From the IMG/VR virus record IMGVR_UViG_3300008267_000012: a stretch of DNA of 64,000 bases; one strand, given 5' to 3'. This stretch comes from a virus (lineage: Duplodnaviria; Caudoviricetes). Positions within the stretch are counted from its first letter, which is position 1, and each line of letters opens with the position of its first letter. This document shows, piece by piece, positions 1 to 64,000 of this stretch. The position numbers and the translations under genes are program-made. The notes under the pieces were generated by a model, which saw nothing but the letters and a program-made list of their open reading frames with translations, did not search any database and was not told the DNA's origin.

Positions 1-55
1 ATTGTTAAAATTTTTACAAAGATATAAGATTGGAAATTCCTGTGCAATTTTTTTT

Positions 56-745
56 TTAGATTCTGTCCAAAAAATATTTGTTCTCAGGTTTCCAAATTTT
101 GGGAAGGAATTTTAAATCCATTGATTCATAGAAATGATACCGCCAAATTAAAACAAAAACTTTGACTGATAAAGTATCTATAAGATAACGATTGATATCA
201 AAGTCAAAATTTTCATTTATCAACCCATCATACTTATCAAGTATTTTATTTATTTTATTTCCAATTTTTATGGGGTCATTTTTTTTATAATCTCTTTTAT
301 ATTTGAGATTTCTTATTAAATGTATATCTCTAACCAATCTTCTATAATAGAGTGGTACAAAATCACTATAAATTTTATCTCTCAGTTCTGTTGCTTTGTC
401 TTCATATTCATTATGACAAGTTCTACACATAGTCAATAAGTCATGATGATTAAATTCTTTAAATTCAACAGGAAGATAAGGAAAGTATTGTTGAGGAACA
501 ACATGATGTTTAGTTAGATTATCCTTTGTACCACAACATACGCAATAATCTTGATATGATTCTTTAAAGTTATTGTAATCAAGTATAAATTCCTTTTCTA
601 CAAAACATAATCTAATATTATCACTACCATCAATTATTTCAGCTAGATTTCTTTTTAAATACCAATTTGCTCTTTTCTTACTTGTGTGTGATAAGAACCG
701 ACCATCTTTGCTATGTACTTCTATTCTTTCCCGACTACCTGACAT
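56..745 (-). CDS. HNH endonuclease-like protein (resembles the HNH-type region of EXD2-family proteins)
   Basis: CVCCG...LTKHHVVP...HDLLTMCRTCHNEYE zinc/HNH motif; N-terminal SKDGRFLSHTSKKRANWYLKRNLA segment. Confidence 0.75.
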   Translation of the reverse strand: MSGSRERIEVHSKDGRFLSHTSKKRANWYLKRNLAEIIDGSDNIRLCFVEKEFILDYNNFKESYQDYCVCCGTKDNLTKHHVVPQQYFPYLPVEFKEFNHHDLLTMCRTCHNEYEDKATELRDKIYSDFVPLYYRRLVRDIHLIRNLKYKRDYKKNDPIKIGNKINKILDKYDGLINENFDFDINRYLIDTLSVKVFVLIWRYHFYESMDLKFLPKIWKPENKYFLDRI

Positions 746-746
746 A

Positions 747-1277
747 TTAAATATTGTTTATTAATGCTAATTCAAATTGTCTTGCATCAATTAGACTTTT
801 TGCTTTAATATAACGGTTATTCTTCCTATAATAAACATGTTTGTGTAAATCTTTATTTTTAACGGCTTTAACAACTTTGTTAAACCCTAAACAAAAACTT
901 GCATGTGCATGAGCAAGTTTCCAATTGTATGAGCTATCTTTGAATTTATTATTTATTTCTGTTAACGCTTTATTGAAATCTTCTTTTAAAATTTCCATTG
1001 CTTTTGTTGTATCAACAGATTTAAATCTTTCTCCTTTCAATAATCTATGCCCATACCCAATAGTTTTAAAACCTGCTGGGCATCTATAAACTTTTGGCAT
1101 AAACTTTTCTCTTTCTTTTAATTCATTTATACATTCATTATAAACATTCAAACTATCGTTTTCTTCAAATGTATGAGAAATGTTTTGTTTGTTTCTTTTG
1201 TGAAATTTATTGTTTTCAAATTTAAAGAACAATAAAACCATTAGTATGGTACATACTTTATTAAATGTTGTTTTCAT
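747..1277 (-). CDS. GH24 phage lysozyme (endolysin) with N-terminal hydrophobic segment
   Basis: E57-x8-C66-x5-T72 triad (EKFMPKVYRCPAGFKTIGYGH); hydrophobic aa 8-20. Confidence 0.88.
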   Translation of the reverse strand: MKTTFNKVCTILMVLLFFKFENNKFHKRNKQNISHTFEENDSLNVYNECINELKEREKFMPKVYRCPAGFKTIGYGHRLLKGERFKSVDTTKAMEILKEDFNKALTEINNKFKDSSYNWKLAHAHASFCLGFNKVVKAVKNKDLHKHVYYRKNNRYIKAKSLIDARQFELALINNI

Positions 1278-1294
1278 ACGATTTTTTGTTTTTG

Positions 1295-1302
1295 CAAATA
1301 TA
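1295..1302 (-). promoter_or_regulatory. Bacteroidota-type -7 promoter element TAnnTTTG upstream of endolysin
   Basis: TATATTTG on minus strand 17 nt before the ATG; TTTG 21 nt further upstream (1324-1327) fits the -33 element. Confidence 0.6.
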
Positions 1303-1369
1303 AAAATAAAAATTTGTCTTTTCCAAAAAATGGAGAAGAAAATTTTAAAAAACTTAATTTTACTTTGTG

Positions 1370-4300
1370 TTATTTAACAAAAAAGTAAGCAGTTTTTGTT
1401 TTAACTGTCTGAGTACAACTTGTACATACTACATCTACTCTATACCATCTGTTTGAATAGGAAGGTAATGGACTTGCAACTCTCAAAAATGTGCTTGAGT
1501 TAAGTTCAGATGTAGTAAAAGTGATATTACCATTACTTTGACCTGCGTTTCTAACAGAACCCCCTGTTGGTTGCCAAATAAGTTTTGAAGCCTGTGTTTG
1601 CGATAATGTACTATCACTTGCTAAAAATCCATTAGCTGAATTTCCATTATAGAATAAAACTTTATAACCTGTACTTGAACAACTATTACTTAAATTAAAA
1701 GAGTAAGTAAAATTTGTTCTTCTTCTATCAATTGCTGTAATTGATGTTGTAGTACAAGCTGATGTTGGTACTGATGGGTTATAATTTACAATAACATTAA
1801 TAGGTAATGAGATTGAATTATATATTCCATTCTTTAATACTCCTGTATAACTATATGTGCCATTTGCTTTGTTTGTGACTGATAGTGTTGTTGTAAATGA
1901 ATTATTATTTGTTAATGGTGAAGATTTAACAATTGTACTTCCTTCTTTAATTTCATAAGATGTTGCATTATGATTTGAAGGTGTATTAAATGTAATTATA
2001 TAATTTTTATCTAAATTAACTAAAGTATCAGCAGTAACAGTTGGTACTGCTAAACTGATTACAGGATTATAATTTACAGCTACAGCTACAGAATTTGATG
2101 TAGTATTGTTTGGTGTCTTAGACGAATTTAAAAGTTTAGCAGTATGTGTATATGTTCCGTTTGAAATACCCAATCTGCTAAGAGTTATTGTTATTGAATT
2201 ATTATTAGCTAAATTACCTGAACCAATAACAGTAGTTCCTTGTAATATCTGATACGATGTTGCATTATGGTTCTGTGGGATTGCAAAGGATAATACATAA
2301 TTTGGGTCTTTATTTGATGTACTATCAACAGATAATGTTCCTGTTAAAATTGGGGTTACATTAAAAGACACATTTACTGTAACAGGACTTGAGGTTTTAG
2401 TTTGACTTCCATTACTTAAATTAGCTGTGTGAGTATATGTTCCATTAGTTACATTTGTTCTAGCTGTTGTAATAGTTGTGGCATTGTTATTTGCTAAATT
2501 ACCTGAAGCGATTACAGTTGTTCCTTGCAAAACTTGATATGATGTAGCGTTATGTGTTGATGGTATTGTTGTAGTTAGTGTATAGTTCTTATCTAAGTTA
2601 TTTGCACTATCTACACTAATTGTTGGGGTTTTTAATGCTGTTGGTGAGTCTGTACCATCAACAGTAATTGTATTAATAAAAAGATTATTGGATGGTATTG
2701 TTGTTAATTGTGTTGGTTTAAATACAAAAGCAAATTGAACATTTTTACATGTATCATAAGAAGATAAATCAACTGTTTCAGTTCTCCAATCTGAAGATGT
2801 AATAGAAGCAGGTTTATATGGTGATGTTGATGTGTAAAGATTAGTAACAGTTCTTAAAGTAGTACCACCCTTTTTATAGATTCTAACAGGTATTGTTTTA
2901 CCACTAAAATATGCTAATATCTCTAAACTATCGTATCTTGGTGATGAACTAAGACCTAAAGCATGAGCAACTTTAAAATTAAGATTCAAGCTACTTAAAT
3001 TATTATTTGTATAAACAGGAGAAAATGCTGTGTCTTGTAAAAATGCTGGGCTAGGATTATTAGTGCTTGTTATTGCAAATGTATGATAAAGCGCATTATA
3101 TGTTGTTAATAAAAAAGACTTACTATTTTGCCAAAAACTTTGAACTAATGCACCATTATAGTTTGTGTTTAAATCTGATAATGATTGTGGACCTTTAAAT
3201 TCCCAATTGGGATAATTTGCTGCTGTCCAAGTTGAAAATGTTTCTGTTTGTGGAATATTAAGTAATGGATTTACTCTTATTCTAATTTTAGCGGCATTTG
3301 ATAAGCAACCAGTTTGTGTTGCTGTTACTGAATATAAACCTGAATTAGAACTTGTAAGAGAATTTATATTTGGACTTTGAGAACTTGATGTAAAACTATT
3401 TGGTCCTGTCCAACTATATGTTGCACCACCTACTGTTGTTGTTCTTAATGGTAATATTTCACCTGCTGAATAAAATCTTCTTGGTGTTGTTACTTTAATA
3501 TATGGTATAGCGTTTCCAGGTAAACAAGATGAACCTGTTCTTATTTTGTCACCAGGTAATGGACCGAATCCTTTCATTAAATCAACACCAGTAGATGCTG
3601 TATGACAATAACTCATTATTGTACCTTTTATAGGTTTTACTAATGTACCACAACCACCTTCTCCTGCATAACAAGAGTCAATTCTACCTGTTCCACCACC
3701 TGCTTTAGGCCAACCGCACCAATGTGTATGTTTTGAACCAAAATTATGACCCATTTCGTGTGCTACAACGTATACAGACCATGAATATGTATTTATATTA
3801 TTATTAAAAGTATTATAAATATTGGAATAACCAAAACGGTTATTATAATATAAAGGATTACAAACAACATCAATCCAAGCTATTCCACCTAAAAACCCAA
3901 AATTTGTTCCTAACAAATGTCCAAGTTTTTGTGTTATATTCTGTCTTCTTGTTGTAAAATTATTTAAAATTGCTAATGATGATATTGGACTTATTGATGC
4001 ATATGGGTCAGGAGTTGTCCAAATATAAACTTGGTCAACATAAATTGATATACCTTCATTTTCATAAATTTGTTTTACTAGATTAAATAATGATGTGACT
4101 TTTGCGGTTGTATTTGCAACAGATAACCCATTCTCTTGGTACATTCTATAATCACACTCAACATATATACCTATTGTTTTACATCCTGAACCACCAACGG
4201 CCTCTCCTACTTCAGGTGTAGGTGTGTTACCAATTTGTGGTTGTACTTCTCTTAACCATTGATTCTCATCCACATTTAAAGGTGGGTCAGGTGTAGTACA

Positions 4301-4819
4301 ATCAAAACTAGGTTTAGAAGAACCCATTTCTGATTCAGGTAGTGCTACATATGTATCTTTTGCAGTTCTTAGTTTACCAATGTTAATATTGTCATTTCCA
4401 TCTCCTTGTAATAAACCACCAATATCATCTTTAGTAACAGTTAAACCACCAAAGCTTCTTTCATTTTTTCTATCAAAAACTTTATAACTTACACCTGTAA
4501 AATCTTTTCCTGAAAATTCTCTACCATCAGATGTTGTAACTTTAAAAGTTGATGTTACAACCTGATGTTTTTTAAATACATAAGATTTTATTTTACCATT
4601 TGGTCTTGGTAAATCAAAAACAAATTCTTCAGGTTCACTTCTATATAAAGTTGATAATGTTGTTCTATCTAAAGATAATTGTAAACCTTTTTGTTTAATC
4701 TTACTACTTTTAGGTGCATTGGGGAAGTTCCTCAAAAAATTAAATCTTTGAGGTTCTTCCTGTGCATATGATTTTAAAGTTAATAATGTTAATAATAAAT
4801 ACAGATATATTTTTTTCAT
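1370..4819 (-). CDS. Secreted M12B/reprolysin-like zinc metalloprotease with pro-region, Ig-like repeats and shared 4-Cys C-terminal domain
   Basis: Signal peptide MKKIYLYLLLTLLTLKSYA|Q; HEMGHNFGSKH (HExxHxxGxxH, nt 3728-3760); Met-turn-like TIMSYC; three VDSxxNxD repeats. Confidence 0.88.
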   Translation of the reverse strand: MKKIYLYLLLTLLTLKSYAQEEPQRFNFLRNFPNAPKSSKIKQKGLQLSLDRTTLSTLYRSEPEEFVFDLPRPNGKIKSYVFKKHQVVTSTFKVTTSDGREFSGKDFTGVSYKVFDRKNERSFGGLTVTKDDIGGLLQGDGNDNINIGKLRTAKDTYVALPESEMGSSKPSFDCTTPDPPLNVDENQWLREVQPQIGNTPTPEVGEAVGGSGCKTIGIYVECDYRMYQENGLSVANTTAKVTSLFNLVKQIYENEGISIYVDQVYIWTTPDPYASISPISSLAILNNFTTRRQNITQKLGHLLGTNFGFLGGIAWIDVVCNPLYYNNRFGYSNIYNTFNNNINTYSWSVYVVAHEMGHNFGSKHTHWCGWPKAGGGTGRIDSCYAGEGGCGTLVKPIKGTIMSYCHTASTGVDLMKGFGPLPGDKIRTGSSCLPGNAIPYIKVTTPRRFYSAGEILPLRTTTVGGATYSWTGPNSFTSSSQSPNINSLTSSNSGLYSVTATQTGCLSNAAKIRIRVNPLLNIPQTETFSTWTAANYPNWEFKGPQSLSDLNTNYNGALVQSFWQNSKSFLLTTYNALYHTFAITSTNNPSPAFLQDTAFSPVYTNNNLSSLNLNFKVAHALGLSSSPRYDSLEILAYFSGKTIPVRIYKKGGTTLRTVTNLYTSTSPYKPASITSSDWRTETVDLSSYDTCKNVQFAFVFKPTQLTTIPSNNLFINTITVDGTDSPTALKTPTISVDSANNLDKNYTLTTTIPSTHNATSYQVLQGTTVIASGNLANNNATTITTARTNVTNGTYTHTANLSNGSQTKTSSPVTVNVSFNVTPILTGTLSVDSTSNKDPNYVLSFAIPQNHNATSYQILQGTTVIGSGNLANNNSITITLSRLGISNGTYTHTAKLLNSSKTPNNTTSNSVAVAVNYNPVISLAVPTVTADTLVNLDKNYIITFNTPSNHNATSYEIKEGSTIVKSSPLTNNNSFTTTLSVTNKANGTYSYTGVLKNGIYNSISLPINVIVNYNPSVPTSACTTTSITAIDRRRTNFTYSFNLSNSCSSTGYKVLFYNGNSANGFLASDSTLSQTQASKLIWQPTGGSVRNAGQSNGNITFTTSELNSSTFLRVASPLPSYSNRWYRVDVVCTSCTQTVKTKTAYFFVK

Positions 4820-4823
4820 ATAA

Positions 4824-7244
4824 TTAATTTGTTACATAGAAATAAGCGACTCTCTTTTTGTTTGTTTGAGAACAAGTAGTACAAACTATTTCAACTTTAT
4901 ACCATCTATTTCCAAGAACAGGTAATGGACTTGCAACTCTGTTAAATACTTTAGAAGTAAGTTCAGCATTTGTGAATTTTATATTTCCATTTGGAAATCC
5001 AACATTTCTAGGGCCACCACCTTCAGGTTTCCAAGTTAATCTATTTATTTGTGTTTGTGTTAGACTTGAATTGCTTGCTGAAACTCCTGTTACATTTTGT
5101 CCACTATAAAATAATGCTTTATAACTTGTTGTAGGACAATTTGGGTTTAAAGTAAATGAATATCTAAAACTACTTTTACTAGTATTTGGTGATGTAAGTG
5201 TACTAGTTGTACAAGCTTTAGCATCAACAACAGGTGCAGGAACATAAGTACTTGTAAAATTTATATTACTTTTTACAATTTGTGTTGTCTTATTAAATAC
5301 TCTAACAGAATATGTATATGTACCAGCTGTCTTGTTTTTAAATTTTAAACTAGTAGATGTTCTATTTTCTGGATTTAATAATCCCGAACCTATTAATCTA
5401 CCATTTTCACTAACTTCATATTGTGTTGCTTTATGTCTAGTTGGTAACGGTATTGTTAATGTATATGTACCTGTAGATGGTGAAGGATTATTAATAACAG
5501 GATTAAAATCTGTTATTGGGGTTGTAAATGTATCAACTAATACAGGTAATGTATCTGTACTAACCAAATTTAATCTGTTTTTATCAAAAATACTGAAAAT
5601 ACCATCTTGTGTATTACCTATTGATACTGTATGTTTATGAATACCATTGCTTGCTCTCCTTATAGTATATTCAATCATTTTAAAACCGCCTACAATATCT
5701 GATATTACTAATTGTGTATCTGATTGTGATTCTAAAAAAATACTGTTTTTAATTAATTTTTTACCATCATAAAATAATATTACATCACTATTATGGTCTG
5801 GTGGTAAAAATACTCTTAATTTATATGTCCTATCTTTATTTCTTGTTGAGTCAACATCAAGTCTTGGAACTCCTACAGGTGGATACGGAAAATCTGTGTA
5901 CACCGTTACATTTTGATAACCATCTTTAATATATCCATTTTTTAAAAGTAATTTAACACCATAAATAACTTTACCATTAAGTGTACTATCTCTCATTATA
6001 GTTACTGTTGTATCATTATATTCTATACGAGTAGGATTGTATGTTATACTATCATAAATAATACTATCTAATTTTATCGTTTCTATAAGTATATCGGCAG
6101 ATGATGTTTTTGCATATACAAATGCTAAAGATGAATTGTGATTATTTGGTATATTTACTGTTAAAGTATGTGTTCTATCATAATTATGTACGCTATCAAC
6201 TGTTATTGAAGGTGGGCTTTGAGGGTCTAAGGTGTCAATCATATAGTTAATAGCAAATTTATCTATTATTGTCAGACTTGAGTTACTAACTCTATAATTT
6301 ATCCCAGGAAAAGGCTTCAATATTATCATAACTTTTATCGTATTAGCTGTATCATATGGACTTAAATCAAAACTAAACCTTTTCCAATCGTATGATTTAT
6401 TTGATGTTGGGTAACGAAGTCTAGTTGTATCTAAATATTCACTAGTACTTAACTGTAACCCACCTCTTTTCCATAATTCAACAGGTGTTTGATTATTTCC
6501 AATTAAAGCTTTTACAATCAAAGTATCATACTCACTATCTGTAGAATCTGCTAAATAATGGACATAATTAAAATGAAGAGTTAATTTTCTATCATTACTT
6601 GATGTGTCAGGTATTGAAAAAACATTAGATATTATACTATCAGGATATGAATATATTGATGTGTCAGGAGAGTGATAAACAGCATTGTATGGTAAACCAC
6701 CATCAAGATAATATCTTAAACTATTCCAAAGACTTTTAATATTTTTACCTGCTAAAACAGAACTATCACTAGGTCTATAAACACCTTTAAATTCCCAATT
6801 AGGATAGTTACCATTATGTTCCATTTCTTCAAAACTTTCATAAAATGGAACACTCAAACCTGATGTTACTGTAATATGTATTGAATCAAGTGTTGTTGGG
6901 CAACCACTTTGTCTAAATCTAACATAATACCATCCTGAATCTGCTAATGTTAAATTATTTCTTACAGAAAAAGTATTTTCTTCAACACCAAAATCACCAG
7001 CAAAATCTTCTAATGATGTTGTATCTCCATTTGGATATATAAAGTTATAATACAAAAGATTTAGACCATCGGTTGAACCTTCACTAACAAATCTAAATAC
7101 TGATAATGTTAAATTAGAACCAACAGGGTATGAAGTTTGTGTTGTTACAATAGAAGGTTGAGAACAAAATGTCTCTAATTGTCCAAAAGATAAATTTGGT
7201 AACAAAAGTATTAAACTTGTGAGTATGTAAAGTATTTTTTTCAT
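4824..7244 (-). CDS. Secreted protein of the 4-Cys C-terminal domain family (no protease domain)
   Basis: Start moved to ATG 7244 (MKKILYILTSLILLLPNLSFG|Q), just after the upstream stop at 7252; shares the YPNWEFKG domain, VDS repeats and C-terminal domain with neighbours. Confidence 0.8.
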   Translation of the reverse strand: MKKILYILTSLILLLPNLSFGQLETFCSQPSIVTTQTSYPVGSNLTLSVFRFVSEGSTDGLNLLYYNFIYPNGDTTSLEDFAGDFGVEENTFSVRNNLTLADSGWYYVRFRQSGCPTTLDSIHITVTSGLSVPFYESFEEMEHNGNYPNWEFKGVYRPSDSSVLAGKNIKSLWNSLRYYLDGGLPYNAVYHSPDTSIYSYPDSIISNVFSIPDTSSNDRKLTLHFNYVHYLADSTDSEYDTLIVKALIGNNQTPVELWKRGGLQLSTSEYLDTTRLRYPTSNKSYDWKRFSFDLSPYDTANTIKVMIILKPFPGINYRVSNSSLTIIDKFAINYMIDTLDPQSPPSITVDSVHNYDRTHTLTVNIPNNHNSSLAFVYAKTSSADILIETIKLDSIIYDSITYNPTRIEYNDTTVTIMRDSTLNGKVIYGVKLLLKNGYIKDGYQNVTVYTDFPYPPVGVPRLDVDSTRNKDRTYKLRVFLPPDHNSDVILFYDGKKLIKNSIFLESQSDTQLVISDIVGGFKMIEYTIRRASNGIHKHTVSIGNTQDGIFSIFDKNRLNLVSTDTLPVLVDTFTTPITDFNPVINNPSPSTGTYTLTIPLPTRHKATQYEVSENGRLIGSGLLNPENRTSTSLKFKNKTAGTYTYSVRVFNKTTQIVKSNINFTSTYVPAPVVDAKACTTSTLTSPNTSKSSFRYSFTLNPNCPTTSYKALFYSGQNVTGVSASNSSLTQTQINRLTWKPEGGGPRNVGFPNGNIKFTNAELTSKVFNRVASPLPVLGNRWYKVEIVCTTCSQTNKKRVAYFYVTN

Positions 7245-7251
7245 AGTTTTA

Positions 7252-10200
7252 TTATTCATTAAAGTAGTAATATATTGATTTAATGTTTTGAGATGTAGAA
7301 CCGCTAGGACAAGCTGTACAAATAACATCAATTCTATACCAATTATTTAAAGTCGTTGGTTTAGGGGTTAATCTACTGAACATTTTATTTAGTCGTTCTT
7401 GTTGTGTAAATCTTATTGTTCCATCAGGAATCTCATCATTTTGGAATCTTGCAATTGGTGTAGGGTTTACTGTTAATTTTTTAACATAGAAATCTTCAAG
7501 ATATTCATTATTTGCATAAATTGTAGTTGCGACTTCATTACCATTACTATCAACACTAGTTGATGTTGAATTTTCTAATTTATATAATAAAACTCTATAT
7601 TTCGTTAAAGGACAAGAGGATAATAAATCAAAATTTAAAATATCTGTAAATGGTTCTATATTAAAATTATTAAGTGGAATACATGGTCTAGGATTTAATT
7701 TAACTTGTACAAAATTTGAATTTTGAAGAGGATATGAAACATTATTTGCAGCACTATATGCTCTTAAAATATATGAATACGCACCTGGGTTAGGTTTTTT
7801 ATCTTTTATTGAATCAACCTGTAAAAAACAATTATATTGTTGTGTAATCTGTACTCTTTTCTTGAAAACAAAAGGATTAGAAGTATTTGATTGATTTTTT
7901 TCATAAACATCCACGAAATCTATATTATTTAATTCATCAGGTTTAGGAGAATTAACTTCAATATATAAATTATAATTACCATAATTAAAATCAGATACAT
8001 CACTTAATTGTGGTATTTGTCCGTTTGGTGTTAAAGAATCTGAATTTCTAACATATAATTTAATAACTCCAAGAGGTACGGTACATGTTCTACAAATAGC
8101 TACACTAGTTGGTTCAGTAAATTCAACAGTAGGATTGTCAAGAATACTACTATATCTAAGACGATATAAATGTAAACCATCTGGTATATTTGTAAGATTG
8201 AAATTATAAGAACATGTTACGTTATAATTATAAAATTTAACATTAGTTGGCATTGCAGGTGTACAATTTGTATATGTTAAGGTTTGTCCTACATTTTGCC
8301 ATGTAGTATCAGATTCTCCTGTAGGTGTTGTTACAATTGTACCTTTTTGTAATACGAAATTCTGAATATTTGACTTAGCAAAAAATGTAGTTTTTAATGA
8401 AAGATTACCATCAAAATTAAAAGCACTATCAGGAAAAAATATTGGTTTTCTTTTAGGTAACCTTTTTTGATATGTTGTAACACTTGTTGTTATTGTTTGT
8501 GGTTCTGTTTCATTAAAAATATTACCATTTATATTTGCTGTATTTAGATTTTCTAAAACAGCCTCTAAATTATATTGATTTCCAGGTGTTGTTTGAAAAG
8601 ACCCTTCTGCAAGTATAGGACCTACAAATGTACCATCCGCTTTTTTAATTTCATTATCATCTATACTATATGTTTGTTCTGTAATACCTGTCTTTAATAA
8701 TTGTCTAGTATTATCTGGTCTAATTAAATTAATTGTATATCTATAAACATTATTTGGTATTGGTGAAGTTAATTTCCAATTACCTACTCTATCTTCAGGG
8801 TCAACATTTGGATTCAAAGGTATAGTATCATTTACAGCATTAGTAATTTCAAGTGTTGGGTCTCCTCCTTCACATAATTCTAATGGAATATTTCTTCCAC
8901 TTAATATTTCCATAGAACCTAAAACTAATGAACTAGCATATAAACTAGAAGAAATATTTTTATAAACAATATCAAATTGTAAACTTCTACAATCATCAAA
9001 ATTTCTTATATCTAATTTTATATCAGACCAATCAACTGTATTTTTATAATATCTATTATTGATAGGACTTCTTAAATATTCTGCCATAGGCTTATGGTAT
9101 ATTTTAATGGGTTCTATTTCTCCTGTGTATACATTTTTTGTATATCCAGGAAACCACGCTACTGTTCCTATTGGCATTGGTACGCTATCAAATTCAATAG
9201 GTGAGTTAAAATAATGGTTTAATACATAACCTGGTCTTATTAATCTTTGTGTATTAAAATAACCAGGTGTTAATTCACCATTATTAGTTAATGTATAATT
9301 ACCACTACCAGTGCCTTCAAATTGTTCCGCAGGGTCACCAAATCTATGAAATTTAAAATGAGTTTTATTTTTATATGATGACATATCTTTTAGATTTCCT
9401 TCAAAAACTAAACTTCTCCTTAATGTACCATTTTCAGTTACACCTCTTGCCCATATTTCTATCTTATCTGCACCAAAATTTTGACCTGCTCTTATATTAG
9501 CACTCCATCTCATGCTCTGCGCTCCTGTTGGTGCATAATAATAAACAATACCTGTATCGGGTACAGTAAAATATGAATAACTTAATTTAAACCTTAAATA
9601 GTTATTTTGATTGTCATCATTAAAATATAAAGGTGAACGTGCTGTATCTGATGTACCTTTTCTAAAATTTGTTAAACTAGCCCAATCAGGTAAGGATTTT
9701 AGATTTCCAAATTCATTATTAAGATAATCAGTAGCTTTATAATTACGCTTACGAGTTTCACCCCAATAATCATCTCTTATAGCCTGTTCATTATCAAATT
9801 GTACATCATTTGTTCCCCATAAATAACTTAAAGTCCAAAAATCATAAGTTTTATCAATTCTAGTTATTGGGTCATACCAATTAATATTAAAAGGAGGTGT
9901 TTGAATTATTGGTCTTAATCTATACCATTCACTACCTTCTGAAAAAATACCAGGAAAAACTCTATTTGCTCTAGTTCTATTTATCCATATATAATCTCTT
10001 TCATGAAACCAACTAGAAGAATGCGCCCATGCTTCTGGACCTTGTCCAAGCCATGTATTTGAAGCATCGTTTTGCCATGTTTCATTATACCCATAAGTAC
10101 TTCTAGCACCTAAATCAATAATTTTGTTAGTTGCAAATAATCTATCTCTACCATAAAAATATTTTATTGGTGACTTAGCATTTGATGGTAATCTTCCACC

Positions 10201-13200
10201 ACCTATATTTACAACACTAAATGTTTCATCATCATTATTTTCGTAAGTAATACCACTTGTAAAAACATTTGGTCTATAATATTCATAAATATTAAATGCC
10301 CAATTTTTCCAAGGTTTTTCTCTATAAGCATAGGCTTTATACATAGGTCTGTGTTCGTTTTTGAAAAATACACCACCACCATCATATGCCCCTAATCCAT
10401 AATTATATGTTTTATCAAATCTTGGGTCAGCTAATGCAGGGTCACCTACTGTATATTGTTCTTTTGCTTTTTCAGAACTTCTTATTGGGAAATAAAATAA
10501 TGTATTATAACTTGACCAATTATCTACATAAGTTGCATATTGGAATGGAGTATAATTAAAAAAATCAGGGCTAAATCCTTGTGCAAAACGAGAACTTACA
10601 TATGCATTTCTGTGAAAAACTGGGTGTTCATTATTTGCCACTCTTCCTGAGTAAAATGGGTCTAATGATGTTGATAAGTTACCCATACTCCATCCTGTAT
10701 TACTAAAACGAGATGGTGACCAAGGTTTCATACCTCTATTATAATATCCTGCTGTATACGTTGATGCTTCATTAAAAGCATTGCCTTCACCTGTTGACCA
10801 AGGACCAATAAATTCCCAATTCTTCATTCCAAAGGCTCTATTACCATATAAATTTTTAGTATTTAAATTAAATTGGTCATATTTAATTCGTGAAGTACCA
10901 CCTTTTAATGTAAAAGCACCAACTGAAAAACCAAATGGTGTATATGGTGTAAATGAAGCACCACTAGATGGACTAATTTTTTCTATAAAACTAAGCCTTA
11001 CAGGTGTTTCTTTTCTAGGATATACTCTAATATATTTTATAGCAGTATTTGAAATACAACCACTAGTATCTGTTAGTCTTAAAGATATTGGATAAATTCG
11101 CATTAAACTATCCTGATTACTATTATTAGGTATAAATATTCTAGCCCTAGATTTATTTCTAGCCCTAGGAATACCTGCTAATCCTGTAATTGGAAAATTT
11201 CCGTTTGCATTGGTTAAAGAAGCACTATTAAAACTCCATACATAACCAGTACTATCAAATCTAGAACCGCCAGGTCTATCCAAAGCTTCATAGCGTGATT
11301 GGACTTTCATTTGTTTTCCATACCAATTATCAAGATTTGTAAAATTATCTGATTCGTTAATTTGTTCTTCTGTTGTTAGACTATTATTTTTTATAACCAT
11401 TAATCCTTCATTTACAACATTATTTTCAATACCAGGATAATCGGCAGCTAAAACATTATTTCTTGCAAATATTGTATCACCTGCAAATTGATATTCAATG
11501 GCAGGTGATAATATATTTCTTTTATGCCATAAACTAACAGTTGCGTATGGATTAGGTCTTCCTCTAATCAAACCATTACCTCTAACACAATTTGGGTCTG
11601 TTGTACAATTACAATTATTTATATTTGGTCCATGTCCACTAATTTCTTCGCCCATCAGATTTAATCTAATTAAATCACCTGTTTTTTTATCAAATCCTTT
11701 TGAAAATGATACTAAATCAACAGGACACATATTATCTATTAATTGTAAATTCCACATTGAATATCTTGCATCCCAGTTTTGCCAACCAATTTTTAAATCA
11801 CCCTTTTTATCCCAATCATCTTCATCATAATTATTGTCTCCTGATGAATTTGTAGATTGTATATGTTTTCTATATATATAAGGCCATTGATAACCTACAA
11901 CTGGTGGTACTAAATCTTCTCTACTCCAACCGAAAGATGAACCTTGTGTTACCATTGTTGCTGCAATATATACTGCTAAAACAACCCATGTAACTGTCAT
12001 TGTTGTACCATTATGCCATAAGTTTTTATCATCGTCATTACCAAACCAATGTGCATAACCATTCCACCACCAATTTTCACCATTACCTCTTACTGTATGT
12101 TTAGATGCAAATTTTATTCTAAGTGGAACAAAAATACCTGCTGTTATTAAGGCATTACCTAAATTACCCCATACTAAATCCATAATATCAGTAGGTTCTG
12201 ATACGCCAGTTGCAAAACTAGGATACAAATAAGTTTGATACCAATGTCTAAGCCATGACGTATTTCCAGGTACATTTTTTTCAGATGGCGCTCTTTCACT
12301 TATATGCGGTGTACCTTCAGGACCTGAATTAGGAGAATAAGTATAATTATCAGCATCATAATTATTATTTCTTGCTAATGGTGCTAAAATTGTATTTCTA
12401 TTTGTTGTTGTCGTAAAATATCTTGGACCTAATTTTATTGCAATGTGATGAACTAACATCCAAACATTCCATTTGTCAATATTATATGCAAGATGATTTG
12501 AATTTCCAAATTGACCTGTTGTACCATAAAGTTCTTGAACATCTTGATAATTCCATTGTAAAACAGTATCAGTAGCTATTTCATCACCATCATATATGAT
12601 TTTATGCATAGGATATTGTTTGTAATTTATAGCATCACCATTTTTCCAATCTCCATTATTTGTTAATACATCAAAATATTTTGTATTGACATTTTCTAAA
12701 TCATAGGTATAATACCACATATTACCTAACAATGGTATTATTCCAGTTCTATCAGGTATAGTTTCAAATTTTGTATTATTAGGTAACCCATATATTTTAG
12801 TAGGATAAGAAATATATGGATGTGATACACCAATTGATTGTAGATGTGCGCCAACCTCATCAAATCCATTTACTTTAATATTTTGATATGAAACAGGCAT
12901 TTTTTTAGACAAATCATAATAATATACAAATGGGTCAATATTACCGAATAAAGTAGAATTATAACTTGATGGATTTGGTAAATTTAAAACATTATCATCT
13001 GATATATCTTTAGGTGCTACAAGCATTGGTAAATAATTGTTATGATTAAATGTGCCTGGAGGTATATTATAATTTCCCCAACGCATGTTCATACTCCAAC
13101 CAGTAAAATTATTTCCATTCCAATCATTGCTTTCGTTTGCAAAATTTTGACCACTATATTTTATTATATTTGCTCTTGCATTTTCATTCCTAATGAATTC

Positions 13201-14727
13201 TTTCCAACTCATAGCAGGATTTTCATTTGTCGTTGCAGGTGTAATATCACCAATATAAAACCAAAAACCATCATAAAAATCACTTAAACTTTGACCATAT
13301 GTTGGTCCATAAAGTCCAGGACCAATTTGTTGTCTTATTCTTATAAAAGGTGTTGTTGAAAAATAATTAGCATTTGTTAGTTTTTCAAATGTTTTACCAG
13401 TCCATCTATCATTATATAATGTAAAAGCAGTATCATTGTCAGCGACTGATTTTATATAATCATTAAAAACATCAAAAAGTCCATGTAAACCCCAACGTAC
13501 ACCTGATGTATTTGTTCTACCACATGACCAAAGATTTATATTACTATAATTACCACCATTATAAAAGTCATTATCATCTTTTGGTATATCTTTAAAAGCA
13601 CCATCATCCGCTTCACTATATGGTGATTGCCAACCTTTCCATTCTCTATTACCTCGTAAATATTGATTTTTAAAATGTTTAATATCATAAACCACTTCAC
13701 TAGTGGCATTATCTAAAGCACCTTGTTCGGGTGTAAAATCTTTTTGATAAGTTTCTAAAGGTTCTGTTTCAACAACTATTTTACCTAATTGAACATTAAT
13801 TCCTTCATTTTTAAAAATATTTACTACTTGTGTAAAATAATTTGTTAATTTTTGTGTAACTTGAGTTACCGCTGTTTGATTATAACTCTTTTTAATAGAA
13901 CCTTCTTTTAATGTTAATTTTCCATTTTCAATAATAAATGTTGGTGTTTGCCATTTTAAATACATTTCATAACTTATCATGTAATTTACTAAAATTACTT
14001 GACATCTAGTATATACTAAAGGTTCACAATCATGATTACTTGGTGGTGGGGCTGGGGCAGGTGCTAATAATTCATCATTTTTAAATTGTTTAAAAGTTTG
14101 TTGACTTTCTTTTTCGTTTTTAATATCAAAATCTTTTACTTCTTTCATTGCCGATATATCAGATTTTGTAAGTATTTTTTCATTTTTAATTTTATCAATC
14201 TTTGAAATAATATCTTTTATATTTTTAAAATCTTCTGTGCTTTTATCATTTATCTGATTTTTTGATATGTGTGTAATTTTAGTATTAAATTCTTTTTCTA
14301 TTTTAATTTCTTCACCATTAACTCGTAAATTAATATAAACATTATTTGGATATATTGTCATTGTACCCATATTAATATTATTAAAATCATTTATATTATA
14401 TGAAAGACCATTATATAATTTTGTGGTAAAAAAATGTCCACTAGTTGTATAAGTCATTCCAAGATTATCTTCTCCACGAATATCTAATCTTTCTAACTCA
14501 AACTTTTCGGTAGTGTTTAAATATGGAATTTCCATTTCAACAATAGCATTTTTAGGTTCTGAGCTAAAAATCTCCATTAAATTATCTTTATTAACAGTAA
14601 AATGTTTTTCAGGTGATTTCCTTTCAACAATTTTATAAGGTTTTCCTAATGAATTATTTATTGCACCTAAAGATTTGAATATTAATGTATTCAATAAAAT
14701 TAGTGAGAAAAGTAATATTTTTTTCAT
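7252..14727 (-). CDS. 2491-aa secreted, insertion-expanded paralogue of the M12B protease with a degenerate zinc motif
   Basis: Signal peptide; collinear motifs with the 1149-aa protein; HExxH position reads HHIAI; shared C-terminal domain. Confidence 0.75.
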   Translation of the reverse strand: MKKILLFSLILLNTLIFKSLGAINNSLGKPYKIVERKSPEKHFTVNKDNLMEIFSSEPKNAIVEMEIPYLNTTEKFELERLDIRGEDNLGMTYTTSGHFFTTKLYNGLSYNINDFNNINMGTMTIYPNNVYINLRVNGEEIKIEKEFNTKITHISKNQINDKSTEDFKNIKDIISKIDKIKNEKILTKSDISAMKEVKDFDIKNEKESQQTFKQFKNDELLAPAPAPPPSNHDCEPLVYTRCQVILVNYMISYEMYLKWQTPTFIIENGKLTLKEGSIKKSYNQTAVTQVTQKLTNYFTQVVNIFKNEGINVQLGKIVVETEPLETYQKDFTPEQGALDNATSEVVYDIKHFKNQYLRGNREWKGWQSPYSEADDGAFKDIPKDDNDFYNGGNYSNINLWSCGRTNTSGVRWGLHGLFDVFNDYIKSVADNDTAFTLYNDRWTGKTFEKLTNANYFSTTPFIRIRQQIGPGLYGPTYGQSLSDFYDGFWFYIGDITPATTNENPAMSWKEFIRNENARANIIKYSGQNFANESNDWNGNNFTGWSMNMRWGNYNIPPGTFNHNNYLPMLVAPKDISDDNVLNLPNPSSYNSTLFGNIDPFVYYYDLSKKMPVSYQNIKVNGFDEVGAHLQSIGVSHPYISYPTKIYGLPNNTKFETIPDRTGIIPLLGNMWYYTYDLENVNTKYFDVLTNNGDWKNGDAINYKQYPMHKIIYDGDEIATDTVLQWNYQDVQELYGTTGQFGNSNHLAYNIDKWNVWMLVHHIAIKLGPRYFTTTTNRNTILAPLARNNNYDADNYTYSPNSGPEGTPHISERAPSEKNVPGNTSWLRHWYQTYLYPSFATGVSEPTDIMDLVWGNLGNALITAGIFVPLRIKFASKHTVRGNGENWWWNGYAHWFGNDDDKNLWHNGTTMTVTWVVLAVYIAATMVTQGSSFGWSREDLVPPVVGYQWPYIYRKHIQSTNSSGDNNYDEDDWDKKGDLKIGWQNWDARYSMWNLQLIDNMCPVDLVSFSKGFDKKTGDLIRLNLMGEEISGHGPNINNCNCTTDPNCVRGNGLIRGRPNPYATVSLWHKRNILSPAIEYQFAGDTIFARNNVLAADYPGIENNVVNEGLMVIKNNSLTTEEQINESDNFTNLDNWYGKQMKVQSRYEALDRPGGSRFDSTGYVWSFNSASLTNANGNFPITGLAGIPRARNKSRARIFIPNNSNQDSLMRIYPISLRLTDTSGCISNTAIKYIRVYPRKETPVRLSFIEKISPSSGASFTPYTPFGFSVGAFTLKGGTSRIKYDQFNLNTKNLYGNRAFGMKNWEFIGPWSTGEGNAFNEASTYTAGYYNRGMKPWSPSRFSNTGWSMGNLSTSLDPFYSGRVANNEHPVFHRNAYVSSRFAQGFSPDFFNYTPFQYATYVDNWSSYNTLFYFPIRSSEKAKEQYTVGDPALADPRFDKTYNYGLGAYDGGGVFFKNEHRPMYKAYAYREKPWKNWAFNIYEYYRPNVFTSGITYENNDDETFSVVNIGGGRLPSNAKSPIKYFYGRDRLFATNKIIDLGARSTYGYNETWQNDASNTWLGQGPEAWAHSSSWFHERDYIWINRTRANRVFPGIFSEGSEWYRLRPIIQTPPFNINWYDPITRIDKTYDFWTLSYLWGTNDVQFDNEQAIRDDYWGETRKRNYKATDYLNNEFGNLKSLPDWASLTNFRKGTSDTARSPLYFNDDNQNNYLRFKLSYSYFTVPDTGIVYYYAPTGAQSMRWSANIRAGQNFGADKIEIWARGVTENGTLRRSLVFEGNLKDMSSYKNKTHFKFHRFGDPAEQFEGTGSGNYTLTNNGELTPGYFNTQRLIRPGYVLNHYFNSPIEFDSVPMPIGTVAWFPGYTKNVYTGEIEPIKIYHKPMAEYLRSPINNRYYKNTVDWSDIKLDIRNFDDCRSLQFDIVYKNISSSLYASSLVLGSMEILSGRNIPLELCEGGDPTLEITNAVNDTIPLNPNVDPEDRVGNWKLTSPIPNNVYRYTINLIRPDNTRQLLKTGITEQTYSIDDNEIKKADGTFVGPILAEGSFQTTPGNQYNLEAVLENLNTANINGNIFNETEPQTITTSVTTYQKRLPKRKPIFFPDSAFNFDGNLSLKTTFFAKSNIQNFVLQKGTIVTTPTGESDTTWQNVGQTLTYTNCTPAMPTNVKFYNYNVTCSYNFNLTNIPDGLHLYRLRYSSILDNPTVEFTEPTSVAICRTCTVPLGVIKLYVRNSDSLTPNGQIPQLSDVSDFNYGNYNLYIEVNSPKPDELNNIDFVDVYEKNQSNTSNPFVFKKRVQITQQYNCFLQVDSIKDKKPNPGAYSYILRAYSAANNVSYPLQNSNFVQVKLNPRPCIPLNNFNIEPFTDILNFDLLSSCPLTKYRVLLYKLENSTSTSVDSNGNEVATTIYANNEYLEDFYVKKLTVNPTPIARFQNDEIPDGTIRFTQQERLNKMFSRLTPKPTTLNNWYRIDVICTACPSGSTSQNIKSIYYYFNE

Positions 14728-14740
14728 GTTTTTTTATTTT

Positions 14741-14747
14741 TAAATAG
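14741..14747 (-). promoter_or_regulatory. CTATTTA putative phage late promoter (one of 14 copies seen)
   Basis: Copies at 14741, 17139, 17949, 19012, 22986, 26694, 29834, 30712, 33121, 39394, 51168 (minus) and 23005, 24326, 57048 (plus), each 6-19 nt upstream of a start codon on the coding strand. Confidence 0.7.
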
Positions 14748-14749
14748 GT

Positions 14750-16006
14750 TTAATTTGTTACATATGTATAAATTGTTCTGATATTTGTTGGACTATTACA
14801 TCCTGCACATACGATGTCTATTCTATACCAACAGTTACCATATGTTAACTTAGGAGTTGCTTTTCTCCTAAAAAATCCTTGACTTACTTCAGTTTGTGTT
14901 AGTAAAATTCTTGTGCTTGTTGTTGTTTCAATTTCTGCATTTTTATATTGAACCTTTGCTAACGGTAGCGTTCCAACTTGTACTTGTGACAATGAAGGAT
15001 TTGATGCAAGTAATCCATTACCATCAATACATCTATAAAATCTTGCTTCCCAACCTGTTCTTGGACAGGATGTTAAGGTGTTAAATCTATATTCAAAATT
15101 TGCTTTTGTACTATTAATTACACTAAGTGCTGTTGTTGAGCATTGTTTTGCTGCAAATCTTACAGTTAATAAATCACTAAAATGTGTATTACAACTATCA
15201 TATACTTCAACTGATTTAATTTTATAATATTTTATACCTGTTTGAGGTACAGTTACGGTTGGTCTTGCCCATAATTTATCATTTCCAAAGTTACCCATAG
15301 GACCAGGGGCAGTAAATATATTATTTTGGAAATAATTAAAAGTAGTAAAAGGATATAATAATTGACCACTTGAAGTGCATTCCCATAATTCATACCTTCC
15401 AACATTATTTAATGATGATGCATATATTTGACCACTAGGTGGTGTAGGATTAAACCAATATGTAGAATTTGGTTTCCATTCACTATGAATATTAATTCTT
15501 GCTACTTTATCATAATTTACAGCACTATCAGCAGTTATTTTCATTGGTAACATAAATGTAGAATTATGTGATAATCCCAAAATATTATTTTCTGGTCCTT
15601 GCGGTGTAATTGCGTATTTATGATTTTGAAGTGTATCAACTACTAAAAAATAATAATATAATTTTACACTATGTAATTGATTAGTTCTATTAATTATAAC
15701 TGTGTCTGCTGATGTTGTAGATGGTAAGATACCATATATGGGATAATCATAAAATAATGTATCATTTATATTACCATCAGTACATAATTTAGTACCAATT
15801 AATACAATGTAGTAATATTTAAAACCGTGATTTTCTTTAAATATTGCTTTTAATTGATGCGTTCTATCTTTATTTGATGTTGAATCAACTGTAAAAATTA
15901 CATCTTCTGTAACATAAAATGGGTCAATTGTAGGAACTGCTTGTTGTGCAAATATTTTTACTGAAGTAAGTAAAAGTATTAGAAGTGTGTAAAGTATTTT
16001 TTTCAT
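14750..16006 (-). CDS. Secreted protein of the 4-Cys C-terminal domain family
   Basis: MKKILYTLLILLLTSVKIFA|Q; VDSTSNKD and ADSAVNYD repeats; WYRIDIVCAGC. Confidence 0.8.
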   Translation of the reverse strand: MKKILYTLLILLLTSVKIFAQQAVPTIDPFYVTEDVIFTVDSTSNKDRTHQLKAIFKENHGFKYYYIVLIGTKLCTDGNINDTLFYDYPIYGILPSTTSADTVIINRTNQLHSVKLYYYFLVVDTLQNHKYAITPQGPENNILGLSHNSTFMLPMKITADSAVNYDKVARINIHSEWKPNSTYWFNPTPPSGQIYASSLNNVGRYELWECTSSGQLLYPFTTFNYFQNNIFTAPGPMGNFGNDKLWARPTVTVPQTGIKYYKIKSVEVYDSCNTHFSDLLTVRFAAKQCSTTALSVINSTKANFEYRFNTLTSCPRTGWEARFYRCIDGNGLLASNPSLSQVQVGTLPLAKVQYKNAEIETTTSTRILLTQTEVSQGFFRRKATPKLTYGNCWYRIDIVCAGCNSPTNIRTIYTYVTN

Positions 16007-16010
16007 AATT

Positions 16011-17129
16011 TTAAAGGTATATATAAACGTATTTACTTATTAATTTATTAGGATATGGGCAAGTTGCACAAACGATATCTATTCTGTACCATCCATAATT
16101 TATTATTTTTGGTGATGCATCTCTTTCAAAATATCCTTGAATTATTTCTTGTTGTGTTAATGTTATCCTAGAACTTGTTAAAGTCTCAATATCTGTAACA
16201 TTCTTATATTGAACATTAGCGGTTTTTAAATTTGGTAAAATTGATTGAGATAAGTTTAAATTTTGAGCATCGTAATTATCTGTATCTAATAATCTATAAA
16301 ATCTTGCTTCATATGCTCTTGTCTGATTAGGACAATTTGAATTTAGAGTAAATCTATATCTAAATTTTGTTGTTTGGTCATTTAAAATACTTAAATTACT
16401 TGGGGCGCAAGATGGAACAACAGGTGGTGGATTAAATGTTACCGTAGTTACATTACTTAGAGCAAATTCACAAGTATCAAGCGTTGGAAATAAAAATGCT
16501 CTTCTTCTTAAAAATGCTCTGTAATAGTATGTTCCTGGTGGTTTTGTTATATTAAAATCAACTGTAGTTGGTGGATTCGTAGTGTATGTTGGTGTTTGTA
16601 ATATATTTGTAAAGGTTGAACTAGTTGCAGAGGTATATTCTCTTATAACTATTCTACCAACATTACTAACGGTTGGTAAGGTAACTCTTAATCTAGCTGT
16701 ATTATTATTATTTATAACAGTATCAACAGATAAAAAACTATTATTTAAAGTTTTTATTGGTTTATTATTTTGTTTTGTTATAATTTGTATTTGGTTTGCT
16801 GCATTATTTGTAGCAACTGCTATGTACAAATAAATACCATTACCAATTGTTGGCATAACATAAGAAAATGTGTCTGCTGATGTTGTGTTTACTGTTGGTT
16901 GTTGTAATAAATTATAACCTTGTTGTTGGTATGTACAAAGATTTGCATATTGTCCAATAATATTAAAAGATGTAATTCCATGATTTGGTTTTAAAATAAT
17001 CTTTATGGTATGTATTGTATCATAATTGATTGATGAATCTACCTGTATTGCCCAAGAAGAATTTGATGATTGGCTAAATCCTAAGAATGGAAAAAGGGTT
17101 AGGGTTAAAAATATTAAAAATTTTTTCAT
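16011..17129 (-). CDS. Secreted protein of the 4-Cys C-terminal domain family
   Basis: MKKFLIFLTLTLFPFLGFS|Q; VDSSINYD repeat; WYRIDIVCATC. Confidence 0.8.
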   Translation of the reverse strand: MKKFLIFLTLTLFPFLGFSQSSNSSWAIQVDSSINYDTIHTIKIILKPNHGITSFNIIGQYANLCTYQQQGYNLLQQPTVNTTSADTFSYVMPTIGNGIYLYIAVATNNAANQIQIITKQNNKPIKTLNNSFLSVDTVINNNNTARLRVTLPTVSNVGRIVIREYTSATSSTFTNILQTPTYTTNPPTTVDFNITKPPGTYYYRAFLRRRAFLFPTLDTCEFALSNVTTVTFNPPPVVPSCAPSNLSILNDQTTKFRYRFTLNSNCPNQTRAYEARFYRLLDTDNYDAQNLNLSQSILPNLKTANVQYKNVTDIETLTSSRITLTQQEIIQGYFERDASPKIINYGWYRIDIVCATCPYPNKLISKYVYIYL

Positions 17130-17157
17130 GTTTTTCTTTAAATAGGAAAAAAACCAC

Positions 17158-17165
17158 TATATTTG
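17158..17165 (+). promoter_or_regulatory. Bacteroidota-type TAnnTTTG -7 element
   Basis: TATATTTG 20 nt upstream of ATG 17186. Confidence 0.5.
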
Positions 17166-17185
17166 TAAAACAATTTGTAATTATT

Positions 17186-17377
17186 ATGACAAAAAATCAA
17201 ATCTATGGACTAGTGGCGGTGGTAGTGCTTGCGCTAGGTGGTGGTGGTTATTATTTTATGACCCCACAAAAAGAATGTTGCAAAAAAGAAGCTACATGTA
17301 ATGCAATGACAGATAGTTCTGCAACTGTTAGCGATTCTGCAAAAGTAGATACCGCAGCAGTAAAAACTACAAATTAA
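17186..17377 (+). CDS. Small single-pass membrane protein
   Basis: Likely start MTKNQIYGLVAVVVLALGGGGYYF; Cys-containing tail; followed by a terminator. Confidence 0.65.
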   Translation: MTKNQIYGLVAVVVLALGGGGYYFMTPQKECCKKEATCNAMTDSSATVSDSAKVDTAAVKTTN

Positions 17378-17400
17378 TCTAACTGAGAACTAGGTTATTT

Positions 17401-17429
17401 AACCCTTGAGAAATCAAGGGTTTTTTTAT
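17401..17429 (+). terminator. Rho-independent terminator
   Basis: AACCCTTGA-GAAA-TCAAGGGTT hairpin followed by a T-tract, between convergent genes. Confidence 0.85.
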
Positions 17430-17942
17430 TTAATTAAGACAGATATTATCTTCTGCTGTTAAGAGTTCAACTCTAAATTTTGAAACCATTTCCCCTTTAA
17501 GGAAAATATTATAATTTTTAAAGAAATGTTTCATTTTCATTTGACCATTATGTTCATTCATTATTGATAATGAGTAATCTTTAATTTCCTCTAATATTTT
17601 ATAATCAAAATCAAATAAGTCAAACTCTTTTGTTAGTTTAAAAAAATCATCATCCTCATTTGAGGAGAATAGAATTTCACTTATTAAGTTTTCCGATAAT
17701 CTTGGGTTTATATCAATTTGTTCTGAGAATTGCCAAATCTCATGAAAAACATTTATTATAAACTGTTTATCAATAATATAATCATTATTTTCTAATGCTT
17801 CAAGATATTTATTATCAATATCATCTTCTTCTGATACTTTTGAATAGAATTCACCATAGAGAAATGATTCAAACAAATGATATGTGTTTAAATTTCTATG
17901 GTATTTTCTTCTTATATAAATACTTTGTTCCATATGGACCAT
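17430..17942 (-). CDS. Hypothetical protein
   Basis: Acidic 170-aa ORF preceded by the CTATTTA motif. Confidence 0.65.
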   Translation of the reverse strand: MVHMEQSIYIRRKYHRNLNTYHLFESFLYGEFYSKVSEEDDIDNKYLEALENNDYIIDKQFIINVFHEIWQFSEQIDINPRLSENLISEILFSSNEDDDFFKLTKEFDLFDFDYKILEEIKDYSLSIMNEHNGQMKMKHFFKNYNIFLKGEMVSKFRVELLTAEDNICLN

Positions 17943-17964
17943 TTTATTTAAATAGAAAAATAAA

Positions 17965-18471
17965 TTAAACTATTCTTGTATGGAGTGCGTTTATAGCCAC
18001 TAATTTATTATCCTTAACTGAGGATAATATTAAATCCTGAACCAATCCTAGATTTTCATTTAATTGTAATGTACCATTATATTCAATATCATAAACCATT
18101 AGTTGACCAAAATTATCTTTTTCTTCATCTGATAAATAACAAAGAGGTTCAACTTGTTCGTATTCATTATCAGATAATTTATTTACATATGATGCTGAAG
18201 TAAAATCCCAAATGGTGACAAAATCGCCTTCATTTTTTTTATCAACATCTAACATCTTTTCATAGTTTTCCAATTTCTCCATAAAAAATTTTTGTGCTGA
18301 AATTGAATGCATGATTTGTCCTATTTTTGCTTTTTTTTCTTCTTCAACAAATTCCTTTAATGTTTCAAGGAATTTTTCCTTTGGAATTCTTTTCACAAAA
18401 ATAGAAATTAATTGCTCTGTGTCCAAGAACAAGAGAAAAAAGTTTTTAAAGAAATTTTTAATGTATCTCAT
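17965..18471 (-). CDS. Hypothetical protein
   Basis: 168-aa ORF in operon-like tiling. Confidence 0.65.
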   Translation of the reverse strand: MRYIKNFFKNFFLLFLDTEQLISIFVKRIPKEKFLETLKEFVEEEKKAKIGQIMHSISAQKFFMEKLENYEKMLDVDKKNEGDFVTIWDFTSASYVNKLSDNEYEQVEPLCYLSDEEKDNFGQLMVYDIEYNGTLQLNENLGLVQDLILSSVKDNKLVAINALHTRIV

Positions 18472-18477
18472 ATAATA

Positions 18478-18783
18478 TTACAAATATAATTTAAATGATT
18501 TTATTATTTTAAAATTTTCATCCATCTTTCTACAAGATTCAGGAAATTTTATCACATCCTCTTCAGATAATTCAAACCATTCTCCATTAACTTTCAAAAA
18601 GTTATACTTATTGTGTAAAGCATTTTCAACCTGATTTGAATTTTCACAAATAATTTTATGAATTATTTTTAGAATTCTATCGTTACCTGTCTGTAATGTT
18701 TTTAATCTTTTTTCGGGATTATTGGATATGCCTATTTTATAAGTGTAATTATTAATATCAGATATCAAGTAGACATATTTCAT
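18478..18783 (-). CDS. T5orf172/MUG113 GIY-YIG-like nuclease domain protein
   Basis: YVYLI...YKIGISNNPEKRLKTLQTGN...ENALHNKY...NGEWFEL. Confidence 0.85.
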   Translation of the reverse strand: MKYVYLISDINNYTYKIGISNNPEKRLKTLQTGNDRILKIIHKIICENSNQVENALHNKYNFLKVNGEWFELSEEDVIKFPESCRKMDENFKIIKSFKLYL

Positions 18784-18803
18784 AATCCACTTAAAATACG
18801 CTA

Positions 18804-18992
18804 TTAAAAATAATCTTCGTTAAATTCTGTTGGTGTTTGGTTGGGGTTTTTAGATGCATTAAATTCATCCCTTCTTGCAAGTTCTTCCTTTAATTCCTTA
18901 ATAAAAGAATTAATAGCACTCCTTGACAAGTTCTTTGCAACGTATTTAAAGTTCATAGAAACCATCTTCCTCTTTGTCTTAAAATCTTCCAT
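18804..18992 (-). CDS. Small hypothetical protein
   Basis: 62-aa ORF preceded by CTATTTA at 19012-19018. Confidence 0.55.
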   Translation of the reverse strand: MEDFKTKRKMVSMNFKYVAKNLSRSAINSFIKELKEELARRDEFNASKNPNQTPTEFNEDYF

Positions 18993-19034
18993 ATATATTA
19001 ATATTTATATTTAAATAGAAGATTTATAACATAT

Positions 19035-19478
19035 TCAATAGTTTTTAACCAATTTTTCCTTCTTATCAAGCATTAATCTAGCACAATGCTTTTTATTTCT
19101 TGTATGTACTCTAAATTTTACATCATCACCATCTTTAAACAGCTCTTTCAATACATATTCCGCATTACAATTTGGATTAACTAACTTAATAGTTTTACAA
19201 GCATCTTCCATATTAATTTCAATTGATTTTGGGTTTTTACTATACTTATCTTTAAGTGTTAAAAATATTGATGTAGCAAACTCATCCATTCTCATTAATT
19301 TCTTATCAACACGCATTTTATCAAATGGGTTGTAGATAATTATCCATTTGTCATCTTGAATAGATAATTTACCCCACATTGGATTATAAGTTTGTCTTCC
19401 AAAATAATTATCCTCATTTTGGTCTTTTACTTTAGATGCTTGGTCTAATAATTTATCAAATTCACTATTATTTTCCAT
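19035..19478 (-). CDS. Hypothetical protein
   Basis: 147-aa ORF overlapping the helicase stop. Confidence 0.65.
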   Translation of the reverse strand: MENNSEFDKLLDQASKVKDQNEDNYFGRQTYNPMWGKLSIQDDKWIIIYNPFDKMRVDKKLMRMDEFATSIFLTLKDKYSKNPKSIEINMEDACKTIKLVNPNCNAEYVLKELFKDGDDVKFRVHTRNKKHCARLMLDKKEKLVKNY

Positions 19479-21249
19479 ATTTATTTTTATATGTTTTAAT
19501 CAATTCTTTTATAACATCAATTTTTACAGATTCATCAACATATTCTTTATTGTCAATGACTTTATCAATTACTTTTTTCTTTTCTTTTAGAATTGCATTG
19601 ACTCTTTCATCAATTGAATCACGAACAATTAGATTATATACCATTACATGACTTTCCTGACCAATCCTATGCGCTCTTGCATAACATTGCTCGTTTATTG
19701 ATGGTACATAATTCTGAGTAATCATAAATATATTTGATGCTCTTGTTAGTGTTAAACCTGCATTACCTGTTTGAACGGTCAGTAAAAGATTCATTACATC
19801 GTCATCATTCCTTTGAAATTCATCAATATATTGTTGTCTTGTTTCAACATCTACATCTCCTGTAAATAATCTTGAATTTTCAGGTGAATATTCATAAACC
19901 TTTTTTAAGGTTGATTTAAATTCATCAAATATGATGAGTTTTTGCCCTTCTTCATTATATGATTTAATTATATCAGATAAATAATTGATTTTCAATGATG
20001 AAGTGTATTGTCTTAACTTTTGTAAGACAGTTAAGAAATGCATTTTATCACTTAGATTATCTGATACTTCAAGTTTTGATAAATCCATTGTCTTTAATCC
20101 ACTTTCAATATCATCATATTCATCAAATTGTTCATCTGACATATCAATGAAGACTTCATTAATAAGAAGAGATGGTAAATCTTTTAAAACATCAGTTTTC
20201 TTTACTCTAAACATTACTCCATCCATTTTATTGAATAGAATATCTAAACTAATGTCTTTATGTGATTCGTAACCAAATCTACCTTTTATCATTCCGCAGA
20301 AATTCTCATAATAGAATCTTTTACTCTTAATTTGATAGGGAGAAAGCAAATGAAGTTGTGTATAGAGTTCAGTTACCCTTGATGGCATTGGAGTGCCTGT
20401 AAGTAGGAAAATGAATGGAAAATCAATGGTTTTAATTGTGTAAAGAAGATTCTTTGTTTGGTTTGCCTTTTCATTCTTAATATTTTGAGATTCATCCAAA
20501 ATAATTGCGTCAAAATTTGGAAAAGGTTTTTTAAATTTCCTTTCAAATGAATTTTTAAATACACCTGGTCTATCTCTAAAGAAATTATAATTTACAATAA
20601 TATATTTTGCATCCTTAATTTCACAATCATTTTTTTTATATCCAACTATATGAACTTTTTTATGTTTTGTGAATTTTTTAATTTCATTTTGATAATTGAA
20701 TTTAAGACTGTTGGGAACAACTACTAATACCTTTTTAATATCTTTTGACATTTCACAGGCAAGGATACTTGTGATTGATTTACCACAGCCTTGTTCAAAT
20801 CCAAGCATTGCCTTTTTTCTGAACAAAAGAAAATCAGCACCTATACATTGATAATTGAATGGATTGATTCCTTCTTCTAAGAATTTTTTATAATTCTTTA
20901 AATCAACTTCTCTATCTAATTTTTTTATTTTCTTAGAATGGTCATCTAATTTTTCTTCATCAGATTTATTTTTTTCTTTGTCTTTATTTTCTTCTAAGAG
21001 TTTATCTTTTACTTTGATAAAATCATTCCTATCCTCAAATGAATTAAATTTAAAGAATATATTTTTATCACCTTTATAGGATTTAATAATATCAAATAAA
21101 TCTAAACAATGAACTTCCCAAGAGTTATCTGATTTTTCAAACTTTGAGTGTTCATATTGTTTAATTCTTTGAATTAAATCAAGTAAATAAGGAAAAGATA
21201 GGGAGAAGAATCTTGACCTCCCTATCCTTTTTACTTTAATATTAATCAT
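19468..21249 (-). CDS. SNF2-family helicase (SMARCAL1/HARP-like N-terminus)
   Basis: Motif I FEQGCGKS, motif II LDESQ, motif III LTGTP, motif VI QCYARAHRIGQ. Confidence 0.9.
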   Translation of the reverse strand: MINIKVKRIGRSRFFSLSFPYLLDLIQRIKQYEHSKFEKSDNSWEVHCLDLFDIIKSYKGDKNIFFKFNSFEDRNDFIKVKDKLLEENKDKEKNKSDEEKLDDHSKKIKKLDREVDLKNYKKFLEEGINPFNYQCIGADFLLFRKKAMLGFEQGCGKSITSILACEMSKDIKKVLVVVPNSLKFNYQNEIKKFTKHKKVHIVGYKKNDCEIKDAKYIIVNYNFFRDRPGVFKNSFERKFKKPFPNFDAIILDESQNIKNEKANQTKNLLYTIKTIDFPFIFLLTGTPMPSRVTELYTQLHLLSPYQIKSKRFYYENFCGMIKGRFGYESHKDISLDILFNKMDGVMFRVKKTDVLKDLPSLLINEVFIDMSDEQFDEYDDIESGLKTMDLSKLEVSDNLSDKMHFLTVLQKLRQYTSSLKINYLSDIIKSYNEEGQKLIIFDEFKSTLKKVYEYSPENSRLFTGDVDVETRQQYIDEFQRNDDDVMNLLLTVQTGNAGLTLTRASNIFMITQNYVPSINEQCYARAHRIGQESHVMVYNLIVRDSIDERVNAILKEKKKVIDKVIDNKEYVDESVKIDVIKELIKTYKNKYGK

Positions 21250-21251
21250 TT

Positions 21252-21875
21252 TTAATTTCCTTGAGCCTTTTTCCTTTGAAGAGTCTCAAATAATATTTCT
21301 TTTGCTTTTTCTTTAATTACATCTCTAAAAACAGATTCCATCATAACTTTTAATCTATCTTTTGAAAAAATTTCTTTAAAAAGAATTTTTGTTACTTCTT
21401 CAGTAACCATTTGTCTAATATCTTTTTCGTTTAATGAAACAGATGATTGCGGTATATTTTCTTCTTTTTTATATTCCTTTGCTTCGTTAATAAAATCTTG
21501 ATATTGTGTTTCAATTCTTTTATTTTCAATAATAGGCATTGCTTGTGGTCTATTTCCTGATAATAAAGACATAATTTCATCAGGAGATACTTGTCTTTTA
21601 CTCATACCAATTTTATCTGCCTTTGTTTTTGCTAAAATTTCAGAAATTGGAACTTGTCTTTCTTTTTGCTCAACCATAGGTTGAGATTGTTTTTGTTGTT
21701 TTACAGGTGTAATTTTTTTTGCTTTAACAACACCATTATTTGTTTCCATTGAATCAGCAACTTCGTTGATTTTCTTAATCTTATTCAACCAAGCCTCTGA
21801 TAATTGTGCAGTATTATCAGTTGGTCTTTCTACACCACCTAATACCTTTAGTGCTTTTAATCCTACTTGACTCAT
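21252..21875 (-). CDS. Hypothetical protein
   Basis: 207-aa helical ORF. Confidence 0.65.
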   Translation of the reverse strand: MSQVGLKALKVLGGVERPTDNTAQLSEAWLNKIKKINEVADSMETNNGVVKAKKITPVKQQKQSQPMVEQKERQVPISEILAKTKADKIGMSKRQVSPDEIMSLLSGNRPQAMPIIENKRIETQYQDFINEAKEYKKEENIPQSSVSLNEKDIRQMVTEEVTKILFKEIFSKDRLKVMMESVFRDVIKEKAKEILFETLQRKKAQGN

Positions 21876-21894
21876 AATATTATAATACGTTTTT

Positions 21895-22407
21895 TTATTT
21901 CTTTTTATTTATAGTGAAAATGGTTGTAACATCGGTCAATGCCTTGTTAAACAGTTTGTTTAGTTTTGGTCTATTAGCAGCAATAAAAGCATCACTTGTA
22001 TCAATATTTTGAATAGTATATTTAAAATCACTAATACCATCTAAACGAAACATTCTCCATCTAACTTTATCGTGTGGAGTTGCATCAATTGCATTTAATG
22101 TTTTTGATGTTATATTTTTTAACCAACCATAAATTACTCTATTTCCCCATTTATTTGTACCAAGAGCAAAAATTTCAACATCTCTATAACCTTTAACACC
22201 ACCACTAGGGTCATCAGGTGCTTCATAATTAAATTTGCACACAGGAATACCCTTCCTTCTTCTGTTGAATTTCATAGCATTTATTATTTTTCCCTCAATG
22301 TCTGAACCTGATGGTTTTTCTGTATCTAACCTAGTGTCTTGTTCGGTAATGAGTTTTTTTAATAATAAATGCTCTAAGTATAATAATTTACTTTTGGTAC
22401 TAAGCAT
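21895..22407 (-). CDS. WYL-like domain protein
   Basis: FNY...RDVEIFALG...VIYGW...WRMFRLDGIS matches the WYL pattern; start at TAATG overlap (22407). Confidence 0.65.
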   Translation of the reverse strand: MLSTKSKLLYLEHLLLKKLITEQDTRLDTEKPSGSDIEGKIINAMKFNRRRKGIPVCKFNYEAPDDPSGGVKGYRDVEIFALGTNKWGNRVIYGWLKNITSKTLNAIDATPHDKVRWRMFRLDGISDFKYTIQNIDTSDAFIAANRPKLNKLFNKALTDVTTIFTINKKK

Positions 22408-22751
22408 TAGGAATTCCAAGTAACATTATATTCATTTCCTGGTCTGTACTTATTTTGTGCAAGTGTACCTGGTGAGTCAGAACCTATTCTTGCTCTTATA
22501 TCATCTTTTCCACCAACATTGAAAATTGCATCTTGGTAGGATGCAGGTGGTTGTGCAGGTTCTTTACCATGATTATCACCATTTATACCTTCTGAGTATA
22601 CATATGGGTGATTTTTAGTGTATGGGTTATTGATATTAATTTTATCATACCCAATTGGTGCAATTTGTTGAAGTTCAACTCTTCTTACATTACCAATTGT
22701 TTTTATTGGACTATTTGATGGTTGAATTGGGGTTGGGGTTGGGGTTGCCAT
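22407..22751 (-). CDS. Hypothetical protein
   Basis: 114-aa Pro/Gly-rich ORF. Confidence 0.6.
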   Translation of the reverse strand: MATPTPTPIQPSNSPIKTIGNVRRVELQQIAPIGYDKININNPYTKNHPYVYSEGINGDNHGKEPAQPPASYQDAIFNVGGKDDIRARIGSDSPGTLAQNKYRPGNEYNVTWNS

Positions 22752-22768
22752 ATTAATTTAATTTAATT

Positions 22769-22972
22769 TTATTCTCCGATTTGATTTTCTAATTTGTTAA
22801 GTTCATCATCAAGTAGATTTTTAACATAACCAACTGTATTATCTTTTATTGTTTCATTCATTGTTTTTTTGTTTTCGCTAAAAGTACGGTTTTTCTGACC
22901 TTTGAAATTCAAAAGATAATCAAGTCTTTTTGCATTATAATCTGTGGAATTATATGATTTAAACTTTTTCAT
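22769..22972 (-). CDS. Small hypothetical protein
   Basis: 67-aa ORF preceded by CTATTTA. Confidence 0.55.
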   Translation of the reverse strand: MKKFKSYNSTDYNAKRLDYLLNFKGQKNRTFSENKKTMNETIKDNTVGYVKNLLDDELNKLENQIGE

Positions 22973-23018
22973 AGTTATTTTATTATAAATAGATACTTTT
23001 AAAACTATTTACAATAAA

Positions 23019-23804
23019 ATGATTCCAAAAGGTGCTAAATATGGTAATAAAGTTTTTATAGGTAAATCAGGAGAAGAAAGAGTTAGAGAACTTTTAGATG
23101 ATACTGATGCAAAAACTGTTTTTTTACCTGAATCAATTTCTATAATTGATTTAGATGCGGAAATTGTTAATGTACTTAATTATGGTGCATTATCTGTAAC
23201 ATCTGATTCAAGAAAAGAAAGAGTTCCTGCTTTTTTATTTGGTGCTGAAAAATGGAGTGAGTTTTCTAAAACTTGGCAATATACTGATGATGATAAAAAT
23301 CTAATATTTCCAATTATTACTATTCGTAAGACAGAAACTAAGTTTGGTTCTAGATTAGGTGAAAATAGACACTTTATTTCTAATCAAAAAACTTATGAAT
23401 ATACAAGAGTTCCTGTAAGAGATGCTAATAATGGTGTTGTTGGATATGAAATATATAAAATACCAAATCCAACACCAATTGATATTACATATGAAATAAG
23501 AATGTTTAGTGATTTCTCAAGAGATATGAATAAATTTGATGAGAAATTTATGCGTCAATTTCAAGACAGACAATTTTATATCAATGTTAAAGGTCATTAT
23601 ATGCCTGTATTTTTAGTATCAAGTTCTGATGAATCAGAAACGGATATTGAAAAAGCAAATTACTTAATAAAAATACATAATATAAATCTAAGAGGTTTTA
23701 TTCTTGATGAGAATGATTTTGAAATTGTTCGTGCTAATCAAAGAATAGTAAAAATTACGGAAATAAACGGTAAGGAAGTAGGTAGAGATAATTATCAATT
23801 ATAA
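23019..23804 (+). CDS. T4 gp15-like tail terminator / sheath stabiliser
   Basis: FPIITI...PTPIDITYEIRMFSDFSRDMNKFDEKFMRQF resembles the gp15 PxPxxxxYELxI pattern. Confidence 0.6.
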   Translation: MIPKGAKYGNKVFIGKSGEERVRELLDDTDAKTVFLPESISIIDLDAEIVNVLNYGALSVTSDSRKERVPAFLFGAEKWSEFSKTWQYTDDDKNLIFPIITIRKTETKFGSRLGENRHFISNQKTYEYTRVPVRDANNGVVGYEIYKIPNPTPIDITYEIRMFSDFSRDMNKFDEKFMRQFQDRQFYINVKGHYMPVFLVSSSDESETDIEKANYLIKIHNINLRGFILDENDFEIVRANQRIVKITEINGKEVGRDNYQL

Positions 23805-23805
23805 T

Positions 23806-24324
23806 ATGAATACTTATTATTTAGATATCTTTTTAAAAAAAACCTATAAAAATTTAGGTCTATTTGATATTGCTGACCCAAATGCAACTATAAATGGTAC
23901 ACTAAGTGCATCAACAGTTATAGTACCAACATCTCCAACAATACCAATAATACAACCAAGAAATGTTTATGTAACAGGCACAACAAAGAGTAGATTAAAC
24001 GAAGTTAAATCATACGATAAAATTAATCCTTATAAAGTTGGTGTTAAAGGTGTGACAGGTGTAACATCAGAATATGTAGAATATATAATTGATGATATTT
24101 ATTATAAAACATTTTTATCAGGTGAATCAACTTATTTTGAATTTAGAAAAATGAGTGACACATTAGACCAAAAAATTATTATTGCTAACGAAAATTTAGT
24201 ATCAATTGATATCAAAAAAACTTTAAATGCAATGGTTATTGATAGAAGTAATATGTCAATTTATGATTACTTTAGTAAAATAAATAATTGCAGTAGTCTT
24301 GATGATATAATGGAAATTTTTTAA
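23806..24324 (+). CDS. Hypothetical (probable structural) protein
   Basis: 172-aa ORF co-oriented with the gp15-like gene. Confidence 0.6.
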   Translation: MNTYYLDIFLKKTYKNLGLFDIADPNATINGTLSASTVIVPTSPTIPIIQPRNVYVTGTTKSRLNEVKSYDKINPYKVGVKGVTGVTSEYVEYIIDDIYYKTFLSGESTYFEFRKMSDTLDQKIIIANENLVSIDIKKTLNAMVIDRSNMSIYDYFSKINNCSSLDDIMEIF

Positions 24325-24345
24325 TCTATTTAAAGAAAAACATAA

Positions 24346-25251
24346 ATGGCATTAGGTGTTGCAAATATTATAAAACCAGCAACTGTTGATTTAGCAGATG
24401 TTGAAGTATTATATTCATTTACCCCAGATAGGATAACTAAACCAACTAACTTTACAAAAGTTCCAATAACTAATGATATTCTTGAACCAAGATATATTAA
24501 TAGTAACTCAGATGTACCTTTACAAGGTATGTATTTATTAAAACTTAATAGTACTGTTTTTACTTCAGTTGGTTTTTATACAATTATTATTAGACCAAAA
24601 CAAATTACAGTCACAATTTTAGATTGTGGTGTATTATCTCAATTACCCGACCAAAAAGGTATTGTTCTTGATACAAATGAACAAGCAATCTCTGAATTGG
24701 GTTCAAAATTAGTACCAGGTGGATTATCAGGTTATAGAATAGAATATCTTGATGATAATGGTTTATTGGTAAATAACCTTTTTACAACTGTTTCTTTCTC
24801 AAATCGTTGTGAACCTATTAGTCAAGCATCACAATCAACAACTCAAAAATCAATAGTTTATAGGTTAAATGATGTAGGTAGTCTTTTATATCTTTCAGTT
24901 ACACCTGCAACTAGCCCATCAATAAAACCAAATGCATTTCCTTATATTGGTATTGCAGGTCAAAAAATAATTATGTCAAATACTTATTTTGACCAACAAG
25001 TAATTGATATTGAATTAAGTGAATATGATTTAAAGAAAATTGCTCTTCTTGTTAATGGTGAGAGAACACTTAATGTTGAAACAGGTATTGAAAATATTTA
25101 TGATGATAGTAAAAATATTTTAGCACAATCAACTTTATATGATATTAAGGATGAATTTCAAAATCCTTTATATAAAGTTAAGCAAAATAATACTGATATT
25201 AATCAAAGTGAAACTTGGACTAGTATTACTGATGGTGTTGTGAATCAATAG
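24346..25251 (+). CDS. Hypothetical (probable virion) protein
   Basis: 301-aa beta-rich ORF preceded by CTATTTA. Confidence 0.65.
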   Translation: MALGVANIIKPATVDLADVEVLYSFTPDRITKPTNFTKVPITNDILEPRYINSNSDVPLQGMYLLKLNSTVFTSVGFYTIIIRPKQITVTILDCGVLSQLPDQKGIVLDTNEQAISELGSKLVPGGLSGYRIEYLDDNGLLVNNLFTTVSFSNRCEPISQASQSTTQKSIVYRLNDVGSLLYLSVTPATSPSIKPNAFPYIGIAGQKIIMSNTYFDQQVIDIELSEYDLKKIALLVNGERTLNVETGIENIYDDSKNILAQSTLYDIKDEFQNPLYKVKQNNTDINQSETWTSITDGVVNQ

Positions 25252-26158
25252 ATTCTTGGTTAGCAACCATTATATCATGAACCCTTTTTATCATCTCCAT
25301 TAAATTTGGAACGGTATCGTAATTTTTTATTTCATCACTATTAACCCACATATAACCTGTGTGTTCGTCATTTAATTTAATCTTATCGCTATTCGTTACT
25401 TTTGAAACAAATACATATAAAAATGTACTATCTTCAATAGTTGAATATACAAGTTTTGGTTTCTTTAATGTTAAATTTGTTTCTTCTTTTGCTTCTCTGA
25501 TTATACACTCTTCAGGAATTTCATTTTCTTCAACACCACCACCAATTAAAGCAAACTTACCTGCCATCCAATTATCGTTTTCTGACCTTCTTACCAATAA
25601 TAATTTATTCTCTTCGTTAAATACAATACATACACAAGCAAATTTTAATTTAATTGGTAAATTTAAATCTAGGTTTTCACTTTCCATAATTGCTCTTGGT
25701 TTTAAATCTTTAATCATGTTTTTAACTTTTGGCATTTCAGGGGCTTTTACAAAATCTTTTGTATGTGTTTTTCTAAACTGATTTGAAAAACCACCAAACT
25801 TAGTTTTTACTTTTTTACTTCTTTGAATTGGATTTCTTAAACTTTTTAATTGGTTTTCAACCCAAATTTTCATTTTATCCCCACCTAAAAACATTAAATC
25901 ATTTTTCTTTTGTTGTCTTTGTAATTCTCTTTCCTCTGCTTTTAAATCAACATCCGTTTCTTCAGCACTATCAAATATACCTTTAATTCTTTTTAAATTT
26001 TCATAAGATAAAAATTTGGTTCTCACAATATTCTTCCCCTTTTGTTTTGTTGATGCAGGAGTATTTTTATTTTTAATTAAACGGAAATTAATCTCATCAA
26101 TAACATGTTGAGGAACTTTGTAATAGGTATTTTTACCGCTTAATTTTGAATTAGCCAT
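25226..26158 (-). CDS. Nudix hydrolase with a basic N-terminal domain of unknown function
   Basis: Nudix box GGGVEENEIPEECIIREAKEETNL in the C-terminal half. Confidence 0.88.
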   Translation of the reverse strand: MANSKLSGKNTYYKVPQHVIDEINFRLIKNKNTPASTKQKGKNIVRTKFLSYENLKRIKGIFDSAEETDVDLKAEERELQRQQKKNDLMFLGGDKMKIWVENQLKSLRNPIQRSKKVKTKFGGFSNQFRKTHTKDFVKAPEMPKVKNMIKDLKPRAIMESENLDLNLPIKLKFACVCIVFNEENKLLLVRRSENDNWMAGKFALIGGGVEENEIPEECIIREAKEETNLTLKKPKLVYSTIEDSTFLYVFVSKVTNSDKIKLNDEHTGYMWVNSDEIKNYDTVPNLMEMIKRVHDIMVANQESIDSQHHQ

Positions 26159-26676
26159 TAAAAACTATCAATTAGTCTACTATTTTTATTCATTATTTTT
26201 TTACACAATTTGTGTTTAGCCTCTTGTGGTAATTCTTCAATATTTATATTTTTAATTAATTCAGAAAATAAATTAAATATTGCTTTTAATTTACTCGGTT
26301 CTTCAGGAATTAATTTTACTATATTTTCAATAGAAGATACTAAATCATCATTTTCAAAATGTGTGTCATCAACTAAATCACCGTTTAAATCATCATCTTT
26401 TGAAAGAATTGAATCTTCTGATACAATACCTAAGAATAATCCTGGAGGTGCTAAAATAGATGACCTTTGCGTTGCATTTGCCATTTGTCTAGCAACTCTA
26501 TCTGAAGTGTTAACAACATATATTTCAGCATTACCCATAGGTGAATCACCAATTTCAGGAATAGTATATGTATCATCTAAAATACCTTCTTCAATTTCTT
26601 TTTTTGGTTTTTTATCTTTTGATTCAACCGTTTTATTTGCTAACTCAGCTATTTTTTTTAACTTATCCTCTTTCAT
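26158..26676 (-). CDS. Hypothetical acidic protein
   Basis: 172-aa ORF with TAATG coupling to the Nudix gene; CTATTTA upstream. Confidence 0.65.
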   Translation of the reverse strand: MKEDKLKKIAELANKTVESKDKKPKKEIEEGILDDTYTIPEIGDSPMGNAEIYVVNTSDRVARQMANATQRSSILAPPGLFLGIVSEDSILSKDDDLNGDLVDDTHFENDDLVSSIENIVKLIPEEPSKLKAIFNLFSELIKNINIEELPQEAKHKLCKKIMNKNSRLIDSF

Positions 26677-26710
26677 TAGATAACTATTTTATATAAATAG
26701 TTATTTTGTT

Positions 26711-27703
26711 TTAAATGTAAGGTTCATAAGGTGGATATGGTCTTCTCCATCTATTTAAAGGTCCAAGTTTTAAATTTAATTTAGCAAGACCAGCTCCAGC
26801 ATCTGGTGTATTCTCTGTTGTTGTATATGCATATTTTGTTGTTAATTTTGGATATGTTAAATTTATTGTGCTTGATGAACTATTTCCACCAAATTTTTGA
26901 TACATTGGTATATAAAACAATATATCAGATTGATTAATATTAGGTGTATCAGTTTCTCCTTCAAATAAATGCCAATAATTATCATATTTATACATTTTTT
27001 GTGCAAATAATTCAAATTCAGTAGGTGTCATAGTTGTTTTTGCCATACCAAAATTATGTACATTCATATTCATACCCATAGCTTGAATAGCACCACCGAA
27101 CCCACCTTTATAAAGAAATTTAATATTATTTAAATATATAAACGGTAAGCCGTATACGGCACTTGGATGAACTTTCTTATAATTATTCATATATGTTGTA
27201 AATGCACTTATTTGATTAAAATTTTTACTAGGTTCTTTATAAACCAATAAATTAAAACTACTTATACCTGTGCTTGCGGTTGATGGAACTATCCTAACAT
27301 TACTTTCTGTAACCCCTGGAATTAAATCTCTATAAGGTATTGAAGACCATGAACTACCACCTAAATTTAATGACATATATGGTGGTTGTATACCCGATGC
27401 TTCAAAAGTGACTGTAAAAGATGATTGAGTTATACTATAATAAGAAAGTCCATCTGTTGTAAAAAAATAACCTGCATTTAAATTAGTACCACCTGTACTA
27501 AGATTTAAAATATTAAATCTTGCCCAAAAAATAAAACCTTCTGTTTCAAGAATTTTTTCATTATTAAAACCATTTAAAAATATAGCGCATCTATCTATAA
27601 CATTTGCTCCGCTTATAGCATAAACACTACCAAAACCGTTTTTATAACCTACACCTTCTTGTGTTGCTCCTGAATTGTATAATAATCCTACAAAATTTTC
27701 CAT
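26711..27703 (-). CDS. Putative fibre-associated beta-sandwich (LamG-like) protein, paralogue of 27715-28761
   Basis: Shared YKxGFGS N-motif and GPxNxWxxPYPPYxPYI C-terminus. Confidence 0.55.
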   Translation of the reverse strand: MENFVGLLYNSGATQEGVGYKNGFGSVYAISGANVIDRCAIFLNGFNNEKILETEGFIFWARFNILNLSTGGTNLNAGYFFTTDGLSYYSITQSSFTVTFEASGIQPPYMSLNLGGSSWSSIPYRDLIPGVTESNVRIVPSTASTGISSFNLLVYKEPSKNFNQISAFTTYMNNYKKVHPSAVYGLPFIYLNNIKFLYKGGFGGAIQAMGMNMNVHNFGMAKTTMTPTEFELFAQKMYKYDNYWHLFEGETDTPNINQSDILFYIPMYQKFGGNSSSSTINLTYPKLTTKYAYTTTENTPDAGAGLAKLNLKLGPLNRWRRPYPPYEPYI

Positions 27704-27714
27704 AATATTAATTT

Positions 27715-28761
27715 TTAAATGTAAGGGTCATAAGGTGGATATGGTTTTTTCCATATGTTATATGGACCTTTATATACTGAAGCAGATTGTGTTGGTTGAT
27801 TTGCTTGATAATTTGTTGTACCTGTTGATACAAAATCTGCTATAGGTGATTGTAAATTTGCTGCGGATACATTACCTAAAACTAGTTCAATATAAAATTT
27901 TTTACTAGGATTATAATAATCTCTAATATCTTTTCCCTCTTTTAAATATAATGGAAAATAATAAACTGCATTAGTTGGATTAACACTATATGCTGTTGGT
28001 AATAAATGTATATAATTATCAACTCTATGTAATTCAGTAACTAAATTATCAATATATGTTGTTGTTAATCCTGTGTCAAGTTTAAAAACAGAATTATTAA
28101 ATACATACATTGGTACTGTTCTACTAAAAGGAAACGCAGTGCCAAAACTTCCACCAAAATAAATATCATTAAATGTAACTGATGATAATTGATTTAATGG
28201 TATTCTAGCAGTATTTCCATCATAAATAACACTTCCAGCATTTGTAAGTGTTTTAAGTTCACCATTCATATAAAATCTATATGAGGATGCTGCTGTAAAA
28301 GGACCTTCATTTTTATATAATGTAAAATTATATACTTTATTTCTATATATTTGATTAGTTGGAACTATAGCATTATAAGCTAGAATTATACCGCCCTGTC
28401 CTCCTTCATTAGCAATAAAGTTAAAATAAACATATCTTCCATTTTGAAAATTAAAGTTCATATGGAGTATATTTGTGATTGGTCCATCACCTCTATAAAC
28501 TACAGTAGGTGCATTAGTAACTCCACCATATATATCAGAACCAGTTACAGCTTCAGGTAATATTCTATATGTCCATATAAAAGGTTCATTTGCTAAAATT
28601 GTTTTACTTATACCACTAATTCTTGGTGTACGATTTTGATAAAATGTTTTTGCTGTATATGCACTATCTCCACCAACCCCTGCGAAAAGAAAACTTATAC
28701 TTCCAACTCTTAAAGCACTTCCAAAACCACTTTTATATTGTAATCCTAAATTATTTGGCAT
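27715..28761 (-). CDS. Putative fibre-associated LamG-like protein
   Basis: YRFYMNGE LamG-like strand; paralogous termini with 26711-27703. Confidence 0.55.
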   Translation of the reverse strand: MPNNLGLQYKSGFGSALRVGSISFLFAGVGGDSAYTAKTFYQNRTPRISGISKTILANEPFIWTYRILPEAVTGSDIYGGVTNAPTVVYRGDGPITNILHMNFNFQNGRYVYFNFIANEGGQGGIILAYNAIVPTNQIYRNKVYNFTLYKNEGPFTAASSYRFYMNGELKTLTNAGSVIYDGNTARIPLNQLSSVTFNDIYFGGSFGTAFPFSRTVPMYVFNNSVFKLDTGLTTTYIDNLVTELHRVDNYIHLLPTAYSVNPTNAVYYFPLYLKEGKDIRDYYNPSKKFYIELVLGNVSAANLQSPIADFVSTGTTNYQANQPTQSASVYKGPYNIWKKPYPPYDPYI

Positions 28762-28762
28762 A

Positions 28763-29818
28763 TTAATTTAATATCTCAATTGTTGTATTTGTAATACCAA
28801 TTGTACTACCTGGATTGGTAGTAATTCCTGATAATTGTATATAATATTGTTTTGTTGTATCTAAAGTTATAGTTGCCCCTGTTGCTAAATCTTGATACCC
28901 ACCATTATTCATTAAATAACCATGTACATTTATTAAACCACTAGTTCCAATATCTCTACAAACAAAATCAATTTCAGTTGAGAATGTCTTAGTTGCTGTT
29001 CCTGATGCTTGAATTGTTGATGAAAAAATTACTGTGGATGTGTTTGCGGTATCTATTAATCTTAAACCTAATGTAATAGCTTCTGAACTTGGTACTAGAT
29101 TATATCCCTTTGCTTTAAATCTGACAGTCTTACCTTTAACTAAAAAATTAGGAGGTAAAGTTCTTGTTCCAATAAATGTTGTATATGAACTATATTCAGG
29201 TAATAAGTTTCTAGAAGTGCTTGATGCTGTGAAACTTGATATAATTGAATAAATACTAGCCGAATTTATTTCATCAATTCCATTATGTGGATTTTTATAT
29301 TGTTGTTGTTGATTATCATATGGAAATACCATAGGTACAGCATATGTGTTACCTAATGTACTTGTTGCGTTTCCTACAACAGTATATGCTGAAATTTGTT
29401 GAAATTTTGCAAAAGTAACAGAATTATCTTCATAGCAATTTGTTCGTGTTTGACTCCAAACAAGTGTTGAACCACTTCTATTTAAAACTGTGTCTAATAC
29501 AGTTGCTTGAAATGAACCAGTAAGACCTGATGTTGATTGTGGTCTACCAATAACTGATGTTGATAAGCCTGTTATTATTGCTGCTGAACCTCCTGATACA
29601 TTATTTACTACAGTTGCAGGTTGTCCTGAAATAACAAAAACATCACCTTGTTTATAAACTGTAGTTGAACCAGCACCTGTAATATTATTAAAGAAAAATT
29701 CTGTTGTTGATGCTGAAATATAATTATTTATACCATTACCAATAAACTGAATACCCCCAATAGAACCTCCTCCTCCACTACCTTTTATATTTTGTAATTG
29801 ATGTCCTGCTACTGCCAT
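28763..29818 (-). CDS. Tail fibre-like protein
   Basis: G/S/T-rich; C-terminal domain (GKTVRFKAKG...TTIEILN) shared with 31700-33112 and 33128-34489. Confidence 0.6.
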   Translation of the reverse strand: MAVAGHQLQNIKGSGGGGSIGGIQFIGNGINNYISASTTEFFFNNITGAGSTTVYKQGDVFVISGQPATVVNNVSGGSAAIITGLSTSVIGRPQSTSGLTGSFQATVLDTVLNRSGSTLVWSQTRTNCYEDNSVTFAKFQQISAYTVVGNATSTLGNTYAVPMVFPYDNQQQQYKNPHNGIDEINSASIYSIISSFTASSTSRNLLPEYSSYTTFIGTRTLPPNFLVKGKTVRFKAKGYNLVPSSEAITLGLRLIDTANTSTVIFSSTIQASGTATKTFSTEIDFVCRDIGTSGLINVHGYLMNNGGYQDLATGATITLDTTKQYYIQLSGITTNPGSTIGITNTTIEILN

Positions 29819-29842
29819 TTATATATTTTTATATAAATAGTC

Positions 29843-30289
29843 TTAATCTAAAATTGACAAAAGATGATTTGGTTTGGTTTTCCACCATTCCTTTTCATTC
29901 ATAATAAACCCGATTGATTGAAAACAATTAACACTTAACTTATTATGATTTATATCTAATAAATACTTTAAATATCTTGCATTATAGTTTGCTCCTAATA
30001 ACTTATTAAATCTTTCTTTTACACCAATAGTGACTTTAAATCTTTTAACTAATAACTTTCTTTGAAGAGTTTGTTGTTCTTCAATAAACTTATCAACTGT
30101 TTTTGAAACAATGAATCCTGAAGCTATAGCTTCGCAAACAAATAATTTACCATTAAAATCTCTTATTAAAAGACAATGATTGTATTTTGATTTTAAAAAA
30201 AATCTTATTAAAAAGTAAAAGATTTTATTAAAGATTGAAATACCTTTTTCATTTCTAACAAATACAATATCCCAATCTTTAAACTGCAT
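29843..30289 (-). CDS. Permuted papain-like (YiiX/YebB-type NlpC/P60) amidase/peptidase
   Basis: WDIVFVR...YNHC...VCEAI with His preceding the C-terminal Cys (YNARY...VNCFQ). Confidence 0.7.
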   Translation of the reverse strand: MQFKDWDIVFVRNEKGISIFNKIFYFLIRFFLKSKYNHCLLIRDFNGKLFVCEAIASGFIVSKTVDKFIEEQQTLQRKLLVKRFKVTIGVKERFNKLLGANYNARYLKYLLDINHNKLSVNCFQSIGFIMNEKEWWKTKPNHLLSILD

Positions 30290-30290
30290 T

Positions 30291-30701
30291 TTAAATCCAT
30301 GTTACAATTTGTGCAATATTATAATCGTTAAATCTTTGATATGAATCTGCTCTTGATATCATTTGTTCCGATAAATCATCAATTGCAATAGGATTTGCAG
30401 CAATAACATTGATAAAATAATTAGCTTCTCCAATAGCATTTGGAAATGATGAATCAACATAATCCCCTGTTGCAGGGTCAACCCATGTTGAATTATCTGC
30501 CCTTAATTTAAAAATATAATCAGGAATTAAAGAGTATGGTTCATCAATACCATTTTCTTCCTTATAATGCTTTACTAAAACTCTAAAATCAACATAAACT
30601 AAACTAGGATGATTGTATTCATCTGTTATAATATTTGCCCTTTTTGCTTTTCTTTTTATTGTGTTGTCTAGTGGGTGATTTGTTATATTTATTAAGTCCA
30701 T
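30291..30701 (-). CDS. Hypothetical protein (possible fibre assembly factor)
   Basis: 136-aa ORF within the fibre cluster; CTATTTA upstream. Confidence 0.55.
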   Translation of the reverse strand: MDLINITNHPLDNTIKRKAKRANIITDEYNHPSLVYVDFRVLVKHYKEENGIDEPYSLIPDYIFKLRADNSTWVDPATGDYVDSSFPNAIGEANYFINVIAANPIAIDDLSEQMISRADSYQRFNDYNIAQIVTWI

Positions 30702-30721
30702 AATTTTATTATAAATAGTAT

Positions 30722-31696
30722 TTATGAATAATTACCATTATATACAATTGGTTCATTAGGTTTATTACGAAAATTATATTTATGTAAAAAATAATTATGC
30801 ATTCTTCTAACACCATTAAGGTCTAATGCTTCACCATCACTAAGAATAACTTCATTTAATTCAGATTGAAAACCTGACCCAGAAGCTTGAGACCCACCAA
30901 ATCCATAAAACGTATATCCTAGCATACTTGCTGACCTAAATATTGGTAATGTAACACCTGACATTGCAGTATTTGTATTATTTCCACTAGTTATTAAATT
31001 ATCATTTATGTAACAAAAAAAGTTCCTATTATTATCTAATACAAATGTTGCTGAAAAATATCTACCGCTATTTTTAGTATTTAAACCATCTACATCTATA
31101 TTTATAATTTGTAGACCACCAACATATACATTAATATTAACAACAGGAAGATAACCTGATTCCAAACCACCTGTCACACCTAAACCATTATCAGGTGTAG
31201 TTATGAATGAAAATCTAGCTGCCGTTAATACTGTAGTACCAAAATTTGCAATATTTGATTTAGTACCAGTGCTAGTAAGTCTAAAAAAGGCACTAAATGT
31301 AAAAGCTGTTTTATTTGTACTTTGATAACCTGAAAGAGTTCTTAGAGCAGCTTGTGCTTGTGCTGTATTACCAGCATTACATACATGTGAATTTTTATTT
31401 GTATTTATTGTATTGGCAGAAAAAAAACTAGAATTATTAATAGTAGCACTTGTTGGGTTAACTGGATTTCTTAGGTCATATAGTGGGTAATTTTGCACTT
31501 TATTCCTCACATATCTAATAACATCACCATTATTAATAGGTATTGTGCCACCACTATCACTATATAATGTACTTCTATCATTAAAATCCCACCAAATAGT
31601 TAATCCACTTTGAAATAATTGTTGAGGTGTATAAATAGGTGATATAAAATTATTGGATATCATTGTATATGAATTTCCTGAAATATCTGTTAACAT
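30722..31696 (-). CDS. LamG/concanavalin A-like domain protein
   Basis: LTIWWDFNDRSTL...FTFSAFFR...FCYINDN...ELNEVILSD...YFLHKY. Confidence 0.7.
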   Translation of the reverse strand: MLTDISGNSYTMISNNFISPIYTPQQLFQSGLTIWWDFNDRSTLYSDSGGTIPINNGDVIRYVRNKVQNYPLYDLRNPVNPTSATINNSSFFSANTINTNKNSHVCNAGNTAQAQAALRTLSGYQSTNKTAFTFSAFFRLTSTGTKSNIANFGTTVLTAARFSFITTPDNGLGVTGGLESGYLPVVNINVYVGGLQIINIDVDGLNTKNSGRYFSATFVLDNNRNFFCYINDNLITSGNNTNTAMSGVTLPIFRSASMLGYTFYGFGGSQASGSGFQSELNEVILSDGEALDLNGVRRMHNYFLHKYNFRNKPNEPIVYNGNYS

Positions 31697-31699
31697 ATT

Positions 31700-33112
31700 T
31701 TAATTTAAAATTTCTAAAGTTGATTCATTAATTATTATTGAACTGCCTGAATCGGCTACATCAAATTGTACAGTACAATCAAATACTTGATTTGTTGTTG
31801 TTGTTATTGTTTGATTTTGAGAATATATACCAAATATAACAGGGTCTCCACCAATTGTTGATGGTGGGGCTGTGGGGAATACTATTTTTCCACTACCAAA
31901 AATTAATCCTGAATTTCTTACCGTAAAAGTAGAATCAATCTCAATATCCCCATCATAAGGATTTATTGACCCAAAAAAACTAATAGTTGATGAACTAGAA
32001 ATTATCGTTGAACCAAGTTTTATTCTAACAATTAGCGTAGTATCAACATTTTGTATAGATATTGTACCTCTAGCATTAAATCTATATTTTCTACCTATTG
32101 CTAATTCAGGATTATAAGAATTATTTGATGCAAGTAATGTTGTAGTTCCTGTTAAAACTGAGGATATAATTGATGTTTGTGTTGTTGTATTTGAAATTGT
32201 TAAAGATGATAAAGCATTAAATATACCAAATGAATTTATATATCTTGGTTTATTAATACTACTATCATTAATTGATAATGTTCCACCGCTATCTACAAAA
32301 ATTATTTTAGATGGACTGCCTGATTCACCTGTAAATGAGTTGTTATTATAACTAAATAAAAATTCAGTAGTTGTACCACCACGTTGCATTTTTAATTCAT
32401 TTGAATTTGTATACCATATAGAACCATCTGATGGAGATATTGGTTCTGTTGGTGATGGTGCAAATTTTATCGTTGTAAGACCTGTTGTTGATGGTGCAAG
32501 AAAGGCAAGTCTTGTATTGGTAACCTGACTTGAAGCTGCTAAATTTAAAGTGCCAATTGTTGTGTTAATATTTCCTGATGCTCCACCACCAAAAATTGTA
32601 AGTCTACCTGATGCTGTTGTGTACATTAAATTTATTGAAGTATTTGTAGGTGCTAATCTAACAAGCGTATTTGCTGTTATTGCCGATGTTGTGCCTATAC
32701 CTGCTGAGTTAAATAATGCAGATGTAAAACCATTTGCTCCTGATATAGTTCTTGAGAAAAGTGTTGTTCCTGTTATTCCTGTATAAACTTTAGCACCACC
32801 ACCTTGATTTGAAACTGTATTTACAACTGTTCTGCCTCTAACAACTACTATTTCACCATCATCATTTATAGATATACCAACTTCATTTCCACCTGATAAA
32901 TTATAAAATGCTAATGTATCATTTGATGATACTGTTGTTGTTAAACCGCAAAAAACTCCTGTTCCTGTTCCAACATTCCTACCGCTTATAATTATACCAC
33001 TACCACCTCCTGATGAAGTTGCTGATATTGCATAACTATTTCCTGAAGGATAAATAGTGATATTTGGTCCTGCTGTAAATAAATTCCCTAATTGTCTATA
33101 ACTTAATGGCAT
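31700..33112 (-). CDS. Tail fibre-like protein
   Basis: NVGTGTGVF and RTISG fibre motifs; full-length paralogue of 33128-34489. Confidence 0.65.
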   Translation of the reverse strand: MPLSYRQLGNLFTAGPNITIYPSGNSYAISATSSGGGSGIIISGRNVGTGTGVFCGLTTTVSSNDTLAFYNLSGGNEVGISINDDGEIVVVRGRTVVNTVSNQGGGAKVYTGITGTTLFSRTISGANGFTSALFNSAGIGTTSAITANTLVRLAPTNTSINLMYTTASGRLTIFGGGASGNINTTIGTLNLAASSQVTNTRLAFLAPSTTGLTTIKFAPSPTEPISPSDGSIWYTNSNELKMQRGGTTTEFLFSYNNNSFTGESGSPSKIIFVDSGGTLSINDSSINKPRYINSFGIFNALSSLTISNTTTQTSIISSVLTGTTTLLASNNSYNPELAIGRKYRFNARGTISIQNVDTTLIVRIKLGSTIISSSSTISFFGSINPYDGDIEIDSTFTVRNSGLIFGSGKIVFPTAPPSTIGGDPVIFGIYSQNQTITTTTNQVFDCTVQFDVADSGSSIIINESTLEILN

Positions 33113-33127
33113 CTTAACTATAAATAG

Positions 33128-34489
33128 TTAATTTAAATACTCTAGCGTTGCTTCATTAATAAGTATATTATTTCCTGAGTTGTCAAATTGCAATGTAAGG
33201 TCAAATATTTTATCTGTTGTTGTATCTATTGTTACTTCACCCAGTGAAGTTATTGGTGCAATTGGTGAGGTAGATAAAGTTAAAAATGCTGCATCTGTTA
33301 ACATTTTACCACTACCAATAGCCTTTCCTGATGCACCTTGGGTTCTAATTGTGAATGTACAATCAATTTCAAAAAAACTACCATTTATATTAGTTTGTAA
33401 TGCCGTTGTTGCACTTGCAATTAGAACAGAACCTAATTTTAATTTAGATGTTAAATTACCTGCACTAGCATCTGAGTTTATATTACCTCTAGCATTAAAT
33501 CTATATTTTTTACCTGTTAGTAATTGTGGTGTTGAAACATGTAATGAACTATTTAATATATTTGTACCTATTAAAACAGTAGTACCTGTATTAATTACAC
33601 TCAATTCAGATGTTCCTGATATCGTTGTTGATGTAATTGAATTAAATATACCTAAAGGTGTGAAAAAAACATTTTGAGTATTTATAGTACCAGCTGAATC
33701 CGCAATTAATACTCTGTTATTTGTTAATCCTGTAAATATGGCATTATTATTTCTAAATAAAAATGGTGTAAGTGTATTAACCCCATTAAAATTTGTACTA
33801 CCTTTATAAAACCATAATGTATTACCTGTTGATACATATTGTATATCACCATTCCTAACACTACCAAAACCTATTGTTGTTGATAATGGAATAGTTAATG
33901 GTGTAACAGCAGATGTTGCAGGTGCTAGTAAAAGTCTTGTATCTGTTATTGTTTGTGGTGTTGAAAAACCAATAGCCATACTTCCTGTTGTTGTATCAAC
34001 TTGAAAAAAATCACTTGTACTTAAAGCACCGCCTGTTCCTGCAATAACAACTCTATCTGCCGTTAAAGTTGATGAGGGTCTTACAAGAACTAAGTTTCCT
34101 GATTCAACAGCTTCAATACCATTAGCACCTGATATTGTTCTTGATAATAAAGCACCTGCTGTAACTGCTGATGCAACTGCTATACCTGCACCTAAGTTTG
34201 TTACTGCACTTACACCATTAATAGAACCTGTTGTTGCTGAAAAAACAATATCATTTCCTGATAAGTAAACACCTGTATTTGCACCTGCTTTTATGGTTCT
34301 AAAAACTAAATTACTGCTTGAAACAGAAGAAAAGACACCAACCCCTGTTCCAACATTTGTTCCGCTTATAATTGAACCAGTTCCACCACTTGATGAACCT
34401 GAAATAGCATATGTATCTCCTGAAGGATAAATAACAATATTTGGTCCTGCTACAAATAAATTTCCTGCTTGTCTAAAACTTATTGGCAT
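33128..34489 (-). CDS. Tail fibre-like protein
   Basis: NVGTGVGVFSS...LVFRTIKAG motif; paralogue of 31700-33112. Confidence 0.65.
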   Translation of the reverse strand: MPISFRQAGNLFVAGPNIVIYPSGDTYAISGSSSGGTGSIISGTNVGTGVGVFSSVSSSNLVFRTIKAGANTGVYLSGNDIVFSATTGSINGVSAVTNLGAGIAVASAVTAGALLSRTISGANGIEAVESGNLVLVRPSSTLTADRVVIAGTGGALSTSDFFQVDTTTGSMAIGFSTPQTITDTRLLLAPATSAVTPLTIPLSTTIGFGSVRNGDIQYVSTGNTLWFYKGSTNFNGVNTLTPFLFRNNNAIFTGLTNNRVLIADSAGTINTQNVFFTPLGIFNSITSTTISGTSELSVINTGTTVLIGTNILNSSLHVSTPQLLTGKKYRFNARGNINSDASAGNLTSKLKLGSVLIASATTALQTNINGSFFEIDCTFTIRTQGASGKAIGSGKMLTDAAFLTLSTSPIAPITSLGEVTIDTTTDKIFDLTLQFDNSGNNILINEATLEYLN

Positions 34490-37400
34490 TAGATATAATT
34501 GTTTATATTTGTTTGAAAATACTTTTGAATGTCATTGTTATATGTGAATGTAATACTATCATATGTTGAACCACTAATTACAGCATCTAGTCCACCTTCA
34601 GTTTTTAATGTTGCGCTATTTTGAAATGTTACTGTTACACCTGTATTTGCAAAAAACTTAATTGATGGTGTATATGCACTTATACTTACATCTGAAGTAA
34701 TTGAAGTTACAGTTACTGATGCAGTCGCTGAAGTTATAGTTATTTTATCATATAAATAAAAACCATCAACTTGTGCAACTTGAGATGTTACAGGAATATT
34801 TCTAGTTAATAATGTTTTACTTAATACTTCATTTATACTACTATTTGTCCAAGAAGAATAGGTTACACCATCATATCTTAAAATATTGTAATCACTTACA
34901 CCTGTAAGTCTTACATTATGTAATTCATCAAGTTCATATCCATTATCAACTTTAACATAGATTTTTCCGTTATTAGCATGTGCATATTCAACATAACCAA
35001 TAATAACCGTATGATTTGGTGCTTGTGGTTTAATATTGGTTATTTGTCCTGCTGTTGTTGGTGATAAATATAGAACATCACCATCATTCCAAGTTTCTCC
35101 TTGCAAAGAGCCTGTTGTATTAATTTTTTGTAATAAACCAACAGTAATAATAAATCCTTCTTGGTTTGTTGCTATATCTTCAGCAACAAGACCTAAAGTA
35201 CCTGCTGAGTTAGCATCATTATCACCTTTTGCTAATTTAACTGATAATCTTTGTCCTGCTGCTCCTCCAATAACTACGGCATGATAACTTGAGCCTGATA
35301 AATCTATGAGTGGTGTTGTTTTATTTACTACTCTAGTAATTAATCCTTGATTTAATTTACTTTTAACAACACCTCCTTTTAATCCCAATTCTAATGTACC
35401 ATCAGTATCATTCCAATTTAATCTAGCTATTTGTGATGTAACAGTTGCACCTGTATTAAAATCAATATAATCAGTATATAAACTTGTTGATGAAATTGAT
35501 GTTGCTGATAATGTGTTTGTTAAGATTGTGTCTGATGTGATTGATGTTGCGGAAATTTCATTTACTAAGATTGTGGTTGCTGATATACCACTTAAAAAGA
35601 CTGTTTCACCTGATACAGTACCACCACTTACTGAAAGATAAGGTAAAGATTCTTTACTGATAAAATCAAATCCTGTTGTACCATTTCCAACCATTAATTG
35701 GTCAAGGCCAGTAGAAACATAACCAACAGGGATTTGACTATTACCATTTGGTGGTATTAAGGTAACTTTAGCATTATTCCCTGACCCAACATTGGTATGA
35801 ACAGGTATAATATCTATTGTGGCATTTGCCCATGTCGGATTATTATCTTCAAATGTTATTGATGCTGCTGTCCATAAACTACCTGCACTATTACCACTAT
35901 TAATAATTGTTAAAGATTTATCTTGTTGAATAGTTAAATCACCTGTTAATGTTCCACCGCTTATTGGTAAATAATCACCTGATAAGGTACTTCCTGTTCC
36001 ACCTGTTGCAGTACTAACAAATACTAATGTACCATTACTTTCAGTAATTTGCATTCCTGTTCCTGCGGATAGTGTTCTATAAACTAAATTATTATTAGTT
36101 ACAGAAGAAATAACTGAATAATCACCAGTTCCTGCTGAAACAATATCCGTAATACCTGTAAATGATGTTGAACCTGTTCCACCGCTACCTGTGCTATTAA
36201 TAATTAAATAACCAGGTGATGTTGTATCATCTATTGTAATATTTGTACCTTCAAGTAATGCTTTAAATGTTACCGTTCTACCTGTTGTTGATGCTGAACT
36301 AATATCTTCAATAAGTGATTGTCCACCAAAAGTTGTATCTACACTAATAATATCGGTAATTGTGGTTGTGGTTAAAGCACTTAATGCTTTAAAGGTATTA
36401 ATATTTTCTTGATAAAATACAGTACCTGCTTTGCTTCTTTTTTGATATGTAATTATCTCATCATAGTTACCATCTATTGGATGTGTATCTTCTAATTCAT
36501 TTCTAATAGTTGAACTATGAACAAAATTAAATAAATAACCTGCTAAAGGTTTAAAAGTTAATTTATAAGTTTGATTATAATTTTGTATAGCATTTATTGA
36601 AAATGTTGAAGTTGCTGCTGAAATATTAAATACACCAAAATGATTATAATTTGTTAAATCTAAAGTATTACTTGGTACATTTAAATTTGTTTCAAGTTGA
36701 TTTACATCAGATGTAACTAATTTACTATTGAAACTATAATTTGCTAATGTCCTATTAACTAATCCAAAATCAGTTGATATATCACAATTTCTAAATTGTG
36801 TATTTGTAAATGTAGCTGCTGAAATTAAGACATTATTTCTAATGTTTGTATTATCAAGTATAAAGTTTGTATCATCAAAAGATGAAACAAGTCTTGCATT
36901 ATTATCAAATGTATTTCCTGAAATAATACCTCTAAAGTTCATTATCTCAGCAACTGAGTTATTTATAACTCTATTATTTAATACTTGATTTTTTCTACCC
37001 CAAGGAAATACATCAATTGCTGATTTACCTTCTACAGTATTACCAACTGAATCTACTCTTTTTGTGATTGTATCACTTGTAAAGTCATATTCAATATAAT
37101 CATTAACTGTAATATAACCATATCTTTGAGTAAAGTCTCTTGATAATAAAGATAAATTTGTTAATGTATTATTAAAAGTTGTATTTGCTGTTACTTTATA
37201 GTGATTATTATTATAAATTGCAGTTTCATTAGTTACCAAACTTTGACCACTATATGCAATACCTGAACTACCTAAAGGCGTAGCTGATACATCTGTATAG
37301 TCACCAATATCATAATAATCTGGATTTAAAGTAATTAATGTGCCATTTTTTGATATTTTATTTGTATCAATTGCATTTACAATAACATATCCAAATGTTC

Positions 37401-38928
37401 CTGCACCTTCATTAATCCTACCTGAAACAATTCTATATTGTTTACCAATCTGAAGAGTTGAACCTGTTATTTTATCTGTTAATTGGGAGTATGTAACATC
37501 TTCATATAATGTAACTATTGTTGCAGATGATGATGATGCACTAAATATTATTAAATCACCTGATTCAATAATAGAAAGATTTGTAGGTGTAGCAGAAGAT
37601 AATCTTCTAAATTGTAATTCATTTACTGATTTAGTATAAAAAACACCTGCACCACCTGCGCCAACATTTGCTCCTGTTGTTGAACCTGATGTATCACTAT
37701 AAACAGTTAATTTACCATCAACTAAAGTAACACTTGTACCGCCAGCACCTTGAATTGGGTATAAAAAATATGTTGTTCCTGTTTTCCCACTAATAAGACT
37801 TGTACCACCTGTAAGTGATACTATGTCTGTAATTACACTTGTTCCTGAAAAATCTAAACCTATTGTAATTAAACCATCAGTTTCAGTTATTGTAATGCCT
37901 GTACTACCTGTTAATGCCTTTACAAGCAAACTATTACTTGTGATTGATGAAATAAAGTTTGTTCCACCTGTAAATAATGTTAAACCTGTAATTATTTCAA
38001 ATTGAGGTTTAAATTTAGTACCATCAAATTTTAATATTTGTCCACTACCTGTTGTTCCTGTTGTTTCAATTTCAACATTTGTAACAAATAATCGTTTATT
38101 TGCATATGTATCACCTGCATTAGTTACATTAAAAGCATTTGCTCTATTTAAATCATCTGCTCCATAACCAACAATAAAATAATCTGTTAAGTTATCAACA
38201 TTGTATTTTCCAACAACAGTTTGAGCATATCCTGATGCTATTGTATCATAACCAAAAGCATTTGAGTTATACCCATATGCTCTTGAATTTACGCCTGTTG
38301 CAAATGAAAAATCACCTGCACCTGCTGAATTTGCACCACCTGCTGCTCTTTGAATACCTGTACCTGCCCCATTATTATAATAGACAAAAACAGTTTCAGC
38401 AGTTGTTTGTATAGTTGTAGAACCTGTTCCACCTGTAAAATTTACAGGAACAGATATAATACCAACTTCAAGTTCACCATTTAATAAATTTGGTACTGTT
38501 GGGTTTGTTGTTGTAACACCTTCTCTAATAAATACAGTTGGGCTACCTGCTGTAATATAAACTAAATCAAATCTACTTCCACCTGTTTGTCCTGAATTAA
38601 TGGTTATATATTCAAAATTATGTGTATATATCGTACCATTTACATTATATGAACCTGCACCTACACTATATGTTAAACCTGATACATATGATAATAAAAA
38701 TCCATTAGAAATAACTGAACCTGAGAATGAACCAGGTAAACCAGGTCTAAATTTATTATTAGCATCATCATATAACAAAGCAGAACCAATTACAGCACCA
38801 TCGGTATCAATTTCAATTGATTTTACATAGAATGCCTGAAGGATATTTGTTGTACCCGAAAATATTGCTGATGTACCTGAGTATTGTTTGAGTTGTCTTG
38901 AATAATCAGGTCTAGTAAAGTATGCCAT
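34489..38928 (-). CDS. Long tail fibre protein (1479 aa)
   Basis: Repeated S/T/G-rich fibre segments, short YadA-like repeats (SFATGVNSRAYG), GYELDELHNV motif. Confidence 0.7.
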   Translation of the reverse strand: MAYFTRPDYSRQLKQYSGTSAIFSGTTNILQAFYVKSIEIDTDGAVIGSALLYDDANNKFRPGLPGSFSGSVISNGFLLSYVSGLTYSVGAGSYNVNGTIYTHNFEYITINSGQTGGSRFDLVYITAGSPTVFIREGVTTTNPTVPNLLNGELEVGIISVPVNFTGGTGSTTIQTTAETVFVYYNNGAGTGIQRAAGGANSAGAGDFSFATGVNSRAYGYNSNAFGYDTIASGYAQTVVGKYNVDNLTDYFIVGYGADDLNRANAFNVTNAGDTYANKRLFVTNVEIETTGTTGSGQILKFDGTKFKPQFEIITGLTLFTGGTNFISSITSNSLLVKALTGSTGITITETDGLITIGLDFSGTSVITDIVSLTGGTSLISGKTGTTYFLYPIQGAGGTSVTLVDGKLTVYSDTSGSTTGANVGAGGAGVFYTKSVNELQFRRLSSATPTNLSIIESGDLIIFSASSSSATIVTLYEDVTYSQLTDKITGSTLQIGKQYRIVSGRINEGAGTFGYVIVNAIDTNKISKNGTLITLNPDYYDIGDYTDVSATPLGSSGIAYSGQSLVTNETAIYNNNHYKVTANTTFNNTLTNLSLLSRDFTQRYGYITVNDYIEYDFTSDTITKRVDSVGNTVEGKSAIDVFPWGRKNQVLNNRVINNSVAEIMNFRGIISGNTFDNNARLVSSFDDTNFILDNTNIRNNVLISAATFTNTQFRNCDISTDFGLVNRTLANYSFNSKLVTSDVNQLETNLNVPSNTLDLTNYNHFGVFNISAATSTFSINAIQNYNQTYKLTFKPLAGYLFNFVHSSTIRNELEDTHPIDGNYDEIITYQKRSKAGTVFYQENINTFKALSALTTTTITDIISVDTTFGGQSLIEDISSASTTGRTVTFKALLEGTNITIDDTTSPGYLIINSTGSGGTGSTSFTGITDIVSAGTGDYSVISSVTNNNLVYRTLSAGTGMQITESNGTLVFVSTATGGTGSTLSGDYLPISGGTLTGDLTIQQDKSLTIINSGNSAGSLWTAASITFEDNNPTWANATIDIIPVHTNVGSGNNAKVTLIPPNGNSQIPVGYVSTGLDQLMVGNGTTGFDFISKESLPYLSVSGGTVSGETVFLSGISATTILVNEISATSITSDTILTNTLSATSISSTSLYTDYIDFNTGATVTSQIARLNWNDTDGTLELGLKGGVVKSKLNQGLITRVVNKTTPLIDLSGSSYHAVVIGGAAGQRLSVKLAKGDNDANSAGTLGLVAEDIATNQEGFIITVGLLQKINTTGSLQGETWNDGDVLYLSPTTAGQITNIKPQAPNHTVIIGYVEYAHANNGKIYVKVDNGYELDELHNVRLTGVSDYNILRYDGVTYSSWTNSSINEVLSKTLLTRNIPVTSQVAQVDGFYLYDKITITSATASVTVTSITSDVSISAYTPSIKFFANTGVTVTFQNSATLKTEGGLDAVISGSTYDSITFTYNNDIQKYFQTNINNYI

Positions 38929-38931
38929 ATA

Positions 38932-39381
38932 TTAACAATTTGTAGTTGGTGTAATAAGTATATTTAGTTTATTGTTAATAGGTACAATTAATGTTTTTTC
39001 TTCACCATCTTTTGTAAAAATAATCTTAAATTCACCAACATAAAATCCTGCTTTTGTTGTATGTTTCTTTTTAAATTTATATTGGATTGTAAAATCCATT
39101 AATTCTCTACAATTATCCTCTTGATTTACAATTCTATTACTTAATGTATCTAAATTTACTAATGCTTCATCATTTAAAATAATATACTTATTATTTAAAT
39201 CAAACATTGAAAATGTAACTGAACAATTTTGAATTAATTCCAATAATTGATAATAATTTTCTGTTCTTATTGGTTTAATTTCCAATATAGGTAAATCGGT
39301 ATTTTGTTTTATAACAAAATCTCTGTTTTTATCTGTTGTAAAATCAAAATAAGAAGAATTATCTAATTCAAAATCAAACAT
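38932..39381 (-). CDS. BppU-like baseplate/fibre attachment domain protein
   Basis: FVIKQNTDLPIL...IQYKF...T.KAG.Y.GEFKIIF; paralogue of 44174-44704. Confidence 0.65.
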   Translation of the reverse strand: MFDFELDNSSYFDFTTDKNRDFVIKQNTDLPILEIKPIRTENYYQLLELIQNCSVTFSMFDLNNKYIILNDEALVNLDTLSNRIVNQEDNCRELMDFTIQYKFKKKHTTKAGFYVGEFKIIFTKDGEEKTLIVPINNKLNILITPTTNC

Positions 39382-39403
39382 TATACTTTAATATAAATAG
39401 GAA

Positions 39404-39601
39404 TTAAGAAGCTTTATTTTTCCAAGCGTTAGTGTATTGTAAAAGGTCTTGCCTATTATATGTTTTAAGTAATTCATCCATAGCCTCAATTACTTCTTTT
39501 TGTGTAAATTCACATGCATCTTTAATATCATCAACCCAAGTGTTATTTTCAAGTGATGAAAGATATTTTTTATCGGATTTTCTCTGTATTTTCTTTACCA
39601 T
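39404..39601 (-). CDS. Small hypothetical protein
   Basis: 65-aa ORF with its own intergenic spacer. Confidence 0.5.
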   Translation of the reverse strand: MVKKIQRKSDKKYLSSLENNTWVDDIKDACEFTQKEVIEAMDELLKTYNRQDLLQYTNAWKNKAS

Positions 39602-39644
39602 GATTGTAATTATTTATTTACTATAAGTAGTTTATAAATAATAA

Positions 39645-39675
39645 ACCCATCCAAATTTTTAATATTCGGATGGGT
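39645..39675 (-). terminator. Rho-independent terminator after the SHAEG fibre gene
   Basis: ACCCATCC...GGATGGGT inverted repeat followed by TTTATTATTT on the minus strand. Confidence 0.65.
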
Positions 39676-39696
39676 CATTATATATGTTAAAATAGT

Positions 39697-42600
39697 TTAG
39701 TCGTTTGGTATGAATGTTATTTGATTAACTTCATGGTATACTACACCTGCTCTATTTATTGCATATGCTCTAGCATATATATAATTACCAAGTTCATTAT
39801 TAAAATCAACATTATATGTACCACTACCTATTATATTACCAAATATATTACCAAAATTTAGTTTATTATCAGCAATTGTTGGATTTGGTGTCAATGACCA
39901 AACAATACCAAACTCTGTAACTGTTGAACTACCTGAACTTGCTAATGTAACATCAAAATCAACTGTACCATTTCCATTTACCGTATAATCATCTAAATAG
40001 ACAGTTGGTTTAAATCCAACATAACTTTTTATTTCTATTGTTGTATTAAATAATAAACCATCATAATTATAATTATTTGCCCCATCATATGCACTAGCCG
40101 AAAGATAAACAAAATCATCAATTTTACTTTCTGAATAAATAGCTGAAAAAAGTGATAGAGATACAAACGGATAAAAATCATAAGGTGTTAATTGTGAAGT
40201 AACAATAGATGTTTTTTCTCTTGGGAATGTTTGATTTCCACCACTAAAATATGCACCATATGCACCTTCTCCACCAAATGGATTAAGTACCCAAACAATT
40301 TCATCATCAAAACTATTTTCTAAAACATTAACTACTAGCGTTGGTGCTTCTACTGTTAATAAAGAACCGTTTGACCAATTTGTTGGATATCTTCCTGTTG
40401 CTACAAATTGTTCTTCTGTTTGATTATTGGTTGCTCCAATATTTAAGAAATCATCACCTGCTACATAAGAAAGTATTTTGTATGTTTCTCCAACAATTAA
40501 TCCTTGATATGGTAAAGATGTTATGTTTTGTGGTGGTATGTGTGTTAATAATGCTCTATATGTTCTATAACCATTATCAAATCTACCTTCTACATTTACA
40601 CTATTTTCGTTAATGTAGAAAATATCGCTTTTATTTTCATATGTACCATTACCAACAACCATTAATGAATCAGTATTTCCTGATTTATTAAATTTACCTG
40701 ATGCATGTTGATAATCCTTTGTTGTTATTGTTCCCAAACCTTCAGCATGTGAATAATTACCTAATGTTAGTGTACCACTACCTTCTGTGTGCGAACCTGT
40801 ACCAAGAGCCTGTGTTGCTATACCTTCAGCATGTGATGCATCACCAATTGAGTAAGTAGCACCTCTTGGATTAATATTGTATGGCAAATAAATATAAGAA
40901 GAACCATTCAATGTTAAATTATCAAATACTACGGTTGTATATCCTGACTCAAATGTTGATGCTGATATTGTAGCTATAACTCCACCATAAGTATTACTAT
41001 CCTGTCTATCATCAAATATGATTGGACTACTAGCTACGAAAACATCTGTTAAGTCTTGCGTTTCATTTTCATTTAATACTGCAATACCATTTACTACATT
41101 TGTACTTCTATATCCTCTAGCACCTGCTAAATTCATTATACCTTCTGTATGTGATGCCATACCAGCTGCAATTGCACCACCCATGCCTGTAGAACCTTCA
41201 GCATGGGAATAATCACCAATTGATTGTGTATTATAACCTTCTGAATGTGACCCTGTACCAATTGCTCCTGTACTATCGCCTTCAGCATGTGAATTTGAAC
41301 CAAATGTTGTTGTTCTATATCCTTCTGCATGTGAATTTGAACCAAATGTTTGTGTTTCACTACCTTCAGCATGTGATGCAAATCCAAATCTTTCATAATT
41401 ATTTCCATCGGGCCATGTTTGCTCATTTTCTATTCTAGAAAATCTTGGATTATAAATATAAATATCTTCACCAATTAAATATGATGAAAATGCTGAACCT
41501 GCTGTTATAAATGTATTAGTACCATCAAAACCTAGTGTTGTTGACCCTAAATTATTATATTCAATAGTTGTTTGAGTTTTATAATAGTATTTTAAATCAC
41601 CAGGATTAAGATTGTAAAAAGATATTGAATTTGTTAAATCACCAAAACCACTATCTAATCTTAAAGTTGTTGCATCAACTACATTCGCAGGAATTGCATT
41701 TATACCTGCTTTTGTATTTTCACCTTCAGCATGTGAATTATCATGATTAGCTTGTGTTTCAGAACCTTCAGCATGTGATGCAGTACCTGCTGCTTGTGTT
41801 ATTACACCTTCAGCATGTGAATGATTACCTAATGCAGCAGTTTTTCTACCTTCTGAATGTGAATTATTACCAATTGCAACAGTAAAAGAACCTTCTGAAT
41901 GACTGTAATAATAATTATCAGAATCTAATCTAAAAAGTACACCAATATCGTTTAAATTACCATTTAAACCACAAAATACATTACTACTAATATTTGATGC
42001 ACTTCCTAATGTCATTGTTTTAGCAGTATAATCTATGGATTTAATATATGTTCTTGTCAATTGATTATAATTTCCACCTGCACTTCTAACATAAGCAACA
42101 AGATTACCTACATTAAAGTTTGCAGTATTTGTAACTGTGATAGTTTCAGTATTTCCATCAACTGCTGTTATATAAGTATAGTAAGTTGGTGTAAATGTTG
42201 CACTACCTTCAGCATGTGAACCTTCACCTAAAGCAAATGTTTCATAACCTTCGGCATGTGAATATACACCATGTGCCTCTGAATAATATCCTTCAGCATG
42301 TGATGCATAATTATATGCTTTTGTGTTACTACCTTCGGAATGTGATGCAAATCCATCTGAAAATGTTGAATCACCTTCAGCATGTGAAAATCCTCCTATT
42401 GCCATCGTTCCTATACCTTCAGGATGTGAACCTTCACCTAAAGCTATTGTAAATGCACCTTCAGAATGTGAACTCTCACCTCCTGCAATAGTAAAGTATC
42501 CTTCAGAATGTTGATTATTAGTGAATGGAATTATATGAGTTGATTCAAGTGAAGCGCAAGCAATTAATGCTTCAGTTGTATTTATACTAGTATTTTGAAG

Positions 42601-43851
42601 ATATATTGTATATGTCTGTGCTGATGGAATATATGTTGTTGATGAGATTGAAAAATAAGAACGACCATATTCATCATCATAAGCTGAATCATCTAATATA
42701 ATATATTCTCTATTATCTTTTTCTATAATTATAAAATCATTTTGTTGATTTGAATCAATATTTTCTATGGTGATTGCACCATTAATAATACTTGAACTAT
42801 AAAATGCTCTTAAACCTGTTTGAGTATATCCACCTTCAGCATGTGAATAATCACTAAGTGCATTTACACTTACACCTTCAGCAGTAGAATATGTACCTAC
42901 TGTGCTTGAACCAAAACCTTCAGTAAAATAATAAGTTGTTTCTAAAGATGTTGAAAAAACAAGTATTGATTTATCGTTATCAATATCATAAATTATATCC
43001 GTTATGGTTGGTAAATCATAATAGTATTTATTTAAGCTAAAAGAATCAGGTCCATTTGAAATATAAAAACTAGTTGTTTGAATTGGTAATTCAGGTATTA
43101 AACTTGAAAAATCACCATTTAATGTAAATGCTGATGTTGTAGATGAAAATAAACTTGGTGTTATAAACTGATTATTATATGAAGAATCTGTATAACTAAA
43201 TTCAAAATAATTAATAGAACCTGAACCTATAATATTTACTGCTGTACCTGTATAAACTGCAAAGTCAGAAGCTTGATTAAAACCACTACCACTTATAGTA
43301 CCTCCACTTGAAGGTCCAAATGACCAATTAAGATAATGTCTTTCATAAACAGGTAATGTTTGTCCTGATGGTGGTCCTGCAATAACTTTACCATTAATTT
43401 GCCAAGCATTACCAATACCAAACATTTCAGAAATCTGAATTGTTGCACTATTTGATGCATTACCTGCATATGTTATTTGTAATAAAGCATTTTTAGGGGA
43501 TTGTTGTAATGCAGCCCACCAAGTATTTCTACTTGTAGATGATGTATCACCGTTATTTACTTTAATTTTTAATAAATTATTTGGATTTAATGTATTACTA
43601 GTTAATCCTGAAAATAATTCAATATTAAAATACATATCACTTGGAGTAGGTTTATTACCAGGTGTTATTGGTTCACCTAATAACCAAATATATCCTTGAT
43701 TTGAACTTGTTCCTCCACTACTTATTACTGTTGTTTCGCCAACATAAATTGTTGTTGCACAAAGTACACCAACAAATTTTACATCACTATTAATTTCTAA
43801 ACTTGTATCAGGAGTTGCTGTTTGTATTGAATTTACCTTTAGTACGCTCAT
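39697..43851 (-). CDS. Tail fibre/adhesin with YadA-head-like (Hep/Hag) SHAEG repeats
   Basis: Four blocks of 14-aa xSH(A/S/T)EG repeats separated by unique segments; MSVLKVNSIQ phage-fibre start. Confidence 0.8.
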   Translation of the reverse strand: MSVLKVNSIQTATPDTSLEINSDVKFVGVLCATTIYVGETTVISSGGTSSNQGYIWLLGEPITPGNKPTPSDMYFNIELFSGLTSNTLNPNNLLKIKVNNGDTSSTSRNTWWAALQQSPKNALLQITYAGNASNSATIQISEMFGIGNAWQINGKVIAGPPSGQTLPVYERHYLNWSFGPSSGGTISGSGFNQASDFAVYTGTAVNIIGSGSINYFEFSYTDSSYNNQFITPSLFSSTTSAFTLNGDFSSLIPELPIQTTSFYISNGPDSFSLNKYYYDLPTITDIIYDIDNDKSILVFSTSLETTYYFTEGFGSSTVGTYSTAEGVSVNALSDYSHAEGGYTQTGLRAFYSSSIINGAITIENIDSNQQNDFIIIEKDNREYIILDDSAYDDEYGRSYFSISSTTYIPSAQTYTIYLQNTSINTTEALIACASLESTHIIPFTNNQHSEGYFTIAGGESSHSEGAFTIALGEGSHPEGIGTMAIGGFSHAEGDSTFSDGFASHSEGSNTKAYNYASHAEGYYSEAHGVYSHAEGYETFALGEGSHAEGSATFTPTYYTYITAVDGNTETITVTNTANFNVGNLVAYVRSAGGNYNQLTRTYIKSIDYTAKTMTLGSASNISSNVFCGLNGNLNDIGVLFRLDSDNYYYSHSEGSFTVAIGNNSHSEGRKTAALGNHSHAEGVITQAAGTASHAEGSETQANHDNSHAEGENTKAGINAIPANVVDATTLRLDSGFGDLTNSISFYNLNPGDLKYYYKTQTTIEYNNLGSTTLGFDGTNTFITAGSAFSSYLIGEDIYIYNPRFSRIENEQTWPDGNNYERFGFASHAEGSETQTFGSNSHAEGYRTTTFGSNSHAEGDSTGAIGTGSHSEGYNTQSIGDYSHAEGSTGMGGAIAAGMASHTEGIMNLAGARGYRSTNVVNGIAVLNENETQDLTDVFVASSPIIFDDRQDSNTYGGVIATISASTFESGYTTVVFDNLTLNGSSYIYLPYNINPRGATYSIGDASHAEGIATQALGTGSHTEGSGTLTLGNYSHAEGLGTITTKDYQHASGKFNKSGNTDSLMVVGNGTYENKSDIFYINENSVNVEGRFDNGYRTYRALLTHIPPQNITSLPYQGLIVGETYKILSYVAGDDFLNIGATNNQTEEQFVATGRYPTNWSNGSLLTVEAPTLVVNVLENSFDDEIVWVLNPFGGEGAYGAYFSGGNQTFPREKTSIVTSQLTPYDFYPFVSLSLFSAIYSESKIDDFVYLSASAYDGANNYNYDGLLFNTTIEIKSYVGFKPTVYLDDYTVNGNGTVDFDVTLASSGSSTVTEFGIVWSLTPNPTIADNKLNFGNIFGNIIGSGTYNVDFNNELGNYIYARAYAINRAGVVYHEVNQITFIPND
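40700..42900 (-). repeat. 42-bp-period coding repeats (CCTTCAGCATGTGA core on the plus strand)
   Basis: Roughly 20-25 SHAEG-type units visible in the protein. Confidence 0.8.
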
Positions 43852-43869
43852 CTTTTTTTCTTTAATTAG

Positions 43870-44172
43870 TTATAATATTGTTAAAACTGAATTTTGAGGT
43901 ACACTTATTGTTACCCCTGACGCTAATGTTATTGTTGGTCCAATTATCAAAGCATTTGAATTTTGAGGTATTTGAATACTTTCTGTATAAACCTGTGGAT
44001 TACTATAAAAATTGGCTGAAACATTCATAAATGGTTCAGCAGTTGCTAAAGTATTGGCTAAATTATCAACTGTGACATTATAAGTTGAATTACCTTCTTG
44101 TGCAGGTAACGCAGTATTTAATGTTGGTGTAATTAAATTGGGTAATTGGGTAATTGTTTTTCCTGTTATCAT
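43870..44172 (-). CDS. Short fibre adaptor-like protein
   Basis: TITQLP N-terminus and GPTITLASGVTISVP C-terminal motif typical of phage fibre modules. Confidence 0.55.
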   Translation of the reverse strand: MITGKTITQLPNLITPTLNTALPAQEGNSTYNVTVDNLANTLATAEPFMNVSANFYSNPQVYTESIQIPQNSNALIIGPTITLASGVTISVPQNSVLTIL

Positions 44173-44173
44173 T

Positions 44174-44704
44174 TTATGTAAATTTTAAGTATTGATTTTC
44201 ACCAACTTTTATATACTCATTACCAATCCCTGTTAAGATTGCATCATATATATCCACTTCAATCGGTGGAGGTTGTGGAGGTTGTGGTGCATTTGTTTGT
44301 GTAATTGTTGATGTTTTTGTAAATGATGGTAAAACTTCAATATCAAGCTGATAACTCAATGGTATAACTATTGTCTTTTGCTCACCATATTTTTCAAAAA
44401 TAATTTTAAACTCACCCTTATATTTACCTGGTTTTGAAGTATCCTTTTTGGTAAATTTATATTGAATTGTAAAGTCAATAATTTCTCTGCAAGTATCTTC
44501 TTGATTTAATTGTGTATTAGTTTTTGTTTCAACATTTACAATAGCACTTTTATCATGTACCTTATAACATCCTCTATTATCAACCATTGAAAATAAAACA
44601 GTAGCATTCTGAATTATATCCACTAATTCATAAAAATTCCTACCTTTATAAGGTTTTAATTCCAATATTGGTAGTTCGCTATTTTGTTTTATTGAAAAAT
44701 CCAT
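44174..44704 (-). CDS. BppU-like baseplate/fibre attachment domain protein
   Basis: FSIKQNSELPIL...IQYKFTKKDTSKPGKYKGEFKIIF. Confidence 0.65.
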   Translation of the reverse strand: MDFSIKQNSELPILELKPYKGRNFYELVDIIQNATVLFSMVDNRGCYKVHDKSAIVNVETKTNTQLNQEDTCREIIDFTIQYKFTKKDTSKPGKYKGEFKIIFEKYGEQKTIVIPLSYQLDIEVLPSFTKTSTITQTNAPQPPQPPPIEVDIYDAILTGIGNEYIKVGENQYLKFT

Positions 44705-47700
44705 TTATTTAAGTTTTCTAAAGCCGTATCTATCAGAGAAGTAATTATAGTTCTTTTTAATTTCAGGGAATGGTAAATCAATATCATACATTCTAAGTCT
44801 TTGTATCTTTCCATAGAATGAACCATCAAAATTCTCTTCAATAACAGATTTAATTCCTCTATTGTATAATATTTCAGTACTGATAGTATAAGAAGTTGTT
44901 CCTGTAAGGTCAACTACATCATATTCACGGAATGAAATATCATCAAAGTAAAAGTTATAGTAAGATGTTATTGCTGTTGAATTTTCAAACTTAATAATAG
45001 GTGTATAAGATGTATATGCATTTATTTCGCTTGGTGTTACAAAATCAATTGATAAATAAGTCCATGTATTTGCAGAACTAATTGTATTATAAGTTGTAGT
45101 TGTTAATACCTCAATTTCAGAATCTAATGGATTAGTAAAATCAAAATAAATACCCTTTTCTTCATTTGGTAAAAATCCATTATCATCATAAAAATAACCA
45201 CTTAATATATATCTCTTTTTAGGTTTTATTTCTAAAGGATTTTCAAATATTAATAAATTATTTGTTAATGAAGTAAATGTGGTTGCTGTTGATGATGTAA
45301 TAGAATCAGGTATTAAATTATACTCACTAAAAGTATAGTTATCAATAAAGAATTTATAACTTTCTGTTATTGCTGTAATATTACCTACTTTTATAACAGG
45401 AGTATAAATTGTAAATGATGATAATACTTCAGGTGTTGTAAACTCAACACTTAAATCAACCCAAGCATTTGATAAAACACTATCATTATATGTGATTGAT
45501 GTTAAGATAATATTTTCACCTGATAATGTAGGTTCAAAATCAAAATAAATATTCTTTGATTCTCCACTTAAATAACTATTATTATCGTAGAATTTAGTTG
45601 AAACTGTATATTTTTTAGCAGGATTAATATTTATATCTTCAAATTTAAAGATATTATCCGTTAAGGATGAATATGTTAAGCCTGTAACAATATCTTGTTC
45701 ATATAATTTAAAATCATCAAACTTAAATCCATAAATTGATGGGAAGCAATCACCAAAATCAACATTTACACCTAATGTATAAGAAGTTGCTCCTGTGATT
45801 ATTGATGGTGTTTTAATTTCTGTTCTAAGTGTATACCAAGTATTGAAAGAATCTGAATTTGTGTATGCTGTTTTTCCAAGAAGTTCATGTTCTGAATCTA
45901 AATTCAAGAAATCTATATCAACATACTTGTATGTACTTGTAAAACTAAAGAAATCATTAAATCTTGTTTCAAGAATATATACTTTACTTGGATTTATTGG
46001 TTTTTGGTCAGTAAAAGTAAAGATTGTATTAGATGGTGAATTAAATGTATTACCTGTAAGGTCGGTATTTCTTACATTTAAAATAAATGCAGATGGATTA
46101 CCAACTTCACTAAATGGTAGTGTTTCTAATGTTCCATCAACTAAATCAATTGTAATACCTGATGTAATTCCAACTGTATGTCCACTATCTTCAAATTCAC
46201 CAAAATTAGCATCATTTAATGTTAATGTGTTTGATGTATATTGAGTTATAACAAGTGGTGGTAATGCAAGTTTAAGTGAACTATTTCCTGAGAAATATTG
46301 CTCTGTTGATACTTCTAGTATTGAATTTATTGTTTCGCTTGATACATTTTCAGTTGAGGATTCAAATGTTTTACTATAGCCTGTATTATAAACATAACTA
46401 AATCCTGTTAATGAAAGCACAGGTAATAAATTATATTCTTCAGTATAAATATCATCAAAATAAAACTTATAACTTTGATTTATACCTGATGGATTATCAA
46501 CAAATACATATGGTGTATATGATGTGTTACCTGTTATTTGTGTTGGTGTATTAAATTCAATTTTTAAATCATTCCAAACACCTGAAGTTGTTGATGTTGT
46601 GTAAGTTAAGGATGAAACAAATATATGTTCAGAATCTAATGGTGGTAAGAATCCTATATAAACACCTTTTGTTTCTCCTGTATTGTAACTATTATCATCA
46701 AAAAATTTAGCACTAACAGCATATTTTTTATTAATTTCAGGTGTAAAACTTGATAATGTCAATAATGAATTTGTTATTGAACTAAATGTAAAAGATGTAA
46801 ATCCACTTAAAGGATAATTTGTAATTGTAAAATTATCAAAATAAAATTTATAATTTGAACTTATTCCACTCTTATTATATAATTTTGCAACAGGAGTATA
46901 TGTTGTAGAGCCTGTTAAAGCACTAGGAGTTATAAACTCCAATGATAAATCAACCCAAGTTTGAGAAGAAGTTGTAGTAGTATATGTTAAAGATGATATA
47001 ATTATATTCTCAGAGTCTAATCCGTTAAGAATTTCTAGTATTACACCCTTTTCTTCATTTGGTAAATAACTATTGTCATCATAAAATTGAGTATTTAGGG
47101 AATATTTTGTATCGCTTGTTATTGTAAACGAACTAAAATTAACTAAAATATCTGTTGTTGATGACAATGTAAATGAAGTATAAGTATCAATCGTTTCATA
47201 TGATAAATAATAGTTATCAAAGAAAAAATTATAACCTTGATTATTAATAGTTAAAGATGTAACAGTCTCACCGCTTGTTCCACCTGTAAAAATTAAAGTT
47301 GTTGATGATGGTTCAGCTAATTCATTTTCATAATCAATACTTGTTGAAAATTTATAAATACTATTACCAGTCATTATTGGTGGTGTTTTAAACACATATC
47401 TTAATTTTGTCCAAGTATTTGCTGATGTTGTAGATGTATATGTTTCAGCGGATAAAATAAGAATTTCAGGGTCTAATGTAGGAATCGTATCTAAATAAAT
47501 ACTTTTATTTGAACCTGTCCAAGTTTGTGCAATATTTTGTGTATATGCTGAATAATTAATTACATCTCCACTAGCATTTGTTCCTGTATAAGCAGTTACA
47601 AATACAGTTTGACCTGTAGCCGTATAGTCATATGTGTAACCTTCATAATAATAATATGCGTTTGGTAATAATGTAATATTATTTACAAAATAAAATAAGT

Positions 47701-50700
47701 TTTTATCAATACTAAAGAATGGAGCATAGCTATCTTGTTGTGGATATGGTGCAACTCTAAGACTTACTGAACCACTTAATACAGGATATACTTCATAAAA
47801 ATATGCTGCCGTATTATTTGTGTTAATTCCATTGGATAAAAATTCAAATGTACCACTATTACCATTTGTAATAACATTACCTGTGTAGACAGTAAGACCT
47901 GTAGTTACTGTGATACCTGAAGCATCACCAAATAATTTCAATGATGTTGAACTTGTAAAATATTGATTTGAAAATTGTTCTGTGCTTGATGTTAAAGTTG
48001 CTGCACTTATTTCTGTTGTAAATCCACTTATACTACCTTCAAAATCATATAATATTGTACCTGCTGAAACATATTCATATATTGTTTTAGTGGATGATGA
48101 TGAGGCAGATAAAATTAATGAACTCAATCCTGAAAAAGTTTGAGCAGTTGTTGATGTAATTACGACATCTAAGACATCTGTAGTTACACCGCTAATACTA
48201 GTTTCAAAATCAATTGTATATGAAGAGTTAAAAAAATATGTATAACTTGTTGCATAACCAGTTAAATAGGTTATTGATGTAATTGGGTCAAGAGGTTTTA
48301 ATTTTAAAGAATAATTACCTGAATGTGTAAGTGCTGTGCTTGAGTCTATTATAATATCAATAACATCACTTGTAATACCTGTTATATTATTTTCAAAAGT
48401 TCCATTATCACCATTTAAGAAATAATTTGTATTTCCTGATACATTGTATTGTTCAAATACAAAATCATCAAAAATAAATTTATAATCAATTGAAATACCT
48501 GTTGGATTTACAAATTTAATTACAGGTAAATAACTTGTATTTCCTGTTATTACGGATGGACTTAGAAAGTCTAATTGTAAATCAGTCCAAGTTTGACTTG
48601 GTGTTGTTGTCGTATATGTTAAAGAAGATATAACTATATTTTCAGAATCTAATCCACCTGAGAATGTTAAATAAACACCTTTAGTTTCTCCTGAATTATA
48701 ACTATTGTCATCGTAAAATTTACCTTTGTAAACGTATTTCCTATCAGGAATAATATTTACAGGATTAAATATCAATAAGTTATCACCTGTTGCGCTAAAT
48801 GTAAGTCCTGATGTTGAAATAACAGTTTCTAAAATGCTAGGTGAATATTCAATTACTGAGATTTCATCAAAATAAAATTTATAATCATTAACTAAATCAA
48901 ATATAAAACCAACTTCAATAGATGGTAGATAATTTGTAATACCTGTAATTGCTGATGGAGTTGTAAATTCTAATTTTAAATCAACCCATTTTCTTTTTTC
49001 AACAGTATTGTCATATGTTACTGCTGTTAATACTGTATTTTCAGGGTCTAATCCACCTTGAAAACTTAAAAATACTGATTTGTTATTACCTGTAAAACTA
49101 TTATCATCATAAAACTTAGCAGTATAAATATATCTAGAATTTGGATTAACTGTTATACCTGTTGTACCAAACATTGGTGTTGGTAAAGTATTAATTAATA
49201 ACAAATTATTAGTATCCGATGTGTATGATAATGTAGATGCGCTAGAATTACTTAATTTAAGTGTTGTTTCACATTGATATGGATGGTCAGCACTTATTTC
49301 AAGTAATCCATTATAGACTTCAGTAATTACATTTCCAGCTTGATAAATATCATTTATTAAATTTGTACTTGCACTAATGGTTGTTGAACTAACTACTGTG
49401 GTTGGATTTACATTCATTAATAAGACAGAATTATCTTGAGATAAAACCGTACTAAATAAATTATATAAAACATCGGTAGTTGCACCTGTTGTCGCAGCAC
49501 TAAGAGTATTTGTATCGCCATATTCTATTTGACTCGTACCACCTGTTATTTGCACATCGTATTCATCAAATGTAAAACTATCAAAATATAATTCATAAAA
49601 TCTTGTTCCTGCCGTTAAATCTTCAATTTTTACAGCAGGTGTATATGCCGTTAAACCTGTAATAACTTGTGGAGTTTGAAATTCAAAAATTATATTAGAC
49701 CAGGTATTTGGTAAGTCCTCAGTTGTTAAATATGTATGTGATGTGATTACGGTTATTTCTGAATCTAAATTTTCAATAAACCCAAGAGATATTTCATTTA
49801 TATAACAATTAAAGCTATCATGGTCATATAAATTAGCTGCATAAATATATCTTTTATTAGGATTTATTGAAATTGGTTGTGTGAATCTTAATAGATTATC
49901 TGTTATTGAACTAAATGTAGATGCTGTATAGTCATTATAAGTTAATAATAATGAACCACTTCCTGAATAAACTTGAGTTGAACTGCTTAATAATAAACTA
50001 TTTACTAAATCTGTACTTACATTATTAATTGCGGTTTCAAATGTACCAAAATCACCATCATTAAATAAAGTTTGACCTGTTACTAATGTGTAAGAGTAGC
50101 CACTTAAATTTTCAATACTGTAACCACTTTGATAAATAAAATCTCTACCTGTAATAATATTTTCAGTTACAGTTGCTGATGAGAATGCATCAACATATGA
50201 ATGTTTTAATCCCCAAGTACCCCCACCCCAATTTATTGTATATGGAATTCCAATTTGTCTATCAGCATCAATGCTTAATGGTCTTAACCAAAAGAATTCT
50301 TCTGTGTTATCAACTTCATGAAATAATTTACCATTTACATAAATCTTAAAGAATCCATCTCTTCTTGAAACACAATCAATTAAATTATCACCTTCAAAAT
50401 CTTTAATTTTTTTACAATATCTAAAGGTGGTAACAATATTTGTCCAACCTGTAGTTAATATTGGATTATCACTTTTATATTCAGTTACAAAGCCTGATGT
50501 TACTAAATATCTTAATGATATTGTTTTATCATCGTTGAATTTTAAACCTGCTGCATTATATTCAATATCAGGTAAATAACTATTTGTATCATATGTTATT
50601 TTTGATGTATCATCATTTGCCCCTGAAAATGCAATATTGAATTTATTTTCAGATTTAGCACCTAAATATAAAAAGAAACCATCTGTAAATGAATTAATAT

Positions 50701-51154
50701 TATCAAAAGTATCTTGGTCAATATATAACCAAGTATCTATTGTAAACCCATTTTCTGTTCTATATTTTCCAAGTTGAAAATATTTATCATGTAATTTAAA
50801 ATAAGTGCTTAAATAACCTCCTGATAATTCAAATGAATTACCTTCATTACCTGAATTTGTTGTTATTTGTGGGAATGTAGTATTTCCCTCACCATCGTTA
50901 TATCCTAATCTTTGAAAGATTAAATTTCTATCTCTTCTTGTAAAAGTTTTTGTTTGTGTTAAAGATGTTGCAAGACCAAAATCGTACATTGTTTGACCAT
51001 ATCCTGTTAAAGTAAGGTCGGACAAAATATAATTTTCCCAAAATGTTAAACTAGTTACAGAAAATCCTGCATTATTGTCAAACGACTTTATATTTGAAAT
51101 GTCAAAATCAAATATAATGTTATCTTTGGTAAGTCCTGTATTATTGAATATCAT
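44705..51154 (-). CDS. 2149-aa virion/baseplate protein: LamG-like domain interrupted by nine CBM4/9-like domains
   Basis: FTIDTW, IYVNGKL and NWGGG at the N-terminus; GSFYGKIQRLRMY at the C-terminus; nine FYDDNSY...LDSE...W..L..EF.TP...F.FD units. Confidence 0.75.
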   Translation of the reverse strand: MIFNNTGLTKDNIIFDFDISNIKSFDNNAGFSVTSLTFWENYILSDLTLTGYGQTMYDFGLATSLTQTKTFTRRDRNLIFQRLGYNDGEGNTTFPQITTNSGNEGNSFELSGGYLSTYFKLHDKYFQLGKYRTENGFTIDTWLYIDQDTFDNINSFTDGFFLYLGAKSENKFNIAFSGANDDTSKITYDTNSYLPDIEYNAAGLKFNDDKTISLRYLVTSGFVTEYKSDNPILTTGWTNIVTTFRYCKKIKDFEGDNLIDCVSRRDGFFKIYVNGKLFHEVDNTEEFFWLRPLSIDADRQIGIPYTINWGGGTWGLKHSYVDAFSSATVTENIITGRDFIYQSGYSIENLSGYSYTLVTGQTLFNDGDFGTFETAINNVSTDLVNSLLLSSSTQVYSGSGSLLLTYNDYTASTFSSITDNLLRFTQPISINPNKRYIYAANLYDHDSFNCYINEISLGFIENLDSEITVITSHTYLTTEDLPNTWSNIIFEFQTPQVITGLTAYTPAVKIEDLTAGTRFYELYFDSFTFDEYDVQITGGTSQIEYGDTNTLSAATTGATTDVLYNLFSTVLSQDNSVLLMNVNPTTVVSSTTISASTNLINDIYQAGNVITEVYNGLLEISADHPYQCETTLKLSNSSASTLSYTSDTNNLLLINTLPTPMFGTTGITVNPNSRYIYTAKFYDDNSFTGNNKSVFLSFQGGLDPENTVLTAVTYDNTVEKRKWVDLKLEFTTPSAITGITNYLPSIEVGFIFDLVNDYKFYFDEISVIEYSPSILETVISTSGLTFSATGDNLLIFNPVNIIPDRKYVYKGKFYDDNSYNSGETKGVYLTFSGGLDSENIVISSLTYTTTTPSQTWTDLQLDFLSPSVITGNTSYLPVIKFVNPTGISIDYKFIFDDFVFEQYNVSGNTNYFLNGDNGTFENNITGITSDVIDIIIDSSTALTHSGNYSLKLKPLDPITSITYLTGYATSYTYFFNSSYTIDFETSISGVTTDVLDVVITSTTAQTFSGLSSLILSASSSSTKTIYEYVSAGTILYDFEGSISGFTTEISAATLTSSTEQFSNQYFTSSTSLKLFGDASGITVTTGLTVYTGNVITNGNSGTFEFLSNGINTNNTAAYFYEVYPVLSGSVSLRVAPYPQQDSYAPFFSIDKNLFYFVNNITLLPNAYYYYEGYTYDYTATGQTVFVTAYTGTNASGDVINYSAYTQNIAQTWTGSNKSIYLDTIPTLDPEILILSAETYTSTTSANTWTKLRYVFKTPPIMTGNSIYKFSTSIDYENELAEPSSTTLIFTGGTSGETVTSLTINNQGYNFFFDNYYLSYETIDTYTSFTLSSTTDILVNFSSFTITSDTKYSLNTQFYDDNSYLPNEEKGVILEILNGLDSENIIISSLTYTTTTSSQTWVDLSLEFITPSALTGSTTYTPVAKLYNKSGISSNYKFYFDNFTITNYPLSGFTSFTFSSITNSLLTLSSFTPEINKKYAVSAKFFDDNSYNTGETKGVYIGFLPPLDSEHIFVSSLTYTTSTTSGVWNDLKIEFNTPTQITGNTSYTPYVFVDNPSGINQSYKFYFDDIYTEEYNLLPVLSLTGFSYVYNTGYSKTFESSTENVSSETINSILEVSTEQYFSGNSSLKLALPPLVITQYTSNTLTLNDANFGEFEDSGHTVGITSGITIDLVDGTLETLPFSEVGNPSAFILNVRNTDLTGNTFNSPSNTIFTFTDQKPINPSKVYILETRFNDFFSFTSTYKYVDIDFLNLDSEHELLGKTAYTNSDSFNTWYTLRTEIKTPSIITGATSYTLGVNVDFGDCFPSIYGFKFDDFKLYEQDIVTGLTYSSLTDNIFKFEDININPAKKYTVSTKFYDNNSYLSGESKNIYFDFEPTLSGENIILTSITYNDSVLSNAWVDLSVEFTTPEVLSSFTIYTPVIKVGNITAITESYKFFIDNYTFSEYNLIPDSITSSTATTFTSLTNNLLIFENPLEIKPKKRYILSGYFYDDNGFLPNEEKGIYFDFTNPLDSEIEVLTTTTYNTISSANTWTYLSIDFVTPSEINAYTSYTPIIKFENSTAITSYYNFYFDDISFREYDVVDLTGTTSYTISTEILYNRGIKSVIEENFDGSFYGKIQRLRMYDIDLPFPEIKKNYNYFSDRYGFRKLK

Positions 51155-51207
51155 TCTATTTTATATATAAATAGAAAAATATTCAAAAAATGACGTAAGT
51201 ATTTGAT

Positions 51208-53778
51208 TTAATTTTGTAATTCTATAAAAGAATTTCCATTCTCATCTTTATCAACCATAATAAGGTAATCAGGATTGATTATATCGCCATATGCATGTTC
51301 AATAATTAAAATTTTATCAATATCTTGTTTAACTTTATTCATAAGATTTATAAAGTTAATTGCGTTTCTTTCAGAGAGTTTTCCAAATAGTTCATCAAGA
51401 AGAAGAATATTTGGTCTTGACCTATTATTCATAAATCTTAATGCAAGTCTAAGACAAATACAAGCAAATACTCTTTCCATTCCTGAACCTGAAATAACAT
51501 TTTGAATAATTTCAGGAGTGTCTTTCTTTGACATTTGAAAAAAGAGTTCACTATCAAAGAAAACATTAAAGTCAATATCTTCTGTATATCCTTGAAGATA
51601 CATATTTACTTTTGGAATTAATTTCTTTAATAATGTACTTGGAATGCCTTCTCTGTGAATGCAGTTTTGATATTCTTCTCTGATTAATTCTTGTCTTTGC
51701 TGTTCTAAATACTTTGTAATTGTATCTTTATAGTTTTTAATTTCATTTTCAGCAAATTCAATCTTATATTTAAAATCATTTACTTCTTTTTTCAATGATT
51801 CTTTATCATTTTTAAATTCATTGACTTTTGATTTATATGTATCAATTTTTGATTGAATTTTATTATTCTCTTGAATATAAACTATATTAATATCATATCT
51901 TTTTAGAATATCATTTTTTTGAAAGATTTTTAAGTCAATATTTTCAATATGCATTGGAATATTATCATATTCCTGTTTGAATTTATTTCTTTTTTCAATC
52001 TCTTTAATAATTAATTCAATCTTTGTAATCTTTTCTTTTACCTTAGTGATTGCTACACTTTCTTTTTTAATCTCATCCTCAAAACCTTTTATTAATGACC
52101 TTTTACTTTCAGTCATTAATTCTTTATCTTTAATTTCTTCTTTATATTTATCAATATTTTTATTGATTGCTTTTAAATCTAGTTCATATTTCTTTTTATA
52201 TGACTCTTTTTTAATCTCACCTTTGAATTTTTCAATATTAGATTTTAGTTTATCAACTTTTACTTTGATTGATTCAATTGCATCCTCATCTTTTAAACGA
52301 TTACAACTAGGACAAACTTTACTATCTTCTAATGAGGAAATTTCCCTTTCAATTAAATCAATTTGTCTTTCTAAACCAAGTCTATCATTATCAATTTGAG
52401 AATCAACTTTTGTTATTGCAAGATTTTCTTTATGGATATATCCATTTATTACTGCAATATCATTTGTAATGGTATTAATTTCTTTATTTAAGTCTTTTAT
52501 TTGGTCATTCTTAGAAATTAACCAACCATTGAATGAATTTGATTTTTCCTTTAATGAATTATAAAGTTCTTCATCTAAAACAAACTTATTAAGTTCCTCA
52601 ATTTGTTTTAAAAGGTCTTTTTGTGACCTTTTCTTTTCTTCTTTATCATTAATAAGTTTATTAATCTCATCTTTAATTTGATTAATATTTAGATTCGTTA
52701 ATTTGGAATCAATTGGTTTTAATGTCTTAATTGTATTCTCAACATGAAGTTCACCATTTGAAATCCTTTCATTTAGAGTATTAATTTTATCTTCCCTATC
52801 TTCTATTTGAGTTTTATAATCCTCAATATAAACTTTTGCATCATCAATAAGTTGATTATACCTATCAACAGATATATTTAAAAGACTTTCTTTTTTATAT
52901 TCATTTTTCTTATAGGCTTTGAATACTTCAAGTTTCTTTTCAAATATATCAAGACCAGTATCTCTAAGAATTGAATCTAAGAATTTAGCATGGTCGGTTG
53001 TAAGAATATCATTTAAAGTATCAGCATTAATTAAGGATTTTGTGATAAATTCATCAAAATCCCCAATTGAATGTTCAATTAACTTTTGAGTATTAGTTTT
53101 ATCCTGTTCTGAAAGATTATTTTCATCAATTATCTCACCATTTGAGTCTAATTTATTGAAATAGGTCTTTGTTGAGCATGAGGTAATCTCTGTATGTGTT
53201 TTATCCCATTTTCTTTCAGTTCTTCTTCTAATGGCATAATCTTCACCATTGATTTCAACGATTAACTGAACTTCTGAATAATCTTTTTTGTTATTGTTGT
53301 TGATAAATTTATTATCTCTGTTCTTCTCTTTTTTGAGAGTATCAAAGGTAGTACCATAAAGACCATATGTAATAGAGTTTAAAATGTTTGAGTTATGAAC
53401 TGCAATGTTATTGGCATAATATTCACCAATACCTTCAACTTGAATATCTACTAAGTCAATAGTGGTTTGTGGGCATGTTGAAATTCTAAAAATATTTTCA
53501 ATTCCATCTTTAGTTTTGACTTTAATGAAAGACCATTCATTTTTAATTTCATCAAATGATTTAAAAAGACCTAAATCTGTTCTAATAAGATGGTCTTTTG
53601 AAACGGATAATCTTTTTCCTTTTTCCGTTTCTAATGTCCAATATTGGGAATCTTTTGAAGTGACATCATAGGCAAGAATTTTTGAATACCCACATGGGGT
53701 TTCAACCTCAATGTTTAATTCAAGAAGTAAGTCTTTTAATATTCTAAGATTTTCAATCTTTATCTGTTTCTCTGTCAT
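51208..53778 (-). CDS. sbcC: Split-intein C-fragment fused to the Rad50/SbcC (gp46-like) C-extein
   Basis: IntC ends YYANNIAVHN|SNILNSITYGLYG; coiled coil, CPSC hook, ISGSGMER signature, LLLDE Walker B, IIEH; ATG 53778 preferred over TTG 53802. Confidence 0.92.
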   Translation of the reverse strand: MTEKQIKIENLRILKDLLLELNIEVETPCGYSKILAYDVTSKDSQYWTLETEKGKRLSVSKDHLIRTDLGLFKSFDEIKNEWSFIKVKTKDGIENIFRISTCPQTTIDLVDIQVEGIGEYYANNIAVHNSNILNSITYGLYGTTFDTLKKEKNRDNKFINNNNKKDYSEVQLIVEINGEDYAIRRRTERKWDKTHTEITSCSTKTYFNKLDSNGEIIDENNLSEQDKTNTQKLIEHSIGDFDEFITKSLINADTLNDILTTDHAKFLDSILRDTGLDIFEKKLEVFKAYKKNEYKKESLLNISVDRYNQLIDDAKVYIEDYKTQIEDREDKINTLNERISNGELHVENTIKTLKPIDSKLTNLNINQIKDEINKLINDKEEKKRSQKDLLKQIEELNKFVLDEELYNSLKEKSNSFNGWLISKNDQIKDLNKEINTITNDIAVINGYIHKENLAITKVDSQIDNDRLGLERQIDLIEREISSLEDSKVCPSCNRLKDEDAIESIKVKVDKLKSNIEKFKGEIKKESYKKKYELDLKAINKNIDKYKEEIKDKELMTESKRSLIKGFEDEIKKESVAITKVKEKITKIELIIKEIEKRNKFKQEYDNIPMHIENIDLKIFQKNDILKRYDINIVYIQENNKIQSKIDTYKSKVNEFKNDKESLKKEVNDFKYKIEFAENEIKNYKDTITKYLEQQRQELIREEYQNCIHREGIPSTLLKKLIPKVNMYLQGYTEDIDFNVFFDSELFFQMSKKDTPEIIQNVISGSGMERVFACICLRLALRFMNNRSRPNILLLDELFGKLSERNAINFINLMNKVKQDIDKILIIEHAYGDIINPDYLIMVDKDENGNSFIELQN
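53392..53778 (-). mobile_element. Intein C-fragment (~129 aa, blocks B, F and G, no endonuclease)
   Basis: VETPCG; SVSKDHLI (block B); DLVDIQV (block F); AVHN/S (block G). Confidence 0.9.
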
Positions 53779-54328
53779 TTTCAAGTAATGGAAAAATTTC
53801 AATAATATTATTTACCCTATTGTTATGATTCTCATACTTCTTTTCAGGGTCAAATAAAATAATTTTTGTATTATCAAAAGATAATTCTGATAGTTTAGGA
53901 TTTGCAGTTAGTATATAATCAAAATCATCATCAATGTAGTCTACAAATCTATTGTAGAATCTAATTTCATCAAAATAAAATCCTGCTGAAAAGTTTGATA
54001 TATAGAAAGCAGTTAAGTTTCTAAATTTATGTCCTTCTCTTGATATCATTACTATCTTATACCCATTTTCGGATAGTTCAGGATAAATTTGATTTAACTG
54101 TGCAATCAATTCTTTTGATGGTAATGTTGATTTAGCAAACAATTCATAGGAATATTGATACAAGAATTCTTCTAACTCATTACCTTCAAAATTAAATGAA
54201 AGTAATGGATTGAATGGGTCAATTGGATAACCTACTGACCTATCAGCAAACTCAATTTGATAGTATTGTTGAAATTTTTTGATAAAATCCCTTAAAATTC
54301 CGTTTACTTCTATTGCAAAAGTTTTCAT
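53753..54328 (-). CDS. HAD-like 5'(3')-nucleotidase homologue with a non-canonical motif I
   Basis: AIEVNGILRDF in place of DxDGVLxDF. Confidence 0.55.
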   Translation of the reverse strand: MKTFAIEVNGILRDFIKKFQQYYQIEFADRSVGYPIDPFNPLLSFNFEGNELEEFLYQYSYELFAKSTLPSKELIAQLNQIYPELSENGYKIVMISREGHKFRNLTAFYISNFSAGFYFDEIRFYNRFVDYIDDDFDYILTANPKLSELSFDNTKIILFDPEKKYENHNNRVNNIIEIFPLLENDRETDKD

Positions 54329-54332
54329 ATGA

Positions 54333-54340
54333 CAAATATA
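54333..54340 (-). promoter_or_regulatory. TAnnTTTG -7 element driving the HAD + IntC-Rad50 unit
   Basis: TATATTTG 4 nt upstream of ATG 54328. Confidence 0.55.
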
Positions 54341-54380
54341 AAAAAAATTATCGTATTATATTATCAAATTCAATAAAAAA

Positions 54381-55454
54381 ATGGATAAATTAGAAAAATT
54401 AAACCAATTATTTAGTGATATTGAAAATAAAAATTTCAATATTTACTTGTATGTTCCTTCTATTCCTGAGAATGTATACTCAATGGCGGTTGAAGAAATA
54501 TATAACATTTGTTATCTCTTAAAAAGGAATAACTATAATGCTTTTCTTATTACAGGTGAAGATGAAAAAGAGCCTGAATATAAGATTCCTTTATATCTAT
54601 CTGAAGAACTAAGGTCTTTACCGCATCTCTCACCAAAAAAAGACAATATCAGCGTTTCTCCAAGCGATGTAATGATTGTACCTGAGTTTTTTGTAAATGT
54701 AATGCATCAAATTTCAGAAGCAAAGATTCAATGTGAAAAGATTGTTCTTTGTCAATCACAAACATATATGCTTGATTCTCTTCCACCAAATCATACTTGG
54801 GCGGCATGGGGATTCAATACAATTATTACAACTTCTGAACAGTTAAAGGAATTTATTCAAAGAAATTCAAGAGTAAATTATAATATTGAATCATATACTA
54901 TTGGTATTCCTGATTATTTTAAACCTAAAAAAATCAAAAAACCAATTATTATGTATTTTTCAAGAGAGGATAGTGTAATTAAAAGATTATCAAAGATTTT
55001 CTTTATGAAATATCCTGAACTTTCTTGGGTATTGTTTGAAAGAGTTCAAGGTGGTGAACCATTTATCACAAGAGAAAAACTTGCTGAAAAAATGGGTGAA
55101 ATTCCTGTTCTTCTTTGGCTTGATAAGGATGCAGGTTTTGGTACACTTCCACTTGAAGCAATGAAAAGTGGTGCTGTAGTTGTAGGTATGATTCCTGAAC
55201 TTGAAAAGGATTATACTAAAGCTGATGATACAGCAGTTTGGTCAAATTCACTTGAAGTGCTTGCTGAACAACTTGGTGTTATTATTAAAGAATGGATGGT
55301 TGATAATATCCCAACTAATGTTTATGAAAATATGCAAAAAGTTTCAAATCAGTTTACAACTGAAAATCATGAAAAAACACTAATTCAAGCTTTTTCAAAC
55401 ATCGTTGAAAATAGAAAAAATTTAATTAATCAAGCAATAGAAAATGAAAAATAA
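54381..55454 (+). CDS. GT-B (GT4-like) glycosyltransferase
   Basis: DVMIVPE...GFGTLPLEAMKSGAVVVG. Confidence 0.8.
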   Translation: MDKLEKLNQLFSDIENKNFNIYLYVPSIPENVYSMAVEEIYNICYLLKRNNYNAFLITGEDEKEPEYKIPLYLSEELRSLPHLSPKKDNISVSPSDVMIVPEFFVNVMHQISEAKIQCEKIVLCQSQTYMLDSLPPNHTWAAWGFNTIITTSEQLKEFIQRNSRVNYNIESYTIGIPDYFKPKKIKKPIIMYFSREDSVIKRLSKIFFMKYPELSWVLFERVQGGEPFITREKLAEKMGEIPVLLWLDKDAGFGTLPLEAMKSGAVVVGMIPELEKDYTKADDTAVWSNSLEVLAEQLGVIIKEWMVDNIPTNVYENMQKVSNQFTTENHEKTLIQAFSNIVENRKNLINQAIENEK

Positions 55455-56250
55455 TACCTTAGAAAATTTAACAGTAATTATTCCACTTAATAAGTTGGAG
55501 AATGAATTGGATACTCAATTGTTTAATGTAGCGATTGAATCTATCTTTACACAAAAGAGTGATATCGTTCCAAGCGAAGTAATTATTATTACAAACAAAG
55601 AAACTAAAGAACAAATTAAAACAGATAGACCTGTTAGTTTTGTTTTGAATGATGAAACTTCTAATAATTATCAAAGTCAAATTAACAAAGCTGTAAAAGA
55701 AGTTAAAACTTCATTTTTTATGATTTTGGATGGTGATGATGAATTTACACCAATTTATTTTGAAAATGTATCAGACCATATGGAAGAAATGTCAAATGTT
55801 GATATGTTCCTACCAATTGTTGCAGATGTTACATTAGATAAAAAGATTCATCGCTATATTAATGAAATCAATTGGGCAAAAGATGTAACAAATGATAAAC
55901 ATGGTTATCTTACAATGGAAACATTGATGAATTACAATCTTGTTTCAATTAATGGTGCTGTAATTAGAAAAGAAAAATTTGAAGAAGCAGGTGGTTTGAA
56001 AGAATCAATGAAGCTTACTTTTGTTTATGAATTCTTAATGAGATTTACTAACATTGATGGTATTACATATACTATACCTAAGATTGGTTATCTAAGAAAA
56101 ATAAACAGAGAAAATTGTTATTTAGCTGAAATGTCAAAAATGGATGGTGATGAAGTTAATTTTTGGTGGGGTTTGGCTAAAAAAGAATATGTTTGGCCTC
56201 ATGATAGAAATAAAACCTATGTAAAGAAAGAAGAAACACCTGTTATTTAA
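55444..56250 (+). CDS. GT2-family glycosyltransferase
   Basis: LTVIIP...SEVIII...FFMILDGDD. Confidence 0.82.
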   Translation: MKNNTLENLTVIIPLNKLENELDTQLFNVAIESIFTQKSDIVPSEVIIITNKETKEQIKTDRPVSFVLNDETSNNYQSQINKAVKEVKTSFFMILDGDDEFTPIYFENVSDHMEEMSNVDMFLPIVADVTLDKKIHRYINEINWAKDVTNDKHGYLTMETLMNYNLVSINGAVIRKEKFEEAGGLKESMKLTFVYEFLMRFTNIDGITYTIPKIGYLRKINRENCYLAEMSKMDGDEVNFWWGLAKKEYVWPHDRNKTYVKKEETPVI

Positions 56251-56252
56251 TA

Positions 56253-57047
56253 ATGACTGAAAATAAAAAGGGTAGACGTGGTAGAAAAGCTAAACCAGGG
56301 TCTATAAAAGAGTATTTTACTGACGATACAGAAAAGGCTATTATTAAATATAATAGCCCTGACTGTTCGTTAGAAGAAAAAAATGAGATTTATGAGAAAC
56401 AAATTCATAAGGCTCTAAAAAAACTTGCTTATTTTACCGCTAAATCATACTTCCTTTATTTTTCAAAGCGTTATACGATAGAAGATATGGAAAATGACCT
56501 TCTGATTTTTGCCTTCAATAATCTTCATATGTTTAATCCTGAAAAGATTAATAAACATGGTGTAAAATCAAAGGCATTTTCCTATTTCTCTACAATTTGT
56601 AAAAACGAAGCAAAACACATATCTGAAAGAAACTTTAATCAAGATAAATCTAGTGATGATGTTGTAGAAAATCTTGATTTATTTGAAAGAGATTTATCAT
56701 TATCATATTACATTGATGAAAACTTAGATGATTATACCGATACTAACTATATTAAAATAGTTTTTTTGGGTATGTGTAATGAAATTAAAAACAAAATAGA
56801 AACAGATAAATTATTAAAAGAAATTGATGTTAATATTGGTTATTCATTAATCTCAATAATTGAAAACTTTAAGTATATTAATGAACCAACTGAATCAAAA
56901 ATGAGTTTATTTTTTATCAATAATAGAGTTATTGATATGATTTGTGAAATCACAGAAAATAGATATAAAAAACAAGACATTAAAAAATCACTTAAAACAT
57001 TTAAATGTGTCTATACAAAACTCAAAGATGAATATATGAATAATTAA
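56253..57047 (+). CDS. T4 gp55-like phage late sigma factor
   Basis: YFTDDTEKAIIKY...LHMFNPEK...KAFSYFSTICKNE parallels the gp55 LHNFD...NPHAYIT region. Confidence 0.65.
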   Translation: MTENKKGRRGRKAKPGSIKEYFTDDTEKAIIKYNSPDCSLEEKNEIYEKQIHKALKKLAYFTAKSYFLYFSKRYTIEDMENDLLIFAFNNLHMFNPEKINKHGVKSKAFSYFSTICKNEAKHISERNFNQDKSSDDVVENLDLFERDLSLSYYIDENLDDYTDTNYIKIVFLGMCNEIKNKIETDKLLKEIDVNIGYSLISIIENFKYINEPTESKMSLFFINNRVIDMICEITENRYKKQDIKKSLKTFKCVYTKLKDEYMNN

Positions 57048-57071
57048 CTATTTATCTATAAATAATAGATA

Positions 57072-57374
57072 ATGGATGAGTTTAATATTTATGATGGGTT
57101 TATAGACGACAATAGATTCTCAACACTACCATACTTTAAAATAGATGAGAGTGATACTGATATTTATATTGAATGGAATGTTGGTAATCGTTTAGATAGA
57201 TTAGCATATACCTATTATCAGAACGCAGCATTGGGTAAATTCATATTAATGGCAAATCCCCAATACCTATCCGAAGGGGATTTAGATATTGGGGATATTT
57301 TAAGAATACCCATGCCAAAAGAAGATATGTTTGCCATACTAAGAAATAGAATTGAACTCTCAAGGAAGTTCTAA
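57072..57374 (+). CDS. Baseplate wedge gp53-like / LysM-like tail protein
   Basis: RLDRLAYTYY...ILMANP...GDILRIP. Confidence 0.75.
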   Translation: MDEFNIYDGFIDDNRFSTLPYFKIDESDTDIYIEWNVGNRLDRLAYTYYQNAALGKFILMANPQYLSEGDLDIGDILRIPMPKEDMFAILRNRIELSRKF

Positions 57375-57611
57375 TCTAACTCCAAGATATCTGTTCTTGA
57401 TAAATTCTATAAATGCTTTTCCTGTTGAGTCTGCATCCTGTAGTTTAAAGTAATCTTCAGGTTTAACATTATCATATTGATATCTTAGATTACCCTTTAC
57501 GAAAGTTACATATAAGGTATTGTTAGATGTATCATAAGTAGATGATACAATGTTTGATGAATCATACGTTGCTTCAACGATTCCATCTTCTTGTTTAACA
57601 CTAGTTGTCAT
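57360..57611 (-). CDS. KTSC domain protein
   Basis: SSNIVSSTYD...LYVTF...YQYDNV...DSTGKAFIEFIK. Confidence 0.88.
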   Translation of the reverse strand: MTTSVKQEDGIVEATYDSSNIVSSTYDTSNNTLYVTFVKGNLRYQYDNVKPEDYFKLQDADSTGKAFIEFIKNRYLGVRLELP

Positions 57612-58708
57612 AAATTTAGTAATTCTTCGTGTAGTTCTGATATATTATCAAAAGTTTTATTGTTTTCTATATTAAATTTTGTTTTTAATTCTTCAATTAA
57701 GTTTTCACTTGGTCTTTGAACCTCCATTAAAACATCGGTTCTACCCTTTCTTTTAATAGCATCATCAATTTTATCAAGTTCATTAGTTGTTATAATAAAT
57801 ATAATATCATTTGGTGTATATATACCATCTAATACGTTTAAAATACAAGAAAGTGAAATTTTAACATCAGAATCTTTCTTTTCTTCCTTTCTGTTGATAT
57901 CATCTAATAAACAATCAATATCTTCAAATAATACAATTGATTTCTTTGGTCTATCAGAAATCAATGCAATAAGATTTGCATCTGTCATATCTTTAGATAA
58001 GTTAATTGCCATTATATCTCTTTTTGTATAATTAGATATACCTAATGATAATGATGATTTTCCTGTTCCTGGAGGACCATAAAAAAGATATGTTCTTTTA
58101 TATCTAATTCCATACTTATCATATTTTTCTTTTGATGAATTAAACCTATCTAAATCCTTTTTAAGGAACTCTGATACATTATTGTCAAGATAAATATTGT
58201 CAAATGTCTTATTTATAACCTTACCTGCACATCTAATTTCACCATTAAAGTTATAAAAATACTTTATATATTTATTACCATAGTTATTATCAACATAATT
58301 CATTAATTCTTTCAAAATAGACTTATTCCTACAAAAAATCATAAACATATGTTTATTATTCTTATATGGTGTCATACTATTTTGAATATTTTCAGCATTT
58401 TTCAACACTAAGAACCTATTTCCTTTAAATTTAAAATAAATAAATCCTGAATTATAAAACATGTTAACATCAAAGTTATCTGAACTTATAAAGTTATCAT
58501 ATAATGTTCTATAATAAAGATTTTTAATAGACTCTTGTTTTTCAGATAAAACAAAGTTTTGAAATGAATAAAAGAAAAAAGAACTCTCTTCAATCTTCAT
58601 TGAACAAATGAGTCTATCTCTTAATGTTGTTAAAACAAAAAGAAAGAATTGTTTGAAGTAAACTAATGTACCTCCAAGAATGAGTGTTATTAATACTGTT
58701 TTATCCAT
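57608..58708 (-). CDS. BCS1-like AAA ATPase with N-terminal transmembrane segment
   Basis: GIRYKRTYLFYGPPGTGKSS; FEDIDC; SLSCILNVLDG; IFIITTN; RKGRTD. Confidence 0.82.
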   Translation of the reverse strand: MDKTVLITLILGGTLVYFKQFFLFVLTTLRDRLICSMKIEESSFFFYSFQNFVLSEKQESIKNLYYRTLYDNFISSDNFDVNMFYNSGFIYFKFKGNRFLVLKNAENIQNSMTPYKNNKHMFMIFCRNKSILKELMNYVDNNYGNKYIKYFYNFNGEIRCAGKVINKTFDNIYLDNNVSEFLKKDLDRFNSSKEKYDKYGIRYKRTYLFYGPPGTGKSSLSLGISNYTKRDIMAINLSKDMTDANLIALISDRPKKSIVLFEDIDCLLDDINRKEEKKDSDVKISLSCILNVLDGIYTPNDIIFIITTNELDKIDDAIKRKGRTDVLMEVQRPSENLIEELKTKFNIENNKTFDNISELHEELLNL

Positions 58709-60046
58709 TTATTTTAAAAATTCAGGTAAATATCCAAGTTTATTTATTATTTCTTCTTCGTTAAATCTAATATTGATTTTTGTTTCGGGATGAACGCATT
58801 TACCAACCTGATTTTCTCCGTAGATTTGAATAATTCCATTCTTATCTGTTAAATCAAGTTCATATCTTTCACCATGCGATTTAAAGTTATCAAGTACAAT
58901 CTTTTTAACTTTCCAATCATAGAATTGATTCTCCACATCTTTTTCAATCAATGATGTTATTTCATTATCAAGTGATAAAACATCCTTTATAAAGTCTTCT
59001 TGATGGTTTTTAGCTTTCAAAAAGTTTATAAACTCCTGTCTTACACTATCATCATTGTTTAAATCAATTGTTTCATCAAATTCTTTAATCTTTAAAGATT
59101 TATTTAGAATCTTAGATTTATCAAATTTAATAGTGGCGAATTCGCCATATTTAGATTCTAAATGTTTCTTAATCTTTTGTTTATTTTCAACATTAAATGT
59201 TGAATATTGGTCCATCCAATGAATCTTAATATGATTATGTTTTCCAACATTTTTAAGTTCAATATCTAGATTTTGATAATCATAATCTTCATTGATATAG
59301 ATATTAAAGTATTTATAATCTGAGATTATTTCTTTCTTTTCAAAAGTTTTTGCTTCAATATCCCATAAAAGATAACCATGAAAAGCATTATCACCTTCAC
59401 CGTAATTGGTACAATATAATGACGATGGGTAAGCAAAAAACTCTCTTCCATTTTTTTGATATGATTGTTGGAGATGTATATCTCCTGCCATTACAATATC
59501 ACCTTTAAAATCAGCAAGAGAAACAATATTACTATCGGTATGGTATTGTCCATTTTGTAGATAACATCCATTAATTGGGTCATGGAAAAGGTCAATATAA
59601 TACTTATTATTATTGCGCTTTTCTTCATTGAATTCAAGCCAAGGGGATTTTCTATCAGGGTGATACCAAACAGCGAAAACAATATTATCAAGTTCAAAAA
59701 AACCTGTTGAATCATAGTAGTGTATATTAGGATTGTTAATAATCTCAACAAGCATCTTGATTGATGACATTCTGTTGAGATTTGATTTCATTATATCGTG
59801 ATTACCATCAATAATAACCACAGGTGCTATCATAGCACAAGAAGTCAAAAAATCTCCTGCAAGGACATTGATTTCATTAAAAGGTTTTACATAGTTGTGG
59901 AATAGGTCACCTACAATTACAATCAAATCAGGTCTGTCCTTGATTAGGGATTTAATTGTAAGACTTGAGATATGTTTTTGCTCTGCTAATCTGTCCAAAT
60001 TATTTTGGAAGTGGATATCAGCAAGATGAGCTATTTTCTGAATCAT
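58709..60046 (-). CDS. sbcD: Mre11/SbcD nuclease fused to the Rad50 N-terminal lobe, ending in a split-intein N-fragment
   Basis: HLADIH, VGDLFH, GNHD, DLFHD, GDIH metallophosphoesterase motifs, then KIVLDNFKSH...IYGENQVGK|CVHPETKI. Confidence 0.92.
   Translation of the reverse strand: MIQKIAHLADIHFQNNLDRLAEQKHISSLTIKSLIKDRPDLIVIVGDLFHNYVKPFNEINVLAGDFLTSCAMIAPVVIIDGNHDIMKSNLNRMSSIKMLVEIINNPNIHYYDSTGFFELDNIVFAVWYHPDRKSPWLEFNEEKRNNNKYYIDLFHDPINGCYLQNGQYHTDSNIVSLADFKGDIVMAGDIHLQQSYQKNGREFFAYPSSLYCTNYGEGDNAFHGYLLWDIEAKTFEKKEIISDYKYFNIYINEDYDYQNLDIELKNVGKHNHIKIHWMDQYSTFNVENKQKIKKHLESKYGEFATIKFDKSKILNKSLKIKEFDETIDLNNDDSVRQEFINFLKAKNHQEDFIKDVLSLDNEITSLIEKDVENQFYDWKVKKIVLDNFKSHGERYELDLTDKNGIIQIYGENQVGKCVHPETKINIRFNEEEIINKLGYLPEFLK
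58712..58798 (-). mobile_element. Intein N-fragment (29 aa)
   Basis: CVHPETKINIRFNEEEIINKLGYLPEFLK directly after Walker A GK, then stop. Confidence 0.88.
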
Positions 60047-60050
60047 AATA

Positions 60051-60058
60051 CAAATATA
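60051..60058 (-). promoter_or_regulatory. TAnnTTTG -7 element driving the Mre11-IntN gene
   Basis: TATATTTG 4 nt upstream of ATG 60046. Confidence 0.55.
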
Positions 60059-60063
60059 TGATT

Positions 60064-60960
60064 TTATGGGTTCATATTATCATAAATTTTATTAATTTTA
60101 TTTTCCAATAACTCAAATTTAGAACCTACTTCAATTGGTTCATCCCATTTGTTATGCCAATGCCATGTAAAAGCACCATCAAAAAAATCTACATAACCAA
60201 TATTCTTAAATGCATAATCTAGTGTTGTATTTTCAAAACCCCATTCAGAATTAAACCAAACTCCTGGTAATACAAATAAATCATTTTTATTGATATTGGA
60301 GTATAATCTATTACCCCAAGAAGTTGTATTTTTATTTGGTGGTATTTTTTTAAGTATTTCTAAAAATTCTAATGATAAACTAGATTCTTTTTCTAATCTC
60401 ATTACTGCACCATTCATAGTAATATTAGGTTCAAAGTCACTAAATCCTGATGTTCCCCATTGATAAAGGAATTCTAAATTATTCAATGGTCTCATATTTC
60501 TTAATACTAAAACATCCATATCAATGTAAAAACCACCGTATTTATAAAGTATTAAAAGTCTAAAAACATCACCCTCTAAATAACATAAATCATCATATAT
60601 ATTTTCATTTTTTAGATAAATACAATCTTCTAAAATTGTATCTTTTATTTCATCATATAAATTCCAATTTTTTAAATTTACATATTTTGAAACTTCTTTA
60701 AAAAATATATTTTCACTTAAATCAACATTTGACCATAAATTAATTTCTAAATTTTCTAGTTCATTAGAATGTGATGTTATAATTGATTTTAAAACAGCTA
60801 ATTGTTTTCTACCAAATTCTCTAGGTACTCTCCAAAAACAATGAAAAACTAGTTTATTTTTATTGTCATTATTTATATTTTTAGCATACTCTAAAGATTT
60901 TAAATAACTAACCTTATCGGGCTTATATAAATTTATATTATTATCTATTAGTTTTAACAT
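60064..60960 (-). CDS. GT32-like DxD glycosyltransferase
   Basis: DVFRLLILYKYGGFYIDMD; ATG 60960 preferred over GTG 60996. Confidence 0.85.
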   Translation of the reverse strand: MLKLIDNNINLYKPDKVSYLKSLEYAKNINNDNKNKLVFHCFWRVPREFGRKQLAVLKSIITSHSNELENLEINLWSNVDLSENIFFKEVSKYVNLKNWNLYDEIKDTILEDCIYLKNENIYDDLCYLEGDVFRLLILYKYGGFYIDMDVLVLRNMRPLNNLEFLYQWGTSGFSDFEPNITMNGAVMRLEKESSLSLEFLEILKKIPPNKNTTSWGNRLYSNINKNDLFVLPGVWFNSEWGFENTTLDYAFKNIGYVDFFDGAFTWHWHNKWDEPIEVGSKFELLENKINKIYDNMNP

Positions 60961-61717
60961 TTTTAATTTTATTAATAATTTCTTTAGTATAAACACTATC
61001 TTTTATTTGATGACTATGGAATGTATAAATTTTTACAGGGATATTATAATTTATATATTTATCATTTATTTCATCATCTGTTAGTTTATTACTTATATAT
61101 GCATCAATTGTTTCAGAAAATCCATTAGGTAAATAGTTATATCCTATATCATAATCAACTTTATATTTAGTTAATAAACAATTAATAATCATTTCATCAT
61201 TTCCCAAAATATAATCTCTTTTATTCATTTCATCAAATACCTCTTTAAAAAACCATTTATTTTTATTACTAAAAAGATAAGATGCATAAACATAACTCAT
61301 TCTAGGTAATTCAGATGTAAAAATATTTACATGCTGCATCATAACATCTCTTGCTGATTCAAAAGCATTATGTGGATGCTTTGAAAATAAAGGAAAATCT
61401 GAATTTATAATTTTATCTAAATTTTCTTCAAAAATATTATCTATTTTTTCTGTTACAATCATATCCGTATCAAGTATTAACCCAATATCATAATCACAAT
61501 CAATAGTTGAAAATATTTTTTGTTTACATATTTCATAATATGATTCATTATTTATTTGAATTGGTTTTATCTTTACTCTATCATTATTTGATTTATATAT
61601 GAAATTTATACTGTAAACAGTAATGTCATATTTAGAAAATTCTAAAACGGATTCAACTAAATTATCTAATATTGATACCCAATTTGATGTACAAAATGTT
61701 ACAAAACCTTTTTTCAT
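60941..61717 (-). CDS. GT-A fold glycosyltransferase
   Basis: GFVTF...CKQK...LILDTDMIV...GNDE. Confidence 0.7.
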   Translation of the reverse strand: MKKGFVTFCTSNWVSILDNLVESVLEFSKYDITVYSINFIYKSNNDRVKIKPIQINNESYYEICKQKIFSTIDCDYDIGLILDTDMIVTEKIDNIFEENLDKIINSDFPLFSKHPHNAFESARDVMMQHVNIFTSELPRMSYVYASYLFSNKNKWFFKEVFDEMNKRDYILGNDEMIINCLLTKYKVDYDIGYNYLPNGFSETIDAYISNKLTDDEINDKYINYNIPVKIYTFHSHQIKDSVYTKEIINKIKNVKTNR

Positions 61718-62310
61718 TTATATTTTTTAAATATCATTAACGTATTTTTAACATGGCTACCATTTGGTATATATGTAACATTACCAAATTCATCATATTT
61801 ATATACAGGTAAAGTTTCTCTCAATTCTAATGATTCTTTTTCTAGAAACTTAAAACCAATTTTATCAAAAGCATTAATCCAATAATCAGCATTTTGACAA
61901 TTAACATGATGATATCCAGGTTGCCCAGGAACTGCATGTGTCATTGCAACAATATTACAATATTCAAATGTTTTCATGAAATTAGGCATATATTGTTCCT
62001 CAACATGTTCAACAAATTCACAACACCAAGCTAAATCATAATTTTTTTCAGGTATAAATTCCATTTCAACATAATCATGTATTTTGATGAAGTTTTTTAC
62101 AGATGAAGCTTCAATTGCTGGTAAATAACCTTCCACACCAATACCTTCTATATTTTTATCAAGAAAATATTTTAATGAATGTCCTGCTCCACACCCTACA
62201 TCAATAAATGTTTTAGGATTGTACCATTCAATTAATTTATCCCAAACTTGAGGTGACCAAGTACCAATATCATTTTCAATGATGCAACCGCCTAGATAAT
62301 TTTTTTCCAT
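61714..62310 (-). CDS. Class I SAM-dependent methyltransferase
   Basis: FIDVGCGAG; YDLAWCCEFVEHV. Confidence 0.85.
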   Translation of the reverse strand: MEKNYLGGCIIENDIGTWSPQVWDKLIEWYNPKTFIDVGCGAGHSLKYFLDKNIEGIGVEGYLPAIEASSVKNFIKIHDYVEMEFIPEKNYDLAWCCEFVEHVEEQYMPNFMKTFEYCNIVAMTHAVPGQPGYHHVNCQNADYWINAFDKIGFKFLEKESLELRETLPVYKYDEFGNVTYIPNGSHVKNTLMIFKKYK

Positions 62311-62336
62311 ATTTTTTTGTTTGACTAGTAATATTA

Positions 62337-63110
62337 TTATAATACGATTTTTTCTTTAATAAAGTTTGTCCAATATGAAATTTTTAATTTATCCATATTC
62401 CAATCTTTATTTATAATTTCTATATATTTTTTATTTAAAAATTCTTCATTTATTTCACTCCAATCATTAATAAAAAGAATTGGTAAATCAATAAATAATT
62501 CATACGCTCTATGGTATTTAACAATTGGTATACTACCCATATATAATGTTTCCCATAACCTATGTGTATCTATTCCATTTCCTCTTGGACAAATTACAAA
62601 TTTTGATGATTTTATTTCTTGTAGAAACTTTTTACGACCATCAATCGTATTATTAATATTTCCAACACATACCCATTCAATATTATTAAACATATCAAAA
62701 ATATATTTTCTTTTATAAAATGTATTAACATTAAAATTCATGTATAATAATATTTTTTTGTCTATTTTCTGATTCATAATATCAATCATTATATCCCTAT
62801 TTCCATATATTTTATGTAAATCAGAATCATCACAATAATTTGTTATACCAAGTGGTAGACCAAAAACATTTACAGAATCAGTATCTTTATTTATGCAAAA
62901 TATTTTTTTAAATTTATTTGCTATATTATCATCAATTGGATAATCTGAATGACCAATAAAACAAATATCATCAATTTTTTTTGGATGTACATGTCCTCTC
63001 CAATAAAACTGCCCAATGTGAAAATAATCAGTCTTAATATAACAAATATTATTTTCATTACAAAATGAAAGATAATTATCTGTAGAAATTATATCATCAA
63101 TGCATATCAT
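62337..63110 (-). CDS. Exostosin/GT47-like glycosyltransferase
   Basis: SKFVICPRGNGIDTHRLWETLYMGSIPIV. Confidence 0.82.
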   Translation of the reverse strand: MICIDDIISTDNYLSFCNENNICYIKTDYFHIGQFYWRGHVHPKKIDDICFIGHSDYPIDDNIANKFKKIFCINKDTDSVNVFGLPLGITNYCDDSDLHKIYGNRDIMIDIMNQKIDKKILLYMNFNVNTFYKRKYIFDMFNNIEWVCVGNINNTIDGRKKFLQEIKSSKFVICPRGNGIDTHRLWETLYMGSIPIVKYHRAYELFIDLPILFINDWSEINEEFLNKKYIEIINKDWNMDKLKISYWTNFIKEKIVL

Positions 63111-64000
63111 TAATTAATTGTTTAAAATATTCAATTGATGTCAATTTAGTGTTTTTTCTATTTCCTATTATAAATGGTTCAATTTCATTTAATTCATTTG
63201 GGCATGATAATATAAAACCATCATATTGAAATGTTTCATTATCATAATCACATGAACAAAGTATTTTATATTTATTTTCCTTTAGAAAATTAATACAGTT
63301 ATTATGTAATTCATTACTGTGTGTTGATAAAAATATATATTTTATTTTTTTATTTATTAAAAGTTCTTTTATTTGATTTAACATTTCAAATTCATATCCT
63401 TGTATATCAGAATGTAATATATCTATATATTTTATATCCTTTTGTGTAACAAAATTTAAAAGATTGATACCATTAAACCCTATAAATCCTTGACTAAAAT
63501 CACCTTCCACATTATTTAATTTAAAATTTTCAATACCTGCGGATAAACATTTTTCATCAGAATCTATACAATATGTTTTCCCATTTATTATATTCTTTAA
63601 AAACCATATTGAATAAAAAGCCCAATAACTACCAAGTTCAATCATAATACCATCTTCTTTTATATTTTGTATAACTTTACTAAATGCTCTTTCTTCCGAT
63701 GGTTCATGTACTCCTTTATTTAAAATTAATATATCACTAAAATCATTATAATAACATTTATTATAAACTTTTATATTATTATGTAATGTAATTATATTAT
63801 TATCTAGATTGCCTGAAAATTCTGACCTTTTAATAAATAAATTATTTGGGTCGGAAATAACATCTCTAAACCTATCTATAAATGTTTCTCCTTTTATATT
63901 TTCTGTATCAGTCTCTAAAATTTTAAAAATTTCATCATTAAAATACTCATCACCAAATGATTTTTCATCATTTATAATTCCATTATTATTTAATAATATT
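63097..64000 (-). CDS. FkbM-like methyltransferase, 5' end outside the window
   Basis: Frame stays open from 63645 to the window edge (...RFRDVISDPNN...NKGVHEPSEE...MIELGSYWAFYS...DILHSDIQGYE); the ORF track start is internal. Confidence 0.8.
   Translation of the reverse strand, partial: ILLNNNGIINDEKSFGDEYFNDEIFKILETDTENIKGETFIDRFRDVISDPNNLFIKRSEFSGNLDNNIITLHNNIKVYNKCYYNDFSDILILNKGVHEPSEERAFSKVIQNIKEDGIMIELGSYWAFYSIWFLKNIINGKTYCIDSDEKCLSAGIENFKLNNVEGDFSQGFIGFNGINLLNFVTQKDIKYIDILHSDIQGYEFEMLNQIKELLINKKIKYIFLSTHSNELHNNCINFLKENKYKILCSCDYDNETFQYDGFILSCPNELNEIEPFIIGNRKNTKLTSIEYFKQLINDMH

Follow-up and report, generated by a model that had tools for sequence, protein, structure and literature searches.

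Five tandem genes of a large phage encode proteins which all end in the same domain of about 135 residues with four conserved cysteines, referred to below as the C-terminal domain (CTD). The CTD is a real, sequence-novel domain family with an ordinary fibronectin-like fold. The cluster is best explained as a phage-private multigene family of late proteins that would be exported via Sec. For the CTD itself, the best reading is that of a conserved base that docks in the host envelope, a tentative assignment to which we give a probability of about 0.38. The window analysed is a stretch of 64,000 nucleotides of IMG/VR record IMGVR_UViG_3300008267_000012. The record comprises 91 kb out of a genome of roughly 240 kb and comes from a lytic giant freshwater phage of a putative Bacteroidota host.

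The cassette encodes five proteins with predicted signal peptides

The five open reading frames (1149, 806, 2491, 418 and 372 aa) follow each other on the minus strand with intergenic gaps of 4–22 nt (Table 1, where the 372-aa protein is the product of gene 1). For gene 4, which encodes neither a propeptide nor a protease, the MKK start is used; its longest frame extends up to position 7331 with a TTG start. A full-length AF2 model of the gene 1 product consists of a signal helix and three beta domains (pLDDT 71).

Table 1. Positions of the cassette genes, their CTD coding parts and neighbouring features in the window.
Feature	Position	Strand	Remarks
Endolysin	747–1277	−	Phage_lysozyme E 1.8e-9; PHROG endolysin; own TAnnTTTG box
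Gene 5 (1149 aa)	1370–4819	−	Signal peptide, propeptide, M12B metzincin, Ig, MAM-like, three stalk repeats, CTD
Gene 5, CTD coding part	1373–1774	−	
Gene 5, catalytic domain coding part	~3515–4204	−	
Gene 4 (806 aa, MKK start)	4824–7244	−	Ig and MAM-like, stalk repeats, CTD
Gene 4, CTD coding part	4827–5234	−	
Gene 3 (2491 aa)	7252–14727	−	Same scaffold enlarged by insertions; no HExxH
Gene 3, CTD coding part	7255–7698	−	
Second CTATTTA motif	14741–14747	−	13 nt before ATG of gene 3
Gene 2 (418 aa)	14750–16006	−	Signal peptide, two stalk domains, CTD
Gene 2, CTD coding part	14753–15160	−	
Gene 1 (372 aa)	16011–17129	−	Signal peptide, two stalk beta-sandwich domains, CTD
Gene 1, CTD coding part	16014–16430	−	
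Late-type motif CTATTTA	17139–17145	−	9 nt before ATG of gene 1
Single-pass membrane protein (63 aa)	17186–17377	+	Divergent; conserved CC-x5-C tail; host-type TAnnTTTG box upstream
G+C-rich hairpin	17401–17422		Between cassette unit and upstream 170-aa gene

All five N-termini consist of MKK(I/F) and a hydrophobic stretch with small residues at −3 and −1. The predicted signal-peptide cuts are SYA|Q, SFG|Q, SLG|A, IFA|Q and GFS|Q. The tandem arrangement, the hydrophobic MKK(I/F) starts and Gln at +1 in four of the proteins had been noted in the original prediction and are all confirmed by the open reading frames. The predicted signal peptides fit the Q-rule for Bacteroidota export signals (PMC5837995), and the five proteins look Sec-exported. 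Apart from them, only one AAA ATPase and the endolysin next to the cassette have a hydrophobic N-terminus among about 88 ORFs of the record. In the cassette proteins, the Bacteroidota O-glycosylation sequon D(S/T)(A/I/L/V/M/T) was counted 40 times (15.6 expected), a number reached in none of 5000 shuffles; neither the remaining ORFs of the record nor three head homologues from outside the phage family showed such an enrichment.

The five proteins are paralogues of one protease scaffold

The combination of profile match and zinc site that defines an M12B reprolysin-like metzincin was found only in the head of the 1149-aa protein, which matches Reprolysin_5 (E 6.7e-20) and four further Reprolysin models of Pfam and has an intact HExxHxxGxxH site (HEMGHNFGSKH, aa 354–364). 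The head HMM also aligns with the gene 3 product, in co-linear fragments (aa 32–158, 284–321, 1222–1248 and 1894–1933) which leave the zinc site uncovered. As no HExxH was found anywhere in its 2491 residues, this protein is probably a pseudo-protease. The products of genes 4 and 5 share 32% identity over about 700 residues (E 9e-89), and gene 2 is a full-length paralogue of gene 1 (E 1e-32). The proposal of different cargoes carrying one tag has to be abandoned: judged by their alignment, the five proteins derive from one scaffold by a nested series of deletions and insertions.

Residues 1–699 of the gene 5 product are co-linear with a protein from a chromosomal context (P0050; 38% identity, E 5e-143), which has a Por_Secre_tail at its C-terminus. 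Most other head homologues outside the phage family also carry this domain (PF18962). M12B metallopeptidases of the P0050 type, from Bacteroidota, have in common with gene 5 the order of signal peptide, propeptide, catalytic domain, Ig domain and MAM-like domain, the last being named after sub-threshold matches only (E 0.011 for the region of the homologue). Beyond residue ~700 the two differ. P0050 continues with Ig repeats and the Por_Secre_tail, whereas gene 5 continues with three stalk repeats and the four-Cys CTD, a tail which has relatives only within the phage family. The tail has been swapped.

All phage heads fall into one clade (support 99/99), indicating a single capture. Given one scaffold and a single origin of the protease heads, the shared tail reflects descent and not repeated recruitment of a tag. 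In a family of one origin, neither the sharing of the CTD nor its C-terminal position is independent evidence for targeting. We envisage that an ancestral phage took up the gene of one Bacteroidota M12B metalloprotease, an enzyme of the T9SS-secreted kind whose T9SS tail would have been exchanged for a phage-only tail of ChiA_N/FN3-like stalk repeats and the 135-aa FN3-like CTD. Multiplication in place would then have yielded one active protease, one giant zinc-less pseudo-protease, one protease-less protein and two consisting of stalk and CTD only. The cassette may also serve as a compact natural illustration of the path from a single captured gene to an enzyme, a pseudo-enzyme and bare binding stalks.

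The CTD is conserved and phage-borne in all contexts read

When the 134-aa tail of the 418-aa protein was searched for in all six frames of the record, it was met in exactly five places, with E-values of 7.7e-91 (self), 9.1e-33, 1.7e-22, 5.6e-21 and 2.3e-9, far beyond chance. The four-Cys domain predicted to end all five proteins is therefore present in each of them and nowhere else in the record. Its first Cys pair has the form C-x24-C except in the 2491-aa protein, where it is C-x22-C. The pair is followed by F.R...P...WY(R/K)(I/V)(D/E)(I/V).CxxC, in keeping with the pattern first noticed, and by about 13–22 residues up to the stop codon. The proteins end in polar/aromatic beta-strands (for example ...YFFVK and ...YTYVTN) without a hydrophobic helix, and none of the short sorting signals LPXTG, PEP-CTERM and GlyGly-CTERM was encountered.

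Searches of Pfam and NCBIfam (E ≤ 0.1) and of PHROGs gave nothing for the tails of the five proteins, and the CTD profile matched no PDB sequence at E ≤ 10. The database search that had been suggested thus met no described family, but it brought up 24 relatives among 1.84 billion representative proteins, with the domain C-terminal in all of them. Seven genomic contexts could be read. All seven are phage-like and belong to related phages of about 230–245 kb, and in five of them the gene occupies the same slot. A pattern scan of IMG/VR, a method for which the alignment is too diverse, revealed no further loci. A 20-residue match in a Nitrincola MAG from a contig scan lies outside any open frame and was taken as chance.

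Across 23 CTD sequences, Glu, Arg, Trp and Phe residues are invariant in addition to the four Cys, which suggests a specific conserved contact rather than a loose signal. In the small proteins the CTD is the best-conserved part, with 77% and 86% identity as compared with 53% and 70% at the N-terminal tip. It has been retained in every paralogue, even in the two which consist of little else. When it was aligned with the stalk repeats of the same family, hhalign gave a probability of 0.2%, so that the CTD is not recognisable as a copy of a stalk repeat.

The predicted fold is of the fibronectin type

The CTD was modelled with a pLDDT of 91.5 as a plain FN3-like sandwich with insertions; the modelled fold is not a new one. 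VIA-align superimposed it on FN3 domains of tenascin and gp130 (Z 9.7, 8.6 and 8.6; 88–94 residues, rmsd 2.5–3.0), best on tenascin (1tdq; Z 9.7, rmsd 2.5, 94 of 136 residues), and on dozens of further FN3 domains at Z 7.3–8.6. Foldseek searches against PDB, BFVD and AFDB clusters gave nothing at E ≤ 1e-3, and beyond that only weak generic Ig/FN3 matches. Shape and feature searches of the ESM Atlas returned generic FN3/Ig domains (TM 0.5–0.62) with feature scores of at most 0.80, which is chance level. The structure prediction that had been called for thus produced a confident model, whereas Foldseek added nothing significant. The domain has the beta-sandwich topology of FN3 but matches no Pfam profile of the fn3 clan (E ≤ 0.1). 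A match to a generic Ig/FN3 or T9SS CTD family, which was to speak against the original prediction, accordingly exists for the fold but not for the sequence family. From tenascin and other FN3 domains, with which it shares the fold class, the CTD differs by an identity of only 6–12%, by about 40 inserted residues (two short helices and long loops) and by its four conserved Cys, probably located at the N-terminal pole of the model.

As generic FN3, the fold gives no functional clue. The CTD might even be a disulfide-stapled terminal cap without any targeting role, the proteins being soluble periplasmic enzymes and pseudo-enzymes freed at lysis. Besides the generic fold, the single origin of the family would agree with this, as would the failure to find a partner and the fact that the cellular relatives are extracytoplasmic anyway, requiring oxidative folding. 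We consider such a cap unlikely. Two paralogues, in which only two stalk domains stand between signal peptide and CTD, would have no evident activity and yet are conserved in sister phages, and a mere cap would hardly be the most conserved segment of the small proteins, with invariant charged and aromatic residues. If it were only a stable cap, it would still represent a new phage-restricted FN3-like domain family, together with the unusual case of late export of large proteins by a giant lytic phage.

Comparison with T9SS signals

The T9SS accepts three CTD classes which are unrelated in sequence (PMC10202324). None of them was recognised here, as the original prediction had stated: at E ≤ 1 there was no match to type A (TIGR04183, six-frame) anywhere in the 91-kb record, nor to type B (TIGR04131) or type C (NF033708, ChiA type) in the record; NCBIfam gave no match either. 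Aligned by hhalign with a type A profile built from 20 sequences of the homologues, the CTD profile reached a probability of 0.3%.

The CTD could nevertheless be a fourth class, a private T9SS signal evolved by the phage, so that, after Sec export, the host T9SS would carry phage-chosen proteins over the outer membrane and the dying cell would display or release them. Like the T9SS CTDs (PF18962/TIGR04183, TIGR04131/PF13585, NF033708), it is modelled as a beta-sandwich, and it forms the end of multi-domain proteins of the Bacteroidota type with predicted Sec signal peptides. It always stands at the extreme C-terminus, exactly where the nearest cellular homologue has its type A CTD, and three unrelated classes are already accepted. 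Type A CTDs are Ig-like sandwiches of seven strands; the Ig-like CTD of PorU (6za2_B 1054–1157) aligns with the phage domain at Z 8.0 (rmsd 2.6, 95 residues), a value tied with, and no better than, those of dozens of FN3 domains. A precedent is ‘Cryophage’ (Bellas et al. 2020, PMC7468147), which encodes T9SS type A cargo differing between phage variants. The resemblance includes a Bacteroidota-type host and exported multi-domain proteins that vary between close variants. However, Cryophage has canonical type A CTDs on unrelated enzymes, whereas here one protease lineage has been expanded with a private CTD.

A T9SS signal nevertheless appears rather unlikely to us. No sequence relation to types A, B or C could be detected; the CTD has about 135 residues instead of the usual 70–100, four conserved Cys including CxxC, and none of the PNP, GxY and K-rich motifs. 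Unlike T9SS CTDs, it occurs in phages only in the contexts read. Since none of the seven contains a cellular protein with this CTD, the host machinery would lack a native client of this type. The phage would also have discarded a working type A CTD, whereas Cryophage kept one. Finally, no match to PorP_SprF (PF11751), and hence no PorP/SprF-like partner of the kind encoded next to type B CTD genes, was found within 91 kb of the genome.

The CTD as a possible docking base

Our preferred reading of the CTD as a docking base suggests the following course of events. Late in infection, the signal peptides would direct the proteins to the periplasm, where they would fold oxidatively with formation of disulfides and might also be modified with the Bacteroidota O-glycan. 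The CTD would be the common base by which all family members dock at one site of the host envelope, with the variable N-terminal ends projecting and acting. Around lysis they may act on proteins of the host surface or envelope or, once released, on neighbouring cells. Most of the observations behind this reading would be accounted for as well by a structural cap or by a true T9SS signal.

A more far-reaching version, which we regard as improbable, is a phage-evolved sorting or anchoring domain that equips the infected cell's surface with a rapidly changing set of proteins, via the host T9SS or a phage-specified receptor, for receptor destruction, superinfection exclusion or preparation of neighbouring cells. 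The set displayed would comprise an active protease, a pseudo-protease and bare stalks. Nothing shows the secretion, polymerisation or display system once suggested for the cluster; no ligand or partner of the CTD was found, phage-encoded ones included. Should the CTD serve for sorting or docking, phages would go beyond mere borrowing and rebuild secreted host proteins with a private address label. T9SS research would then gain either another signal worth testing or a clean negative control, because the same head is known with and without a T9SS CTD.

Late-type motif and genomic neighbourhood

The late-type motif in front of the first gene and the adjoining endolysin gene were both found as predicted (Table 1). 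Within the record, 15 of the 35 copies of CTATTTA lie 6–19 nt upstream of start codons on the coding strand, with about 0.2 expected, mostly before structural-type genes. Cassette and structural-type genes have this motif in common, which would agree with a CTD that binds to the phage particle, so that proteins folded in the periplasm would join capsids or tails at lysis as a decoration with variable outward tips. In T4 Hoc, several Ig/FN3-like domains are strung together, with a C-terminal base that is conserved and a distal tip that varies. The cassette proteins may be likened to it in their Ig/FN3-like domains and in having a variable tip opposite a conserved base. This is an analogy only, there being no sequence or specific structural match, and Hoc has no signal peptide. 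Sec export is not known as a route for virion proteins of tailed phages, and the large structural proteins of the record contain no CTD-like or stalk-like segment. We therefore consider binding to the virion very unlikely.

In the sister phages the cassette consists of two to five genes at a fixed slot, the flanks of which are 75–94% identical. Such variation in content is typical of host-interaction genes. Synteny identifies the endolysin as the fixed downstream neighbour; its hydrophobic N-terminal segment is a putative signal or SAR-type sequence. The 63-aa membrane protein, for which there was no Pfam match, is always found at the other edge of the cassette in sister phages, with 62–76% identity in L006, L007, L010 and L011. 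Its gene is ended by the G+C-rich hairpin, which is followed by a T run on the plus strand.

Five exported-type proteins with a common C-terminal domain

The five genes beside the endolysin gene are densely arrayed on the minus strand, with spacers of 4–22 nt (see table). Each of the encoded proteins has a predicted Sec signal peptide of the textbook type. The predicted cuts (SYA/Q, SFG/Q, SLG/A, IFA/Q and GFS/Q) would expose Gln in four of the five, which fits the 'Q-rule' for substrates of Bacteroidota signal peptidase I (PMC5837995). Full-length orthologues on other contigs have the same signal-peptide and Gln pattern. Throughout the 91-kb IMG/VR virus record, of which the window is a section, the only other proteins with a hydrophobic N-terminus are the adjacent endolysin and an AAA ATPase. 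The endolysin is probably exported via a signal or SAR sequence, independently of a holin pore, because of its hydrophobic N-terminal segment.

When the record was searched in six frames with the C-terminal 134 residues of the 418-aa protein, exactly the five gene ends were returned; the four paralogues had E-values between 9e-33 and 2e-9. The aligned C-terminal domain (CTD) reads C-x24(22)-C, then F.R...P...WY(R/K)(I/V)(D/E)(I/V).CxxC, then an aromatic terminal strand. ORFs, predicted signal peptides and this search thus confirm the original prediction of five tandem exported-type genes sharing a C-terminal domain.

Features of the window and of a sister-phage contig
Feature	Position	Strand	Remark
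Endolysin	747-1277	-	Phage_lysozyme
Gene 5, 1149 aa	1370-4819	-	
Gene 4, 806 aa	4824-7244	-	counted from MKK start
Gene 3, 2491 aa	7252-14727	-	
Gene 2, 418 aa	14750-16006	-	
Gene 1, 372 aa	16011-17129	-	
Single-pass membrane protein, 63 aa	17186-17377	+	conserved CC-x5-C; divergent from cassette
Tandem paralogues, 330/348/351 aa	26711-29818	-	similar N-termini
Tandem paralogues, 470/453 aa	31700-34489	-	similar N-termini
AAA ATPase, 366 aa	57608-58708	-	N-terminal membrane anchor; weak BCS1_N match, E 0.003
Glycan-type gene run	60064-63110 and past window end	-	DXD glycosyltransferase, GT47/RXYLT1-like protein, methyltransferase
Two tandem CTD proteins, 1805 and 1811 aa	2581-13436 of L010		sister phage, 234-kb contig

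A sequence family restricted to phages, with an FN3-like predicted fold

The CTD had been described as unrecognised, and it gave zero matches in Pfam, NCBIfam and PHROGs; PDB sequences likewise yielded none at E ≤ 10. A profile search against 1.84 billion representative proteins yielded 26 hits, 24 of them judged true. The domain forms the extreme C-terminus in all 24, and the genomic context is phage-like in all seven cases where it could be read. Neither a pattern scan of IMG/VR nor the scanned genomes of 185,579 species revealed anything credible. The tail as a unit, that is the CTD with its preceding stalk repeats, has relatives only within the phage family. Freshwater or lake metagenomes of two independent studies account for the sequencing runs that contain most of the stretch.

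An AlphaFold2 model of the CTD, based on a 23-sequence alignment (pLDDT 91.5, pTM 0.85), shows a beta-sandwich that includes two short helices. Foldseek searches with the model against PDB, AFDB clusters and BFVD gave nothing at E ≤ 1e-3. An exhaustive VIA-align search spoke against structural novelty. FN3 domains ranked top, led by a tenascin FN3 (Z 9.7, rmsd 2.5, 94 of 136 residues); dozens of further matches lay at Z 7.3–8.6, the PorU C-terminal domain being tied with the rest at Z 8.0. The modelled fold is therefore FN3-like with about 40 inserted residues and not a new fold, and it fails to separate FN3 from a CTD of the T9SS type. In an FN3 topology, four Cys (the N-terminal one, that of the B-C loop and the two of the F-G-loop CxxC) should converge at the N-terminal pole, an arrangement that would permit two disulfides or a Cys4 metal site. 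In sum, the CTD represents a new sequence family, restricted to phages, whose fold is already known.

One scaffold, and the origin of its protease head

The 1149-aa protein consists of signal peptide, propeptide, M12B metzincin with an intact HEMGHNFGSKH zinc motif, Ig domain, weakly MAM-like sandwich, three stalk repeats (about 95 aa each, 'VDSxNxD...NHN') and CTD. The stalk repeat of a distant orthologue passes the Pfam ChitinaseA_N threshold. Different cargoes had been proposed for the five proteins; we find variants of one scaffold instead. The 806-aa protein aligns with the 1149-aa protein from the Ig domain onwards (32% identity over about 700 aa), and the 372- and 418-aa proteins comprise only stalk and CTD. 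The 2491-aa protein matches the head HMM (propeptide to MAM-like part) co-linearly but in widely separated pieces, which leave the zinc site uncovered; HExxH is absent from this protein.

Residues 1–699 of the 1149-aa protein are co-linear with a Bacteroidota protease (38% identity, E 5e-143) which is encoded on a 41-kb contig among housekeeping genes and ends in a Por_Secre_tail. This tail (PF18962) is also present on most other head homologues outside the phage family, including those from Saprospiraceae, Phaeodactylibacter and Bacteroidia MAGs. A maximum-likelihood tree of 47 heads, with genomic context checked for part of the 'cellular' rows, places the ten CTD-bearing phage heads in a single clade (99/99) nested among homologues outside the family. 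Judged from these sequences, the simplest history would start from a T9SS cargo gene that was captured once and received a different tail; within phages, the gene would then have been duplicated and copies of it shortened or expanded.

The original prediction recognised no T9SS sorting domain, and this holds at the sequence level. A type A profile assembled from the PF18962 tails of 20 protease-head homologues aligned with the phage CTD profile at 0.3% probability (hhalign), and the record has no six-frame match at E ≤ 1 to TIGR04183 (type A), TIGR04131 (type B) or NF033708 (type C, ChiA). By sequence, the phage CTD is not a T9SS CTD. That it might nevertheless serve as a private T9SS signal seems to us rather less likely than not; such a role would agree with the exact positional replacement of the cellular homologue's tail, the sandwich fold, the several CTD classes already known (PMC10202324) and the Cryophage precedent (PMC7468147). 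PorP_SprF was likewise without a six-frame match at E ≤ 1 in the 91-kb record. While the observations behind the proposed phage secretion/display system stand, its interpretation does so only in part: a dedicated phage secretion machine found no support.

A variable cassette in a conserved slot

Five of the seven readable contexts, the window included, are syntenic contigs of about 230–245 kb or fragments thereof with an identical slot: SNF2 helicase ... 168 aa, 167–170 aa, 63-aa membrane protein on the opposite strand, cassette, lysozyme, 229 aa, ParB-like protein and adenylosuccinate synthetase. The remaining two belong to more distant phages, in which a single protease-CTD gene lies beside NAD-salvage and RNA-repair genes. 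Proteins flanking the slot are 75–94% identical between phages. Every gene within it carries the CTD, and their number is two, two, three, at least four or five, depending on the phage. The cassette is hypervariable and evolutionarily informative, and its turnover seems to proceed by duplication.

In the sister phage on contig L010, the place of the window's small and giant genes is taken by two tandem CTD proteins of about 1800 aa. In the 1811-aa protein, fragments match the head HMM and HExxH is missing. The 63-aa membrane protein occurs at the same cassette edge in four sister phages (62–76% identity); it could be of the holin/antiholin type or a partner of the exported family.

Regulation, constraint and glycosylation sequon

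With 35 copies against about 57 expected, the heptamer CTATTTA is rarer in the record than chance would give. Yet fifteen copies are located 6–19 nt ahead of start codons in the coding orientation (chance expectation about 0.2), mostly in front of large structural-type genes; gene 1 and the giant gene 3 each follow one of them. The endolysin gene and the divergent gene for the 63-aa membrane protein have host-type TAnnTTTG boxes instead.

Conservation between orthologues of the two small proteins is highest in the CTD (77% and 86% identity) and lowest at the N-terminal tip (53% and 70%); protease orthologues are similarly conserved in all parts. The facts fit late-made proteins, exported to the periplasm, with a common conserved base and variable outward ends. 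We tentatively favour the CTD as a docking or anchoring module in the host envelope (probability roughly 0.38), because it is strongly constrained, makes up the main content of two paralogues and, in the contexts that could be read, lacks the cellular clients by which a native secretion signal would be recognised. A mere structural cap is in our view unlikely, and binding of the CTD to the phage particle improbable.

In the five proteins, the sequon for Bacteroidota O-glycosylation, D(S/T)(A/I/L/V/M/T), occurs 2.6 times as often as expected (40 against 15.6; none of 5000 shuffles reached the observed count, which paralogy somewhat inflates). Part of the excess is due to the conserved 'VDS(T/A/V)' that begins each stalk repeat. 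Neither the remaining ORFs of the record nor three head homologues outside the phage family showed enrichment. Downstream of the glycan-type gene run, the record holds further glycosyltransferase-like ORFs, judged by their N-termini. These genes might conceivably be involved in glycosylating the exported family.

Other genes

Bcs1-type ATPases translocate folded proteins across membranes, and a candidate of this type, the AAA ATPase, is unusual in a phage. Both sets of tandem paralogues lack matches in Pfam and PHROG. Their genes lie directly ahead of the very large structural-type ones, and a role in fibre or baseplate is probable.

Follow-up and report, generated by a model that had tools for sequence, protein, structure and literature searches.

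Recursive insertion within one small beta domain family is known from SI3 of the cyanobacterial RNA polymerase beta' subunit, in which sandwich-barrel hybrid motifs (SBHM) are nested up to six levels (PMC13114784). In siphophages, the 'evolved Dit' and Tal proteins carry CBMs inserted into loops of galectin domains (PMC7291167, PMC8540738), and the CBMs in the Dit loops bind host sugars (PMC7291167).

The gene considered here, P0001, is carried by a giant phage and lies in a window of 64,000 nucleotides, which is the whole stretch of DNA that was analysed. It is an ORF at 44705–51154 on the minus strand, encoding 2149 amino acids with no internal stops and with its stop codon within these coordinates. 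As in SI3, the proposed arrangement is a recursive A1-B1-C-B2-A2 insertion with branching nodes, and the depth and the number of domains (8–12 in SI3) are similar. The two differ in fold (SBHM against a CBM22/CBM4-like jelly roll) and in setting (a core transcription enzyme against a phage accessory protein); moreover, the tree of P0001 sits in a LamG loop, its close relatives show 0, 1, 2, 3, 4 or 9 copies, and a one-domain indel separates near-identical relatives. With the evolved Dit and Tal proteins, P0001 has in common CBM-type beta-sandwiches in a loop of a lectin-like host domain and a presumed additional binding of host glycans, but those proteins hold just a single level of one or two CBMs, with no CBM inside a CBM, and the Dit host is a galectin domain rather than LamG. 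Pfam and PHROG searches of P0001 and its relatives returned nothing that resembles Dit or Tal. Recursive insertion was thus already known from SI3; if the topology proposed for P0001 is right, it is the first case found in a phage protein or in a fold of the carbohydrate-binding type.

Units of P0001 and the probable split LamG domain

Between the front part and the last strands of a LamG domain, P0001 has nine C-units of around 120 aa and nine N-units of around 45–55 aa, arranged as N C; N N C C; N N N N C C C N N C C C. In the recursive reading, one N-unit and one C-unit would together make a beta-sandwich of around 165–195 aa with a CBM22/CBM4-type fold, the N-unit supplying the first three strands and the C-unit the remaining eight or so, and the loop between them would tolerate another complete copy. 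The putative tree is LamG(D1, D2(D3), D4(D5(D6(D7)), D8(D9))), in which the LamG loop would hold three domains, with at most four CBM levels, or five if LamG is counted. An outer domain would be completed only after all of its guests had been made, and D4 would need N4 and C9, which are around 1000 residues apart. The partners and depths below refer to this tree, in which the pairings of the third and fourth levels are inferences from bracket order alone.

44705–51154, minus strand: whole P0001 ORF (2149 aa, stop included)
50135–51154, minus strand: N-terminal domain of ~125 aa and LamG first strands (residues 1–340, to N-W-G-G-G at residue 309)
49928–50071, minus strand: N1 (aa 362–409), N-part of D1, contiguous with C1, depth 1; alignment and HMM scan, N-unit profile E 4e-8
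49550–49927, minus strand: C1 (aa 410–535), C-part of D1; alignment and HMM scan
49400–49537, minus strand: N2 (aa 540–585), proposed N-part of D2, partner C3, depth 1, divergent; MAFFT, hhalign weak
49235–49369, minus strand: N3 (aa 596–640), proposed N-part of D3, contiguous with C2, depth 2, divergent; position, length and T-L-K-L
48851–49237, minus strand: C2 (aa 640–768), C-part of D3; alignment and HMM scan
48452–48811, minus strand: C3 (aa 782–901), C-part of D2; alignment and HMM scan
48275–48433, minus strand: N4 (aa 908–960), N-part of D4, partner C9 ~1000 residues off, depth 1; alignment and HMMs, in-trans fold weak
48089–48232, minus strand: N5 (aa 975–1022), N-part of D5, partner C6, depth 2; alignment and HMMs
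47909–48067, minus strand: N6 (aa 1030–1082), N-part of D6, partner C5, depth 3; alignment and HMMs
47732–47881, minus strand: N7 (aa 1092–1141), N-part of D7, contiguous with C4, depth 4; alignment and HMM scan, independent HMM marginal
47201–47731, minus strand: C4 (aa 1142–1318), C-part of D7, with two additional loops of ~25–32 aa; alignment
46820–47179, minus strand: C5 (aa 1326–1445), C-part of D6; alignment and HMM scan
46439–46798, minus strand: C6 (aa 1453–1572), C-part of D5; alignment and HMM scan
46247–46393, minus strand: N8 (aa 1588–1636), N-part of D8, partner C8, depth 2; AF2 pLDDT 80–95, CBM22 match N8 to C8
46064–46228, minus strand: N9 (aa 1643–1697), N-part of D9, contiguous with C7, depth 3; AF2 pLDDT 65–84, inner-domain matches
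45701–46069, minus strand: C7 (aa 1696–1818), C-part of D9; alignment, AF2 and structure search
45326–45685, minus strand: C8 (aa 1824–1943), C-part of D8; alignment, AF2 and structure search
44927–45289, minus strand: C9 (aa 1956–2076), C-part of D4; alignment, HMM scan and in-trans fold
44708–44926, minus strand: LamG last strands (G-S-F-Y-G-K-I-Q-R-L-R-M-Y) and C-terminus (residues 2077–2149)

The nine C-units align along their full length, with last strands (F/Y-x-F-D) that end at residues 527, 760, 893, 1310, 1437, 1564, 1810, 1935 and 2068, and a single pattern, N-G-D-x-G-x-F-E ... I-T-G-x-T ... S-G-x-x-S-L-K-L, fits all nine N-units in a MAFFT alignment. N-starts and C-starts carry a common boundary motif, and successive units are joined by linkers of around 6–25 aa. 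Eleven full-length orthologues are 69–87% identical to P0001, and an HMM scan gave an identical succession of units (N C N N C C N N N N C C C N N C C C, then the LamG tail) in 12 of 12 full-length orthologues. All units are conserved among the orthologues at 65–84% identity except N7, the most variable.

The N-units are not equally secure. A profile made independently of most of them, from N4, N1 and the N-parts of other proteins (N2, N3 and N5–N9 being left out), detected N5 (E 6e-7), N6 (6e-5) and N8 (4e-4) and found N7 only marginally (E 0.098), while N2, N3 and N9 of P0001 were not detected; N9 is nevertheless backed by the fold model described below. With hhalign, the N-unit profile gave a weak match to N2 (E 2e-4, probability 45%) and none to N3. 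The main support for these two is their position and length (around 110 aa separating C1 and C2), along with a T-L-K-L strand motif in N3 in the MAFFT alignment, and their assignment as N-units is poorly supported.

A preliminary description of this DNA had named nine N-halves and nine C-halves in the order given above, which the alignments and the orthologue scan bore out; two N-halves of the second block, which it had called divergent and assigned by eye, are N2 and N3, still the weakest by profile and hhalign. Its linkers of the form T-x-T-x-F-S-S-x-T, thought to mark where outer domains resume, had to be abandoned, as every C-unit begins with this stretch as its first strand, even C1, whose own N-unit directly precedes it. 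The LamG start and last strands that it had placed on either side of the array are supported by the relatives. The region of residues 1–340 is common to around 190 relatives, and the LamG tail is present in almost all relatives, either directly behind the WGGG loop or behind inserts; in relatives of around 400 aa, the WGGG and tail motifs are only 29–53 aa apart.

The Pfam family Laminin_G_3 (PF13385, gathering score 27.6 bits) matches uninterrupted relatives, such as P0027 with 29.5 bits over profile positions 16–71, and the tail of P0042 matches positions 123–150 under the cut-off (E 0.0025). Neighbours in the ESM Atlas are viral Laminin_G_3 clusters (score 0.97), and the front strands and C-terminal G-x-I-x-x-L-R-x-Y strands of viral Laminin_G_3 proteins agree with those of the uninterrupted relatives, whereas the domain of P0001 is interrupted by around 1770 residues. 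The absence of a PF13385 match to P0001 itself is attributed to this split. When a LamG profile was run against the PDB, nothing came up beyond a weak match of the tail to strands at the C-terminus of 4qvs_A (E 0.2). That the two pieces in P0001 are one split domain remains an inference from sequence, and the evidence is indirect, namely the continuous domain in shorter relatives.

Other searches added little. Pfam, read to an E of 1, found neither a CBM family nor LamG in P0001, PHROGs and Pfam gave no usable match, and tblastn of P0001 against 50,697 phage records returned zero matches. Pfam on 17 neighbouring ORFs found a NUDIX domain only, so that the role of the module could not be read from its neighbours.

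Relatives with fewer copies

The relatives of P0001 have 0, 1, 2, 3, 4 or 9 N/C pairs, the N count always equals the C count, the word is always balanced, and around 196 aa are gained with each pair. Relatives without a pair have around 400 aa and an intact LamG, and those with one pair read N C (200–280 aa). Longer words are N N C C (435 aa) in P0016, N N C N C C (633 aa) in P0015, P0164 and P0165, N N N C C N C C (827 aa) in P0013 and P0014, and the 9+9 word (1800 aa) of the P0001 group; a word-indexed search with domain profiles for longer proteins yielded four, two of them new members of the three-domain form. Relatives with a single copy never have N and C apart, and the two jointly match whole CBM22/CBM4 domains, while Pfam CBM families at E up to 0.1 did not match these relatives and PHROGs did not match the short relatives. 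Over the six architectures, N and C are equally numerous and a C is never ahead of its own N. If equal numbers of N and C were ordered at random, a balanced word would arise with a probability of 1/2, 1/3, 1/4, 1/5 and 1/10, though the architectures are related, not independent.

A natural insertion is seen between P0013 (1190 aa), which by synteny is the positional orthologue of the P0001 gene, and P0015 (989 aa). Residues 1–474 of P0013 correspond to 1–467 of P0015, and 677–1190 to 471–989 at 84% identity; the extra 202 aa of P0013 are one complete N+C domain, located exactly where the N-unit and C-unit meet in a domain that P0015 has in one piece. The relatives thus provide what nested insertion calls for: a complete guest between host halves, balanced bracket words, and uninterrupted hosts, these being the P0015 domain that is split in P0013 and the LamG of the ~400-aa relatives.

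The same words could have arisen through separate tandem duplications of half-domains (N to NN, C to CC), with the extra halves left as degenerate, non-folding remnants. The boundary motif common to N-starts and C-starts could promote unequal recombination, and the innermost N-units are the most divergent; yet no unbalanced intermediate, NNC or NCC, was seen among around 200 relatives, the units other than N7 are conserved among orthologues, P0013 and P0015 differ by one whole N+C domain, and the inner domains of P0016 and P0013 are mutual best matches in N and C alike. We regard this history as highly improbable. Simple unequal crossover between boundary motifs was rejected as well, as it predicts unbalanced products and none were seen.

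Predicted structure and pairing of the halves

One two-level nest, P0001:1580-1945 (N8-N9-C7-C8), was the only one modelled. A whole-protein alignment for P0016, made of full-length relatives and fragments, was left out of folding, with tails and fragments misplaced by MAFFT. The AF2 model of the P0001 segment had a mean pLDDT of 83.6 (N8 80–95, C8 91–97), with a linker below 50 and a pTM of 0.53. In a structure search, model residues 7..366, which represent N8 plus C8, matched the CBM22 4xuo_B (Z 13.7, rmsd 3.1, 142/156 residues); 1h6x_A was matched with a Z of 13.4 and 4bj0_A (CBM4-2) with 10.8. Since C8 alone has around 122 residues, N8 must contribute to the 142-residue match. The inner domain, N9+C7, matched separately over model residues 59..245 (6zps, Z 10.5, 158 aligned; 6a8x, Z 10.5, 167 aligned). 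The alignment behind this model was not neutral, as MAFFT had put all 52 contiguous single-domain homologues on N8...C8, and the outer pairing is therefore partly homology transfer and not an independent discovery. Joint folding of separated halves is supported, by prediction, for one pair, with an alignment that favoured that pair.

The predicted jelly roll is held in common with CBM22, CBM4, CBM16 and CBM61 (4xuo, 1h6x, 4bj0, 2zew, 2xom; Z 10.8–13.7, 135–144 residues aligned, rmsd 2.9–3.5). This likeness holds at the level of the fold and on the P0001:1580-1945 model only: identity to solved CBMs is 12–18%, no match to the sequence family CBM_4_9 (PF02018) reached its gathering score, and the domain profile found no match among PDB sequences. 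Known CBMs are contiguous domains appended to enzymes, unlike the nested units of P0001. The fold is also that of several phage proteins from tails and baseplates (9euf_8, Z 10.0; 8qpg_TC, 9.7; 5w6h_A, 9.4; 7xyc_A, 8.8) and in CBM-cenC tail proteins of BFVD.

A run of AF2 on P0001:355-905 with the 12 orthologues only gave a mean pLDDT of 55, in which the C-units folded without N-units (70–85), and the N-units remained unplaced (23–30). On this model, the C-unit may be largely self-sufficient in folding, and P0001 could be a string of beads, with each C-unit of around 120 aa a complete beta-sandwich and the N-units of around 50 aa separate modules or spacers without partners; the failure of the independent profile on N2, N3 and N9 would fit such a string. 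However, even the contiguous N1 was left unplaced, which makes the run uninformative on pairing, and the deeper alignment lifted N8 to 80–95 inside the CBM22 match. The string is also opposed by the equal N and C numbers of the six architectures with no C before its own N, by the contiguous N+C of single-copy relatives that jointly form a whole CBM22/CBM4 domain, and by the one-domain insertion exactly at the N/C junction. We consider it quite unlikely.

Another question is which N-unit completes which C-unit. Many phage fibre proteins are trimers, the oligomeric state of P0001 is unknown, and the halves might pair out of bracket order, either crossed within the chain or swapped between the subunits of an oligomer. 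N4 and C9, given to the predictor as two separate chains, reached an ipSAE of 0.57 against 0.00 for the best control (contact agreement at least 88%, partner pLDDT at least 62), which was judged weak support; it would also mean that an N-unit docks, if weakly, on a C-unit without a covalent link, as swapping would have it. Among 80 solved complexes, 58 attained the mark used, as did 2 of 110 mismatched pairs; with values up to 0.60 it was attained by only 7 of the 80 complexes together with both passing mismatches. These counts are only a rough guide for N4/C9 because custom alignments were used, and halves of a known fold may pass through likeness. Mirror-tree residuals over the 12 orthologues left only 637 of 362,880 pairings as high as the nested one, with C3 as the best partner of N2, but the signal came mostly from contiguous pairs; N4-C9, N6-C5 and N8-C8 ranked 4th to 6th of 9 and were not mutual best partners. 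Congruence of identity matrices was weak, the nested pairing being in the top 12–19% of all 9! pairings. Out-of-order pairing is countered by the short linkers, which favour a non-crossing topology, by the AF2 model, which puts N8 with C8 and N9 with C7, and by the split pair of P0013 that is one contiguous domain in P0015, and it appears unlikely.

Recursive insertion at one loop is the best fit to all tests run, and we put the probability that the P0001 gene encodes a phage protein built through recursive domain insertion at around 75%. The preliminary description had proposed such insertion up to four deep, with shorter homologues, an HMM scan and structure prediction as checks. Nesting was upheld by the balanced words of 1, 2, 3, 4 and 9 pairs and the 202-aa junction insertion, by the balanced order recovered in every full-length orthologue scanned, and by the model in which N8+C8 match one CBM22 and N9+C7 form a separate inner domain, albeit from an alignment favouring the outer pair. 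What did not gain support of its own is the depth: levels 3 and 4 are only extrapolated from the order of the brackets.

Possible role and wider meaning

Glycan binding by each P0001 domain is inferred in the absence of binding data, and a place on the virion as a multivalent adhesin is likewise inferred, with no data on location. The doubly tethered domains may form a branched cluster, pictured in the preliminary description as a double-linker stalk, and not a flexible string, a geometry for which there are no data either. As a speculation that we think will probably not hold in full, such an adhesin could grow in a 'fractal' manner, with a permissive CBM loop and the boundary motif allowing whole copies to be gained or lost by recombination (0, 1, 2, 3, 4, 9), and with the deepest tips (D7) evolving fastest and setting specificity, while the doubly tethered scaffold that carries them stays conserved.

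Should the proposed topology hold, P0001 would be among the deepest same-family nestings known, with nine copies in four CBM levels, or five with LamG counted. Unlike SI3, it has close relatives that keep the growth steps, including a clean gain or loss of one domain at 84% identity, so that domain-insertion evolution can be studied step by step. Folding of the outermost domain would wait for around 1000 residues and five other domains, which would make this protein a natural test of co-translational folding of discontinuous domains, and protein engineering may find use in a CBM jelly-roll loop that apparently accepts whole domains repeatedly. For phage biology, the arrangement suggests a branched, multivalent architecture for glycan binding, itself inferred, that is unlike tandem strings of CBMs.

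The proposed nested protein and the order of its parts

The protein P0001, encoded on the minus strand at window 44705-51154 by a single unbroken ORF of 2149 aa, is probably (about three chances in four) built from nine CBM22/CBM4-like domains nested in one another as a tree, LamG( D1, D2(D3), D4( D5(D6(D7)), D8(D9) ) ). Each domain is proposed to consist of an N-part (N-unit) and a C-part (C-unit), numbered in chain order: D1=N1+C1, D2=N2+C3, D3=N3+C2, D4=N4+C9, D5=N5+C6, D6=N6+C5, D7=N7+C4, D8=N8+C8 and D9=N9+C7. Parts separated by guest domains form a split pair, and a tree of this kind would arise by repeated insertion of whole domain copies at one loop.

The nine C-units are about 120 aa each and can be aligned end to end, with C4 reaching 177 aa owing to two extra loops, and they have in common the motifs N-L-L-x-F, F-Y-D-D-N-S-Y, L-D-S-E, W-x-x-L-x-x-E-F-x-T-P and F-Y-F-D-D. 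The nine N-units (45-55 aa) can be aligned to N-G-D-x-G-x-F-E, I-T-G-x-T and S-G-x-x-S-L-K-L. The preliminary description had claimed nine of each in a balanced order, and HMMs of both units recovered the same order, N C N N C C N N N N C C C N N C C C followed by the LamG tail, in 12/12 full-length orthologues. An independent N-unit profile, built without N2, N3 and N5-N9, gave significant matches to N5, N6 and N8, a marginal one to N7 and none to N2, N3 or N9. With hhalign, N2 was weakly supported (E 2e-4, probability 45%) and N3 had no match; N9 as an N-unit is supported by the predicted AF2 model of P0001 residues 1580-1945. What had been taken for a T-x-T-x-F-S-S-x-T linker is actually the strand with which each C-unit opens, even in C1, whose own N-unit stands immediately before it.

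N-units and C-units also begin with a near-identical motif, T-(G/S)-(F/Y)-T-(F/Y)-(S/T)-x-(L/T)-(T/S)-N-x-(L/I)-(L/I/V), with 9/15 residues agreeing between the N2 and C2 starts of the relative P0013. This motif, which remains unexplained, might act as a connecting strand wherever guest and host domains meet, or as a recombination site through which copies are added.

Occurrences of the shared start motif
P0013: residues 420-440, 672-690, 812-830, 995-1012
P0016: residues 338-355, 594-612
P0001: N-unit and C-unit starts

Across the 12 orthologues, no domain varies more than the deepest one, D7 (window 47201-47881). Mean pairwise identity of N7 is 45%, as against 65-82% for the other N-units; an N7 variant about 14 aa longer in five orthologues was missed by the N-unit HMM, and N7 and C4 covary strongly (r 0.85).

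The gene lies within a long run of large minus-strand ORFs in a region of 26-32% G+C, and the contig recorded for P0001 is 243,803 bases long. Pfam and PHROG searches of the protein gave no match, nor did tblastn against 50,697 phage records. A helicase is also nearby, and most of the surrounding ORFs could be assigned to no family.

ORFs near or within the P0001 gene
51208-53802, minus strand: SbcC-like ORF, directly upstream of the P0001 gene
58709-60046, minus strand: metallophosphoesterase, 5 kb beyond the SbcC-like ORF
39697-43851, minus strand: 1384-aa neighbour, matched by PHROG 25468 (function unknown) in five separate stretches
45795-46244, plus strand: 149-aa ORF inside the P0001 gene, overlapping conserved coding sequence and probably spurious

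The arrangement of SbcC-like ORF and metallophosphoesterase is retained next to a four-domain orthologue (locus L001). At another locus, L002, a gene at 9170-9940 (minus strand) with a weak precomputed Pfam T4_baseplate match adjoins that of P0027, a 415-aa uninterrupted LamG relative; this match is the only hint found of baseplate genes near the family.

The probable LamG frame and the growth series in relatives

A search with P0013 (1190 aa) against 1.84 billion representative proteins yielded 196 relatives. In those of about 400 aa, the W-G-G-G motif is only 29-53 aa from the tail motif (F-D-G-S-F-x-G-x-I-Q-x-L-R-x-Y). The front strands of P0027, one of this group, scored above the Pfam Laminin_G_3 threshold, and the tail of a second member, P0042, matched the last 28 positions of that profile below the cut-off. 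ESM Atlas neighbours were viral Laminin_G_3 clusters, and a profile of the uninterrupted forms gave a weak tail alignment (E 0.2) with PDB chain 4qvs_A, at residues 176-218 of 227. On these grounds, which are matters of sequence, the N/C array is assigned to a loop near the end of a LamG domain, and the earlier claim that the start and last strands of such a domain flank the array gained support from the uninterrupted relatives and the Laminin_G_3 matches.

Every architecture found had equal numbers of N- and C-units in a balanced bracket word, and the distance from W-G-G-G to the tail grew by about 196 aa per N/C pair.

Architectures of the family (size; unit order; W-G-G-G-to-tail distance)
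Relatives of about 400 aa; no insert; 29-53 aa
Forms of 558-645 aa; N C; 200-280 aa
P0016 (786 aa); N N C C; 435 aa
P0015, P0164, P0165 (981-989 aa); N N C N C C; 633 aa
P0013, P0014 (1189-1190 aa); N N N C C N C C; 827 aa
P0001 group (2145-2164 aa); 9 N + 9 C; 1800 aa

For random orders with equal numbers of N and C, the chances of balance are 1/2, 1/3, 1/4, 1/5 and 1/10, which cannot simply be multiplied because the architectures are related.

A single domain separates P0013 from P0015. The P0013 locus is syntenic with the window (metallophosphoesterase, AAA, KTSC, glycosyltransferase, SbcC-like ORF, then P0013), and BLASTP aligned the two proteins in two collinear blocks, P0013 1-474 with P0015 1-467 and P0013 677-1190 with P0015 471-989, the latter at 84% identity. 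The 202 residues found only in P0013 comprise one N-unit and one C-unit with short linkers, and they sit exactly between the S-L-x-L and T-Y-S-S-L-T strands of a domain that P0015 has in one piece; the split pair of P0013 is therefore orthologous to an ordinary contiguous domain. Such a difference is what domain-into-domain insertion predicts. In both N-unit and C-unit, P0016's inner domain and P0013's innermost one were reciprocal best matches. Comparison with shorter homologues, one of the checks suggested for the nesting, spoke in its favour, both in this one-domain difference at the N|C junction and in the balanced words of all architectures found.

Outside this series, a contiguous N+C domain is present in the otherwise unrelated protein P0107 (661 aa). 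P0034 (447 aa) is a fragment with three C-units resembling C4-C6 of P0001, and its last C-unit has an end resembling the P0107 domain, with a fibronectin-III-like stretch after it; these features hint at domain shuffling between genes or at chimeric assembly. In seven single-domain relatives (P0041, P0054, P0056, P0060, P0068, P0077 and P0100) the domain HMM match is split at about profile position 118-120 by an extra 35-50 aa. Together with the two extra loops of C4, this may point to a second permissive loop in the fold.

Pairing of the separated halves

Structure prediction was applied to two stretches of P0001. A first run (residues 355-905, 12 orthologues) gave pLDDT 70-85 for the C-units, and shows these to contain most of the predicted domain fold. 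It was uninformative on pairing because pLDDT was 23-30 for all N-units, even for N1, joined directly to C1. The second run covered residues 1580-1945 (N8 N9 C7 C8) with 79 alignment rows, made up of four families of N N C C blocks and 52 contiguous domains, and reached a mean pLDDT of 83.6 and pTM of 0.53 (N8 80-95, N9 65-84, C7 88-93, C8 91-97, N8-to-N9 linker below 50). When this model was compared exhaustively with 48,161 PDB chains, the top matches were single CBM22 modules, 4xuo_B (Z 13.7, rmsd 3.1, 142/156 residues aligned) and 1h6x_A (Z 13.4), covering model residues 7-9 to 366. Such a match must include N8, since C8 has only about 122 residues, and in the model the outer domain is assembled from two separated pieces, N8 and C8. 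The inner domain, N9+C7, was matched by other PDB chains over model residues 59..245 (Z 10.5, 158-167 residues aligned). The predicted nesting was in this way upheld for one block, with the caveat that MAFFT had placed all contiguous homologues on N8...C8, so that the model indicates that a split pair can take the domain fold with a guest in its loop, without having discovered the pairing independently.

N4 and C9 are separated by about 1000 residues. Modelled as two distinct chains, they obtained ipSAE 0.57 against 0.00 for the best control, graded as weak support, with contact agreement between runs of at least 88% and partner pLDDT of at least 62. The mark for this in-trans comparison was reached by 58/80 solved complexes and 2/110 mismatched pairs; with a score of 0.60 or less it was reached by only 7 of those 80 complexes, plus both passing mismatches. 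These counts are only a rough guide for N4-C9 because custom alignments were used, and halves of a known fold may pass by likeness.

As to co-evolution, the N- and C-unit identity matrices agreed only weakly with the nested pairing, which came within the top 12-19% of all pairings. Mirror-tree residuals from the 12 orthologues favoured it more clearly, with 637/362,880 pairings scoring as high, the signal coming mostly from the contiguous pairs N1-C1, N3-C2 and N7-C4. For the split pairs, N2-C3 ranked first, N5-C6 second, and N4-C9, N6-C5 and N8-C8 4th to 6th.

Known nested proteins and the likely role of P0001

Recursive insertion as such is already described. A survey of 2.7 million domains found insertions to be mostly single-level, its extreme being the SI3 region of cyanobacterial RNA polymerase, where sandwich-barrel hybrid motifs are nested six levels deep (PMC13114784). 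P0001 shares the principle with the SI3 nest but differs in fold, host protein and biology, and its family, unlike that nest, retains a growth series including a clean gain or loss of one domain. The phage "evolved Dit" proteins share with P0001 the idea of a CBM-type domain set in a lectin-like loop, but at one level only.

The predicted domain fold of P0001 is also seen in structures of phage baseplates, tail fibres and tailspikes (9euf_8, 8qpg_TC, 5w6h_A, 7xyc_A) and in BFVD tail proteins named CBM-cenC, and siphophage Dit proteins carry loop-inserted CBMs that bind the host (PMC7291167). Because of the CBM fold, its recurrence in phage tail and baseplate proteins and the loop CBMs of Dit, P0001 would most likely be a multivalent glycan-binding virion protein, a function that, including both binding and location, is inferred by analogy.

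Follow-up and report, generated by a model that had tools for sequence, protein, structure and literature searches.

A probable natural split intein of the atypical VidaL type within the Walker A loop of a freshwater phage's single-chain Mre11-Rad50 fusion

We found that a freshwater phage encodes its Mre11-Rad50 protein in two separate pieces and that the break lies within a probable natural split intein of the atypical VidaL type. [quoted passage not shown] It has the features of a class 1 intein: a nucleophile at position 1, blocks B, F and G, a predicted Hint fold and a conserved insertion site with intein-free homologues. In the window (the whole stretch of 64,000 nucleotides that was analysed) the two halves keep the same strand and order, and 4930 nt separate the stop codon of ORF1 from the start of ORF2 (Table 1). 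The original prediction of a 29/129-aa split with a Cys1/Ser+1 pair and halves ∼4.9 kb apart was borne out, and all computational checks proposed with it had favourable outcomes.

Table 1. Coordinates of the split Mre11-Rad50 locus and of the genes between its halves
Feature	Position	Strand	Remarks
ORF1, 445 aa	58709-60046	-	Mre11-Rad50N-IntN
N-extein, 416 aa	58799..60046	-	Mre11-type nuclease fused to Rad50 N-terminus; last residue is the Walker A lysine (GENQVGK)
IntN, 29 aa	58712..58798	-	Cys1 at 58796-58798; stop codon 58709-58711 immediately after
Intervening segment, seven genes	53753..58708	.	Pfam and PHROG scans
Intervening minus-strand genes (3)		-	BCS1-like AAA ATPase; KTSC-domain protein; 191-aa ORF
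Intervening plus-strand genes (4)		+	baseplate-wedge-like 100-aa ORF; 264-aa ORF; GT2 glycosyltransferase; 357-aa ORF
ORF2 as listed	51208-53802	-	opens with TTG
IntC, 129 aa	53392..53778	-	ATG 53778; block B (SKDH), block F (DLVDIQVEG), block G (VHN)
C-extein, 727 aa + stop	51208..53391	-	Ser+1 (53389-53391) completes Walker A as GK-S, then rest of Rad50
Zinc hook CPSC, in coiled coil	52303-52314	-	ORF2 residue 489
Signature SGME	within C-extein	-	ORF2 residue 765
Walker B ILLLDE	51391-51408	-	ORF2 residue 791

ORF1 had been read as an Mre11 nuclease with the start of Rad50, ending in GENQVGK, and Pfam, the coordinates and the sequences agree with this reading. The Metallophos/Mre11 domain covers residues 4-191 (Pfam Metallophos, E 2.6e-12), the AAA_23/SMC_N-type Rad50 N-terminus reaches GENQVGK at residue 416, and residues 1-418 were 37% identical to the contiguous fusion of LR756501.1 (tblastn). 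Directly after GENQVGK, ORF1 carries CVHPETKINIRFNEEEIINKLGYLPEFLK, which begins with Cys417 (Cys1 of the intein) and is closed by a TAA stop codon. This IntN is made up of a 12-aa beta-hairpin core (CVHPETKINIRF) and a helical tail of 17 aa, and 14 of its 29 residues recur at the corresponding place in the contiguous intein of the homologue P0059. Cys1 was kept in all IntN sequences found and was invariant in 20 contiguous homologues.

The description of the downstream ORF held for its sequence, an endonuclease-free Hint fragment with block B, block F and AVHN at its head, but not for its start codon: the start common to all relatives is the ATG at 53778, giving 856 aa, and not the listed TTG at 53802. 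The first 26 nt of IntC also belong to the end of the 191-aa gene upstream. Residues 1-129 of ORF2 close with AVHN and are followed by SNILNSITYGLYG, and the tblastn match of ORF2 to the Rad50 part of LR756501.1 starts exactly at residue 130. In 23 diverse aligned IntC sequences (40-93% identity), S60, H63, D108, D111, H128, N129 and S130 were invariant; in block B Ser replaces the usual Thr, a change that is both conservative and invariant. Pfam also recognised SbcC_Walker_B in the C-extein (E 9e-5).

Joining the exteins restores the GENQVGK-S P-loop and yields 416 + 727 = 1143 aa, the length first proposed, with the Walker A, coiled-coil zinc hook CxxC, signature and Walker B of a Rad50/SbcC ABC ATPase present. 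The joined sequence was 35.4% identical to the contiguous 1202-aa fusion of LR756501.1, and the splice point fell within an ungapped block of 117 residues (378-494) of this alignment. The single-chain fusion as such is no peculiarity of the studied phage, as annotations of isolated jumbo phages include it too, with the same domain order and P-loop context. Besides LR756501.1, contiguous fusion genes include those of Tenacibaculum phage PTm1 (ORF-075, 1318 aa) and Microcystis phage Mel-JY01 (1066 aa). At least LR756501.1 and a second allele, P0054, are free of the intein. Intein-free and contiguous-intein alleles, which the original prediction had proposed to look for among relatives, were both found.

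Pfam gave no intein match on the whole ORFs, and its Intein_splicing model reached only E 0.022 on IntC alone, short of Pfam's own cut-off, so that profile and structure methods were needed. A profile built from 20 contiguous Rad50 inteins had exactly two matches in the genome, and these were complementary: IntN covered positions 1-40 (E 6.4e-6) and IntC positions 35-163 (E 2.8e-29). By phmmer, IntC matched the gp41-1 intein (6qaz, E 2.4e-5), while the N-terminal 62 aa of a contiguous homologue gave only chance matches against the PDB. A profile of IntC matched the solved inteins gp41-1 (4e-11), NrdJ-1 (2e-7) and VidaL (1e-4). The AF2 model of IntC (pLDDT 88.8) is a predicted Hint domain; its 43 Foldseek matches at E<=1e-3 were, almost without exception, inteins, BIL or hedgehog domains, among them Ssp DnaB (TM 0.77), VidaL (TM 0.73) and gp41-1. 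The model of the contiguous homologue P0059 (pLDDT 94.3) had VidaL as its top solved match (TM 0.87, E 1.5e-11). When the two halves were co-folded, the predicted complex scored 0.84 and the best control 0.00, a score that stands for likeness and is no measure of activity, since the predictor may score high through memory of solved split inteins. This mark was attained by 51 of 78 solved complexes and by 2 of 108 mismatched pairs, and residues 417-444 of ORF1 sit in the predicted interface.

How does this element compare with known split inteins? Four natural atypical split inteins have been characterised, namely AceL-TerL, GOS-TerL, VidaL and PolB16 (PMC13014065). VidaL (PDB 6vgv) has an IntN of 16 aa (PMC13014065, citing Neugebauer 2017 and Burton 2020) and is likewise a Cys-dependent, endonuclease-free mini-intein split naturally just past the first beta hairpin (S1 site); its profile match was E 4e-13, and its IntC opens with the same 'x-I/V-x-I/V-x-x-L' helix as ours and ends in ...VSHN followed by S. 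However, sequence identity is only ∼20%, our IntN is 29 aa long with an extra 17-aa helical tail, and the host here is a Rad50 P-loop. AceL-TerL and GOS-TerL (IntN of 25 and 37 aa; Cat-TerL consensus, PDB 6dsl) resemble the element in their short IntN, long IntC with block B, phage or metagenomic origin and P-loop ATPase host, and the Cat IntC matched the profile at E 5e-11. They differ in that the host is terminase and the split comes after helix alpha1, at the S2 site (PMC13014065); their nucleophile pairs are Cys1/Cys+1 or Ser1/Cys+1, in contrast to Cys1/Ser+1 here. The closest solved relatives by sequence, gp41-1 and NrdJ-1, also reside in phage DNA-metabolism proteins, but unlike our element they are split at the canonical endonuclease-insertion site, with a long IntN and a short IntC.

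Metagenomes hold a large family of Rad50 P-loop inteins to which the element belongs, with at least 77 clusters at 50% identity among the best 150 matches; a profile search gave 811 matches. The nucleophile pair is Cys1/Ser+1, and IntN ranges from 17 to 32 aa. In the papers searched we found no Rad50, gp46 or SbcC intein, and Rad50 is not among the hosts in Dassa et al. 2009 (0 occurrences, PMC2677866). Atypical split inteins had been called rare in the original prediction; this is right insofar as few have been characterised (PMC13014065), but the present family alone has dozens of metagenomic split members. Three layouts occur. In P0059, P0077 and P0078, which have the intein at the same site, a single chain runs from the 29-aa IntN sequence through a short loop into the IntC sequence. 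In the 'fractured' relatives (L015, L016, L017/L018 and L020) the N-half, a homologous nuclease-like ORF and the C-half follow in succession; among the gene-breaking stages modelled by Dassa et al. 2009 (PMC2677866), these relatives (L015-L020) correspond to stage II. The third, dislocated layout is that of the studied phage. For the nuclease-like ORFs of the fractured relatives, the matches to phrog_9019 (E 3e-4) and to T7 endonuclease I (E 0.84) were weak; an attempt to place them in the Vsr-like family of Dassa 2009 gave only weak PD-(D/E)xK-type hints, and we keep them as putative nucleases.

Pfam and PHROG scans found no homing endonuclease among the intervening genes of the studied phage. 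A decayed one was considered and rejected, as tblastn over the whole window found no similarity to the nuclease-like ORFs of the fractured relatives. With seven unrelated genes and no nuclease homologue between the halves, the window does not hold a fractured gene such as that of L015, L016, L017 and L020; it fits a later stage of the Dassa model, in which the endonuclease is gone and the halves are dislocated. L003 and L007-L010 keep the intervening cassette in synteny, with genes gained and lost. PHROG scans of the other large ORFs of the window mostly gave no match.

The split arrangement is neither due to chance nor an assembly artefact, because the same layout was found in at least seven independent IMG/VR contigs from other samples and in >50 protein clusters, and because contigs from two other studies span the junctions. 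One of them (X2) covers the ORF2 start with 0 differences and the other (X4) covers the ORF1 stop in a related strain. An assembly artefact, which the original prediction had named as a refuting outcome, was accordingly not supported by the contig comparison.

The analysis itself shows the anatomy of the locus, its homology and conservation, its fold and the predicted docking; the splicing chemistry and the order of evolutionary events are what we infer. The two precursors, Mre11-Rad50N-IntN (445 aa) and IntC-Rad50C (856 aa), would be translated separately, and the 29-aa IntN would dock into the near-complete Hint fold of IntC. A thioester would then form at Cys1 and be attacked by Ser+1, the terminal Asn would cyclise, and ligation of the exteins would give the 1143-aa protein with an intact GENQVGK-S P-loop. 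Before splicing the Hint domain would occupy the ATP site, and the Ser/Thr of Walker A is Ser+1 itself, so that ATPase activity is not expected of either half. As for its history, a free-standing nuclease gene may have broken a contiguous Rad50 P-loop mini-intein to create a fractured gene; the nuclease gene may later have been lost in the studied clade, after which unrelated genes could have ended up between the halves.

Could the intein pieces have ceased to splice and persist as mere non-covalent docking domains, as in the fragmented NrdA of phage Aeh1? The account in PMC3045599 provides a precedent for interaction domains derived from mobile elements that assemble a fractured enzyme, and our two fragments are predicted to bind. 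We nevertheless consider this improbable: the clade shows no variation in any residue that only the chemistry requires (Cys1, the His of block B, the Asp of block F, the terminal His-Asn and Ser+1), and the break between the P-loop Lys and Ser would leave an unexcised 158-aa Hint domain in the nucleotide site. It is more doubtful still that the gene is a decaying remnant of a rearrangement in a phage that depends on host SbcCD or RecBCD. Seven unrelated genes between the halves, some of them on the opposite strand, would suit such decay, but both halves are intact ORFs in the >50 clusters, the arrangement is kept down to 53% Mre11 identity (L010), and purifying selection is strong on the exteins (dN/dS 0.04-0.05) and also acts on the intein pieces (0.14 for IntN and 0.20 for IntC).

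As the halves share strand and order, we also considered that they might be joined in the DNA, through excision or inversion of the 4.9-kb segment, or in the RNA, through splicing, or that the separation arose in assembly. No supporting evidence was found for this explanation, the least probable of all. Direct or inverted repeats flanking the segment were absent beyond AT-rich chance matches, ORF1 ends in a stop and ORF2 opens with a conserved ATG of its own, independent contigs conserve the cassette, the contigs of other studies span both junctions, and no joined form occurred among the contigs examined. Trans-splicing of the protein remains the preferred reading.

Natural split inteins with a short, synthesisable IntN are valued for protein semisynthesis and live-cell labelling. 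The locus adds a well-supported fifth type to those characterised, with a new host protein and a Cys1/Ser+1 pair, for which we infer splicing. If splicing does occur, the main double-strand-break nuclease of the phage needs trans-splicing to obtain an intact ATP site. We can further imagine, as a rather unlikely extension, that Rad50 P-loop inteins are a large natural source, so far undescribed, of atypical split inteins of the S1 type, that the conserved 17-aa helical tail of IntN and the N-terminal helix of IntC serve the studied clade as an added capture element, and that splicing, with the halves in separate transcription units, may act as an AND gate timing the assembly of the recombination nuclease during infection. 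A single host site displays all proposed stages of gene breaking, from intein-free and contiguous-intein alleles to fractured forms that hold a nuclease gene and dislocated ones that lack it. Finally, the dozens of diverged relatives could give orthogonal pairs, and one of them, L010, is a natural variant whose IntN is 17 aa long in total.

ORF1 of the window encodes an Mre11 domain of the calcineurin-like phosphoesterase type (Pfam Metallophos, E 2.6e-12) and then a Rad50/SMC-type N-terminus that runs up to GENQVGK at residue 416; its last 29 residues, the N-terminal intein fragment (IntN), open with a Cys (Cys1) and end at a TAA stop. ORF2 begins with the C-terminal fragment (IntC, residues 1-129), which terminates in VHN. 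Residue 130 is a Ser (Ser+1), followed by NILNSITYGLYG, and beyond IntC the ORF continues as a long coiled-coil protein, in which a zinc hook (CPSC), a signature motif (SGME) and a Walker B motif (ILLLDE) are present. Its start was listed as a TTG codon (position 53802), whereas all relatives use the downstream ATG. The original prediction held that joining the host parts (exteins) restores the Rad50 P-loop in a single chain of ~1143 aa, and this agreed with a contiguous, intein-free Mre11-Rad50 fusion of 1202 aa in the 735-kb phage LR756501.1. ORF1 residues 1-418 and ORF2 residues 130-854 matched abutting coordinates of LR756501.1 (tblastn), and the joined exteins (1143 aa) were 35.4% identical to the fusion in a global alignment. 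The splice point fell within an ungapped block (residues 378-494) in which GENQVGK/SNILNS aligned with GENQQGK-TTIIDA, with Ser+1 at the Walker A Ser/Thr position. A second intein-free allele was found in P0054, a related protein of 1243 aa, and the isolated jumbo phages Tenacibaculum phage PTm1 and Microcystis phage Mel-JY01 carry the same fusion. Thus, the Mre11-Rad50 fusion is ordinary for such phages.

The two ORFs are separated by 4930 nt containing seven genes, four of them on the opposite strand. Three of the seven are ORFs without a family match; the others are a BCS1-like AAA ATPase, a KTSC-domain protein, a GT2 glycosyltransferase and a baseplate-wedge-like ORF. The AAA ATPase, which has a hydrophobic N-terminus and lies directly downstream of ORF1, is missing in the relatives L009 and L010 and is therefore an accessory gene of the interval cassette. 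We considered whether the separation of the halves could be an assembly artefact. At least seven IMG/VR contigs of differing sample origin showed the same split layout, with intervals of 4.0-5.8 kb and a cassette that was syntenic save for gene gains and losses. The stretch was also present in freshwater and lake metagenome runs of other studies, from which contig X2 bridged the ORF2 start with 0 differences and contig X4, from a related strain, bridged the ORF1 stop. No repeats flanked the segment between ORF1 and ORF2. The recurrence and the bridging contigs rule out an artefact.

Coordinates of the features discussed (window positions unless a locus is named)
Feature	Position	Strand	Remarks
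ORF1	58709-60046	minus	445 aa
ORF2 start (ATG)	53778		856 aa
BCS1-like AAA ATPase	57608-58708	minus	
Repetitive protein	44705-51154	minus	2149 aa
Helicase	19468-21249		phrog_62
L005 region with IntN	L005:11228-11347		IntN 32 aa
L015 middle ORF	L015:1810-2841		
L016 middle ORF	L016:744-1946		
L017 middle ORF	L017:3452-4762		
L019 middle ORF	L019:165-674		
L020 middle ORF	L020:1448-2470		
L017 Mre11, N-terminal piece	L017:16473-17264	minus	
L017 Mre11, second piece	L017:2638-3396	plus	
L016 terminase large subunit	L016:6479-9430		983 aa

The identity of the fragments was established at several levels. IntC matched the gp41-1 intein (6qaz; E 2.4e-5) over residues 25-129, the match ending at His-Asn, and a profile of 23 IntC sequences matched twelve solved inteins (gp41-1, 4e-11; NrdJ-1, 2e-7; VidaL, 1e-4). 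Practically every Foldseek match to the predicted IntC fold (AlphaFold2, pLDDT 88.8) was an intein or another Hint domain (Ssp DnaB, TM 0.77; VidaL, 0.73). Searching 1.84 billion representatives with an HMM yielded 811 relatives. Some of these are contiguous mini-inteins (135-178 aa) that occupy the same Rad50 P-loop site, in Rad50 proteins standing alone as well as in Mre11-Rad50 fusions. One contiguous homologue, P0059, reads GK, CVDENTEIEIEFDEKEIIEKFGFLPNELK, a five-residue loop and MKKIITIKQL..., ending in ...SHN/SS. The window's IntN is homologous to this intein along its full length (14/29 identical), and IntC starts where the five-residue loop ends. A profile of 20 contiguous inteins had exactly two matches in the window's 91-kb record: positions 1-40 matched IntN, the match running over its stop codon (E 6.4e-6), and positions 35-163 matched IntC (E 2.8e-29). 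The HMM check that had been proposed originally therefore supported both halves.

The P0059 model (pLDDT 94.3) also located the split. Its first beta hairpin is followed by a helical insertion (residues 19-34) that corresponds to the window's IntN tail, then by a loop (residues 35-42) and by the short strand and helix with which IntC opens. The window's break falls in the equivalent loop, which on this model is the S1 position in the usual nomenclature. VidaL and PolB16 are split at S1 (PMC13014065), and VidaL was the best structural match of P0059 (TM 0.87, E 1.5e-11). Because the IntN of L010, the most divergent clade relative, is only 17 aa and has no helical tail, the essential IntN core is probably the 12-aa hairpin. 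In the close relative L005, IntN has three extra tail residues (...DFFKING) before the stop, so the end of the tail tolerates length change.

We then considered the signs of function. As originally proposed, the fragments were modelled together: the predicted complex of IntC(1-140) with ORF1(405-445) scored 0.84 in three runs, whereas the best of the three controls scored 0.00. Solved complexes attained the 0.84 mark in 51 of 78 cases and mismatched pairs in 2 of 108. The predicted interface spans IntN residues 417-444 of ORF1. The prediction supports putative IntN-IntC binding, although part of the score may stem from solved split inteins that the predictor had learned. A stronger case for function comes from conservation. 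The block B residues S60 and H63, the block F residues D108 and D111, and H128, N129 and Ser+1 did not vary among 23 IntC sequences reaching as low as 40% identity, and Cys1 was kept in every IntN found. The flanking exteins had a pairwise dN/dS of 0.04-0.05, and the intein pieces had higher values (0.14 for IntN, 0.20 for IntC). A functional intein is expected to behave in this way, being constrained, yet less so than its host protein. We infer that the element is very probably a functional trans-splicing intein.

Naturally and atypically split inteins are already known (AceL-TerL, GOS-TerL, VidaL and PolB16; PMC13014065). New here are the Rad50 host with its P-loop insertion site, the Cys1/Ser+1 pair together with the S1 split, the helical IntN tail, the dislocated layout of the halves and the size of the family. 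No Rad50, gp46 or SbcC intein was found in the literature searched, where coverage of VidaL was incomplete, and one may have been described elsewhere.

Among the best 150 of the 811 representatives, ~77 had an N-terminal IntC followed by a Rad50-like extein and ~24 were contiguous. We examined five related loci outside the window's clade. Four (L015, L016, L017/L018 and L020) had a full layout of abutting or overlapping ORFs: an N-half ORF, an ORF of 340-436 aa and IntC-Rad50. In the partial locus L019, the same kind of middle ORF lay directly upstream of IntC. Two forms of the N-half were seen, a 69-aa Rad50N-IntN and an Mre11-Rad50N-IntN. The middle ORFs, which are free-standing, are mutually homologous (E 1e-12 to 1e-26) and have no Pfam match. 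They carry the motif EYWIxKGYSxEEA in repeated form and, at the C-terminus, a conserved YPN..YRYDF....YIEY domain, whose matches of the PD-(D/E)xK type are weak, as are the hints of a resolvase or of T7 endonuclease I. They probably represent a homing-endonuclease family that has not been catalogued. The four-locus layout corresponds to the 'fractured gene' of Dassa et al. 2009 (PMC2677866), but with an atypical split site; Rad50 is absent from the hosts in that study. The window contains no homologue of the middle ORFs and fits a later stage of the Dassa et al. model, in which the endonuclease gene is gone and the halves lie apart; the order of these events is inferred.

In L017 the Mre11 part is also broken, resembling the intein-less fractured SbcD of the same study (PMC2677866). 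Its N-terminal piece, ~9 kb off on the opposite strand, contains a LAGLIDADG-type intein (weak Pfam Intein_splicing) and stops after a GDIHLQQ motif; the second ORF begins mid-Mre11 and carries Rad50N-IntN. A terminase large subunit encoded on the same L016 contig as the fractured Rad50 contains a LAGLIDADG_3 domain and probably represents a TerL carrying a full-length intein. The phage itself belongs to a poorly charted freshwater lineage of ~27% GC (record estimated 65% complete). At 1370-43851, most large ORFs (1149, 835, 2491, 1479, 1384 aa and others) had no PHROG match, the only matches being the helicase and one family of unknown function. Immediately downstream of ORF2 lies a highly repetitive protein.
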